From positions 14,570,001 through 14,634,000 of the forward strand of contig OY740817.1 in NCBI GenBank assembly GCA_963514005.1: DNA of 64,000 nucleotides, read 5' to 3'. The DNA is from Raja brachyura. Its lineage: Eukaryota. Shown in pieces: positions 1-64,000 of this stretch; positions within the stretch are counted from its first letter, which is position 1, and each line of letters begins with the position of its first letter. The notes below the pieces were generated by a model, which made no database searches, had not been told where the DNA came from, and worked only from the letters and a program-made list of their open reading frames with translations. The translations under genes were made by a program, and so were the position numbers.

Positions 1-1444
1 ATAAAAAACTGAAAAGTGTGGCGTGCAAAAGTATTCAGCCCCCGAGTCAATACTTTGTAGAACCACCTTTCGCTGCAATTACAGCTGCAAGTCTTTTGGG
101 GTATGTCTCTACCAGCTTTGCACATCTAGAGACTGAAATTTTTGCCCATTCTTCTTTGCAAAATAGCTCAAGCTCAGTCAGATTGGATGGACAGCATCTG
201 TGAACAGCAATTTTCAAGTCTTGCCAGAGATTCTCAATTGGACTTAGGTCTGGACTTTGACTGGGCCATTCTAACACATGAATATGCTTTGATCTAAACC
301 ATTCCATTGTAGCTCTGGCTGTATGTTTAGGGTCGTTGTCCTGCTGGAAGGTAAACCTCCGCCCCAGTCTCAAGTCTATTGCAGACTCTAACAGGTTTTC
401 TTCCAAGATTGCCCTGTATTTGGCTCCATCCATCTTTCCATCAACTCTGACCAGCTTCCCTGTCCCTGCTGAAGAAAAGCACCCCCACAGCATGATGCTG
501 CCACCACCATGTTTCACAGTGGGGATGGTGTGTTCAGGGTGATGTGCAGTGCTAGTTTTCCGCCACACATAGCGTTTTGCATTTAGGCAAAAACTTCAAT
601 TTTGGTCTCATCAGACCAGAGCACCTTCCTCCACATGTTTGCTGTGTCCCCCACATGGCTTGTGGCAAACTGCAAACGGGACTTCTTATGACTTTGTTTC
701 AACAATGGCTTTCTTCTTGCCACTCTTCCATAAAGGCCTGATTTGTGGAGCGCACGACTAATAGTTGTCCTGTGGACAGATTCTCCCACCTGAGCTGTGG
801 ATCTCTGCAGCTCCTCCAGAGTTACCATGGGCCTCTTGGCTGCTTCTCTGATCAATGCTCTCCTTGCCCGGCCTGTCAGTTTAGGTGGACGGCCATATCT
901 TGGTAGGTTTGCAGTTGTGCCATACTCTTTCCATTTTCAGATGATGGATTGAACAGTGCTCCGTGAGATGTTCAAAGCTTGGGATATATTTTTATAACCT
1001 AACCCTGCTTTAAACTTCTCCACAACTTTATCCCTGACCTGTCTGGTGTGTTCCTTGGGCTTCATGATGCTGTTTGTTCACTAATGTTCTCTAACAAACC
1101 TTTGAGGCCTTCACAGAACAACTGTATTTATACTGAGATTAGATTACACACAAGTGGACTCTATTTACTAATTAGGTGACTTTTGAAGGCAATTGGTTGC
1201 ACTGGATATTATTTAGGGTTATCAGAGTAAAGGGGGCTGAATACTTTTGGACGCCACACTTTTCAGTTTTTTATTTGTAAAAAAATGTGAAAACCATGTA
1301 TAATTTTCCTTCCACTTCACAATTATGCACCACTTTGTGTTGGTCTATCACATAAAATCCCAATAAAATACATTTATGTTTGTGGTTGTAACGTGACAAA
1401 ATGTGGAAAAGTTCAAGGGGTATGAAAACTTTTGCAAGCCACTG
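1..1444 (-). mobile_element. Tc1-like DNA transposon (IR/DR type), left TIR cut by window edge
   Basis: Terminus reads CAGTGGCTTGCAAAAG on the minus strand, followed by TA at 1445-1446. Inner repeat 1-43 is the reverse complement of ~1232-1275. DDE transposase lies between. Confidence 0.95.
47..1065 (-). pseudogene. Tc1 transposase, disrupted by a stop near 938 and a frameshift near 585
   Basis: MKPKEHTRQVRDKVV..GRPPKL..ARRKPLL..WSDETK..KHGGGSIMLWGCF..FQQDNDPKH..WPSQSPDLSPIENLW motifs, split over ORFs 583-855 and 47-568. Confidence 0.93.
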
Positions 1445-1446
1445 TA

Positions 1447-1613
1447 GATGTGGCCCTTGTGGCTAAAGGGATCAGGGGGTATGGAGAGAAGGCAGGTACG
1501 GGATACTGAGTTGGATGATCAGCCATGATCATATTGAATGGTGGTGCAGGCTCGAAGGGCGGAATGGCCTCCTCCTGCACCTACTTTCTATGTTCTATGT
1601 TCTATGTTTCTAT
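1447..1613 (+). mobile_element. CR1 LINE 3' end, target of the Tc1 insertion
   Basis: Near-identical to the CR1 tail at 43064-43215; ends in (TTCTATG)n. Confidence 0.85.
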
Positions 1614-2226
1614 TCTAGTCCCCTGTAAATGAATGCTAGCATTGCATTTGCCTTCCTTACCACTGACTCACCCTGCAAATTAACCTTTTGGGAACCCTGC
1701 CTGTCCTGCTAAGTTACTCAAGCATTTTATGTCTCTCTTTGAAATAAAATTGGCTTCAGTTTTTCCTTGGTTGACAGCCGTGTGGCTGAATCAATTAACA
1801 AAGCTCGTCTGACACGCTCGTACCTCCAGTGGGATGTGGGAGGCTGTCTGTCTTAGTCATTACCCATTCTTGTAGAATAATTAGATCACTATTTTCTAGG
1901 TAACGGAAAGACTGACACATATGAGTTCATTACGGATTCAGTCTGAGAATAAAATATTGCACAACTGACATGTTTTCATCGCAGAAATTCTTACAGGAAT
2001 TCTCAGACAGACTACAAGGTGCGTATATAAATGAATTGAATCAAAAAGGGATAGTGCGTTTCTAGTGAGGCTTGTACACATCCAGGTGTTCGTTCATAGA
2101 ATCATAGAGCCATGCATCATGGAAACAGGCCCTTCAGCCCAACTCGTCCATGCCGACCAAGATGCCCCCCTCTAAGCTGAAGGAGGGCCCTGACCCATAA
2201 ATGGGACCTATCCCTGCACTCTGGGA

Positions 2227-2520
2227 GGCACGGTGGCGCAGCAGTAGAGTTGCTGCCTTGCAGCGCCAGAGGCCCGGGTTTGATCTCGACTGTGGGTGCT
2301 GTCTGTACGGAGTTTGCACGTTCTCCCCGTGACCTGCGTGGGTTTTCTCCAAGATCTTCCGTTTCTTCCCACACTCCAAAGACGTACAGGTTTGTAGGTT
2401 CATTGGCTTGGTATAAATGTAAATTGTCCCCTAGTGTGTGCAGGATAGTGTTAATGTGCTGGTCAGCGTGGACTCGGTGGGCCGAAGGGCCTGTTTCCAT
2501 GCACTATCTCTAAACTAAAT
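2227..2520 (+). mobile_element. HE1-like tRNA-derived V-SINE (representative copy)
   Basis: tRNA-like head GGCACGGTGGCGCAGC..GGTTTGATC, core GTTTGCACGTTCTCCCCGTG, CR1-like tail GGGCCGAAGGGCCTGTTTCC..(CTAAA)n. Further copies near 6740-7690, 8275-10350, 11805-12112, 19675-19982, 32490-32765, 33280-33990, 34615-34845, 40430-40717, 52752-53050, 53685-53893, 54290-54865, 57755-57977, 58215-58630 and 59080-59390. Confidence 0.88.
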
Positions 2521-3413
2521 TAAGAGATACTTCCTGAACTGCTGAGCTACTCCAGCACTTTGTGTCCCATCCTGTCTATGCGGCACTTTCTTCCCAATAA
2601 CCCACTCTGGCTTAACCCCTCCCTTCACCACCTCCAGTTTAAATTCCACTTGAAATATCTTGGAGGCCCAAGTAACCAAGAACCAAGATGTTACCAGGAC
2701 TGGAGGGCGATAGTTATCAGGAGAGTCAGCACAGCCGAGGACTTTTTTCGTGGAGGGTAGGCGGCTGAATGATGACTTGTAGCGGGTTATCTAAAATTAA
2801 GTCGAGCATATAGAAGGTCATCATCTTTCCCCCTGGGCAAGGTGGTCAAAAACTAGAGAACAGATTTAAGCAACGGAAGGAAAAATCTAAAGGCATAGAA
2901 TGAACTGCCCGAGGAAGTGGTAGAACCATGTACAATAATAACATTTGAAAGACATTTGGACAGATATGAAAACTCTCGAGGGATGATCGACACAAAATGC
3001 TGGAGTAACCAGGCATGATATTCAGAAAAACAGTGGGAAGTATTGGCCGGGGGTCCAGGAGCCGGCTAGGCCCCAGGCAGGGTCCAGGGGCAGTGCCCCG
3101 GTGGGGGTTCAGGGGTCAATGTCCCCTGAGGCTCCTGCATTTTCAATAAATTGACAGTGATTCCCAAGCTTTCTGCTGGTAGTTTACATAACAGAAGCTG
3201 AGAATTTGTATTACACATATCCAGTAAAATAACCCCCAAAAGATAAATATTTCATGAGCTAAATGACTTCATACGGCTAAAAAAATCTTTACAAAAAATG
3301 TTACCTGAAATGTCTCTTTGCCTAGCACTGTGTTCAAACAGCACAGAAAAAGTGATTGATAAGGAAATAAGGAAAGATAATTTCCCGAAGATAGGCACAA
3401 AATGCTGGGGTAA

Positions 3414-3876
3414 AGGGCCTGTCCCACCAGCATGCAACTCTATGCGATGAACGCGATCAAACTAGAAGCGGAGGTCGGGTGAGTGGCGCAACGTGGTGCA
3501 AAGTGAGGCGAACTTGGAGCGAAGTCTAAAGTAAGTTCGCCAGGACAGAGAGGGGCACAGAGGCAAACACACACACAGGGCCACGGAGCCACACACATAG
3601 AGGGTCACGGAGGCACCTACAGATAGGCTCACGGAGGCACGATGTCGGGACGATGTGTAAATGTCGAGGCGACTGCGAGCCGACAAGCCGTTGCCGCGCA
3701 GAATTTTTGAACGTAGTCAGTTTTTCGGAGCCCCGCGCGATGTCGGGACGAATTCCGCACAATTCCGCACGGCTCCGGTGATCGAAGTGGGACCGGCCCC
3801 GCGACGCAGGACGGCTCATGCAACCACGTTAGGTCGCGCTAATCGCATAGAGTTGCATGCTGGTGGGACAGGCCCT
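3414..3876. mobile_element. Non-autonomous PIF/Harbinger-like MITE
   Basis: ~35 bp TIRs AGGGCCTGTCCCACCAGCATGCAACTCTATGCGAT / ATCGCATAGAGTTGCATGCTGGTGGGACAGGCCCT. TAA TSD at 3411-3413 and 3877-3879. Splits a Penelope-derived arm (GCTGGGGTAA|CTCAGC). Confidence 0.88.
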
Positions 3877-4179
3877 TAACTCAGCAAGACAGGCAGCATC
3901 TCTGGAGAGAAGGAATACAGGGCCGGCCTTGGGAGGTGCGGGGCCCAATTGGGAACAATTTTGGTGAGTCCCAGATTCCCAGCCAAGGTGTGCAGAATCA
4001 TAGAAATACAAATAAAGTCTATTATAGACTGCCTTGAGACTGTCAGGGGAAAGCGGAACAAGAGATATAGACGGTACTAAGGACAAATGAATGGAAGATA
4101 TGCCTATACCTCCCGTTTCCCTTTCCCTTGACTGTCAGTCTGAAGAAGGGTCTCGACGCGAAATGTCACTTATTCCGCT

Positions 4180-4830
<651 letters not shown>

Positions 4831-5204
4831 TGCATCTAACTCTGTAGCTCAGCAGGACAGGCAGCGCAGCGACTCTGGGGAGATGACCCTTCTTCAGACT
4901 GAACTGAACTCTCGTCGGTGACAGTACTTATGATTGTCTGAAGAAGGGTCTGGACCAGAACCGCGACCCTCTCCCCAGAGCCCCTGCCCGTCCCGCTGAG
5001 CCACCACAGACAGGGGGTTGAAGGTAGACACAGGGGGGTCCACCTTCAACTTCAGAGCCAAACAAAAAACACGGAGTGCTGGAGGAACTCAGCGGGCAAG
5101 GTAGCACCCGAGGAGGGAACGCATCACTTATCAGGAGCCCCCACGGGCCAGGACTCTCCCCACCCCAACAGATAGGAACCGCAGGTGCAGCCATCACCGC
5201 AAAA

Positions 5205-5402
5205 CGTCTAAGAAGGAACTGCAGATGCTGGAAAATCGAAGGTAGTCAAAAATGCTGGAGAAACTCAGCGGGTGGGGCAGCATCTATGGAGCGAAGGAAA
5301 TAGGCAACGTTTCGGGCCGGGTCTGAAGAAGGGTCTCGACCCGAAACGTCGCCTATTTCCATCGCTCCATAGATGCTGCAGTTTCTCCAGCATTTCTGTC
5401 TA
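5205..5402. repeat. Penelope-derived palindromic element (representative copy)
   Basis: Arm AAGGAACTGCAGATGCTGG..CTCAGCGGG..GCAGCATCT..CGTTTCGGG followed by its reverse complement. Arms match the 3' end of the Penelope at 45030-45125. Others at 11560-11785, 12855-13060, 19430-19655, 34021-34230 and 34995-35225. Confidence 0.8.
5323..5350 (+). ncRNA. Minimal type-I hammerhead ribozyme motif (Penelope-associated)
   Basis: CTGAAGA-A-GGGT(CTCG)ACCC-GAAAC-GTC: CUGANGA and GAAA cores, stem II hairpin, palindromic ACGU stem III, GUC site. Also at 7715, 12967, 15580, 45035 (+) and 26691-26718 (-). Confidence 0.65.
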
Positions 5403-6461
5403 CCGCAAAACGTCAACGATTCCGGGAATGCCCAGGCAACAGGGTGAGAGAGAGGGAGTGAGAGAGCTAGAGAGAGACGAGAGAGAGAGAGATGGAGAGA
5501 GTGAGAGACAGAACGTGGGTCGGTAGGTAAATTGAATGACTAACCTGCTGCACACCAAGAAGCTCTCCAAGAAGAAGTCCTCAATCTTGATGGTGAGCTT
5601 TAAGAAATTCTCAATGTTTCATCAATGCATCAATCTACATTCCTCAGTAAATGTAAGTGTGATTTGAACAAGTGTTAATGACGCCGCGTGAATTGTATTC
5701 AAAGGAACACAGCGTCATTAATACTTGTTCAAAACACAATTACATTTGCCGAGGAATGTGGATCTACGCATTGATTACACATGTTAACTACTGGCTGTTA
5801 ACAAGTGCTACATTAGCAGTTAACAAATCGTCAGTGTCCGATGGCCGTGCAGCGGTTGTTATCTATGTTCGTTTTGTAAGAAAATCCATATGGCAAATGT
5901 TTTTTAAAAAATCTTTATTTAACAAAGCGAATTTCCGTACGAAATACGGAAAATTAACGCGGGGCCCCCTTAGGCGCGGGGCCCAATTGGGAGAAATCCA
6001 GTCCAATCGGCTTAAGGTCGGCCCTGAAGGAATCACCCATTCCGTTTTGGGTCGAGACCCTTGCTGGTGCAGCCCAACCAAGTCTGCATCGACCATCGAT
6101 CACCCGTGTACACTGGTGCCGTGTTATCCCACTTTCTACACACTAGGATCAATTTACAGAGGGCCAATTAACCTAAAGACCCGCACATCTCACTGCGAGC
6201 GCCACTGGCTGAGATATAAATGCAGTCTTGACACCAATGATCACATCCCCCGCACCCCACCTATTGTCAAAGTAGTGCAGGGGGCTGGTCATTGGCCTGA
6301 GGCTGGGGCAGGGCTGGTGTAACATGTCACCCACAATAGACAGGGTGTGTGTTTGAGATCGGTGAGTGTGAGATGTGAGTGTGTGTGAGACGCGTGAGTG
6401 TGTGTGTGCGCACGAGTGTGTTAGTGTGTGTGTGAGCGTTTGTGTGTGTGAATATTATATA

Positions 6462-6674
6462 NNNNNNNNNNNNNNNNNNNNNNNNNNNNNNNNNNNNNNN
6501 NNNNNNNNNNNNNNNNNNNNNNNNNNNNNNNNNNNNNNNNNNNNNNNNNNNNNNNNNNNNNNNNNNNNNNNNNNNNNNNNNNNNNNNNNNNNNNNNNNNN
6601 NNNNNNNNNNNNNNNNNNNNNNNNNNNNNNNNNNNNNNNNNNNNNNNNNNNNNNNNNNNNNNNNNNNNNNNNNN
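6462..6674. other. Assembly gap (N run)
   Basis: N run after a GT-rich microsatellite and the start of a TA run. Confidence 1.
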
Positions 6675-6945
6675 AGGTTCAGTCCCTGGCGATTGTTGGA
6701 GCTGATTGATTGGCGCACAATGTGGAAACATCCCATAGATGTGCAGGCCCTTCGGCCCATCGGGTCCACGCCGACCATCAGTCACCCGTTCACACTAGTT
6801 CTCTGTCACCTCACTTTCTCATCCTCTCCTGACACACCAGAGGCATTTTACAGCGGGCCAGTTAACCTACAAACCTGCACGACTTTGGGGTGTGGGAGAA
6901 AATTGGAGCACCCGGAGGAAACCCAAGCGGTCACAGGGAGAAGAT

Positions 6946-7577
6946 TTTTTTTTTTTTTTTTTAATTTCAAAATAGACTTTATTCGAGTAATAAATATTTA
7001 CAATACATCAACCGTGCGAAAAAAATCCATCCGACATTTTCGGAGGCTATACAAATGTCTCCATACAGTCTATATACATTTTTCAAATTTCACGAATCGA
7101 TCCCCCACCCGTGCCACTCATGTGGCCCCCCGGCATGGGATACCTTCCCTTATTTTGAGGGGCGTCTCCATCATACCGTGCCCCTCATGTCCAGCAGCGG
7201 AAGGACCTTAGACTGTGGCCCTCCCCCACCGAGCCTTGGCGTTGGCTGCACCGAGCTTCAGTGCGTCCCTCAGTACGTACTCCTGCAGTCTGCAGTGGGC
7301 CAGTCGGCAACATTCCCCGATGGACATCTCGCTCTGCTGGGTGGTGAACAACGCTCGGGCAGACCAGAGAGCGTCTTTCACCGAGTTGATAACCCTCCAG
7401 CAGCACTTGATGTCAGTCTCTGAATGTGTCCCTGGGAACAGTCCGTAAATCACAGAGTCCTCTGTGACGGAGCTGTTTGGAATAAAGCGTACCAGGGACC
7501 CTTGCATTTTTCTCCAGACTCTTTGGGCAAATCCACACTCTGCAAAGAGGTGGGCAACCGTCTCCACTCCATAGCAG
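6946..7577 (-). mobile_element. 5'-truncated Tx1-clade LINE inserted in a V-SINE
   Basis: ORF2 C-terminus ETVAHLFAEC..AANAKARWG, poly-A tail (T run), TSD CAGGGAGAAGAT at 6934-6945 and 7578-7589. Duplicate at ~14615-15443. Confidence 0.85.
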
Positions 7578-8436
7578 CAGGGAGAAGATGCAAACGTGCA
7601 AACTCCACACAGACAGCACCCGAGGTCAGGATCAAAGCCAGGTCTCTAGTGCTGTGAGACAGCGGCTCTACCCGCTGCGCCATGGTGTGCCGCCCTGTGC
7701 CTCACCGTACTTGACTGAAGAAGGGTCTCGACCCGAAACGTCACCCATTCCCTCTCCAGAGATGCTGCCTGTCCCGCTGAGTTACTCCAGAATACACCAG
7801 TTACTTACGCTGTGTGATTTTATGCAGAAAACGTTGGGAAAAAAATGCATTAATTTAAATTGTTTTCTTTACCACATCACTTCACTGCTCATCTAACCGG
7901 GCAGAACATAGAACAGTACAGCACAGGAACAGGATCTTCAGCCGACAATGCTTATGCACAACATGATGTCTAGCTGACCTGATCTCCTCTGCCCGCCCGT
8001 GATCCATATCCCTCTGTGCCCTGCACTGCTATGTTCCTATCTAAAAGCCTCTTGAACCCCACTATTGCAGTTCTGGTCGCCCCATTACAGGGAAGATTAG
8101 CAGAGGGTGCAGAGAAGGTTTGCCAGGATGCTGACAACTCTGCAATGTGTTCTAAGCCCTCACGACCAGTATCTTTGCTCACGGCCTTCTGTGGTGAAAA
8201 CGTGACCCCACATCTCTATTAAACTTTCTCCCCTCACCCTCATCCTACAGCCGTGCTATCTAGTTTTTCCGTTTTTAGTTTTAGAGATACAGTGTGGAAA
8301 CAGGCCCTTCTGCCCACCAAGTCCACACCGACCAGCGATCCCCACACACTAACACGATCCTGCACACACCAGGGACAATTTATACCAAGCCAATTAACTT
8401 ACAAACCTGTACACCTCTGGAGTGTGGCAGGAAAAT

Positions 8437-10208
8437 CAAAGTCAAAGTCAATTGTATTCGTCACGTACACCTGAAGATGCAGTGAAATGAATTTGCCAGC
8501 AGTGATACACTTAAAAAGAATGCACAATACACAATACACGGAGTGTAGAGCCAAGGCATGTGGGCACCAAGTGTCACTACTTGCTGAGGTTCTACCTGTC
8601 CCCGGTGTTGCGAAGGATGGGCCTGGCGCAGATGCCACGCAAGGTGCCAGTCAGCTGGACATTGCCGCCCCATCTGTCGCTTGTGGAAAGGTTCTTCTGG
8701 ACCAACACCTTTGACCACATGTCCATCGGGCAGTGGTCAGCACAGAATGTCCTGCAGGCACTGCAGGGAAAGGACTCGATGGACCCGGTGGCGTGGTTCC
8801 CTGAGCAGACTGCCCAGCTTGTCTGGCAAAATGCCTCATCGCCAGAACTCACCAACAAGCACCAAGACCTGGCTTGGCTGGCGGTGAGGGGAGCCCTCCC
8901 AGTCAGATCCTTCCTGCACCGTCGGAACCTCACTACCAGCGCACGCTGCCCTCGGGACGGCTGCTATGGAGAGGAGACGGTTGCCCACCTCTTCGCAGAG
9001 TGTAGATTTGCTCAAAGAGTCTGGAGAAAAATGCAAGGGTCCCTGGTACGCTTTATCCCGAACCGCTCCGTCACAGAGGACTCTGTAATTTACGGACTGT
9101 TCCCAGGGACACATTCAGAGACTGACATCAAGTGCTGCTGGAAGGTCATCAACTCGGTGAAAGACGCTCTTTGCCCGAGCATTGTTCACCACCCAGCAGA
9201 GCGAGATGTCCATCGGGGAATGTTGCCGACTGGCCCACTGCAGACTGCAGGAGTACGTGCTGAGGGACGCACTGAAGCTCGGTGCAGCCAACGCCAAGGC
9301 TCGGTGGGGGAGGGCCACAGTCTAGGGTCCTTCCGCTGCTGGACATGGGGGGCACGGTATGGTGGAGATGCCCCTCAAAATAAGGGAAGGTATCCCACGC
9401 CGGGGGGCCACATGAGTGGCACGGGTGGGGGACACATTTGTGAAATGTATACATTGAACAATTTGTATAGCCTCCGAAAATGTCGGATGAATTTTTCGTA
9501 CGGTTCATGTACTGTATATATTTATTACCTGAATAAAGTCTATTTTGAAATTTAAATTATTCATCACTGTGGTGGAAGGCAACAAAGATCAGCCAGTCCT
9601 CCTCCTTTGTCGTCCGTGGTCGTGGCCATAAACCCTCCGTAGTCGCCGCTATGGACGGCCCGATGTACAGGCCCTCTCATCGGGATGATCGAACCTCCCA
9701 CGTCGTGAACATACTCGCAGTGCCCAGATCAGCACTTTCCTTCCGGCTTCAGGATGTTATAGGCGGCAGGCCGGCAGTCAGGGTCCTTCTCCGGCGATCC
9801 CCGACAAGGGATCCCAGACTCCGGATGGTAAGTCCACACCACGCCCGCAGCTAGAAGCTCCACAGACCTCAGCCCCATGATGCCAAAGTCACCAGGCCAG
9901 GGATTGGAGCACTCCTCTCTGGTGACCCCCGGCAAGGGTTCGCCCGCTGCGCGATGGAAAAGTCCACACTGCGCCCGCTCTGGGCCAGACTCCGGGAATG
10001 GCCGCTCCAATCCAAGCTGTTAGGCCGCGAGGGAGGCGACATGGAAAAAGTTGCCTCTCCCCCCTTTTCCCCCCCCCACCACCATTCCAACACATGACAC
10101 ACAAAGAGATACCTAAACTTACATTTAGACACACCAAAAAAAACAAAAAAAGTCGAAATAACAAACGTGCTGCTGGCAGGGCAGCCGACTTGCAGCGCCC
10201 CCACCAAC
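8437..10208 (-). mobile_element. GC-rich non-coding retroposon with (TTGACT)n-like tail, interrupted by Tx1 and inserted in a V-SINE
   Basis: SINE halves at 8275-8436 and 10210-10350 are rejoined when it is removed. The tail matches a short TSD-flanked insert at ~51166-51246. Confidence 0.55.
8539..9552 (+). mobile_element. 5'-truncated Tx1-clade LINE
   Basis: GTKCHYLLRFYLSP..CPRDGCYGEETVAHLFAEC (CCHC zinc knuckle), frameshift, AATAAA. Duplicate at ~16405-17425. Confidence 0.85.
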
Positions 10209-10804
10209 CAAACCGAAGATCTCGGAGAAACCCAAGCAGGTCACGGGGAGAATGTACAAACTTCGTACAGACTGCAGGCATAGTCAGGATCGAACTTGTG
10301 TTTCCGCCACTGTAAAGCAGCAACTCTACCGCTACACCACCGTGCCGCGCTCTATAAAAATTAAACAAAACACTTGTCTCTGACTTATGCAATAGCTGCT
10401 AATTCCAGTTAATCGTGTAAGCTTCTCACTGCTTATTTTCCCCACATTACCCACTTATAAAGTGATTGAAATGACATCTCCTGATCTGGCCATATGATGC
10501 CACCAGCCCTGATATTTCAATTTCACATCCTTGGGAAAGAAGCTGGGATGTGAAATCTAGCATTCAACACAAAATACCTCATCAGCTACTAAAGATAGAC
10601 ACAAAGTATTGGAGAAAACTTTTGGAAAACAATGCGAGACAGGCAGCATCTGTGGAGAGAAGGAATGGGTGACGTTTTGTGTTGAGACCCTTCTATCTAC
10701 CCAAGATGGAATGGACAATGCCCACCAAGGCAAGAGATGCAATTACCTGTCCTCCTGTGCATGTTGAGTCTGTCCGCACCAGGCTTAAACTAAGCCAAAT
10801 AATC

Positions 10805-11212
10805 CATGGGCTGAAATCCCGCGGGGGGGGGGGGGGGGGGGGGGGGGAGGACAGGGGACAGAGGACAGCTTAAAATCTTCCACCGCCCCGCAGTCAAATT
10901 GCTGTGTCAAGGCGATCGAGGCTCCCGATATTGAAGCCCCCGCCGGGCGATGGAAGATCCCGCGGCCGATTTTAAGCCATGCCGGGCGATGAAAGGCCCC
11001 GCGAACGGGCTGATTGAAGCCCCACGATTCAGGGCGGACAAAGCTGCTGTTGCTGGAGTTACCAACCAGGTCAATGCCCGATGTTATCGTCCACAGGGCC
11101 CACGGGCGAAGTCTCGTGCATGCGTTGTGCGCGCTTGTGTGTGCGCGCGCGCGCTTGCGGCCACCAAGAAATTGTGTCCCCCCCCATGTTTTGATAGCGA
11201 TTTACCCCCCTG
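10805..11212. mobile_element. Possible degenerate hAT-like non-autonomous element
   Basis: Ends CATGGGCTGAAATCCCGCGGGG.. and ..GATTTACCCCCCTG; no clear TSD. Duplicate near 18678-19082. Confidence 0.35.
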
Positions 11213-12171
11213 CACACATCACATCTAAATGCTCAGTACTATTCAAGGCCATATAAACTTCTCATTCTGAACGAGTCGCCTCTACTTTGGCGGGTTGGCA
11301 TATTCAATGAGACTTTATTGTCATGTACTGAGATACAGTGAAACTATTTTGTTTTTGCATACAATCCAGTAAAATCAAACGGCAGACCTCACCTGGGCAG
11401 TACACAAAGTGTCGCCACGTTTCTGCTGCCGACAAAGATAGTCCGGTCATATTTTCCCCTGGCTGCCCATTCTCTGGGTCCTTCTTTGATCTCGGCGGTC
11501 CCAGCCGGGTCCTTCTTTGCTCTCGGCAGCCCCCACCAGAGGCATTAAGGTAACATGTTCAGGAAAGAACTACAGATGCTGGTTTAAATCGAAGATGGAC
11601 ACAAAATGCTGGAGTAACTCAGCGGGACGAGGCAGCATATCTGGAGAGAAAGAATGGGTGACGTTTCAGGTCGAGACCCGTCTGAAGATGTCTGAAGAAG
11701 TGTTTTGACGTGAAACATCACCCATTCCCTCTGTCCAGAGATGCTGCCTGTCACGCTGAGTTACTCCAGCATTTTGTGTCTACCTCCCAGTCTTTTTAGT
11801 TTGTTTAGCTTTTAATTTTAGAGATACAGAGCAGAAACAGACCCTTCGGCCCACCTGGTCCATGCCAACCAGCGATCACCCCGTACACTTGCACCATCAA
11901 ACACACTAGGGACAATTTACAATTTTTACCAAAGACAATTAACCTACAAACATTCACGTCTTTGGAGTGTGGGAGGAAACCGGAGGACCCAGAGAAAGCC
12001 CACAGGGTCAAGGGGAGAAAGTACAAACTCCACACAGACAGCACCCGTAGTCAGGATCGAACCCGGGTCTCTGGCGCTGGAAGGCAGCAACTCTACCGCT
12101 GCACCACCATGCTGTCTTCAGTTTTACTCAGATTTACCATGGATTCCTGTAACTGCGATTGTGAGCTAAAA

Positions 12172-12186
12172 CCACTAGAGGGGGTA
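12172..12186 (+). promoter_or_regulatory. CTCF-like motif (also 20042-20056)
   Basis: CCACTAGAGGGGGTA resembles the CCASYAGRKGGC core. Confidence 0.35.
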
Positions 12187-12203
12187 TGTTACCCAGCCCT
12201 CAA

Positions 12204-15200
12204 TAGAAGGGGAGGGGGAATGGAGAAGGGGGAGGTGAGTCGTTCCCTCACGGTCCCGGGGCAGCGCTCCCGCCCCTCCAGTCGCCGTGCTTCACGCACA
12301 CAGCCCCGGTTTTCCCTCCTCTCTCCCCGGGGAGACGCGGTGAACACTACACAGAGGGCCGGGCCGGGCCGGGCCGGGGGTTGGAACAACGTTGACAAAC
12401 CTCGGCCTCAGCTCACACCCGTCCGCCCGTTCCCCGGCATCCGCCCCTGACGCTATAAGCCCCCCATGAGAAATTGCATCTAACTCTGTAGCTCAGCAGG
12501 ACAGGCAGCGCAGCGACTCTGGGGAGATGACCCTTCTTCAGACTGAACTGAACTCTCGTCGGTGACAGTACTTATGATTGTCTGAAGAAGGGTCTGGACC
12601 AGAACCGCGACCCTCTCCCCAGAGCCCCTGCCCGTCCCGCTGAGCCACCACAGACAGGGGGTTGAAGGTAGACACAGGGGGGTCCACCTTCAACTTCAGA
12701 GCCAAACAAAAAACACGGAGTGCTGGAGGAACTCAGCGGGCAAGGTAGCACCCGAGGAGGGAACGCATCACTTATCAGGAGCCCCCACGGGCCAGGACTC
12801 TCCCCACCCCAACAGATAGGAACCGCAGGTGCAGCCATCACCGCAAAACGTCTAAGAAGGAACTGCAGATGCTGGAAAATCGAAGGTAGACAAAAATGTT
12901 GGAGAAACTCAGCGGGTGGGGCAGCATCTATGGAGCGAAGGAAATAGCCAACGTTTCGGGCCGGGTCTGAAGAAGGGTCTCGACCCGAAACGTCGCCTAT
13001 TTCCATCGCTCCATAGATGCTGCCTCACCCGCTGAGTTTCTCCAGCATTTCTGTGTACCGCAAAACGTCAACGATTCCGGGAATGCCCAGGCAACAGGGT
13101 GAGAGAGAGGGAGTGAGAGAGGGAGTGAGAGAGCTAGAGAGAGACGAGAGAGAGAGAGATGGAGAGAGTGAGAGACAGAGAGACACAACGTGGGTCGGTA
13201 GGTAAATTGAATGACTAACCTGCTGCACACCAAGAAGCTCTCCAAGAAGAAGTCCTCAATCTTGATGGTGAGCTTTAAGAAATTCTCAATGTTTCATCAA
13301 TGCATCAATCTACATTCCTCAGTAAATGTAAGTGTGATTTGAACAAGTATTAATGACGCCGCGTGAATTGTATTCAAAGGAACACAGCGTCATTAATACT
13401 TGTTCAAAACACAATTACATTTGCCGAGGAATGTGGATCTACGCATTGATTACACATTGTATAACCACTTGTTAACTACTGGCTGTTAACAAGTGCTACA
13501 TTAGCAGTTAACAAATCGTCAGTGTCCGATGGCCGTGCAGCGGTTGTTATCTATGTTCGTTTTGTAAGAAAATCCATATGGCAAATGTTTTTAAAAAAAT
13601 CTTTATTTAACAAAGCGAATTTCCGTACGAAATACGGAAAATTAACGTGGAGCCCCCCTTAGGCGCGGGGCCCAATTGGGAGAAATCCAGTCCAATCGGC
13701 TTAAGGTCGGCCCTGAAGGAATCACCCATTCCGTTTTGGGTCGAGACCCTTGCTGGTGCAGCCCAACCAAGTCTGCATCGACCATCGATCACCCGTGTAC
13801 ACTGGTTCCGTGTTATCCCACTTTCTACACACTAGGATCAATTTACAGAGGGCCAATTAACCTAAAGACCCGCACATCTCACTGCGAGCGCCACTGGCTG
13901 AGATATAAATGCAGTCTTGACACCAATGATCACATCCCCCGCACCCCACCTATTGTCAAAGTAGTGCAGGGGGCTGGTCATTGGCCTGAGGCTGGGGCAG
14001 GGCTGGTGTAACATGTCACCCACAATAGACAGGGTGTGTGTTTGAGATCGGTGAGTGTGAGATGTGAGTGTGTGTGAGACGCGTGAGTGTGTGTGTGCGC
14101 ACGAGTGTGTTAGTGTGTGTGTGAGCGTTTGTGTGTGTGAATATTATANNNNNNNNNNNNNNNNNNNNNNNNNNNNNNNNNNNNNNNNNNNNNNNNNNNN
14201 NNNNNNNNNNNNNNNNNNNNNNNNNNNNNNNNNNNNNNNNNNNNNNNNNNNNNNNNNNNNNNNNNNNNNNNNNNNNNNNNNNNNNNNNNNNNNNNNNNNN
14301 NNNNNNNNNNNNNNNNNNNNNNNNNNNNNTCACTGGACCCTAGAGAGGTTCAGTCCCTGGCGATTGTTGGAGCTGATTGATTGGCGCACAATGTGGAAAC
14401 ATCCCATAGATGTGCAGGCCCTTCGGCCCATCGGGTCCACGCCGACCATCAGTCACCCGTTCACACTAGTTCTCTGTCACCTCACTTTCTCATCCTCTCC
14501 TGACACACCAGAGGCATTTTACAGCGGGCCAGTTAACCTACAAACCTGCACGACTTTGGGGTGTGGGAGAAAATTGGAGCACCCGGAGGAAACCCAAGCG
14601 GTCACAGGGAGAAGATTTTTTTTTTTTTTTTTTAAATTTCAAAATAGACTTTATTCGAGTAATAAATATATACAATACATCAACCGTGCGAAAAAAATCC
14701 ATCCGACATTTTCGGAGGCTATACAAATGTCTCCATACAGTCTATACACAATTTTTCAAATTTCACGAATCGATCCCCCACCCGTGCCACTCATGTGGCC
14801 CCCCAGCATGGGATACCTTCCCTTAACAGATTTCAAAATAGACTTTATTCGAGTAATAAATATTTACAATACATCAACCGTGCGAAAAAAATCCATCCGA
14901 CATTTTCGGAGGCTATACAAATTGTTCCATACAGTCTATATACATTTTTCAAATTTCACGAATCGATCCCCCACCCGTGCCACTCATGTGGCCCCCCGGC
15001 ATGGGATACCTTCCCTTATTTTGAGGGGCGTCTCCACCATACAGTGCCCCTCATGTCCAGCAGCGGAAGGACCTTAGACTGTGGCCCTCCCCCACCGAGC
15101 CTTGGCGTTGGCTGCACCGAGCTTCAGTGCGTCCCTCAGTACGTACTCCTGCAGTCTGCAGTGGGCCAGTCGGCAACATTCCCCGACGGACATCTCGCTC

Positions 15201-18200
15201 TGCTGGGTGGTGAACAACGCTCGGGCAGACCAGAGAGCGTCTTTCACCGAGTTGATAACCCTCCAGCAGCACTTGATGTCAGTCTCTGAATGTGTCCCTG
15301 GGAACAGTCCGTAAATCACAGAGTCCTCTGTGACGGAGCTGTTTGGAATAAAGCGTACCAGGGACCCTTGCATTTTTCTCCAGACTCTTTGGGCAAATCC
15401 ACACTCTGCAAAGAGGTGGGCAACCGTCTCCACTCCATAGCAGCAGGGAGAAGATGCAAACGTGCAAACTCCACACAGACAGCACCCGAGGTCAGGATCA
15501 AAGCCAGGTCTCTAGTGCTGTGAGACAGCGGCTCTACCCGCTGCGCCATGGTGTGCCGCCCTGTGCCTCACCGTACTTGACTGAAGAAGGGTCTCGACCC
15601 GAAACGTCACCCATTCCCTCTCCAGAGATGCTGCCTGTCCCGCTGAGTTACTCCAGAATACACCAGTTACTTACGCTGTGTGATTTTATGCAGAAAACGT
15701 TGGGAAAACAATGCATTAATTTAAATTGTTTTCTTTACCACATCACTTCACTGCTCATCTAACCGGGCAGAACATAGAACAGTACAGCACAGGAACAGGA
15801 TCTTCAGCCCACAATGCTTATGCACAACATGATGTCTAGCTGACCTGATCTCCTCTGCCCGCCCGTGATCCATATCCCTCTGTGCCCTGCACTGCTATGT
15901 TCCTATCTAAAAGCCTCTTGAACCCCACTATTGCAGTTCTGGTCGCCCCATTACAGGGAAGATTAGCAGAGGGTGCAGAGAAGGTTTGCCAGGATGCTGA
16001 CAACTCTGCAATGTGTTCTAAGCCCTCACGACCAGTATCTTTGCTCACGGCCTTCTGTGGTGAAAACGTGACCCCACATCTCTATTAAACTTTCTCCCCT
16101 CACCCTCATCCTACAGCCGTGCTATCTAGTTTTTCCGTTTTTAGTTTTAGAGATACAGTGTGGAAACAGGCCCTTCTGCCCACCAAGTCCACACCGACCA
16201 GCGATCCCCACACACTAACACGATCCTGCACACACCAGGGACAATTTATACCAAGCCAATTAACTTACAAACCTGTACACCTCTGGAGTGTGGCAGGAAA
16301 ATCAAAGTCAAAGTCAATTGTATTTGTCACGTACACCTGAAGATGCAGTGAAATGAATTTGCCAGCAGTGATACACTTAAAAAGAATGCACAATACACAA
16401 TACACGGAGTGTAGAGCCAAGGCATGTGGGCACCAAGTGTCACTACTTGCTGAGGTTCTACCTGTCCCCGGTGTTGCGAAGGATGGGCCTGGCGCAGATG
16501 CCACGCAAGGTGCCAGTCAGCTGGACATTGCCGCCCCATCTGTCGCTTGTGGAAAGGTTCTTCTGGACCAACACCTTTGACCACATGTCCATCGGGCAGT
16601 GGTCAGCACAGAATGTCCTGCAGGCACTGCAGGGAAAGGACTCGATGGACCCGGTGGCGTGGTTCCCTGAGCAGACTGCCCAGCTTGTCTGGCAAAATGC
16701 CTCATCGCCAGAACTCACCAACAAGCACCAAGACCTGGCTTGGCTGGCGGTGAGGGGAGCCCTCCCAGTCAGATCCTTCCTGCACCGTCGGAACCTCACT
16801 ACCAGCGCACGCTGCCCTCGGGACGGCTGCTATGGAGAGGAGACGGTTGCCCACCTCTTCGCAGAGTGTAGATTTGCTCAAAGAGTCTGGAGAAAAATGC
16901 AAGGGTCCCTGGTATGCTTTATCCCGAACCGCTCCGTCACAGAGGACTCTGTAATTTACGGACTGTTCCCAGGGACACATTCAGAGACTGACATCAAGTG
17001 CTGCTGGAAGGTCATCAACTCGGTGAAAGACGCTCTTTGCCCGAGCATTGTTCACCACCCAGCAGAGCGAGATGTCCATCGGGGAATGTTGCCGACTGGC
17101 CCACTGCAGACTGCAGGAGTACGTGCTGAGGGACGCACTGAAGCTCGGTGCAGCCAACGCCAAGGCTCGGTGGGGGAGGGCCACAGTCTAGGGTCCTTCC
17201 GCTGCTGGACATGGGGGGCACGGTATGGTGGAGATGCCCCTCAAAATAAGGGACGGTATCCCACGCCGGGGGGCCACATGAGTGGCACGGGTGGGGGACA
17301 CATTTGTGAAATGTATATAAACTACATTGAACAATTTGTATAGCCTCTGAAAATGTCGGATGAATTTTTCGTACGGTTCATGTACTGTATATATTTATTA
17401 CCTGAATAAAGTCTATTTTGAAATTTAAATTATTCATCACTGTGGTGGAAGGCAACAAAGATCAGCCAGTCCTCCTCCTTTGTCGTCCGTGGTCGTGGCC
17501 ATAAACCCTCCGTAGTCGCCGCTATGGACGGCCCGATGTACAGGCCCTCTCATCGGGATGATCGAACCTCCCACGTCGTGAACATACTCGCAGTGCCCAG
17601 ATCAGCACTTTCCTTCCGGCTTCAGGATGTTATAGGCGGCAGGCCGGCAGTCAGGGTTCTTCTCCGGCGATCCCCGACAAGGGATCCCAGACTCCGGATG
17701 GTAAGTCCACACCACGCCCGCAGCTAGAAGCTCCACAGACCTCAGCCCCATGATGCCAAAGTCACCAGGCCAGGGATTGGAGCACTCCTCTCTGGTGACC
17801 CCCGGCAAGGGTTCGCCCGCTGCGCGATGGAAAAGTCCACACTGCGCCCGCTCTGGGCCAGACTCCGGGAATGGCCGCTCCAATCCAAGCTGTTAGGCCG
17901 CGAGGGAGGCGACATGGAAAAAGTCGCCTCTCCCCCCTTTCCCCCCCCCCACCACCATTCCAACACATGACACACCAAGAGATACCTAAACTTACATTTA
18001 GACACACCAAAAAAACCAAAAAAAGTCGAAATAACAAACGTGCTGCTGGCAGGGCAGCCGACTTGCAGCGCCCCCACCAACCAAACCGAAGATCTCGGAG
18101 AAACCCAAGCAGGTCACGGGGAGAATGTACAAACTTCGTACAGACTGCAGGCATAGTCAGGATCGAACTTGTGTTTCCGCCACTGTAAAGCAGCAACTCT

Positions 18201-20075
18201 ACCGCTACACCACCGTGCCGCCCTCTATAAAAATTAAACAAAACACTTGTCTCTGACTTATGCAATAGCTGCTAATTCCAGTTAATCGTGTAAGCTTCTC
18301 ACTGCTTATTTTCCCCACATTACCCACTTATAAAGTGATTGAAATGACATCTCCTGATCTGGCCAAATGATGCCACCAGCCCTGATATTTCAATTTCACA
18401 TCCTTGGGAAAGAAGCTGGGATGTGAAATCTAGCATTCAACACAAAATACCTCATCAGCTACTAAAGATATACACAAAGTATTGGAGAAAACTTTTGGAA
18501 AACAATGCGAGACAGGCAGCATCTGTGGAGAGAAGGAATGGGTGACGTTTTGTGTTGAGACCCTTCTATCTACCCAAGATGGAATGGACAATGCCCACCA
18601 AGGCAAGAGATGCAATTACCTGTCCTCCTGTGCATGTTGAGTCTGTCCGCACCAGGCTTAAACTAAGCCAAATAATCCATGGGCTGAAATCCCGCGGGGG
18701 GGGGGGGGGGGGGGGGGAGGACAGGGGACAGAGGACAGCTTAAAATCTTCCACCGCCCCGCAGTCAAATTGCTGTGTCAAGGCGATCGAGGCTCCCGATA
18801 TTGAAGCCCCCGCCGGGCGATGGAAGATCCCGCGGCCGATTTTAAGCCATGCCGGGCGATGAAAGGCCCCGCGAACGGGCTGATTGAAGCCCCACGATTC
18901 AGGGCGGACAAAGCTGCTGTTGCTGGAGTTACCAACCAGGTCAATGCCCGATGTTATCGTCCACAGGGCCCACGGGCGAAGTCTCGTGCATGCGTTGTGC
19001 GCGCTTGTGTGTGCGCGCGCGCGCTTGCGGCCACCAAGAAATTGTGTCCCCCCCCATGTTTTGATAGCGATTTACCCCCCTGCACACATCACATCTAAAT
19101 GCTCAGTACTATTCAAGGCCATATAAACTTCTCATTCTGAACGAGTCGCCTCTACTTTGGCGGGTTGGCATATTCAATGAGACTTTATTGTCATGTACTG
19201 AGATACAGTGAAACTATTTTGTTTTTGCATACAATCCAGTAAAATCAAACGGCAGACCTCACCTGGGCAGTACACAAAGTGTCGCCACGTTTCTGCTGCC
19301 GACAAAGATAGTCCGGTCATATTTTCCCCTGGCTGCCCATTCTCTGGGTCCTTCTTTGATCTCGGCGGTCCCAGCCGGGTCCTTCTTTGCTCTCGGCAGC
19401 CCCCACCAGAGGCATTAAGGTAACATGTTCAGGAAAGAACTACAGATGCTGGTTTAAATCGAAGATGGACACAAAATGCTGGAGTAACTCAGCGGGACGA
19501 GGCAGCATATCTGGAGAGAAAGAATGGGTGACGTTTCAGGTCGAGACCCGTCTGAAGATGTCTGAAGAAGTGTTTTGACGTGAAACATCACCCATTCCCT
19601 CTGTCCAGAGATGCTGCCTGTCACGCTGAGTTACTCCAGCATTTTGTGTCTACCTCCCAGTCTTTTTAGTTTGTTTAGCTTTTAATTTTAGAGATACAGA
19701 GCAGAAACAGACCCTTCGGCCCACCAGGTCCATGCCAACCAGCGATCACCCCGTACACTTGCACTATCAAACACACTAGGGACAATTTACAATTTTTACC
19801 AAAGACAATTAACTTACAAACATTCACGTCTTTGGAGTGTGGGAGGAAACAGGAGGACCCAGAGAAAGCCCACAGGGTCAAGGGGAGAAAGTACAAACAC
19901 CACACAGACAGCACCCGTAGTCAGGATCGAACCCGGGTCTCTGGCGCTGGAAGGCAGCAACTCTACCGCTGCACCACCATGCTGTCTTCAGTTTTACTCA
20001 GATTTACCATGGATTCCTGTAACTGCGATTGTGAGCTAAAACCACTAGAGGGGGTATGTTACCCAGCCCTCAATA
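12204..20075. repeat. Tandem duplication unit 2 (~7.87 kb)
   Basis: Same content and order as unit 1, with scattered SNPs and indels and an extra ~190 bp repeat near 14635-15015. Confidence 0.95.
14149..14329. other. Assembly gap (N run), same position within unit 2
   Basis: N run. Confidence 1.
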
Positions 20076-20208
20076 TCTCCAATCATTGGTTCCATTTTAC
20101 GCTCTCAAACTATCCTGAACAAAATCAGTAATCCCAATTGTATGTTGGCAATCATCATTTGAATGATGCCTCATCAATAATGTTAATGGATTCAATGATT
20201 GCATTTCA

Positions 20209-21550
20209 ATTATATCAATGATTTGGATGAGAACATACAGGGCAAGATTCGCAAGTTTGCAGATGATACAAAAGAAGGTGGTTTTGCAGTGAAGATGGTT
20301 GTGAAAAATTGCAGCAGGAACTTGATGGATTGGCCAGGTGGGCGGAGGAATGGTTGATGCAATTTAAAGCAGAGAAATGTGATGTCGTGCATTTTGGGAA
20401 GTTTAACGTGGGCAGGACCTACACAGTGAATGGTCGGGCTGTGGGTAGTGTTGTGGAGCAGAGGGATCTAGGAGTACAGGTGCATGGTTCCTTGAAGGAG
20501 GAGCCGCAGGTAGATAGGGAGGTCAAAAAGGCTTTCGGAACATTGGCCTTCATCAGTCAGAGTATTGAGTATAAAGGTTAGGAGATTATGTTCATAAGGT
20601 CATAAGTGATAGGAGTAGAATTAGGCCATTTGGCCCAACAAGTCTACTCTGCCATTCAATCTTGGCTGATCTATCTCTGCCTCCTAACCCCATTCTCCTG
20701 CCTTCTCCCCATAACTCCTGACGCCCGTACTAATCAAGAATCTATCTATCTCTGCCTTAAAAATATCCATGGATTTGGCCTTCTGTGGGAAAGAATTTCT
20801 CAGATTCACCACCCTCTGACTGAAGAAATTCCTTATCATCTCCTTCCTAAGGGAATATCCTTTAATTCTGAGGCTATGACCTCTTGTCCTAGATTCACCC
20901 ACTGGTGGAAACATCCTCTCCACATCCACTCTATCCAGGCCTTTCACCATTCTGTACGTTTCTGTACGATTCTGTGCTTCTCACCATTCTGTACGTGTGT
21001 CGCAGTTGTATAAGACGTTGGTGAGGCCGCATTTAGAATATTGTGTCCTGTTCTGGGCACCATGTTATAGAAAATATATTGTCAAACTGGAAAAGGTACA
21101 AGGAACATTTACGAGGATGTTGCCAGGACTCGAGGGAAAGGTTGAGTAGGCTGGGACTCTATTCCTTGAAGAGCAGTAGCTGAGGGGTGATCTTGTAAAT
21201 ACGTATAAAATCATGGGAGGAATAGATCGGGTCGATGCACAGAGTAGGGGAATCGAGAACAAGAGGACATAGGTCTAAAAATGCAGGGGAAAAGATTTAA
21301 TAGGAATCTGAGGGGTAACTTTTTCACACAAAGGGTGATGGGTGTATGGAACGAGCTGCCAGAGGAGGTAGTTGAGGCAGGGACTATCCCAACGTTAATA
21401 AACAGTCTGACAGGTACATAGATAGGACAGGTTTAGAGGGATATGGGCCAAATGCAGGCAGGTGGGACTGGTGTAGCTGGGACATGGTGGCCGGTGGGGG
21501 CAAGTTGGGCCAAAGGGCCTGTTTCCATGCTGTATCGCTCTGTGACTATG
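20209..21550 (+). mobile_element. Degenerate CR1 RT 3' part, with an oppositely oriented CR1 tail inserted at ~20595-20955
   Basis: KFADDTK, W..MQFKAEKC.VVHFG and RDLGVQVH motifs. The inserted piece reads RTRGHSLRIKG..FFSQRVV on the minus strand. Confidence 0.85.
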
Positions 21551-21709
21551 AATAATGGGATTAACCTCTATCAGGCAATTCCCCATGGACTTGACCCTCA
21601 CTCTGCATCTTGGCTTTGATGTGCAGTGGGAACACTCGGTCTAACCCGCCCTTCTGTTAACTGGGCTGATGGAATATTTGTGTAGGAATTATAATAATTG
21701 AATAATTGT

Positions 21710-22345
21710 CAAATTCCTGGGCGTGCATATTTCCGACGATATTTCCTGGACCCAGCACACTGTTGCAATCATAAAGAAAGCACAACAGTGCCTCTGATTC
21801 CTGAGAAGATTACGGAGATTCGGTATGTCCAGGAGGATTCTCTTGAACTTCTACAGGTGCACAGTAAAGAGCATGCTGACCGGTTGCATCGTGGCTTGGT
21901 TCGGCAACTTGAACATCCAGGAGTGGAAAAGAGTGCAAAATCTTGTAAACACTGTCCAGTCCATCACCGGCTTTGACCTCCCCACTATTGAAGGGTCCAA
22001 CGTAGTCGCATTCTCAAAAAGGCAGCCAACATCATCAAAGACCCACACCATCCTGGCCACACACTCATCTCACCACTGCCATCGGGAAGAAGCTACAGGA
22101 GCCTGAAAACTGTAACATCCAGGTTCAGGAACAGCTTCTTCCCCACAGCCATCAGGCTATTAAACACGACAACCTCATATGCAATGAACTACAATAGACT
22201 ATTATTATTATTAGTACAGTTATTTGTTTTCTGAGTTTTAGTTATATTATTTATTATGATTACATATTCTGTGGTGCTGCGGCAAGTAAGAATGTCATTG
22301 TTCTATCTGGGACATATGACAATAAAACACTCTTGACTTGATTGA
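21710..22345 (+). mobile_element. Rex1/Babar LINE 3' fragment
   Basis: LLNFYRCTV.S.LTGCI.AWFGN..IIKDPHHPGH..LPSGRSYRSLK..RFRNSFFP.AIRLLN, then AATAAA and a CTTGA tail. Confidence 0.85.
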
Positions 22346-22349
22346 ATAA

Positions 22350-22680
22350 TTGAATAAGTTTATTGGCCAAGTATGTTCACATACAAGGAATTTGCCTTGG
22401 TGCTCCGCTCGCTCGTGACAACATGACACACAGTGACAATTAAGAATTACACATAAAACATTAAACAAGAAGAAAACATTAACGATTGAACATGTGAATT
22501 AAATAAAATACCAGAGCAAAAGGAGGCTACCGATCTTTGGTTATTGAGTAGAGCTGCTACTCGTTGAAAAAAAGCTGTTTTTATGTCTGGCTGTGGCAGC
22601 TTTGACAGTCCGGAGTCGCCTTCCAGAGAGAAGTGATTCAAAGCGTTTGTGGCCAGGGTGAGAGGGGTCAAAGATGATCG
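22350..22680 (-). mobile_element. Rex1/Babar LINE 3' fragment, truncating DIRS-A
   Basis: IIFDPSHPGHKRFESLLSGRRLRTVKAATARHKNSFF. Confidence 0.75.
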
Positions 22681-25600
22681 TACAAAGGAGCATAAGAACC
22701 TCGCTTACATTCCAGATAACCGAATACCTGGGCCTAGGATGATTGGAATTAAAAACTCCCTTCATAAATCTAGAAACTAGAGGATGTGGCCCCACAGAAT
22801 ATAATTCTGATTCCATGGGTAAATATGAGGACAGAGCACTGCTGCCTATATTGATCGCACTATAGCTTAACTTATGATCGAAATAGAGAGTTGACAAGAA
22901 CTCCAGCACATCTGGGACGCCTGCAGTTTGATATGAAATATTCTGCCGTAAGCAGAACACCTCCCACTTTCATATTGAGGAGATGTACTGCTTCTGGGTA
23001 CTATCCCTCCAGGCCGATGTGTTAACATCCATGGTGCGATCGGACAGTCCTCTCCCCAGGTATGGCCTTCTTAGAATCTGCAAATTTACAGATCAATACT
23101 ATCATGTAAAGGATGTTGATCGCCAGTTACTGGGTTCACCAGTATGTTTTTATGTTTGGTAACAATCATACGAGGCCGAATAGCCATCTGCAAAACGAGA
23201 GGGAACCATGGCTGAGTAGGCCAGTCTGGTATTACCAATACTCCTGAAGTGGAGTCCTGCTTGATTTTTTGCAGGCATCGACTGATGAGACAGAATGGAG
23301 GAAATGTATATAAAAACATTCCACTCCAATGCAGCGAGAATGCATCGACCGCTGCCGCCCCAGGATCTGGTTCCCGTGAGACGTATTCAGGCAACTGGTG
23401 GTTGCAAACAAATCAATATCCGGCATCCCGTATCGAGGAACAACATCATTAAATGTGTCCTGATTCAACATCCATTCTATCTTGTCATCGAATTGGCATG
23501 ACCTTGTGTCTGCCACTATGTTGAATCTACCTGGTAAGTAGATTGCTGAAAGCCAGATGTTTTTGTCAATGCACCAGCTCCAGATATGATTAGCCAATCT
23601 GTCACAAGATTCCGACTTAACTCCACCCATGTGATTAACATATGCCACTGCTGTAGTGTTGTCAATTTGAACCTGCACATGCAAGTGACTCTTGGCAGAG
23701 CAATAAGCTTTAAGCCCATAAAAGGTTCCCAAAAGCTCTAAATAATTGATCCCTCACAGTTGCAGAAGGGATGCCTCATCACTATTCCATCTGCCTCCAC
23801 AACTGGAAAACATATCAGTGGCACCCCAACCCAGCACACTAACATCAGTCTGTAAGACTATGGAAGGTGTTCAAACTTCCCTGGAAAAACTTGAGACATT
23901 CGTGATCCACCATTGTATTTCTGAAATGGCTTCAGCTGGTAATCCCATGACCCTGTCAAAATGACCTGCATGTGTCCTCAGTGCCTGTTCTTTTGCTCGT
24001 TGTAATTGTTGGTAATGCAGAGGTCCAAACTGCACAGCTGGAAACCAGCCACCAATTTACCAATCAAACTGGCCACCTGTCTAATTGAAGGTCGTTGTTC
24101 ACCAAGGACCTTGATACAACCTTCCATTAACTGCTGCCTTTTATGGGCAGAGTCACTAACATATGATCTGAGTTAATGGTGAAGCCCAAGTAATCAATAA
24201 TTTTGACTGGTGTTAATTTGGATTTATCTGGATGAATGATGAACCTCAATTGCTCAAAAGTGAGTTTAACAACTGAAACGGATGATTCAGCTGCATCACA
24301 AGTCTTTCCTACAATTAAGATATCATCTAAATAGGCCATTACAACATGACCCTGAGCTCGGAGTAGCCCTAGAACTGGTTTTAACAATTTGGTAAACAAT
24401 CTAGGAGCTGAGGTTAATCCATTAGACAGTGCTTTGAATTGCCATAACTGACTCATCCAGCTAAACTTCAAATATATCCTATCATCGCAATGAACAGATA
24501 CTGAGTAATATGCATCTTTAAGATCTATGCTTGCCATATAACGCCCTTTGGAAATCAGCTGTTTAGCCGTCAGAAAAGTCTCCATTTTGAAGCGTCTATA
24601 CCGTACAAAAGGGTTAATGCTTGTCAGGTCCAGAATGATTCTACATCTCTCATCCTTCTTAGACCTAGGAAATATATTTGACACAAACTGGTGGAGTTGA
24701 CGAACCAACTTCTCAATCACCCCTTTACTGTACAATACCTCAAGTTCTGCCTGTATCTGCATATTCTCTTCATGTGAGAAAATGAGTGTCCGACTTGGAA
24801 CATGCTGAGTGGGTAGAATTCAATTCGAAATCCTTCTATACTGCACAGCACAAACGGATCTGATGTTATCTCCTGCCATTCTTTTAGGAACAAGTGTTCC
24901 TAACCTGCCCCCAACTTGAACATATTTCCCACTTAATTTGATTCTATCAGGAGCAAAACCACTGACTTGCATGTTGACCGATGGCACTTGGTGCCCCCTG
25001 TTCCTTGTGGGAAAATTCATCCTTCCCCGTGTGACTGTGGCAGGGTGCCAGCTTCGTATGTTCGGGAATGAACAGCTCGTCCCTTCACCAGCCCCAGTCA
25101 TTGCACCCCGTCGATAGGGGAATTGCCTCCGACCCATTTTGCTGCTCGTCGGCACTTTTATTAACCCCACAGTTTTCGCCTCATCATCAAGTTCTTTAAC
25201 TCGCTTTGCGAGGTCCTCCCCAAATAGCAGATTAGGCAACTGTACATTGCTAGGCTTGCAGAACGATGCAAACTTAGGGTGAATATTTGGGCGTGTGGCA
25301 CTCTTTCTTAAGCAGTTCACCTCAAAATGTGCACTGCACAGAATCCCCGAAGCATCGTGATGTGCTTCTGATAGGTGCCCCTCGTCCACCGTTCTGGGGA
25401 ACGCAGTAATACCTGCAGCAAGCAATTTCAGCACCTGCTGGAGTTTTAGCTCTTGTGCCCGAACTGCAATCCCCATTTGTCCCCATATAACATGGTTCAC
25501 CACCGGCACCTTCAATAAGGCACAGTCAACCGGGGTTTCGTACTTCTTTACAGTGTCATCCAATACCAGCTCTTGGAGCTGATGGGAGGGCAAATAATTT

Positions 25601-26208
25601 ATACTTGTGGACAACTGCTGCCCCAATGGCTCTCCTGCGTCTGTGGGAATGGCAAATTTTGCAGCCAAATCAGGTATTGTAACCTCATGCCCTTCACCCC
25701 CTGGGCTGTGTTCACCCACTGGTTCAGTGTCAGTATACACTGACCCATCAAGCTCTCCTCCTCCATGAGGGAGCGATCATGCAGCCCTATTACAGGCGCT
25801 GCTGGCACAGGCTCTCCATCAGCCCGGTGTGGACACCACTCGTACTCCCAGAGTGCATCCTTTGCGAGTATCCTCTCCAACAGGATCTCTATTTCATTTA
25901 GCCGTTTAGAAATGGTCTCCCCTTGCGGAGGCGACTCCTCCTGGCCCGACTCGGAGTCAATGGGTCTAGCGGACTTCGAAGTGGCCTTACGCCCCAGCGG
26001 CGCGGCAACGCTACTCACAGGCAAGGCGTCTGCATTCGCTAACTCCCCTGTTAACGATGATATAGGTGAGCTAGGCGAGCACCCGCTACCCGCACTCCCG
26101 CGGTCTTCCAAACTTTTCCTAGCAGGTCGCCTCCCCTTCACCTTCGTAGCTTTCTGCATTTTAGCACTAGCGCTGTGAGAACCAAGCGTACTTTCAGAAA
26201 GCAACCTC

Positions 26209-29200
26209 TGTTAGCTCGAGCACACAGAGTGATGAGACGTCGCCCACGGGCGGATGCCCCACCAAGACAAATGATAGTAAAGGTGCAATATGACCATGTA
26301 CTGGAGGAGATGATGAAAAAAATTGTCTGTACCAAGAATCTCACATACGAGGGAGATAAGATCAGTATCTACTGAGATTATCCTGTGGAGTTCTCCAGGA
26401 AGAGAGCGCTGTTTAAAGAGACAAAAAAAAAATACTGAAGGATGTGAAAGATCTGAAGTATGGTCTGATGTACCCGGCTACACTAAGAGTTACCTACAAT
26501 AAGAATGAACATATCTTTACCAACCCTGCGGATGCATTGGAGTTCGCCCAGAAGATCAAGAACCTGCCTGACGACAGAATATTATCTACAAAATAAAGGA
26601 CGCCAAAGAACAATGTAACTTTGGGGGTTACACAAAAAGCTGGAGAAACTCAGCGGGTGCAGCAGCATCTAAGGAGCGAAGGAGATAGGCGACGTTTCGG
26701 GTCGAGACCCTTCTTCAGACTGATCAGGGATCAGGGAAACGAGAGATATAAACAGTGATATGGAGAGATAAAGCAAGAACAATGAGTGAAAGATATGCAA
26801 AAAAGTATTGGTGATAAGGGAAGCAAGCCATTGTAAGCTGTTTCTGGTGTGAAAATGAGAAGCTAGTGCGACTTGGGGGGGGGGGGAGATGGAGAAGGAA
26901 TGTCAGGGCCCGAGGGCTGAGGGAGAGGTGGGGGGGGGGGGGGGGAAGGGAGCAGTCTGGGTTAACAGAATTGAGAAAATTCAATGTTTAAGCCCAGAGG
27001 ATGCAAACTCCCCAAGCGGAATATGAGATGTTGTTCCTCAAACTTGCGGTGTTGTTCACTCTGGCCATGGAGGAGGCCCAGGACCGAGAGGTCGGATACG
27101 GAGTGGGAGGGGGAGTTGAAGTGCTGAGCCACCGGGAGGTCGGGTTGGTTATTGCGGACCGAGCGGAGGTGTTCGGCGAAACGATCGCCTAGCCTCCGCT
27201 TGGTCTCACCGATGTAGATTAGCTGGCATCTGGAGCAACGGATGCAGTAGACGAGGTTGGAGGAGGTGCAGGTGAACCTCTGTCGGACTTGGAATGACTG
27301 CTTGGGTCCCTGAAAGGAGTGGATGGGGGAGGTGAAGGGACAAGTGTAGCATCTCTTGCGGTTGCAAGGGAAAGTGCCCGGGGAAGGAGTGGAGCGGGAG
27401 GGAAGGGAAGAATTGACGAGGGAGTTGCGGAGGGAGCGGTCTTTGCGGAAGGCAGACAGGGGGGGAGATGGGAAGATGTGGCGAGTGGAGGGGTCACGTT
27501 GGAGGTGGCGAAACTGGCGGAGGACTATCTGTTGTATTAAGGACCTGTTATACCCAAGGACAATCGAAAATGAAGAAGGATGCTGAATAAGGCCTTTCCC
27601 ATGGACGTTACACTCATAGCTACTATTATAATACTATTAACATAAATAACTAACAAATACTAATATCACTGCGCGGTACTATTAATAATTATTACTAATG
27701 GTCACTAATTACTTACAGTTGAATTACTTAGAATTAGCTAAACGGTAATTATGAGTGCAGTTGGATTTAAAGTTTGATTTCACTTTTCTTCCCTTTTTTT
27801 AAATATATTTTTATATATATATATATATTTGACTAATGGAATTTGAATACTTTGGAACCTAAAATGTTTCCCACCCCCCCCCCCCCCGGTAAAATATCGC
27901 TATGGAAATGTAATTTTAAAGAGAGCATGGAGCTAGTCAAGTTTTTTTTTTACATCGACTACGGAAGTCGGTAGGTGGTTAGCCATGCTAGTATGGCTAT
28001 CACTAACTACACTACTTATAGATGTAGTTTTTTCTTTCTTTTTGCACTTTACTAACCTCTTAATCTATCCCTTTTTTTAATATAATACTTTATTATAATT
28101 TTAAGTTTGAATGGAGTTATAAGTTTTATCAAAGGAGATATATACGTGAGAAAGATCAACGGGGTTTAAAATTCATCTATCTGATGATCCGGTGTAATGT
28201 CGGGCTTGTCGAGCTGAACCATTTGCTCTTTTATAGACCTCCCTAAACAGAAGATACAAGACTCAAATATGAAGATTGGGGGTGAAGGAATAACATTTTG
28301 TAGCTGGAATGTTAAGGGTATTAACGAACCAATTAAGAGAGGAAAAGTAGTAGCACATTTAAAAGCACTTAAAACAGATGTAATATTCCTCCAAGAAACT
28401 CACCTAAAAAAGGATGCAGAACATAGATTGAAAGCTAAATGGATTGATAAAGCGTATCATTCTTCATTTACACATAAATCCAGAGGTGTTGCAATACAAA
28501 TCCGTAAAGGGATACCTTTTAAACATATATCAACTATAACGGACAGTGATGGAAGATACATTATATTAATAGGTGAAGTATATGCACAAAAATGGACTCT
28601 TATTAATGTTTATGGACAAAATTTTGATAGTCCTTTGTTTTTTTAGAAAATATTTAATACAATTCCGGAATTAGCACAACACAATTTAATAATTGGAGGA
28701 GACTTAAATTGTACATTAGATCCCTATTTAGATAGGTCATCAAGACAAAGGAAAATCAAATCGCACTCCAGTGACTTATTAAACGCATATATAGATACAA
28801 GTAATATCAAAGATGTTTGGAGAATAGAAAACCCAACTGGACGAGAATATACATTTTATTCACCGGTACATAAAACATATTCAAGAATAGATTATTTTTT
28901 GGTGGACTCTAAGCTTATTCCATTTACTTATAATTCGAAATACCACAATATTATAATCTCGGACCATGCCCCTTTAACATTTATGATTAAAATAAATGGA
29001 AGGACTGAGAAACAGGTACAATGGAGACTTAACCCACAAATTTTAAAGGAAAAAGCATCTCAGGAAACATTTAAAGCATTTACTCGGGGAGCCGTGATCT
29101 CTTCCCAAGCATTTTATAATAAAAAGAATCGGGTGATACAACAGGCATTGGAAAGGGAAATTAAACAATTAGACATAGAGAATGCGGCTACACCAACCAT

Positions 29201-32200
29201 GATAAAACACAATAAAATTGCAGCATTGAAAAATAAATTAAATAAAATATATTCAGACCAAGTTGTAAAATGTTATCAATATACTAAACAATTACATTTA
29301 GAATTTGGAGATAAACCTCAAAAATTATTGGCTCGTCAATTACGGAAACTGGACGGGGAAAAAACAATTCATAGGATTAAATCAGACAAAGGAGAACCAC
29401 TAGTACAACCTAAGGATATTAACGAGAGATTTCTGCAATATTATCAAAACCTTTATTCTGCTAAAACGATAGATCACCGGACAGGAATAGAAGCATTCTT
29501 ACAAAAATGCAATCTTAAAGGGTTAGATTTGAAAGATAGAGAATTATTAGACACTGAAATAACAGTAAAAGAAATTGAAGAGTCTATCAGATCTCTAAAA
29601 AATGGTAAATCCCCGGGACCAGATGGCATTGGCTCAGAATTTTATAAAACATTCTATGACCTGATTGTTCTGCGTTTAAAGACATTATACGAACATATTT
29701 ATACCCAACAGAAATTACCAGAAACGCTAAATGAATCTATTATGACACTTATACCAAAAATAGATAAGGATCTGGATGATCCAGGATCATATAGAGCTAT
29801 AGCTCTTCTAAATACTGATCAAAAAATATTAACTAAAATCCTAGCACAAAGATTAAGTACAGTGATTAATAAATTAATACACCCGGATCAAACAGGATTT
29901 ATACCAAAACGGTATTCCTCATATAGCCTGAGACGATTATTGAATATTATATACTCAAAAAGAAGTATTAACAAAGATCTAGCAATTATTTCGTTAGATG
30001 CTGAGAAAGCTTTCGACCAGGTGGAATGGCCCTATTTATTTTCGGTTATGGAAATTTTTCAACTGGGCGAGAAGTTTAGTACATGGGTAAAACTTTTATA
30101 TACTAATTCAACAGCTAGAATATCAACAAATCAAATGTTATCAACTAAATTTAACTTATCTCGAGGCTGTAGACAAGGATGTCCGTTATCCCCGCTATTA
30201 TTTGCACTTGTAATAGAACCATTAGCAGAAAGTGTGAGGTCCCATCCTGAAATATATGGGTATAAAACCAAAGATACTGAAAATAAAATCTCCTTATACG
30301 CAGACGATGTATTAATTTACATCACAAAACCTGAAGTTAGTATCCCTAACTTATTAAATTTAATAACTGAATATGGCTCATTTTCAGGATACAGAATTAA
30401 TTGGAATAAAAGTGAAATCATGCCAATAATGGAAAGTAATCCACATATATTACAACAATTCCCTTTTAAAATAGTAAATGAAAAACTCAAATATAATGGA
30501 ATTTATGTAACAAAGAGATATACTTCTTTATTTAAATCTAATTTCCCGCCTTTATTGAACAAATTACATAAGAATATTTTATATTGGAAAACATTACCTA
30601 TTTCAATGTTGGGTAGAATTAATGTGATAAAAATGATTTTTCTCCCGCAATTATTGTACCTCTTTCAATTAATCCCGATACATCTCTCAAAAACTTTTTT
30701 AAAAAAGGTTGACTCTATAGTCACCAATTTTATCTGGGATTATAAGAACCACAGAATAAATAAAAAACACTTATGTAATTCAAAAATAAATGGAGGTTTA
30801 GCACTACCAAATTTTATGTTTTATTTTTGGGCAGTTAATATTAAAAATATGAATTTTTGGTTGGAAGAACCGGACAAACAGCCAGATTGGTTAAAAATGG
30901 AAAAGGAAGACCGTTTACCTTTTGAAATTGGGTCGATTCTATTTGCTATTACTAAATTAAGCAAAAAAACCTATAAAGAAAACCCTATAATAGACAGTGG
31001 AATAGACGCATTTGGAAACAATTAAAGAAGACACTAAAATTGGATAATTTACCACTATCTCTTCCCATTGTAAACAATGCTACATTTAAACCCTCATTGA
31101 TGGATAAAGGTTTTTTACAATGGAAAAATCACGGAATTACAAAGATTGGCGATCGCTATAGGAAAAGTTCATTTCTCTCATTTCAGGAACTAAAACAAAT
31201 TTATGGGCTTCATTCAAGAGACTACTTTAGATATCTACAAATTAGAGACTATGCTAAGTCAAATACACAGGACTATAGAAATAGAAACACAGAAATTCAT
31301 GATGAATGTTTGAATAAACACCCGAACACAGAAAAATTGATATCTTATATTTATAATATTCTATTAGATAATGATGTACCCATGACGGAAATATATAGGC
31401 AATCATGGGAAAACGAACTAGGATTTCATCCCAGAAATATGGGATGAAAGCTTACAACATATACATCACTGTTCGTTAAATGCTAGACATTCTTTAATAC
31501 CATTTAAAGTATTACATAGATTGCACTATTCAAAAACCAAATTAAACTTAATCTTCCCATGCGTATCCCCTATTTGTGATAAATGTCAACACTTAGAGGC
31601 TAATCTAACGCACACATTTGTAAGCTGTATAAAAATTAATAATTTTTGGATGGAAATTTTTAAGATAATTTCGGAAGTCGTCAATACCAAATTGGTCCCC
31701 GATTCAAAATTAATAATATTAGGAATACTAGATCAAAATCAATTATTTATAACGAACCAAAGGACCTTTATCGATTATAGTTTAATAATTGGGAAACAAA
31801 TAATATTAAAAGGCCCTATAACCCCCACAATTAAAATGTGGACTATGGAAATGTCGGAGACCCAACTGTTGGAAAGATTAAGATTTGTCTTAATGGAGAA
31901 ACAAGAATTATTTACTAGAATATGGTCCCCATTCATTGAATATTTGAAGGGGCAAACTGGTTCGGCACGAGAACCTGACTGAAACCAGAATTAAGGAATA
32001 GATGAAGAATTACATTTTATAATCTGCGGACATATCTCCAATGATGCATGATCCATTCTTCTTTTGTTTTTTTTTCTTTCCCCCTCTCTATTACTTTCTA
32101 TCTATATAAATATTTAAAAAATATATAGAAGTACAATTACTATACAATTGTTAATATAAATAATATTAGTAATGTATGACTATAACAAACAAAATGCTTT

Positions 32201-32243
32201 TTATTATGTATTTACTTCTAATAAAAAAATGTATTAAAAAAAA
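26209..32243 (+). mobile_element. L1-clade LINE, 5'-truncated in ORF1, ORF2 disrupted
   Basis: ORF1 C-terminus (RAHRV..PRQMIVK..YPATLRVT). ORF2: APE (SWNVKGIN, LQETH, SDHAP), RT (PGPDG, RQGCPLSP, YADD), CCHC. Poly-A. TSD AGA(A/T)AGCAACCTC at 26196-26208 and 32244-32256. Confidence 0.95.
26628..27535 (-). mobile_element. Penelope-like element 3' fragment (GIY-YIG end plus tail) inside the L1 spacer
   Basis: Reverse-complement homologue of 44370-45125. Confidence 0.85.
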
Positions 32244-32863
32244 AGATAGCAACCTCCAAACTAAGTTTAGCACTTACCTCGAGGTTTTTTAAACTTACCG
32301 CTGGAGGAGCTCTGCTACTCCAACAGACGCTGCGCCATGCGTCTGACGTAATGACGTGCGTGCGGCTGGACGGCGTTTTTCTTCACGTAGTCACTCACGT
32401 GACTCCGAAGTAAAATGTTATACAGTTTAAGAAACTGCACAATCAAATGAGATGTGTTATTTAAAAATAGTCGATTTTTGGAGTGGGGGAGGCACGGTGG
32501 CGCTGCGGTAGAGTTGCTGCCTCGCAGCGCCAGAGACCCAGGTTCAATCCTGACTACGGGTGCTGTCTGTACGGAGTTTCTGCGATCTCCCCGTGACCTG
32601 CGTGGGTTTTCCTCCCACTCGGCAAAAACGTGCAGGTTGTAGGTTAATTGACTTGGTGTACGTGTAAATTGTCGTTAGTGTGTGTTGGATAGTGCTAGTG
32701 TGCGGGGATCGCTGGTCGGAGCAGACTCGGTGGGCTGGTGCATGTCCAAACTAAACTAAACTAAAGCAAACAAATGAAACGTATACACAATAATTCTCGG
32801 ACAGCTCCACAGGACGTGCACTCCATAAATCTCAGCTTCCATCGCCTCCAGCTTTGTTGTTGC

Positions 32864-32915
32864 TACAGATTAACAGCGGAGTCTACAGATGTCCTCGACG
32901 TTCTGTGCGTGGCCT
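32864..32915 (-). CDS. Candidate terminal exon of the B7-family gene
   Basis: Unique sequence with acceptor TTGTTTGTCCACTTTCAG. Joined to the TM exon, TG|A makes an immediate stop. In phase 1 it reads ATHRTSRTSVDSAVNL*. Confidence 0.35.
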
Positions 32916-34361
32916 CTGAAAGTGGACAAACAACTATCATCGCAAAGGCACTCCAATCCAAGCTCAGAGAATGAATATTTTTAAGGGAGAGAGAGATAGA
33001 TTTTTGATTAGTACGGGTGTCAGAGGTTACGGAGAGAAGGCAAGAGGGTGGGGTTAGGAGGGGGAGATAGATCAGCCATGATTGAATGGCGGAGTAGACT
33101 TGATGGGCCGAATGGCCTAATTTTACTCCTATTCCTTATGACATGAAAGGAATCAAAACAATGTGGGGGACAAACAGAACCGTAACATCAGAGCAATAAA
33201 CTTTAAAAAGTCCCTGTCAGTGATATTGCATGTACGTTATTATTTAGATTTTCATCGTACAAGGTTCAACTTAATATTAGTTTCGGTTTAGTTTAGTTTA
33301 GAGATACAGAATGGAAACAGGCCCTTCAGCCCACAGAGTCCGTGCCAACCATCGATCTCCCTTCACACTAGTTCCACTTTCGCATCCACTGCTTACACAT
33401 TCGGGACAATTTACAAAGGCCAATTGACCTACGACCCCACGTCTTTGGGGGCTGTCTGTGTGGAGTTTGCACGTTTCCCCTGCGACCGCGTGGGTATCCT
33501 CCTAGTGCTCCGGTTTCCTCCCACATCCAAAACACTTGTGGGTTTGTAGGTTAATTGGCCCTCTGTAAATTACCCCCAAGAGAGTGGATGGGAGAGTGGG
33601 ACATGATTGAACTAGTGGGAACGGGTGATGGAAGGTCGGTGCGGACTGTGGGCCTGTTTCTATGCCTTATTTCTAACTCAACTCAACTAATCGGCACGGT
33701 GGCGCAGCGGTAGAGTTGCTGCCTTACAGCACTTGCAGCGCCGGAGTCTCAAGTTCGATCCTGACTATGGGTGCAGTCTCTACGGAGTTTGCACGTTCTC
33801 CCCGTGACCGCGTGACTTTCCTCCCACATCCCAAACACGTGTGGGTTGGTAAGTTAATCGGCCCTCTGTAAATTACCTCTCCGTGTAGGAAGTGGATGTG
33901 AATGTGGGATAACATTGAAGGTGTGAACGGGTGATCGATGGTCCGTGTGGACATGGTGGGCAAGTTTCCATGCTGTATCTCTGAACTCAAATAAACAAAT
34001 CAAATATCAAATTGAACCTTGTGTGGGAAGGAACTGCAGATGCTGGTTTACACCGAAGATAGACACAAAATGTCGGAGTAACTCAGCGGGACAGGCAGCA
34101 TCTTTGGAGAGAATGGGTGACGTTTTGGGTCAAGAACCTTCTTCAATCTCGACCCGAAATGTTACCCGTTCCTTCGCTCCAAAGATGCTGCCTGACCCAC
34201 TGAGTCACTCCAGTATTTTGTGTCTATCTCAAGGATGTGCAGATGTGGTTTACACTAAAGATGATGGAGTCCAGCATTACTCCAGCATTTTGTGTCTACC
34301 AAGTCAAACCTTCTAACCTTCTAGTATAATTACGCTAAACTATCGAGGTTAAAACACTCAC

Positions 34362-34488
34362 CATTTAGTCGGGGGCTTGTGGAAATGTCGCAGTAAGAGG
34401 TAGAGCAGCAGCAACAGTGTGATAGCAGCAATGGAGGTCGGCACAATCCACCGGTGATCTGTGGCTCTCACCGTTTCCTTCGGATTCT
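34362..34488 (-). CDS. B7-family gene, stalk/transmembrane exon
   Basis: Acceptor TCTTTCCCGCAAG|, donor |GTGAGT, 127 nt, phase 1 in and phase 2 out. NPKETVRATDHRWIVPTSIAAITLLLLLYLLLRHFHKPPTK: hydrophobic helix followed by basic residues. Confidence 0.8.
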
Positions 34489-36052
34489 CTTGCGGGAAAG
34501 ACACCGACACAGAAACATCCGCTCAATATTGATGCAATTATTAAAAATCAGAAACCAAAATAACTTTTGTGCAATTTTCCACAGAATCCTTGGAGGTATG
34601 AGGAATACAATGTAGTTTAGAGGTTTAGAGATACAGTGTGGAAACAGGCCCTTGGGCCCACCGAGTCTGCACCGACCAGCGATCCCCACACATTAGCACT
34701 ATCCCACACTAGGGACAATTTACATTTATACCAAGCCAATTAACCTGTACGTCTTTGGAGTGTGGGAGGAAACTGGAAATCTCGGAAAAAGCCCACGTGC
34801 GGTCACGGGGCGAACGTACAAACGCCGTACAGACAGGACCCGTATATAACTTGTATTTAAGGTCAAACTGGGCAGTGGGAATGACCAGTGGATGATAAAT
34901 TTATGCAGGGCCCCACGTACAAGACACTGCGCAGCATCTGGTGAAGGCCAGTGTACCTGGAAAGTTCTCATATAGAACATAGAACAGTACAGAAAATAGA
35001 CACAACGTGCTGGAGTAACTCAGCGGGACAGGCAGCATCTCTGGAGAGAAGGAATGGGTGCCATTTCAGATCTATGCCTTTCTTCAGATCCGGTCTGGAA
35101 AAGGGTCTCGACCTGAAACTTCACCCATTCCTTCTCTCCAGAGATGCTGCCTGTCCCGCTGAGTTATTCCAGTGTTTTGCGTCTGTCTTCGGTGTAAACC
35201 AGCATCTGCAGTTCCTTCCTACACAGAACAGTACAGCACAGGAATAGGCCCTTCGGCCCATAATGTCTGTGACAAACACGATGCCAGGTTATACTAATCC
35301 CCTTAGTTTTAGTTTACTTTAGAGATACAGCGCGGAAACAGGCCCTGTGGCCCAACACGTCCGCGCCGACCGGCGATCCCCGCACACTAACACACTAGGG
35401 ACAATTTCCAATTTTATTTCGGAGTCACGCGAGTGACTACGTGAAGAAGCCCCGCCAGGTGCATGTTCGGCATTACGTCGACGCATGTGGCACCGACAGG
35501 GTGGAGAGCGCAGCTCCCACCAGCGGTAAGTTTAACCCATAGGTAAGTCAGTGTTGAACTTCTTGCCAGTGTTTTTTAAACTCTGTAAGTCTGCAGAGCC
35601 AGCTAGAGTGTTTATGTATTGTGGAATTTTAAAAAAACTCTACATCTGGCTTGAATATACGGAGCAAGCTGGAGTATAAGTATTTAAACTGCAGTAATTG
35701 AATGGAACGCGCTGAAACCGCAGTTTCCGATTTAGATGGGATCGGGAGATAAGGCTGATTTAAAAACCGGTTCCCGCTATTTAGATCGGGTTTGGAGATA
35801 ACGGCTGCGCTAAATGCCGGCTCCAAATACCCACAATGGTAAAATAAAGTCTGCTCTGTGTAAATGTTACCAGATGCAGTTTTCCTTTATGGAAATGTAT
35901 ACTGAGGTTAATACTAATATTCTGACAAGCAGAATGTGCCTCTCAGAATTATAATTTTAAAGGTATATGATTTATGCACAAATACAAAACAGTAAAGAAA
36001 GTAACTCTCCTCCAAGGGAAGACAAGAATGAGGGGAAGGCTGGAAATGGAGA

Positions 36053-36522
36053 AAATGCTCCACACTTGACTTAGTCAAGGGTTCTAAGACCCATGTATGT
36101 CTTCCTGTAAGGCAAGCTCCAAAGGAGTTTCCATACGCTGAGTATGGTGCCTATGAAAATGGAATTCTGATTCTCCAGTATCTTGGTTAGGTCTGGATGA
36201 GGTCACTAGAGCAAGATAAAATGCTCAGAATTCTAATCAGTCAAAGGTTTTAAAGACCCACTAAGGCAGGCTCCATACACCAAGTATGGTGCCTATAAAG
36301 AATGAGAATCTCATTCACCAGTGCCTTGCATAGGTCTGGATGAAGTCTTTAGAGCAAGATAAACTGCTCAAAACTCTAAACAATTAAGGGTTTTAAGACC
36401 CATGAGATTCTAAGGCAGGCTCCGAAGGAGTTTCCATACAATGAGTATGGTGCCTATGAAGAATGAGAATCTCATTCACCAGTGCCTTGCATAGGTCTGG
36501 ATGAAGTCTCCTTAGAGCAAGA
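36053..36522 (+). repeat. Three ~140-165 bp tandem units within DIRS-B gag
   Basis: Recurring AGACCCA..AAGGCAGGCTCC..AGTATGGTGCCTAT..AGGTCTGGATGA..TAGAGCAAGA. Single copy in DIRS-C at ~47750-47910. Confidence 0.8.
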
Positions 36523-37183
36523 CTCAGGAGTACCAGGGCAGGATGAAACTGATCCTGAAGCTGGTGTCCCTACTTATGTGTATACACCAGAGCACAATAG
36601 AAATGCTCCGGGTGTTCCCGATGTAGCACCAAGTTTTGCTATATCGGTATGGACTGGTGAGGCTATGGATGAACCTGGCGGCCAACATTATTTGGTTTCT
36701 CACCTACTCCAAGATACTGTTATGACTGAAACAGTAAATAATATATAAAACACCCGTCTATTGTGCCTCGCTCAGGGTGCCATCAGTAACTCAGTAATTA
36801 GGCACCCATGAGTCAATGATGCGAGGACAGGAAATGTGTTCCAGTATGTCCTCTAGCTGATATTCAGTTGGCATCATTGTATTTGGAGAAGACATACATG
36901 GGTCAATAATGTCCAATACTGTTAAGACATGCTTGCGTTACTCTGCAATGCATATTCGAACCCAATTGTATGATGCAAATTGCCATTTGGCTAACATTAT
37001 CCCCAATATACGCAGGATTATATGGGACAAGCTATAACCAGATTTATGATTGATGAAAACGAACCCCTATATTAAGAAGGAGGAGATCTTCTGGTTCATT
37101 TACGGAAGTACAGAAACGTCATTCCATTACACATGGAATTTCTGGGAAAACAACCTATGGTTGGTTAAGATTGCAATTGTTTA

Positions 37184-38131
37184 TTTGGGAAGAAAGCTTA
37201 CAACAAATTCATCGCTGTTCGTTAAATGCCAGACATACTTTGATACAATTCAAAGTAATACATAGATTACACTACTCAAAAAAGAAATTAAATAGAATTT
37301 TTCCTAATATATCACCATTATGTGATAAATGTCAGCACATAGAAGCCGATTTAACTCATAGTTTTGTAATATGTACAAAACTTAATAACTATTGGACTGA
37401 GATTTTTAAAATTATTTCCATAGTTTTAAAGATCACATTAAGCCCTGCTCAAAATTAATTATATTTGGGGTTTTAGATTCAAACCAAACTTTAAAAGTAA
37501 ATCAAAGAAATTTTCTGGATTACTGTTTAATTATTGGAAAAAAATTAATATTACAATTTTGGAAGGGACCATTATCCCCGACAATTAAAATGTGGACAGT
37601 GGAAATGTTGGAGACATTACAACTGGAGAGAATTAGGTTTATCCTAATGGATAAACTTGAGCTTTTTGAACAAATATGGTCTCCATTCACTGATTATATG
37701 AAGGGGTAGCTGGGCTCGGCATTGAAACTCAATGAGTACCCGGTGGAAAGATCAAACAAAAATGTTTAATTTCAGATTTATATACTTGTCTCTATATATT
37801 ATATTTAGAAATTGCTCCATTCATTGATAAGATGTATACTGTTTTCTTTTCCACACGTATAATAACAGTTTACTAGTTATATGTTTTTTTTTTGTTTGTT
37901 GTTTTTTTTTATATTAATCAAATATAATCATACTCTTTTAATTACCCACTATTCTTTCTTTATACTTTTTTCTTATTCTCTTTTTTCACTCTATAAAAAA
38001 AAGTGAGGCCTATATATATGGTTTGCTAATATTTATATAATTTTGGAAAGATGTATTAACTATATCTGAAAAAAATTGTTATATTATTTGTAATATGTAT
38101 GGCCTCTAATAAAAATATATTTTTTAAAAAA
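37184..38131 (+). mobile_element. L1 3' fragment inserted in DIRS-B
   Basis: HRCSLNARHTLIQFKVIHRLHYSK..CDKC..LTH matches the L1 at 31450-31980. A-rich tail. Probable TSD ATT(G/A)CAATTGTTT. Confidence 0.85.
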
Positions 38132-39538
38132 ATTACAATTGTTTTGTAATTCTGCATTAATCTGATCGGCTTGGTGTTTGAATGTACCAGAAACTCGTCA
38201 GGTAGAGATAATATATACCAGACACAAGTATGGGGGTTGCAGAGTCATTCTAGGACTCACAAACTTAACTTTATAGTTCAGTATGAACATTTTTAAAAAG
38301 TACACTTCAGCATTATAATGAAGTTGTTATCACAAGGCTGCTATGTGGTTATTTTTTAGATTTTAAAAAGATGCCTATTATTCAGGTACTTCAATTAATT
38401 GGATGGGTCAGCTGAAGGAATTACCTAATGGGTTAAATTCAGCCCTCAAATTGCTCACACAATTATTGAAACCAGCACCGGTGTTAATGAGGGCTCAGAA
38501 TCACATTGTAATGACTTATCTAGAGGATATGTTAATTGTAAATGGGAGACAGCTGAAGAACTGAGTTCAGCAATCATAAGCTCATTGAAAGGCTAGGTTC
38601 TGTACATCCAAACAACATGGAAGTTACAGGCATCCCAAGCAACTGATTATTTGGGGTTTGTTTTTAATACAGTTGATATGTGAGTAACTTTATCAACAAA
38701 TTAAGGTTGGGGATGTTACAAATGCCTGTATTTGTCTTGGGGAAAAAACATTATCCCACCATCCAAGAAGTAGCTACGGTTACTGGTAAAATGATAGCAG
38801 CATTCATGCTGCCGAATTGGGACCTCTGCATGATCAAAGTCTGCAAAGACCAGAGTATAAGAGTAAAAAGCGTGCAGGTTATTGATTAGATCCATGCAGT
38901 TACCAAATAAAGGTTGAGTTGAATTCAATGATGGATTCGCAATGTTGCACAAGTTACTAGAAGTAAAAATTTGCTTGTTCAGAAGTCTTCAGTGTTATTA
39001 CAGACTGATGAGAGTGTTCTCAGATGGGGAGCTTAGGACAGCGACACCAGTTGTGGTGGTCGATGGACTGTCCAAGACGATTAATTCTCCAAATACATGG
39101 TTGAATTATTTGGAGTTATTGGGGGCATTTTATGCATTGATAGCTGTTGTTCTACAATAAAGAACTTGCATGTTCAATTACGAGTAGACAATACCACAAC
39201 TGTGGGAGAATACAATATTGTGATAAGACAACAGATCATGAAAATGCAAATTACAATACAGAATGAATGTTAAAATTCAAAAAGTTTTAAAAAGATTGTA
39301 TAGTATGTGTACGGTACACAGTATGTGTACCAAATGTTGATCTGTTGTGTCTGGATTAAATCCCCAGTGGTCTAAATGTGTCTCGTGGGAGTCAGACCTA
39401 GGATCATTAGCAGTGGATGCATTCTCGCTACATTGGGGAAGTATAGTCTTTTATGTTTTCCCCATTTTGTCTGATTAGACAATGTATCGCCAAAATAGAG
39501 CAAGTCTCCGCCGCAGGCGTTTGGTGTTCCAAATTGGT

Positions 39539-39625
39539 ATTGTTCTCGGCCTTTTGGCTAAGATCAAGTGTAGTATCTGTTCTTATCAGTTAATATCTGA
39601 TACGTCCCTTATCTAGGGACCATTA
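39539..39625 (+). pseudogene. RNU2: 3'-truncated U2 snRNA copy
   Basis: TTCTCGGCCTTTTGGCTAAGATCAAGTGTAGTATCTGTTCTTATCAGTTAATATCTGATACGTCCC..GGGACCAT is the U2 5' ~90 nt, including the branch-pairing GTAGTA. No Sm site and no snRNA promoter. Confidence 0.93.
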
Positions 39626-39944
39626 CTACACAGCCATTGTTCCCATTGGTGCTCAGAATAATGATTCAGACATTCATGACAAATACCAGGTGCAGTAATT
39701 GTTGGTACATCCAGTAACGGCAGAAGTCATCCATTACATGACCGTATTCTTACAGTTTACAACTTCCCCTTGTGTAGGAAGGAACTGCAGATGCTGGTTT
39801 ACACAGAAGACAGACACAAAATGCTGGAGTAACTCAGCGGGACAGGCAGCATCTCTGGAGGGAAGGAATGGGTGAGACCTTTCTCCAGACACCACCGCTG
39901 TTATTACAAAGAAAAGCTTAAAAACAAAGATCATGAATCTTTAC

Positions 39945-40283
39945 CTGTTACTTGTAGTGTGACTGCAACTCGTAGAACCACGCTGTAGCCCCCAGTGGGG
40001 TGTTTCAACTGAATGAAGCACGTGTACGTGGCTGCGTCGCTCACTCGGAGGTCGGTGAGAAGAAGGGAGAAGTTGCCGTGTTTGAACTCTGCGGTGAACA
40101 GCCTTGCCCTGGTGCCCAGGCCCGATGTGTGGTCCTCTCTGCCCACATGGAAGGAATGGATTAACCGCTTGTCCACCTGCCAGTAAACGCGAATATCATT
40201 GTTGGCTTGTTTCCCCACGTTGGTGTCCAGACAGGGCAGGAGGGCACTTTCACCCACAAAACCCGTGAGGTTAGACGGCGACA
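39945..40283 (-). CDS. B7-family gene, second IgV exon (recent duplicate)
   Basis: 339 nt, phase 1-1, intact CCCCAG| and |GTAAAG. LLPC..DIRVYWQ..RARLF..GNFSLLL..SDAATYTC. Confidence 0.85.
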
Positions 40284-40949
40284 CTGGGGATAAAATAAGG
40301 ACAAAATAAGCCAGGGTCTCGTCCACTCATTCATTCTCCCCACAGATGCTGCCTGTCCCGCTGAGTTACTCCAGCATTTTATGACTATCTTCGGCTGAAA
40401 CCAGCATCTGTAGTTCCTTCCTACACATTTTTTTTAGTTTAGAGATACAGCGCGGAAACAGGCCCTTTGGCCCACTGAGTTCACGCCAACCAGTGATCCC
40501 CGCACACTAACACACTAGGGACAATTTACAATTATACCAAGCCTACAAACCTGTACGTCTTTGGAGTGTGGGAGGAAACTGGGGATCCTGGAGAAAACCA
40601 ACACAGGTCACAGAGAGAACGTGCAAACTCCGTACAGACAGCACCCGTAGTCAGGATTGTCCCCGGGTCTCTGGCTCTGTGAGGCAGCGACTCTACCGCT
40701 GCGCTACCGTGCCACCCCGGTGTTTCCCAACTGCGCTGAATGCCATTTTAAATTCTCAATGGCCCTTTCACTACTTCCAATTGTTCTACTACCCTCGATT
40801 GCCCAAAATAGGTGCGAGGGGCAAAGTTTAAAGAAGAAGTGAGAGGGCAGTTTTTTTACAGAGTGTGGTGGGTGCCTGGAATGCAGTGCCAGGGGTGGTG
40901 GTGGAGGCTGATATGATAGTGGTGTTGAAGAGGCTTTTAGTTAGGCACA

Positions 40950-43215
40950 CGGACCATAATATGGTTGAGTTCTTCATTAGGATAGAGAGTGACATTGTTA
41001 ATTCAGAAACAATGGTTCTGAACTTAAAGAAAGGTAACTTTGAGGGTATGAGAAGTGAATTGGCCAAGATTGACTGGCAATCAATTCTAAAAAGGTTGAC
41101 GGTGGATACGCAATGGAAGACATTTAAAGACTGCATGGATGAACTACAAAAATTGTTCATCCCAGTTTGGCAAAAGAATAAATCAGGGAAGGTAGTGCAT
41201 CCGTGGATAACAAGGGAAATCAGGGATAGTATCAAAGCAAAGGATGATGCGTACAAAGTAGCCAGAAAAAGCAGCATACCAGAGGACTGGGAGAAATTCA
41301 GAGACCAGCAGAGGAGGACAAAGGGCTTGATTAGGAAAGGAAAAATAGATTATGAAAGAAAACTGGCAGGGAACATAAAAACTGACTGCAAAAGTTTTTA
41401 TAGATATGTGAAGAGAAAGAGATTAGTTAAAACAAATGTAGGTCCCTTGCAGACAGAAACATGTGAGTTGATCATGGGGAACAAGGATATAACTACTTTG
41501 GTTCCGTCTTCACTAAGGAAGACATAAATAATCTGCCGGAAATAGCAGGGGACCACGGGTCAAAGGAGGAATTGAGTGAAATCCAGGTTAGTCGGAAAGT
41601 GGTGTTGGGTAAATTGAATGGATTAAAGGCCGATAAATCCCCAGGGCCAGATAGGCTGCATCCCAGAGTACTTAAGGAAGTAGCTCCGGAAATAGTGGAT
41701 GCATTAGTGATAATCTTTCAAAACTCTTTAGATTCTCGAGTAGTTCCTGAGGATTGGCGGGTAGCAAACGTAACCCCTCTTTTTAAGAAGGGAAGGAGAG
41801 AGAAAACGGGGAATTACAGACCAGTTAGTCTAACATCGGTAGTGGGGAAACTGCTAGAGTCAGTTATTAAAGATGGGATAGCAGCACATTTGGAAAGTGG
41901 TGAAATCATTGGACAAAGTCAGCATGGATTTACGAAAGGTAAATCATGTCTGACGAATCTTGTGGAATTTTTCGAGGATGTAACTAGTAGCGTGGATGGG
42001 GGAGAACCAGTGAATGTGGTGTATCTGGACTTCCAGAAGGCTTTCGACAAGGTCCCACATAAGTGATTGGTATACAAACTTAAAGCATACGGCATTGGGG
42101 GTTCAGTATTGATGTGGATAGAGAACTGGCTGGCAGACAGGAAGCAAAGAGTAGGAGTAAATGGGTCCTTTTCACAATGGCAGGCAGTGACTAGTAGGGT
42201 ACCGCAAGGCTCAGTGCTGGGACCCCAGCTATTTACAATATACATTAATGATCTGGATGATGGAATTGAAGGCAATATCTCCAAGTTTGCGGATGACATT
42301 AAGCTGGGGGGCAGTGTTAGCTGTGAGGAGGATGCTAGGAGAGTGCAAGGTGACTTGGATAGGCTGGGTGAGTGGGCAAATGTTTGGCAGATGCAGTATA
42401 ATGTGGATAAATGTGAGGTTATCCACTTTGGTGGCAAAAATAGGAAAATAGACTATTATATAAATGGTGGCCGATTAGGAAAAGGGGAGATGCAGCGCGA
42501 CCTGGGTGTCATGGTACACCAGTCATTGAAAGTAGGCATGCAGGTGCATCAGGCAGTGAAGAAAGCTAATGGTATGTTAGCTTTCATAGCAAAAGGATTT
42601 GAGTATAGGAGCAGGGAGGTTCTACTTCAGTTGTATAGGGTCTTGGTGAGACCACACCTGGAGTATTGCGTACAGTTCTGGTCTCCAAATCTGAGGAAGG
42701 ACATTATTGCCATAGAGGGAGTGCAGAGAAGGTTCACCAGACTGATTCCTGGGATGTCAGGACTGTCTTATGAAGAAAGACTGGATAGACTCGGTTTATA
42801 CTCTCTAGAATTTAGGAGATTGAGAGGGGATCTTATAGAAACTTACAAAATTCTAAAGGGGTTGGACAGGCTAGATGCAGGAAGATTGTTCCCGATGTTG
42901 TGGAGGTCCAGGACAAGGGGTCACAGCTTAAGGATAAGGGGGAAATCCTTTAGGACCGAGATGAGAAGGACTTTTTTCACACAGAGAGTGGTGGGTCTCT
43001 GGAACTCTCTGCCACAGAGGGTAGTTGAGGCCAGTTCATTGGCTATATTTAAGAGGGAGTTAGATGTGGCCCTTGTGGCTAAGGGGATCAGAGGGTATGG
43101 AGAGAAGGCAGGTACGGGATACTGAGTTGGATGATCAGCCATGATCATATTGAATGGTGGTGCAGGCTTGAAGGGCCGAATGGCCTACTCCTGCACCTAA
43201 TTTCTATGACTATGA
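40950..43215 (+). mobile_element. CR1 LINE, 5'-truncated ORF2 with frameshift and stop
   Basis: DHNMVEF, KSPGPD, NYRPVSLTS, QHGF, DFQKAFDKVPH, PQGSVLGP, FADD, RPHLEYCVQFW and a CR1 tail. Confidence 0.95.
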
Positions 43216-43879
43216 CTCTATATGCAGGGAACGGAGGAATATTGATCATGAGAAGGCAGGGGAGATCAGTTTTACTTTGCATCATGCTTGGGACACACAT
43301 TGTGGGCCGAAGGGCCTGTTCTGTGCTGGATTCTCATAAGTTCATAAGTGATTGGAGCAGAATTAGGCCATTCGGCCCATCAAGTCTACTCCACCACTCA
43401 ATCATGGCTGATCTATCTCTCCCTCCTAAACCCATTCTCCTGCCTTCTCCCCATAACCCCCAACATCTTCTACAACTTTGCCACCAGCTACAGCCGGTGA
43501 TGGCATAGTTATGGGGCGTGAAATAGGAGCTCAACAAATCAAAGAATGAAGACAGAACGGAATCGTCATCTCAGTGAAAGACAATACAAGTTTCTTTTAT
43601 TCTATGGATCCCAGAAATGACAAACAGAAAATACTTATCAGGTCAGGCAGCATCTATGGGAAGAGAAGTATTCAACGTTGTAGGTTGAAGAGCCAAGAGA
43701 CATTTAGTTTAGTTTATTGTCACGTGTACCGAGGTACATTGGAAAGCTGTTTTTGTTGCGTGATATCCAGCCAGCGGAAAGACTATACATGATTACAATC
43801 GAAGAAAGCTCTCAATCCGAAACGTCACCTATCAATATTCTCCAGAGATGCTTATTCTCCAGAGATCCCTATTCTCCAG

Positions 43880-45125
43880 AGATACATCGACGACTGATTT
43901 GGTGTCACCTCCTGCACCCATACTCAACTGACTGACTTCATCCGTTTCACCACCAACTTCCATCCGGCACTCAAATACACCTGCACCATTTCCGACACTT
44001 CCCTACGATTCCTTGACCTCACCATCTCCATCGCAGGGGATACACTCCTGACCGACATCCACTATAAATCCACTGACTCCCATGGCTACCTGGACTACTC
44101 TTCCTCCCACCCTGCTTCCTGTAAGGACTCCATCCCCTATTCCCAATTCCTCCGTCTACGCCGCATCTTGCTCCCAGGATGAGGTGTTCCACACCAGGGC
44201 ATCACAAGTGTCCTCGTTCTTCAGAGAACATCCCCTCCCTCACTATAATTGAGGCTCACACCAGGGTCTCCTCCATACCCTGCAACACTGCCCTCTCTCC
44301 CCATCCCCCCACTCGCAACAAGGGCAGAGTCCCCTTGGTCCTCACCTTTCACCCCACCAGCCGGTACATACAACACATAGTCCTCCGCCAGTTTCGCCAC
44401 CTCCAACATGACCCCTCCACTCGCCACATCTTCCCATCTCCCCCCATCTGCCTTCCGCAAAGACCGCTCCCTCCGCAACTCCCTTGTCAATTCTTCCCTT
44501 CACTCCCACTCCACCCCTTCCCCGGGCACTTTCCCTTGCAACCGCAAGAGATGCTACACTTGTCCCTTTACCTCCCCCCTCCACTCCTTTCAGGGACCCA
44601 AGCAGTCCTTCCAGGTCCGACAGAGGTTCACCTGCACCTCCTCCAACCTCATCTACTGCATCCGTTGCTCTAGATGCCAGCTGATCTACATCGGTGAGAC
44701 CAAGCGGAGGCTTGGCGATCGTTTCGCCGAACACCTCCGCTGGGTCCGCAATAACCAACCCGACCTCCCGGTGGCTCAGCACTTCAACTCCCGCTCCAAT
44801 TCCGTATCCAACCTCTCTGTCCTGGGCCTCCTCCACGGCCAGAGTGAGCAACACCGCAGGTTGGAGGAACAGCACCTCATATTCCGCTTGGGGAGTCTGC
44901 ATCCTCTTGGCATGAACATCAAATTCTCTCAATTCTGTTAACCCTGGCTGTCTCCTCCCCCTCCTACCTCTCCCTCAGCCCTCTCCTCCTCCTTTTTCCT
45001 TTCTTCCCCCTGCCTCCCCCCACCCCCTATCAGTCTGAAGAAGGGTTTCGGCCCGAAACGTTACCTATCTCCTTCGCTACTTAGATGCTGCAGCACCCGC
45101 TGAGTTACTCCAGCATTTTGTGTAC
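43880..45125 (+). mobile_element. Penelope-like element 3' half (RT C-terminus, GIY-YIG endonuclease, tail with hammerhead motif)
   Basis: RYIDD, FLDL, PCNRKRCYTC, NLIYCIRCSRCQLIYIGETKRRLGDRFAEH. Confidence 0.92.
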
Positions 45126-45355
45126 CCTCCAGAGATGCTGCCTGACCTGCTGAGTTACTCCAGCAATTTGTATCTATCTTCAGTGTAAACCAGCATCTGC
45201 AGTTCCTTCCCACACATGATTACAATGTACAGATACAGGATAAAGGAAATAACCTTTAGTGCAAGATAAAGTCCAGTAAAGTCAACTTGAAATGTTACGG
45301 TTGTTGTCTATATTGAGGGAGTTTTTCCAAGGAGAGATTTTTTTTCCCCACTTAC

Positions 45356-45652
45356 TTGCAGTAAAGGTTTCAGTTTGCTCCTCCTTCAGCCTGGTGTTGT
45401 AAATGCTACAGGTGATGCAGTGTACTCCAGCGGACACCCACAGGACCGAGGTTACGTTGCACAGTCTCTCCGGGGAGCAGTCGGTGTGGGTTGTGGCCGT
45501 GCTGTTCGGATCCAGGTTCAGGGACCCGCAGGTCCAGCCCACCGCTGGGGCTGGATACCCTCCCCAGGAGGAGCAGGTCAGCCTCAGCACCCCTCCTGCA
45601 CCTTGCTGCCCCTCCGACAGATCCGTACTCAGGGTTGGCTTGGCAAAGTGAG
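45356..45652 (-). CDS. B7-family gene, IgC exon
   Basis: 297 nt, phase 1-1, CATTCCAG| and |GTAAGT. AHFAKPTL..LRLTCSSWGGYPAPAVGW..LCNVTSVL..ITCSIYNTRLKEEQT resembles the ICOSL/CD80/CD86 C domain (C..GYP.P...W). Confidence 0.9.
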
Positions 45653-45732
45653 CTGGAATGGAACAGCAGCGTTAACATGAACAAGACAGCGCTGACTGGC
45701 TGGCACCCAACAAACGCCTTTCACTGTTCCTC

Positions 45733-46130
45733 GATAGACTTTTATTTTAAATTTCAAAATATACTTTCTTCGAGAAATAAATATATCCAACACATGATCC
45801 TTACATCCAACATTCTCGGATGCTATACATACATTCAATACTGTTTACACAAATCACACAATTTTACCCCACACCCTTGCCACTCATGTGGCCCACTTGC
45901 ATGGAATCCCTTCCCTTATTTAGAGGGGCGTCTCCACCATACCGTGCCCCCATGTCCCGCAGTGGAAGGGCCCTAGACTGTGGCCCTCCCCCACCGAGCC
46001 TTGGCGTTGGCTGCACCGAGCTTCAGTGTGTCCCTCAGCACGTACTCCTGCAGTCTGCAGCGGGCCAGTCGGCAACATTCCCCGACGGACATCTCGCTCT
46101 GCTGGGGGGTCAACAAAGCTCGGGCCAGAC
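45733..46130 (-). mobile_element. Tx1-clade LINE 3' fragment
   Basis: Homologous to 6960-7370. Confidence 0.8.
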
Positions 46131-46369
46131 ACGTGCCCAGGGTAGGCAGTCAGTCGGCAAACTGTTCTCCTTTCCGTAAAATTAAAATAAAGAAAGTAAC
46201 AATTCAATTTCCCCAAGGCTTCCAAACCTCCATCCTTCTGAATTAGTGAATGGGTGGGGGGTGGAGGGTGGCGGCAGGTGGAGAGATGGTGGGAAAAACA
46301 GGAGCACTCCGGGACAAGTTGAATCAGTTGTGATCTTATTGAATGACAATACTTGTTCAAGGGGCCAAT

Positions 46370-46930
46370 TGGGGGGGAGAGTTCCTTTCACAGCGTGTGG
46401 GGAGTCTGGCCAGGGGAAAGTAACGGGGAGGGCAGGAGCGTTGAGAAGGAGGGGGTCGGGGATCATGCCAGTATCCCACTCAATCATCGCTACCGCGGCG
46501 CTCTGGGCACGGAGCTACCGCATTGTGCCGGGGAGGTAAGCAGCTCATGTCGCTGCGAGCGGCCGCCGGGACCTCAACGCCTTCTGCCGGCCCACTCACC
46601 TCTGGCAGTGCTCTCCATCTGAACAGGGAGGGGACCAGCTCAAGAGCAAAGATCATAGAGCGGAGCGGGTCAGCGGGTGATGGATAACAGGACTGCAGAG
46701 CTCACGCCTGTGTCAGAGCGAACAAGGGACCAATTGAGGTTACTCACACAGACATACGGAGTAAGCTCCACCGCCCGCTGTCCTGTTATCCATCGCCCGC
46801 TGGCCCGCTCTTGAGCTGGTTGCTGCAATGATCCCCGACCCCCTCCTTCTCAACGCTCCTGCCCTCCCCGCATCTTTTTCCCTGGCCAGACACCCCACAC
46901 GCTGTGGGAGGAACTCTTCCCCCCCCCCCA
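46370..46930. repeat. GC-rich element with nested inverted repeats, class unknown
   Basis: 46425-46466 versus 46828-46870, and 46657-46703 versus 46764-46811, are reverse complements. Confidence 0.6.
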
Positions 46931-47252
46931 ACCCCCAACCCCAGCGGCACTGTCCTTTTACAGCCGCTTGGTCTGCGCATGCGCAGTACGCAGTTGACGG
47001 TCCAAAGCCAGATTTTCAGCCGCCTTCAGCTCGCCTTGAAATTGACGGCTTGAAGCAGCGTCCACGGCACGTGGGCTGCACACACTTTCCCGTCTTACAT
47101 GTACTGCGCATGAAAGGCACGGAGAATTATGCCTACCTAAGAGATCGATCTCTTAATTTTCCCAATTCTGCCATTCGCTTGCCCAATTCCCCAGTTGAAC
47201 TTGACCCTGGTGCATCTATAAACTACCTTCCTCACTGTCCACCACACCTCGA

Positions 47253-50200
47253 ATTTTACTTCTGAGTCACGTGAGTGACTACGTGAAGAAGCCCCGCCTG
47301 GCGCTTGATCGGCATTACGTCGATGCTGTCGGTAGGGAAAGAGCTGCAGAGCGCAGCTCCACCAGCGGTAAGGAAACGGCCCACAGGTAAATAAATTATT
47401 TTTACTTCCAGGGCATTTCAAACTCCGTGAGGCTGGTGGGAAAAGACCAGGAGGAGTTTAAAAATAAAAATGGAGAAAGCTCCTAAAAAATCGCGGGTAA
47501 AACGTGCATCCCGGGGTGGAGAAGAAAAATAGTCGGGACAGCAGATTATTACGGAAACGGTTCCGATACCGGTGGCCGTTGAAATACCTGTTAGTGAGCC
47601 TTTGGTTGCTCCACAAGCAGAAGCCACCGAGGCAAATCCAGTGCCTAAAAAAATGTTAAAGAAAATCTGAGAGGCCCGTGGTTTCTGATGACTCTGATAC
47701 TGAAAATCCTCCAGATAGAAAAGCCTTATGGCTTAGAATGGATCAAATGGAAAATGATCCAGACAAAAATCAACCAAGGGTCTAAAAAACCCAGAATATT
47801 CCCAGGCAGCCCCTCAGGGGGTTCCATATCATGAATATGGTGCCAGTTTGAATTGAGAATTTGAAACTCCAGACTCTGGGATTGGGCTGGAGAAAGTCCT
47901 TGAGCAAAGTCTCAGGAGTACCAGGGCTGCATGAGACTGATCCTGAAGGTGGTGATTTCGGTCATGAGTAGCCACCACAATACAAAAATATTGCTCCAGG
48001 TGTGTCTGATGTGGCACAAAGTTTCTATACCTGGAGGAGGCTGCGAGGCCATGTAAGAAAACCTGGCGGCCAACATAAATTATTTGGTCTCTCACCAGCT
48101 TCAAGAAGCTGTTATGGTTGATACAGCAGAATTATTATACCTCAATGAAGGTACCCACGGTAAATTCGGCTATTTGGCGCCAATGTCATCAATTATGCGA
48201 ACGCAGGAAATATGATTTCGGCTGGGACCACTACTTTTGGAAGGCAAGTGGAAGATTGTGGAATGACCAAAGTTCAGAAGGATATGTTGGCATTGTTCTG
48301 CAACTCAATATTTGAGATTAATTGTATGAGGAAGATTGCCATTCGGCCTATTTTACATCCAAGATTTGCAGGTTTGTGCAGATCAAGCAATGTTCAAGCT
48401 CCTGGTTATTTGTTTGGAATAAAATCTGTTTAAATAAAGAAAGAGATTGATAAAGAGGCAAAGACTATTGACTTCATGAAACCCTTCGTTTTGGCCAAAG
48501 AAGGGCCGGTCAAACGAGAAGGGGATTTTGAGTTGGAGCTGGAACAAGCCGAGGCAGGAGTATGGTAAGGAAATATTACCAACCATCACAGCTGAATGTT
48601 ACCCATATGTTGGGAGAAGGAGACCACCACGTCCGGTTGGAGAGGTACAAAAGCTTTATCCTATTACAGAAGAATCTTTGGATGAACCTCAGATTGGTAG
48701 TAGTCGACAAATGTTTTATGATAAATGGGACTGTATAACATCTGACCGTGTTATATTAGGTACTGTCTTAGGATCTACCATTGATTTTGTAGAAGGTATT
48801 GATCCACAAGGACAGAATAAGCCTAATAGTTTTTGGTGTAAAAAAGGAGTTATCGAGAAATCAAGTGAGGATCCACAACAATTTGTATCAAATATTTTCC
48901 CCAGAGCAAAGAAAGATGGGGGTTGTACAATCATTTTAGACCTCACACTTTTTAATACATTTGTCCAGTATAAACATTTTAAAATGGATACCTTCAACAC
49001 TGCAGTGCAGCTGGTATCAACAGATTGTGACATGGATACAATAGATTTGAAGGATGCATATTATTCAGTACCAATTCATCGTCACTTTCGCAGGTATTGA
49101 AATTTAATTGGATGGGACAGCTGTGGTAATACAAAGTATTACCTAATGGGTTAAGCTCAGCTCCTAGGTTGTTCACTAATTGTTGAAACCAGCACTTGCA
49201 CTGCTCAGGGCACAAAAACACATTGTTATGGCTTATCTAGATGACATTTTAATTGTCAATGCTAATCAGGAGACAGCTGAAAAATCAGTCTCGGCGACTA
49301 CAAGTCTGTTTGTAAGGCTAGGTTTCCTGATTCATCCAACAAAATCTAAAGTTACAGCCATCCCAAACTATTGAATATTTGGGGTTTGTGATTAATTCAG
49401 TTACCATGTTAGTAACTTTACCAATAGACAAGATTGCTGATATTACAAATGTATGTCGGTGCCTTATTGACAAACCTTATCCCTCCATCCGAGAAGTTGC
49501 TAATGTTATTGGTAAATTAGTAGCAGCATTCCCTGCAGTAGAATTTGGTCCACTGCATTACCAAAATCTCAAAAGGGCAAAAACACAAGCGCTTATACAG
49601 CGAGCAGGCCATTTTGATAGGCCCATGCAATTGCCAAAGGAAGCTTTATTAGAATTGTATTGGTGGATTGAGAATGTTCCACAAGCTATTAAAAACATTT
49701 TGGTTCAGCAGCCAGCAGTGATTTTGCAAGCTGATGCAAGTTCTCTCGGATGGGGTGCTACGGATAATGATACCAGCTGTGGGGGCAGATGGATTGTCCA
49801 AGAGGATTTATTTCTCCAAACATATGGTATAAATTATTTGGAGTTACTGGGAGCATTTTATGGATTAAAAGCTTATTGTTCTACTATGAAGGATTTGCAT
49901 GTCCAATTACAAGTAGACAATACCACAGCTGTGGCATATATCAATCACATGGGTGGAGTAAGATCATTATCATGTGATCATCTGGTTAACCAGGTGTGGC
50001 ATTGGTGTATTGGTAAGAATATTCAGTTTTCAGTTATTTATCTCCCAGGGAGAGACAATATTGTGGCAGATAAAAGATCACGAAAATTTAAAGACAGTAC
50101 AGAATAGATGTTAAATCCAAAAATTTTCAAAAATGTTGTTGGTACCGGACATATCAGTTGGAGTACCGGACATTGATCTGTTTGCATCTAGATTAAATCA

Positions 50201-52146
50201 CCAATTGCCCAAATACGTGTCTTGGGAACACGATCCAGGGGCAGTAGCGGTGGATGCTTTCTCGCTACACTGGTGGAATACGTTCTTTTATGCCTTTCCC
50301 CCATTCTGTCTGTTTGGGCAATGTCTCAAGAAAATAGCGCAAGAGCTGCCAAGGGCATTTTGGTGGGGCCAAATTGGCCTACACAGTCATGGTTCCCATT
50401 GAGGCTTAAAATGATTATTGAACCATGTATGACGATTCCTAGTTGCAACGATTGTTGATACAACCAGTAACAAAATAAATTCATCCATTGCATGATCATA
50501 TGAATTTGTTAATCTGCAGCTTCTGACCAGACCGTTGCAAGAGCTTGGACTGTCGGATAGGACCATGGATGTTATAGCTGCAGCTTGGAGAAATAGCACT
50601 AAAAAAAACAATATATGTCGCATATAAAGAAATGTGAAGTCTTCTGTAGGCAGTCAAAGATATCTTATCATACTGCGAACATATCAAATGTATTGGAGTT
50701 CCTTGCTGGGTTGCATTTTGATGAGCACTTAAGTTATAGTGCCATTAATAGTGCGCGTAGTGCTTTGTCGTCCTATTTAGGACAATTGGGTCTCACCCAT
50801 TAATATCCCGGTTCATGAAAGGAATTTTAATAAAAATCCTCCCAAGCCCAGAGATACAGAAATTTGGGATGTTAGCATTGTTCTCACTTTGCTTAGGCAA
50901 TGGACTCCAATTACTTCAATGTCTTTGCAAAGGTTAACATTCAAGGTAGTAATGTAATGGCATTAGTGTCAGCTCAAAGAGTACAAACTTTGCAATTGTT
51001 ACGGTTAGATTGCATGCATGTGGCTTCAGATAACATTGTGTTTTATGTTTATCATCTGATCAAACAAAGCAGACAAGGAAAAACTGGAGCCAAGGTAATG
51101 TTTAAAGCATATCCTATCGATGAAACATTGTGGGTAGTTAAGCATTTAACTAAATATATTGAAGTTAACTTATCATTGTACCGCTGCTGACAGATTCATT
51201 TCACTTGCACTTTGTGTGCAATGTGACGAATAAAACTGATTGATTGATTGAAGTAACCAAAATCTCCGAGGTGCTGAGACAGCGTTACTGATAACGCACA
51301 AAAAACCACATACAAAAGTTGCAGTTCAAACCATTTCTAGATGGTTAGAACAGGTTTTGGATTTAGCAGGAGTGGACACTGATGAGTTTAAGTTTCACTC
51401 CACTAGGGCTGCAGCTGCGTCCGCGGCGAAGGTACAGGACGTACCACTCGATCAAATTTTAGAGGCCGCAAGGTGGTGTAAAGAAGAAACTTTTTCAAAG
51501 TTCTACGATAAACCTATTGTCACGGTGCCAGGATTTGGACACACAGTGTTGGGTTCGCTTTAAATGCTTGCTTTGTTTTATATTATCGATTTATGTTATC
51601 ATTTGATATCATTATCACTTGTTGTAAAATTTTTCCCCTGGGATAGAGGGGTTATTATTTTAAAAATTGTTATTTTTATGATTAAAAGACTTATTACATA
51701 AATTGAAACAATGTTTTAAAAAATATTATTTACTCACTACTGTATTGACTACACAGAGTGTCGTATGGAATGAATCTACGACATAAAAAACACAGAGCTT
51801 TAAAATCTTCATGTAGTCACTCACGTGACTCCGAAGTAAAATAGTAAGATTAAACGAGAACTTACCTGTTCGAAGTTTGATCTTTATTTTATGAGGAGTT
51901 ACGATGAGGGATGACGTGCCCTCCGCTCCCAACCCTCATAATATAAATGATCATCTGGTAGTTCTAGCCTATGTTGAGCCTTACTATCTTACTCCGGCTA
52001 TTGGTTCTGTGTTTTTCATGCCGCTGCTTTGAAGTATGCCGATCCAGCGCCAGGCGGGGCTTCTTCACGTAATCCCTCATCGTAACTCCTCATAAAATAA
52101 AGATCAAACTTCGAACAGGTAAGTTCTCGTTTAATCTTACTATTTT
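47253..52146 (+). mobile_element. DIRS-like retrotransposon C, structurally complete, ORFs disrupted
   Basis: Left ITR from 47253. Gag, RT (IDLKDAYY, YLDD), RH, MT, YR (HSTR..W..FY). ICR at ~51807-51912 is complementary to both termini. Right ITR plus extension ~52037-52146. Both ends read ATTTT. Confidence 0.95.
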
Positions 52147-53272
52147 GGTGCCATCTACACACTTGATAATCTATATTCTCTTCCACACTGCAAACAAAGA
52201 CCAACCAGTCCAAATCGGTGCCATTTTTTAATTGGTGAAGAGGGAAAATTGCTCATCACATGTTTTTTTTTGTCTCTTGAGCGTCAGAGATGGATTGGGG
52301 GTGGTAAATAAAATTCCAAGAGCTTTAGTGTTGACGGTCAAACCCTTTATCCCCAGGGTGGAAATGTCAAAGACTAGATGGCGTAGCTTTCAGGTGAGAG
52401 GGGCAAAGTTTAAAGGAGATGTGCGGGGCAAGTTGTGTCACACAGAGGGTGGTGGGTGCCTGGAACGCGCTGCCAGGGGTGGTGGTGGAGGCAGATATAC
52501 GATAGTGGTGTTTGACATGGTAGTGCAGGGATTAGAGCGATGTGGCAGATGAGATTAGTTTAGCCGGGTATCAAGTTTGCTGGGCCGAAAGGTCCATTCC
52601 TGTGCTGTACTGTTCTATGTTCCACCTATCAGCTACTGCTGGGTCCCAAAGAATATCTGCAGACGATGACGATCTTGAGTGCACGGAGCAACGATCAGGG
52701 AAACGAGTCGGTCTCAACAATTACGAGTAATATAGAAGGAACAAGTCCATTGGGCAGCATGGTGGCGCAGCGGTAGAGTTGCTGCCTCACAGCGCCAGAG
52801 ACCCAGGTTCGATCCTGACTACGGTCGCTGTCTGTAGGGAGTTTGTACTTTCTCCCCGTGACCTGCGTGGGTTTTCTCTGGAAGCTCCGGTTTCCTCCCA
52901 CATTCCAAAGTTGTACAGGTTTGTAGGTTAATGAGCTTGGTATAAATGTGAAATTCTCCCTAGTGTTATTGTGCGGGGATTGCTGGTCGGCACGGACTAG
53001 GTGGGCCAAAGGGCCTGTACCAAGCTGTATCACTAAACCAAACTGAACTAAATTTCCTAAGTATGCTTCCATTTTACAACTTCCCCTTGTCACCACCATT
53101 GTGTAGGAAGGAACTGCAGGTGCTGGTTTACACAGAAGACAGACAAAAATGCTGGAGTAACTCAGCGGGACAGGCAGCATCTCTGGAGGGAAGGAATGGG
53201 TGAGACCTTTCCCCGGACACCACCGCTGTTATTACAAAGAAAAGCTTAAAAACAAAGATCATGAATCTTTAC

Positions 53273-53611
53273 CTGCTACTTGTAGTGCGACTGCAACTCG
53301 TAGAACCACGCTGGGGCCCCCAGTGGGGTGTTTCAACAGAATGAAGCATGTGTACATGGCTGCGTCGCTCACTCGGAGGTCGGTGAGAAGAAGGGAGAAG
53401 TTGCCGTGTTTGAACTCTGCGGTGAACAGCCTTGCCCTGGTGCCCAGGCCCGAAGTGTGGTCCTCTCTGCCCACATGGAAGGAATGGATTAACCTCTTGT
53501 CCACCTGCCAGTAAACGCGAATATCATTGTTGGCTTGTTTCCCCACGTTGGTGTCCAGACAGGGCAGGAGGGCACTTTCACCCACAATCCCCGTGAGGTT
53601 AGACGGCGACA
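53273..53611 (-). CDS. B7-family (ICOSL/CD80/CD86-like) gene, first IgV exon
   Basis: 339 nt, phase 1-1, canonical splice sites. V-set C..W..D.A.Y.C with the B7-type RVYWQ and GNFSLLL. Confidence 0.9.
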
Positions 53612-54914
53612 CTGGGGATAAAATAAGGACAAAATAAGCCAGGGTCTCGTCCACTCATTCATTCTCCCCACAGATGCTGCCTGCCCACACTCACACTATC
53701 CTACATACACTAGGGACAATCTACAATTGTTACCGAAGCCAATTAACCTGCTAACATGTACGTCTTTGGAGTGTGGGAGGAAACCGGAGCACCCAGAGAA
53801 AACCCACACGGGTCATGAGGGGATCATACAAACTCCATACAAACAGCACCCATAGTCAGGCTTGAACACAGGTCTCTGGCACTGGGAGGCAGCAACTCTA
53901 CTGTGGCGCCACCCTCTTTTTCTGAAGAAAAAGTATAACATACAATATTTCTAAGGATCGCAACTATTGTGTTATGGCAGCACTGCAGCTCAAAGTCATC
54001 CCTCTTCATCTCCCAGGGTTATTGCTGGTCCGTCTCCCTAGGGTCGAGAACCTTCTGGCCACTGGCAATCCCTGTGGACTGGGATCTGAAACTATAACTT
54101 TATCACTCACATGGAGGAAGGCTGAAATAACAGAGGCTTGGATGGAGTCCTCTCCGGACGTACTTCCCACAGGCTGGGGTTGCCCCACCACTGGTGTATG
54201 TGTGGGACAGGCTGTCGACAGACAGATGAAGCATAACTGTCTTTTCTCAGACACAACAGAGGTGATCCGTGCATCTTTTAGAGTTACAGAGGGTGGTGCA
54301 GCGGTAGAGTTGCTGCCTCACAGCGCCAGAGACCCGGGTTTGGACCGGACTATGGGTGCTGCCTGTGCAGAGTTTGCACGTTCTCCCCGTGACCACGTGG
54401 ATTTTCTCCGGGTGCTCCGGTCTCCTCCCACACTCCAAAGACATTCAGGTTTGTAGGTTAATTGGCTTCTATAAAGTATAAATTGTCCCTAGTATGTAGG
54501 TTGGTGCTAGTATGCGGGGTGATCACTGGTCTGTGTGGACTCGGTGGGCCAAAACATACACTGTATCTCTAAACCAAGCATGAAATCAAGCCCCTTGGCC
54601 CACCGAGCCCACACCGTCCATCGATCGCCTGTTCACATTAGTTCTGTGTTGTCCCACTTTCTCATCCACTCCGTACACACTCGGGGTAATTTTACAGAGG
54701 GCGGCCAATTAACCTACAAACCCGCACATCTTTGGGATGTGGGAGGAAACCGGAGCACCCGGAGAAAATCCACATGGTTACAGGGAGAACGTGCAAACTC
54801 CACACTGGCAACACCGGAGGTCAGGTTCTAACCCGGGTCTCTGGCGCTGTGAGGCAGTGGCTTTAGTTCATGAAACTAATGGACCTATTCAGAGAAGTGG
54901 AAATTAATTCTTAC

Positions 54915-54976
54915 CTGTTCTGCAACACAAAAGCAGCCAAGCACATTGGAGCAGCGCAGCCACCCGTCTTGTCACC
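54915..54976 (-). CDS. B7-family gene, signal-peptide exon
   Basis: TGTTGCAG| ... |GTAAGA, 62 nt, phase 2 in and phase 1 out. VTRRVAALLQCAWLLLCCRT. Same split-leader layout as ICOSLG and CD86. Confidence 0.75.
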
Positions 54977-55159
54977 CTGCAACACAGTGAATGCATTGAT
55001 ATTTCAAAGGTGAATCCATTTACAAGTTACTGACAATAGCCACACGCAAATTGGAGGAATAGCATCTCATATTTCGCTTGGGCAGCTTACAACCAGTGGT
55101 ATGAATATTGATTTCTCTAATTTCAAGTTACCCTTGCATCCCCTCTCTCTCTTTCTCTC

Positions 55160-57262
55160 TGGACCCACGCACAAGCTTGGCCATACACTAGACCTAGTGC
55201 TTTCGTCCGGTCTCCCAATTTGTAACACAGATATTATTGATGCCTGTCTGTCTGATCATAGTGCTATTATATTTGATATGTCTCTGCCTCAAAGTCCCAT
55301 CTCCCTGCTCGCTACTCCCGCTACGTTAACTCCACGATGGCCAGTAAGTTCTCTGAGGCTCTCATAGCCGCCCCCGACATCTGCACCATTGAGGCATCTA
55401 CCCCCCACCTCAGCACAGACGACCTCATTTCTCTATTCATTACTACTTGCTCTTGCATTCTGGATTCTGTCGCTCCTCTTGAAATGAAAAAGCCTAAGCC
55501 TAAAGGCGAGCCGTGGCTGAATGACACCACCACAGCCCTAAGAAGAGAATGCAGAAAATCAGAACGGAAGTATAAATCTGATAAGCTTCAAATTTACTTT
55601 GAACTCCTGAAAAACAATCTTCACAAATACCAGGAAGCTGTAAAATCTGCAAGAACAAAATACTTTTCCACCCTTATTTCAAAAAACGCTCATAACTCCA
55701 AGGTCCTTTTTAGCACCATCACCTCCATCATTTGTCCAGCCCCCAGCACCAGCTTAAATGGGTCCCCTGCTAAGTGTGAGAAATTTACTACATTTTTCAC
55801 CAGCAAAGTAAAAAACATAAGAACGAATATTTCCCCTCCCGTCCGTGACCTGGCTGTCTCATTGGTCTGTTCTTCAAAATTAGACTGTTTCCAACCCGTC
55901 ACTCCACCCTCCCTTGTAAAACTGGTCACCACCATGAAACCTACCACCTGCCCCCTCGACACTGTCCCCTCTGCCCTCCTAAAGGACGTCATTGCAATAG
56001 CCGGTCCCAGCATCCTCGCCATCTTCAACAGTTCTCTGGCCACTGGCACTGTACCTACCTGCTTCAAGCATGCGGTGGTCCAGCCCCTCCTGAAAAACCT
56101 AACCTGGACCCCACCTTGCCAAGCAACTGCAGACCCATTTCTAAACTGTCGAACACACCATCCTAATTGGCCGTCTCCAGTACGGGGTTGGTATTGATGG
56201 CACTGCCCTGAGCTGGTTCATCTCCTACCTCAAAGGTAGGGGTTTCTCTACTAACATAGGCAACTCCAGCTAGCCTCTGCTGTGGGGTTCCACAAGGTTC
56301 CATCCTTGGCCCCATTCTCTTCTCCCTGTATGTGCTCCCCTTAGGCCAAGTCATTGGAAGGCACGGCATTTCCTTCCATTCCCACGCAGACGAGACACAA
56401 CTCTATCTGCCCCTGAAGCCCAAAAAACAATCAAATCTGCTTAACCTCATCCGCTGCCTCGAGGATGTAAAGTGTTGGACGGCCCAGAACTTCCTCCAAC
56501 TAAACGAGAGTAAGTCTGAGGTCATCCATCTCGGCCCCTCGGACTCAATCAAAATGATAGCAGGCAGCCTTGGGAGCCTTGGAAGCCTTACCCCAGTGCT
56601 CAAACCTTCAGTTCCTCCAGTTTGATGACCTCGAAAAGATCATCCACACATTTATCTCCTCCCGCTAGATTACTGCAACTCCCTCTACACTGGCATCAGC
56701 CAATCTTCCCCGTCCCGCCTGCAACTGGTCCAAAACGCCGCAGCGAGACTCCTGACGGGCACCCGAAAATGGGACCACATCACCCCGATCCTGGCCTCTA
56801 TCCACTGGCTCCCTGTGCGGTTCCGTATACATTTCAAGATCCTCCTTCATGGCTACAAATCCCTCAATGGGCTCGCACCCACCTACATTAAAAATCTGCT
56901 CACCCACCACACACCTCCAGGTCCCTCAGATCGGCCGACTCGGGGTTGCTGAACATCCCGGTCTAGGTTTAAGCTCAGGGACGACCGCGCCTTTGCGGTT
57001 GCAGCTCCTAGACTGGAACAGCATCCGTCTTCCCATCACAACTGCCCCCTCCATCCACTCCTTTAAGTCGAGACTGAAAACTCATCACTTCTCCCAAGCC
57101 TTTCTTGACGTCCTCTGAGCAAGGGCTATATGTATGTAGTGATGTTTGTTTATAATCTATGAACCACTGTTGTTTGTTCTACTATTCTTTACCAATGTAA
57201 AGCACCGTGGCCAACCAGAGTTATTTTTTAAATGTGCTATATAAATAAAGTGACTTGACTTA
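55160..57262 (+). mobile_element. L2 LINE (disrupted, internally deleted ORF2) inserted in a Penelope tail
   Basis: THKLGHTLDLV, LSDH, PTTCPLD, GVPQGSILGP, HADETQLY, SRLDYCNSL, HITP and an AATAAAGTGACTTGAC tail. Penelope tail halves at 55045-55160 and 57263-57565. Confidence 0.9.
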
Positions 57263-57840
57263 ACTATCTCTCCATCCCTCCCCCACCCTACTTATCCTGC
57301 TAGTTTCACTGTTTGTATCCCTTCATTATCACCCCCTCCACAGCCAACAATGGACCATTGTGGGCTCTTTGGCTGACGGTCCCAGCTCAGATTTCTTCTG
57401 TACCTTAACATACCGCTAGTTTCACTCTCCCCTGACTCTCAGTCTGAAGAAGGGTCCCCACCTGAAACGTCACCCATTCCTTCTCTCCAGAGATGCTGCC
57501 TGACCTGCTGAGTTTTTGTGTCTGTCTTCGGTTTAAACTAGCATTTGTAGTTCTGTCCAGCACATCTCAACTTCCTGATCTTTAGTCAGACTTTAATGGA
57601 CTTTATCTTTTACTAAACATTATTCCCTTTATCCTGTATCTGCATCTGACGGCTTGGTTGTAATCACATATAGACTTCCTGCTGATGGAATAACAAAAAC
57701 CGTTTGCGTTATATCTTGGTACACGTGACAGTAATAAACTAAATCAAAGTTATTTTTTAGTTTAGTTTAGTGATTCAGCATATAAACATTTCCTTCAGCC
57801 CACCGAGTCCATGTGACCAGTGATCCCCGCACACTAACAC

Positions 57841-57844
<4 letters not shown>

Positions 57845-57875
<31 letters not shown>
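57845..57875. repeat. (CA)n microsatellite
   Basis: Direct reading. Confidence 0.95.
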
Positions 57876-57880
<5 letters not shown>

Positions 57881-58624
57881 ATAATTTCCGCGCTATATCT
57901 CTAAACTAAACACCGTACAGACAGCACCCGTAATCAGGATCGAACCTGGGTCTCTGGCGCTGTGAGGCAGCAACTCAAATTGAATACAGAAATGCTGCAG
58001 AGACACATCAGGTGAGGCCGGGAGTGAAACGGTTAATGATTCAGGATGACGGCTTTTCAACAGAACCGAAAGATGACTTCATCTCCTGGAAACTTTCCCA
58101 GCAGTTTCAACACAGCTGGAACCACAGGCGCCACACACGGCCTTCCCTCGGCCCAGCCACTGCCCGACTCCATCACACTCACTCACTCTCCTGGATCCAC
58201 TAACACTTACTTTACTTCAGTTTAGCACAGCACAGAATCTTGCCCTTCGGCCCATCGAGTTTGCGCCGACCAGCGATCCCCGCACATTAATTGGCTTTGT
58301 ATTGATGTAAATTGTCCCTAGTGTGTGTAGGATAGTGTTAGTGTGCAGGGATTGCTGGTCACCGTGGACTCGGTGGGCCGAAGGGCCTGTTTTCGTGCTG
58401 TATCGCTAAACTAAAAATTAACTATCAACGCACACTAGGGACAATTTATCTTTTTTTATACCAAGCCAATGAACTGAAAAACCAGTACGTCTTTGGAGTG
58501 TAGGAGGAAAGCGAAGATCTCGGAGAAAACTCATGCAGGTCACGGGGAGAACGTAAAACTATCTCTCTTCTATGTTTCGGTCACAGATAGAGCATGCAAA
58601 CTCCACACAGACAGCACCAGAGAT

Positions 58625-59035
58625 CCCAATCGAATCCTGCCCACAACAGCGCCACCTGCAGAATCACTGCACCACCCAGTGGTCGGAGGACTGTTCACCG
58701 GTGAGCTCAGCTTTGAGACATTCAGCGGAAAAAAAATGTGCCCATTGCGAAACAAATCCCTGATCCTCTAATAATAAACTTGTTGACACAAATCTACCAA
58801 GAAAGTTATACTTATTTTCACGAAAGAGTCCAGGGGTAATACCCTGAATGAAAAATGGCGCTAGGTGGAAAATAAGTCATTTATTGCAGGGGGATTTTCT
58901 GATGGTCACTAGGAATGAGAAAAGAAAATTAGTTCCCTAACCCCTAACTACTTATTTTCCTTCCTCCGGCTCTTCCAATTCACTTCTGAACTGTGAGCAG
59001 TACAGCGTACTTTTTACAGAAGTGCTCAGGGCAGT
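58625..59035 (-). promoter_or_regulatory. Candidate upstream regulatory region of the B7-family gene
   Basis: Unique island with CTCF-like TCTGCAGGTGGCGCTG (58647-58662, -), YY1-like GCGCCATTTT, kB-like GGGGATTTTC and ETS-like GAGGAAG. Motif resemblance only. Confidence 0.3.
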
Positions 59036-59391
59036 GCGTGTCAGCATTAGAACATAGAGCAGTACAACAAAGAACAGGTCGGCACGGTGGTTCAGCGGTA
59101 GAGTTGCTGCCTTACAGCGGCAGAGAGCCAGGTTCAATCATGGCTACAGGTGCTTGTCTGCACGGAGTTTGTACGTTCTCCTCGTGATCGTGTGGTTTTT
59201 CTCCGGGATCTCTGGTTTCCCCCACACTCCAAAAACGTACAGGTTTGTAGGTTAATTGGCTTCAGTAAAATTGTAAATTGTCCCTAGTGTGTGTGTGTAG
59301 CACAGTGTTAGCGTGCGGGGATCGCTGGTTGGCGCGAACTCGGTGGGCCAAAGAGACTGCTTCCACGCTGTATCTCTTAACTAAAATGAAA

Positions 59392-59985
59392 TCAGATAAT
59401 ACAATACATAAATACAATCACGCCAAACACAAGTACAACAGGTAGAGCAAAGGGTAAGGTACAGAGTGCAGAATATAGTTCTCGGCAATGTAGCGCATCA
59501 GTTCCAGAGACAAAGTCTAGTGTCTGCAATGGAGCAGAGGTGAATCGAACAGTACCACAGATTATGGATGGACCGTTCAAAGCCTGATAACAGAGGGGAA
59601 GAAGCTGGTCCCAAGTCTGGTGGGCGCGCTTCAAGCTTCTGTACCTTGTGCCAGACGGGAGAAGTCGGATTAACCTGGGCGGGACAAGTCTTTGATTATG
59701 TTGGCTGCTTTCCCGAGGTAACGTGAAGTGAAGATGGAATAAGTTGTGAGGTCTGTCTGGTGTGACGGACTGGGCTACATTTAGAACTCTCTGCAATTTC
59801 TTGCAGTATTGTGCCAAACTGTTCTGAAACCAAGCTGTGATGCAGCCCAACAGTGTGCTTTCTGTGATGCATCCGTAGAAGAGTCACTGGAGACTTGCTG
59901 AACTTCCTCAGTGTCCTCTTGAAGTAGAGGCATTGGTGCCTCCTTGAGTGTTGCATCAATGTGGATGGTCCACGACAGATCACAG
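59392..59985 (-). mobile_element. Rex1/Babar LINE 3' fragment
   Basis: GCITAWF..KKLQRVLNVAQS..LPSGTRYRSLK. Confidence 0.75.
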
Positions 59986-60016
59986 ATTGTATTCATGGAA
60001 TCCATGCAGAACACCG

Positions 60017-60625
60017 AACATAGAACAGTACAGCACAGGAAGAGGCCCTTCGGCCCACAATCTTTGTGCTAAACGTGATGCAAGTTAAACTGATCTCATC
60101 TGCCTGTACATGATCCATATCCCTCTCTTCCTGGCATTTGCATGTGCCCATCTAAAAGCATCTTATACGCCGCTATTATATGCCATCTTCACCACCACCC
60201 CTGGCAATACATTCAAGCCCCCATCGCTCTTTCTGTAAAAGGATCTTGCCCGGCACATCTCCATTAAACTTCCCCCCTCTCACCACATAGCTATGCCCTC
60301 TAATGTTGGACACTTCCACACTGGGAAAAAGGTTCTGACCTTATCTATGCCTTTCATAATTTTATATACTTCTATCAAGTCTCCGCACAATCCTCAACGT
60401 TCCAGAGAAAACAATCTAAGTTTATCCAACCTCTCCTTCCAGCTAAAACCCTCCAATCCAGGCCCCCTCATCCGTTAAACCTCATCCGGACCGTCCCCAC
60501 ATCCTTCCTGTAATGCAGGCAACCAGAACTGCACACAATACTCCAAATGCGGCCTGATCAAAGTCTTATAGAACTGCATCCTGACTTCCTGACTCTTGCA
60601 CTCAATACCCCCAGTAACGAAGGCC
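60017..60625 (-). mobile_element. Degenerate CR1 3' fragment
   Basis: Reverse strand reads RPHLEYCVQFW..DLIEVYKIMKGID, with a CR1 tail. Confidence 0.75.
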
Positions 60626-61034
60626 AAGTCAAGAGAGTTTTATTGTCATGTGTCCAAGATAGGACAGTGACATTCTTACAAGTATTGAAGAAGGGAGGCA
60701 GAACTAAGGAGGACTTGGCACGGGATGCTTTGTGTGGGGATTGTTGGTGGGCATGGACTCGGTGGGCCAAAGGGCCAGTTTCCGAGCTGTATCGCCAAAC
60801 TAAACTAAACTTAAACTGCCCTGGACACAAGCTCCCGAATGGCCTAATTATACTCCTATCACTTATGAACATGACTGTGATTAGTGTTCATAGATCAGAG
60901 TCCACCTTCTCCTCGTACCTCTCCTGACTTGACCCTGACACATCTATTCCCCGCACTCACCCCAGATGCCCGTTTGTACATTCACGTTTACAAAAGGGGC
61001 TGTTTTAACAGGCTGGGAGGTCAACAACACTCGA

Positions 61035-63595
61035 CCAAACAACGTCTTTCAGCGAGTTGATGACCCTCCAGCAGCACTCGATGTCGGTCTCGGAATGCAT
61101 CCCTGGGAACAGTCCGTAAATCACAGAGTCCTTTGTGACGGAGCTGTTCTGAATAAACCATGACATGAACCCTTACAAACCTCTCCAGACTCACTTTGCA
61201 AATCCACACTCGGCAAAGAGGTGGGCAACCGTCTCCTCTCCACAGCAGCCGTCTTGAGGGCAGCGTGCGCTGGTAGTGAGGTTCCGACGGTGCAGGAAGG
61301 ATCTGACTGGGAGGGCGCCCCTCACCGCCAGCCAAGCCAGGTCTTGGTGCTTGTTGGTGAGCTCTGGACATGAAGCATTTTGCCAGACAAGCTGGGCAGT
61401 CTGCTCAGGGAACCACGCCACCGGGTCCATCGAGTCCTTTCCCTGCAGGACATTCTGTGCTGACCACTGCTCAATGGACATGTGGTCCGGAAGAACCTTT
61501 CCACAGACGACAGATGGGGCGGCAGTGTCCAGCTGACTGGCACCTTGCGTGGCATCTGCGCCAGGCCCATCCTTCGCAACACCGGGGACAGGTAGAACCT
61601 CAGCAAGTAGTGACACTTGGTGCCCACGTGCCTTGGCTCTACACTCCGCCTGATGCAGCCACACACGAAGGTGGCCATCAGGATGAGGGCAACGTTGGGC
61701 ACGCTTTTACCCCCGTTGTCTGCTGACTTGTACATTGTGGCCCGTCGCACCCGGTCTATTCTCGACCCCCAGATGAACTGGAAGACGGCCCGGGTGATCC
61801 CTGTGGCGTAAGAAGGAGGGAGAGACAGGCCACACTTGCGCCAAGTACAGCAGGCCCGAGAGCACCTCACACCTGATGACCAAATTCTTTCCCGTTATGG
61901 AGAGGGAGCGTTGCCTCCACAGCTCCAGCTTCTTCCTCACCCTGGCTATCCGCTCCAGCCAATTCTTGTTACACGCCTCAGCCCCCCCGAACCAGATCCC
62001 CAGCACCTTCAAGAAGTCAGGCTTGAAGGTGAAGGGGACGGAAGATCTGTCGGGCCAGTTGCCAAAGAGCATGGCCTCGCTCTTCCTGCGGTTCACCCTG
62101 GCTCCCGTGGCCGACTCAAACTGGTCGCAGATACTAATCAGTCTGCGGACCGACCCTGGATCCGAGCAGAAAACAGCGACATCGTCCATGTACAGGGAGG
62201 TTTTTACTTGAATGCCCCCACTGCCGGGCAGTGTCACTCCTCTTATGTTCGCATCCTTCCTGATGGATTCGGCAAAGGGTTCAATACAGCAGACAAACAA
62301 GACAGGAGAGAGAGGGCAACCCTGCCTGACTCCAGACCTTACAGGGAAACTGTCTGATTCCCACCCATAGATTTGGACTGCACTACGGATGTTGGTGTAG
62401 AGCAGTTTGATCCAATTCCTGATTCCCTCCCCAAAGCCCATTAAGAGAGCACGTCCCTCATGTACGTGTGTGATATCCTGTCGAAGGCCTTCTCCTGGTC
62501 CAAGCTTACTAGGCAGGCATCCACCTGTCTCTCCTGCACGTAGGCAATGGATCCAGGGTCACCAGGCTGTCTGAGATTTTCCTGCCAGGTACAGCACAGG
62601 TTTAGTCCGGATGGATCAACTGTCCCAGAGCAGACTTGACCCGGTTGGCGATGGCCTTAGACAGGATCTTCTAATCGACATTCAACAATGTGATGGGTCT
62701 TCAATTCCTTATATCATTCATCTCCCCCTTCTGCTTGTAGATTAGGGTGATGCTGCCCTTCCTCATGGAGTCTGACATGCTACCAGCTAGAAGCCAGTCA
62801 GCTCCTCGAAAGTCAGTGGTTGGTCCAGACTCTCCCGCTTGCTGTCCTCCAAGACCTCCGTGATCAAGGACAGGAAGTTCTGGGAGGTGGTGCTGTCTGT
62901 GGCCTTTTGGTCATACAAATCTGTGTAAAAGGATTTGCAGATCCTCAGCATGTCTGTGTGTGAGAATGCTACCGAGCCGTCCTCCTCCCTAAGGCTGTTC
63001 ATCTTATGGACAATTTGGAACCTTATGGAAGAAGAAGCGTGAGCACGTCTCATCCTGCTCCACATGGCGAACCCTGGATCGGAAGATGATCTTGGAGGAT
63101 TCAGAGGTAAAGAGCCGAGCTTGCCGGTCCTTCACCTCTCTAAGTTCCACCCTCACATCCACCCCTCTCGACTGCAGAAGGAGCAGTTGCTGTAAATCTA
63201 TCCGGAGTTGGCACAATTCCATCTGACTCTGTCTTGTTCTCTGAACCCCTTTAAATATGAAGAAGCTCTTAATGTTCTCCTTGGTTGCTTCCCACCAGAG
63301 TGTCGGGGAGTCAAAGAGGGGCCTCACCGCCTGCAGGGTCGCTGAAGACATTGTGCAGCTTTGCGTCTTTTACCGTCTCCATCAGGAACTTGGACGTGCT
63401 GTCCAGTCTGTTGTCGGCACTGCCGGATCGTCCAGCCGCATCAATGATGCAGTTTAAGTCACCGGCCAGAACGAGTGGCCGGGACGTGGCCAGCAGCGGT
63501 GGGAGCTGCTGGAGAACGGCCAGCCGCTCGCTCTGCGTGGGTGAGGCATACACATTAATCAGCCGGAGTGGAGAGCCCCGGTACATTACATCTCC
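61035..63595 (-). mobile_element. Tx1-clade LINE ORF2 (APE through RT to CCHC), degenerate
   Basis: LINVYAS, LAGDLNC, LDQEKAFDRISH, GVRQGCPLSP, YMDD, CPQDGC..HLFAEC; many frameshifts. Confidence 0.92.
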
Positions 63596-63629
63596 TGGTG
63601 GTGCAATGTATCACGGATGCGAATTGTGG

Positions 63630-64000
63630 ACACAGGCCAGACCAGCGCACAAACCAACCTCCCTTCCATTGACACCATTTATACCTCAGGCTGCCTCGGC
63701 AAAGCCAGCAGCATAATCAAGGACGAGTCGCACCCTGGTCACTCCCTATTCTCCCCTCAGGCCAAAAGGTTTGGTGTGTGAAAATGCACACCTCCAGATT
63801 CAGAGACAGTTTCTTCCCAGCTGTTATCAGGCAACTGAATCATCCTACCAAAACCTGAGAGCAGTGCTGAACTACTCTCTACTTCATTGGTGATTCTGGG
63901 ACTATCCTTGATCAGACTTTACTGGCTTTACCTTGCACTAAACGGTAATCATTAATCATGTATCCTCCACTGCAAATGGCCCAATTGTAATCATGTTGAA
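63630..64000 (+). mobile_element. Rex1/Babar LINE 3' fragment
   Basis: LPSIDTIY..CLGKASSIIKDESHPGHSLF..RFRDSFFPAVIRQLN. Confidence 0.75.

What the first reader, a model, noticed from the sequence alone, without database searches (positions are those of the whole stretch)
34362..54976. B7-family costimulatory gene with a newly built V-C-V-TM architecture
Seen: exon order SP, IgV, IgC, IgV', TM. All Ig exons are phase 1-1 with intact splice sites and no stops. The two V exons differ at about 11 of 339 nt by my count. Known: ICOSL, CD80 and CD86 are V-C-TM; HHLA2 is V-C-V; 4Ig B7-H3 arose by V-C duplication. Inference: a recent, lineage-specific exon duplication gives a convergent V-C-V B7 molecule, or optional V-C, V-C-V and V'-only isoforms, in a cartilaginous fish.
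Basis: partly seen in the sequence, partly recalled or inferred. Interest (0 to 1): 0.75.

Follow-up and report, generated by a model that had tools for sequence, protein, structure and literature searches.

The report
Skate B7 gene with duplicated IgV exon
A skate immune-ligand gene of the B7 family carries a second, near-identical copy of its outer immunoglobulin exon between its second domain and its membrane anchor, a layout that public gene models of the little skate also show but whose use in mRNA is still unproven.

Summary
All Ig exons are phase 1-1 with AG/GT sites. V and V' differ at 11 of 339 bases.

The gene is a B7 family member. Its nearest named kin are tetrapod ICOS ligand and CD276, and orthology is unresolved.

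The duplicon is about 615 bp and edged by SINE pieces. No second C exon exists in the window. Contigs from an independent run hold both versions, so an assembly artefact is unlikely.

'Newly built' is only partly right. RefSeq models of the little skate ('CD276 antigen-like') already read V-C-V-TM, with exactly the junction residues predicted here. Ten other elasmobranch species show only V-C, and the horn shark shows V-V-C. V and V' pair by species, which means either gene conversion or repeated duplication.

No RNA evidence for or against V' inclusion could be obtained. V' alone sits inside a 104-nt inverted SINE repeat predicted to form a long pre-mRNA stem.

An unchecked note from this scan reports a second V-C-V gene 42 kb beyond the window.

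The parts
54915..54996 (-). Leader (signal peptide) exon. ATG at 54996-54994, 82 nt, ends in phase 1, donor ACAG|gtaaga.
   Evidence: Read. tblastn of little-skate P0153 residues 1-27 covers 54996-54916 at 92.6% identity, E 1.6e-9.
53273..53611 (-). IgV exon (V), 339 nt, phase 1-1.
   Evidence: Sequence. Pfam V-set E 2.1e-10, 41.2 bits against a cut-off of 26. Best PDB match CD276.
45356..45652 (-). IgC exon (C), 297 nt, phase 1-1. It is the only C exon in the window.
   Evidence: Sequence. Pfam C2-set_3 E 5.5e-8 (33.2 bits, cut-off 27) and C2-set_2 27.4 bits (cut-off 21). 93% identical to little-skate C. tblastn and a profile search find no second C.
39945..40283 (-). Duplicated IgV' exon, 339 nt, phase 1-1, no stop, with the same splice sites as V.
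   Evidence: Sequence. 11 of 339 nt differ from V. Pfam V-set E 7.3e-11.
34362..34488 (-). Stalk and transmembrane exon, 127 nt, enters in phase 1. A run of five C at 34371-34375 puts its end one base out of the frame used by Leucoraja and Rhinoraja.
   Evidence: Sequence. tblastn of Rhinoraja P0159 covers 34516-34376 at 61% over 51 aa, E 1e-10, and stops at HK just before the C run.
32863..32915 (-). Last coding exon (cytoplasmic tail and stop), acceptor tttcag|AG. It reads EATHRTSRTSVDSAVNL-stop in the frame of the relatives. In the window's own frame the junction TG|A is itself a stop.
   Evidence: tblastn of P0152 covers 32922-32866 at 84% over 19 aa, E 4e-4. P0159 gives 74%, E 0.005. Sequence.
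39744..40358 (-). Duplicon, V' copy: 75 nt of intron, the exon, and about 200 nt of intron.
   Evidence: Local alignment and blastn against 53061-53686: 614 aligned nt, 18 differences, 95% with gaps counted.
53061..53686 (-). Duplicon, V copy.
40324..40427 (.). Upstream arm of the 104-nt inverted SINE-like repeat around V'. The V copy keeps only 35 nt of it (53652-53686).
   Evidence: 104 nt, 88% complementary, 449 nt between the arms. Its words have a depth of millions in all four runs.
39771..39874 (.). Downstream arm of the inverted repeat around V'.
   Evidence: RNA fold of 40450-39750 gives -299.9 kcal/mol, z -10.9. The V region gives -231.7, z -0.5.
41572..43122 (+). Reverse-transcriptase ORFs of a LINE-like element inside the C-V' intron. 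They are antisense to the gene and not part of it.
   Evidence: Pfam RVT_1 E 1.7e-11 and 5.1e-14.

Best explanation
This is a real six-exon gene for a type I membrane ligand of the B7 family in a skate. Its nearest named relatives are tetrapod ICOS ligand and CD276.

A roughly 615-bp piece holding the whole IgV exon with its splice sites was copied into the intron between the IgC and membrane exons. The copy is bounded by SINE sequence on both sides. Because the exon is phase 1-1, both inclusion (leader-V-C-V'-TM, about 415 aa) and skipping (leader-V-C-TM, about 300 aa) keep the frame.

I think V' works as a cassette exon that is included in some transcripts. I also think the V-C-V' layout arose before the split of this skate and the little skate and is kept alike within each species by gene conversion.

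Shown: the anatomy, the family, the reality of the DNA, and the same layout in little-skate models.
Inferred: splicing of V', the single origin with conversion, and any effect of the RNA stem.

My odds for the parts:
- real duplication: 0.95
- B7 family: 0.95
- V' in at least some mRNA: 0.6
- single origin plus conversion: 0.55
For: Anatomy.

Family: Pfam. A profile of 11 elasmobranch orthologues against PDB gives CD276 112.6 bits, ICOSL 107, CD80 78.7 and PD-L1 69.5. In one search, 19 tetrapod rows are named ICOS ligand or ICOSL, at E 1e-31 to 2e-50.

Reality of the copy: in run X1 (organism A) a contig on 39930-40058 carries exactly the 7 V-type letters. Places specific to V' are covered at a depth like the single-copy C exon (26.1 against 22.6), and shared places are deeper (57-84) (the tool warns that contig depth is a poor measure). 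The copy is only about 615 bp long with different flanks, unlike a misplaced haplotype.

Same layout elsewhere: Leucoraja erinacea models P0001 and P0153 are V-C-V-TM and P0151 is V-C-V. Their junction residues are the ones the window's phases predict: C|V' A+TG = M, V'|TM G+AG = E, and C|TM A+AG = K in P0152.

V' is not decaying faster than V. Organism B's single contig agrees with V' at about 7 and with V at 4 of the 11 differing places (7 of its 8 differences are listed). dN/dS is 0.58.

An unchecked note reports a second V-C-V gene nearby.
Against: No transcript evidence:
- 0 of 20 holder runs are on record as RNA.
- None of the 15 joints listed is 45356>40283, and 12,854 further joints were not shown.
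- The one run guessed to be RNA (X20, another species) has a contig running from the C exon 100 nt into the downstream intron.

Gnomon models may lean on protein homology, so the little-skate models are not proof of splicing. One little-skate locus is modelled V-C-TM only (P0152, P0158).

Ten other elasmobranch species, among them the skate Rhinoraja longicauda, have V-C models only.

Organism D looks single-copy for V by contig depth, and organism B is ambiguous. Both observations fit a younger, repeated duplication better than an old one.

The SINE upstream of V' is no more like the one upstream of V (77.8%) than like 18 other copies in the window (72.9-87.5%). There is therefore no trace of an older, wider duplication there.

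The window's membrane exon is out of the relatives' frame near its end.
Confidence: 0.5

Rival explanations
1. Recent, independent duplication. The V exon was copied in this species' own lineage. The little-skate V-C-V and the horn-shark V-V-C are separate events in a gene whose SINE-flanked V exon is prone to duplication.
For: V and V' pair by species with support 99/97, and little-skate V1 and V2 likewise with 95/88. Horn-shark models have a different order, V-V-C, with identical copies, so the exon has been duplicated more than once. V-V' divergence (11/339 in the exon, 7/275 in the intron) is about that between organisms A and B (8 differences in a 420-nt contig). Organism D appears single-copy by contig depth. 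Flanking SINEs show no excess likeness.
Against: It needs the same exon to land in the same intron twice within skates. A second V-C-V gene is reported in the same genome (unchecked), and two little-skate contigs carry the layout. That is easier to explain if the layout preceded gene duplication. Contig depth is explicitly unreliable.
Confidence: 0.35
2. Silent pseudo-exon. V' is real DNA but is skipped in essentially all mRNAs. It looks intact only because it is young or is refreshed by conversion from V. The functional protein is V-C-TM.
For: dN/dS of 0.58 from 7 non-synonymous and 4 synonymous changes is compatible with weak or no constraint. V' alone is enclosed by a 104-nt, 88% complementary inverted repeat with a predicted fold of z -10.9. 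That could loop the exon out; this effect is inferred from general knowledge of flanking inverted repeats. One little-skate locus is modelled only as V-C-TM, with two isoforms that differ by a 15-nt acceptor choice (P0152, P0158). No RNA junction into V' was seen.
Against: Splice sites are identical to those of the constitutive V exon. Three little-skate models include V'. V' has fewer derived changes than V, about 4 against 7 with organism B as yardstick.
Confidence: 0.3
3. Assembly artefact. V' is an allelic copy of V put into the wrong place.
For: The copies are 97% alike. At 40021 all three X1 contigs read the V-type letter, not the window's.
Against: The copy is about 615 bp with unrelated flanks on both sides, and its upstream edge lies inside a complete SINE that is truncated at V. 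Contigs of X1 cover V'-specific letters at single-copy depth and also hold the V version. The same layout is in an independent assembly of another skate.
Confidence: 0.03

Closest known systems
RefSeq models 'CD276 antigen-like' of Leucoraja erinacea (XP_055522047.1, XP_055487388.1, XP_055522048.1)
   Same: Same gene family and the same leader-V-C-V-TM order. The junction residues are the ones predicted from the window (M at C|V', E at V'|TM). The read-through ending GKDS-stop after V' is the same. Identity to the window is 80-84% in V and 93% in C.
   Different: It is another species. Its two V domains are identical, or differ at 2 residues, where the window's differ at 6. These are automatic models named by likeness. 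I found no paper that describes the layout.
4Ig B7-H3 (CD276) of mammals
   Same: A B7 gene enlarged by in-frame duplication of Ig exons, with long and short forms made by alternative splicing (PMC3172298, abstract and section 5 read). CD276 is the best solved match of both V and C.
   Different: In mammals the V-C pair was duplicated in tandem, giving V-C-V-C. Here only V was copied and no C' exists. The skate gene is not shown to be the CD276 orthologue.
ICOS ligand of tetrapods
   Same: The closest named family outside elasmobranchs. In one search, 19 rows at E 1e-31 to 2e-50 cover 66-92% of the query. Human ICOSL scores 107 bits against the profile. Three elasmobranch orthologues are named 'ICOS ligand-like' by NCBI.
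   Different: 8 of the 9 rows named ICOS ligand that one search examined are V-C-TM. Identity is about 30%. Orthology was not tested by synteny or by a tree with true CD276.
HHLA2 (B7-H7)
   Same: V-C-V order of ectodomains. This is recalled, not tested here.
   Different: The third domain here is a 95% copy of the gene's own first domain. HHLA2 is not among the 60 best of 168 PDB matches.
'CD276 antigen-like' of Heterodontus francisci (XP_067875579-86)
   Same: The orthologous gene, also with a duplicated and identical V domain. Isoforms with and without the extra V are modelled.
   Different: The order is V-V-C, so it is a separate event.

Membership tests
B7 family (IgV-IgC type I membrane ligands) | N-terminal IgV domain with the two canonical cysteines and tryptophan | tested here: met
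   Pfam V-set 41.2 and 42.7 bits (cut-off 26) for V and V'. LLPC...VYWQ...YTC is present in both.
B7 family (IgV-IgC type I membrane ligands) | Membrane-proximal CD80/butyrophilin-type IgC (C2-set) domain | tested here: met
   C2-set_3 33.2 bits (cut-off 27) and C2-set_2 27.4 bits (cut-off 21).
B7 family (IgV-IgC type I membrane ligands) | One Ig domain per exon, phase 1-1, with the leader exon ending in phase 1 | tested here: met
   Read. Exon lengths are 339, 297 and 339 nt.
B7 family (IgV-IgC type I membrane ligands) | Single transmembrane helix and short cytoplasmic tail | tested here: met
   A hydrophobic stretch in exon 34488-34362. It is homologous to the Rhinoraja membrane region, E 1e-10. 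No transmembrane predictor was run. The tail is cut short by the frame change.
B7 family (IgV-IgC type I membrane ligands) | Binds a CD28-family or related receptor | not testable with these tools
   Needs binding assays.
ICOS ligand (orthologue) | Groups with tetrapod ICOSL to the exclusion of CD276 and other B7s, with conserved synteny | tested here: inconclusive
   ICOSL rows dominate the profile search, but human CD276 scores slightly higher than human ICOSL in PDB (112.6 against 107 bits). No true CD276 sequence was at hand for a tree. The window holds no neighbouring gene that would inform synteny.
CD276 (B7-H3) orthologue | Groups with vertebrate CD276 | tested here: inconclusive
   It is the best PDB match, and NCBI names 10 of 13 elasmobranch rows 'CD276 antigen-like'. 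Only 3 non-elasmobranch rows carry a CD276 name, against 19 for ICOSL.
4Ig B7-H3-type duplication | Tandem duplication of the V-C exon pair | tested here: not met
   The window holds one C exon only. tblastn and a profile search of all six-frame segments find no second C.

The most novel reading that the evidence does not exclude
Skates of the family Rajidae have turned an ICOSL/CD276-like ligand into a switchable one- or two-headed molecule. A copy of the receptor-binding IgV exon sits as a cassette next to the membrane. It is kept nearly identical to the first V by gene conversion across species. Its inclusion is governed by a 104-nt SINE-derived inverted repeat that encloses the exon in a double-stranded RNA stem, with skipping or circular RNA as the alternative outcome. 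This would be convergent with 4Ig B7-H3 and HHLA2. The excess of changes in the F-G strand region (7 of 18 differences in 81 nt, P 0.006) would mark the start of divergence in binding between the two heads.
Probability: 0.2. Interest if true: 0.6.

Novelty: new variant of a known kind. Interest (0 to 1): 0.38.

Why it matters
B7 ligands set the second signal for lymphocytes, and how their ectodomains gain domains is known mainly from mammalian 4Ig B7-H3. A V-only duplication in cartilaginous fish would be a second, independent route to a multi-headed B7 ligand. It appears in two skates, and in another order in a horn shark. It also offers a natural case for studying SINE-mediated exon duplication, concerted evolution of exons within one gene, and control of a cassette exon by flanking inverted repeats. 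The value is limited for now: the layout is already in automatic gene models, the receptor is unknown, and no transcript has been seen.

Tried and rejected
Approaches that led nowhere or were limited:

1. Reads. The run search on the C exon found 20 holders, none on record as RNA. The single read-laying run (39700-45699; runs X1, X3, X10, X20; likeness 90) was swamped by SINE and LINE copies. 12,854 joints and 13,962 loose ends were not shown, so it cannot speak to the C>V' junction.

2. Depth. Copy-number readings for organisms B and D rest on contig depth, which the tool itself warns against. I give them as weak evidence only.

3. Older, wider duplication. Collinear blocks 35407-39504 against 47249-50343 (72-85% identical) look like two copies of one transposable-element family. 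The SINE upstream of each V shows no excess likeness. The question stays undecided.

4. A C' remnant, a further V exon, or a leader exon upstream of V'. None was found.

5. Short relatives. A word search with the 131-aa V' ORF, looking for proteins predicted from transcript contigs, scored nothing among 12 candidates.

6. Little-skate DNA.

7. Tree against true CD276. No such sequence was held. The 'CD276 antigen homolog' of Hemiscyllium (P0115) turned out to be a V-V protein.

8. Literature. Searches found no paper on a skate or shark V-C-V B7 gene. PMC3709836 (Flajnik 2012) is not held. I saw it and Hansen 2009 only as reference entries in PMC11599192. PMC9127221, PMC12907318 and PMC3964593 were seen only as search listings. 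Supplements were not asked for.

9. Joined model. Every exon was handled on its own, and junction codons were worked out by hand.

Full report
**What is there.** On the minus strand the window holds six coding exons.

- Leader: ATG at 54996, ending at 54915 in phase 1.
- IgV: 53611-53273.
- IgC: 45652-45356.
- Second IgV (V'): 40283-39945.
- Stalk and transmembrane exon: 34488-34362.

All Ig exons begin after AG and end before GT, are phase 1-1 and have no stop. V and V' differ at 11 of 339 bases. These are 4 synonymous and 7 non-synonymous changes giving 6 amino-acid differences, with dN/dS 0.58.

**The duplicon.** The likeness covers 614 aligned bases (40358-39744 against 53686-53061) with 18 differences and two small indels. 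Both copies end in SINE-like sequence whose words reach depths of millions in all four runs laid. Upstream of V' the SINE is complete and follows the A-tail of another SINE. Upstream of V it is cut down to 35 nt. As a result V' lies between two 104-nt arms that are 88% complementary and 449 nt apart, while V has only 35-nt arms.

- Folded as RNA, the V' region gives -299.9 kcal/mol (z -10.9 against 20 shuffles). The stem closes over both splice sites.
- The matching V region gives -231.7 kcal/mol (z -0.5).
- Seven of the 18 differences fall in 81 nt that encode the F-G strand region (binomial P 0.006).
- No second C exon, further V exon or extra leader is in the window by tblastn or by a profile search of all six-frame segments of at least 20 aa.
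- The introns are full of retroelements.

**Is it real DNA?** The run search found 20 holders in six coded organisms. I laid X1 (organism A, which holds all the words and is possibly the source sample), X3 (organism B), X10 (organism D) and X20 (organism D, guessed to be RNA) on 39700-45699. All are Logan contigs, and the tool warns that their depth is a poor measure.

- X1 has a contig on 39930-40058 with exactly the 7 V-type letters expected there.
- X1 covers V'-specific places at 26.1, against 22.6 for the C exon and 22 for a unique intron piece. Shared places stand at 57-84.
- Against a simple picture, all three X1 contigs at 40021 read the V-type letter, so that difference is not fixed or X1 is another individual.
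- A 615-bp copy with unrelated flanks is also not what a misplaced haplotype looks like.

I put an assembly artefact at about 3%.

**Other species in the reads.**

- Organism B has one 420-nt contig (39936-40355) with 8 differences from V', of which 7 are listed. At the 11 diagnostic places it reads the V letter at 4 (40261, 40260, 40021, 39987) and apparently the V' letter at the rest. At codon 99 it has a third state, from which both window codons are one step away.
- B's contig ends exactly at the first base shared by V and V'. Its depth (214) is twice that of B's C-exon contig (102) but close to that of a unique intron contig (189). Copy number in B therefore stays open.
- Organism D's V contig (64, plus 35 for a second contig at one place) matches its C exon (58, plus 36). 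That looks like a single copy.

**RNA.** No run is on record as RNA. X20 covers the C exon and part of a V exon but not the unique intron places 43489-43619 and 40787-40810. Two of its contigs stop 3-4 nt past the C acceptor, whereas the DNA contig of the same species runs on. This is what spliced V>C reads would produce. Its 396-nt contig, however, runs from the C exon 100 nt into the downstream intron without a break. None of the 15 joints listed is 45356>40283, and 12,854 were not shown. Inclusion of V' is therefore neither shown nor refuted.

**What gene it is.** Pfam gives V-set for both V exons and C2-set_3 and C2-set_2 for C, all above their cut-offs. CD276 is the best solved match for V and for C. 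A profile of 11 elasmobranch orthologues scores as follows.

| Solved structure | Bits |
|---|---|
| CD276 | 112.6 |
| ICOS ligand | 107 |
| CD80 | 78.7 |
| PD-L1 | 69.5 |
| CD86 | 63.6 |
| BTN1A1 | 62.6 |

Against the large protein collection, the same profile finds 19 tetrapod rows named ICOS ligand or ICOSL (E 1e-31 to 2e-50) and 3 non-elasmobranch rows with a CD276 name. Only the 8,000 candidates sharing most words were scored. NCBI elasmobranch rows 'CD276 antigen-like' and 3 'ICOS ligand-like'. I file the gene as a B7 family member of the ICOSL/CD276 kind, with orthology unresolved.

**Relatives and their layouts.** The search of 1.84 billion representatives with the V' exon gave 866 hits at E 0.001 or better. 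The best two each carry two V stretches.

- P0001 (414 aa, 88% identical) is XP_055522047.1, 'CD276 antigen-like isoform X1' of Leucoraja erinacea.
- P0002 (435 aa, 58% identical) is the same name in Heterodontus francisci.

Profiles of V and C run over 39 fetched proteins gave these layouts.

| Species | Layouts found |
|---|---|
| Little skate | V-C-V in 3 of 5 models, V-C in 2 |
| Horn shark | V-V-C in 4 of 5 isoforms, V-C in 1 |
| Rhinoraja, Pristis, Mobula birostris, Hypanus, Heptranchias, Mustelus, Cetorhinus, Rhincodon, Hemiscyllium, Scyliorhinus torazame | V-C in one model each |

The little-skate sequences show exactly the junction residues that the window's phases predict...TFTA-M-SPS......LQIA-E-NTK... 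and, in the V-C form...TFTA-K-NTK.... One isoform ends GKDS-stop, which is the read-through of the V' donor; the window has the same reading. These are automatic models and may lean on protein homology, so they do not prove splicing.

**Age.** In a tree of 23 V domains, the window's V and V' pair with support 99/97 and the little skate's V domains group with 95/88. Within skates, V is 80-84% identical between the window and the little skate, while C is 93% identical. Two readings fit.

- One insertion of V' before the two skates split, followed by gene conversion within each lineage.
- Separate duplications.

For the second: the horn shark's different order shows that this exon does get duplicated, D seems to be single-copy, Rhinoraja is modelled V-C, and the flanking SINEs show no excess likeness. 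I lean 55:35 to the first.

**How it most likely works.** The product is a type I membrane ligand. Because V' is phase 1-1 and has the same splice sites as V, the cell can make V-C-V'-TM or V-C-TM. Read-through after V' or after C would give soluble forms. The long stem around V' is the one clear difference from V. By analogy with other exons flanked by inverted repeats (general knowledge, not tested here), it should favour skipping or back-splicing, so I expect mixed use. V' has fewer derived changes than V, so it is not visibly decaying.

**Compared with what is known.** Mammalian 4Ig B7-H3 arose by tandem duplication of the V-C pair and is alternatively spliced with the 2Ig form (PMC3172298, abstract and section 5). 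Here only V was copied. HHLA2 has V-C-V order (recalled), but its third domain is not a recent copy of the first. Searches found no paper on this layout in cartilaginous fish. PMC11599192 (passages read) treats the CD28 receptors of these fish, not this ligand.

**Verdict.** The finding is real and correctly described. Its interpretation is partly right. The layout is not unique to this genome and is already in RefSeq models. Use of V' in mRNA remains the open question.

Noticed in passing
window 34371-34375 (minus strand, end of the membrane exon): A run of five C puts the last 12 nt of the exon one base out of the frame used by Leucoraja and Rhinoraja. With the last exon at 32915, the junction TG|A becomes a stop and the tail is 9 aa instead of 26. 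It may be a real frameshift or a homopolymer error.
   Followed up: partly
window 45255-45655, run X20 (organism D): A 396-nt contig of a run guessed to be RNA covers the C exon and 100 nt of the downstream intron, yet stops 3 nt past the acceptor. This may be read-through giving a soluble V-C form, unspliced RNA, or DNA.
   Followed up: partly
proteins P0002, P0155-P0157 (Heterodontus francisci): The horn-shark orthologue is modelled V-V-C-TM with two identical V domains, plus a V-C isoform. This is a separate V exon duplication in the same gene.
   Followed up: partly
window 35407-39504 and 47249-50343: Collinear blocks 72-85% identical, in the same orientation, each downstream of a V exon. 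They are either two copies of one transposable-element family or the trace of an older, wider duplication.
   Followed up: partly
window 39948-40028: Seven of the 18 V/V' differences, six of them non-synonymous, fall in 81 nt encoding the F-G strand region (P 0.006). By comparison with organism B, most are derived in the first V.
   Followed up: partly
window about 6000-18000: tblastn chance hits recur at an offset of 7,866 bases (7744/15610, 8194/16060, 8589/16455), so this stretch holds a tandem repeat of about 7.9 kb. Each copy carries an N run (6462-6674, 14149-14329). The N runs were left alone.
   Followed up: no
window 44408-44938 (+): An ORF with a weak GIY-YIG match (E 3.8e-4, 21.1 bits, below the 22.6 cut-off) sits in the C-V' intron, perhaps from a Penelope-like element. 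The LINE reverse-transcriptase ORFs at 41572-43122 lie in the same intron.
   Followed up: no
window 40021, run X1: All three contigs of organism A read the V-type letter at this V' place, and extra variants appear at 40017 and 40146. The V exons are therefore polymorphic, or a paralogue's exons were laid here too.
   Followed up: no
protein P0184 (Pterocles gutturalis, 'ICOS ligand-like', 505 aa): A bird model also scores V-C-V with these profiles, with the third V at 381-470. It could be a fused neighbouring gene.
   Followed up: no
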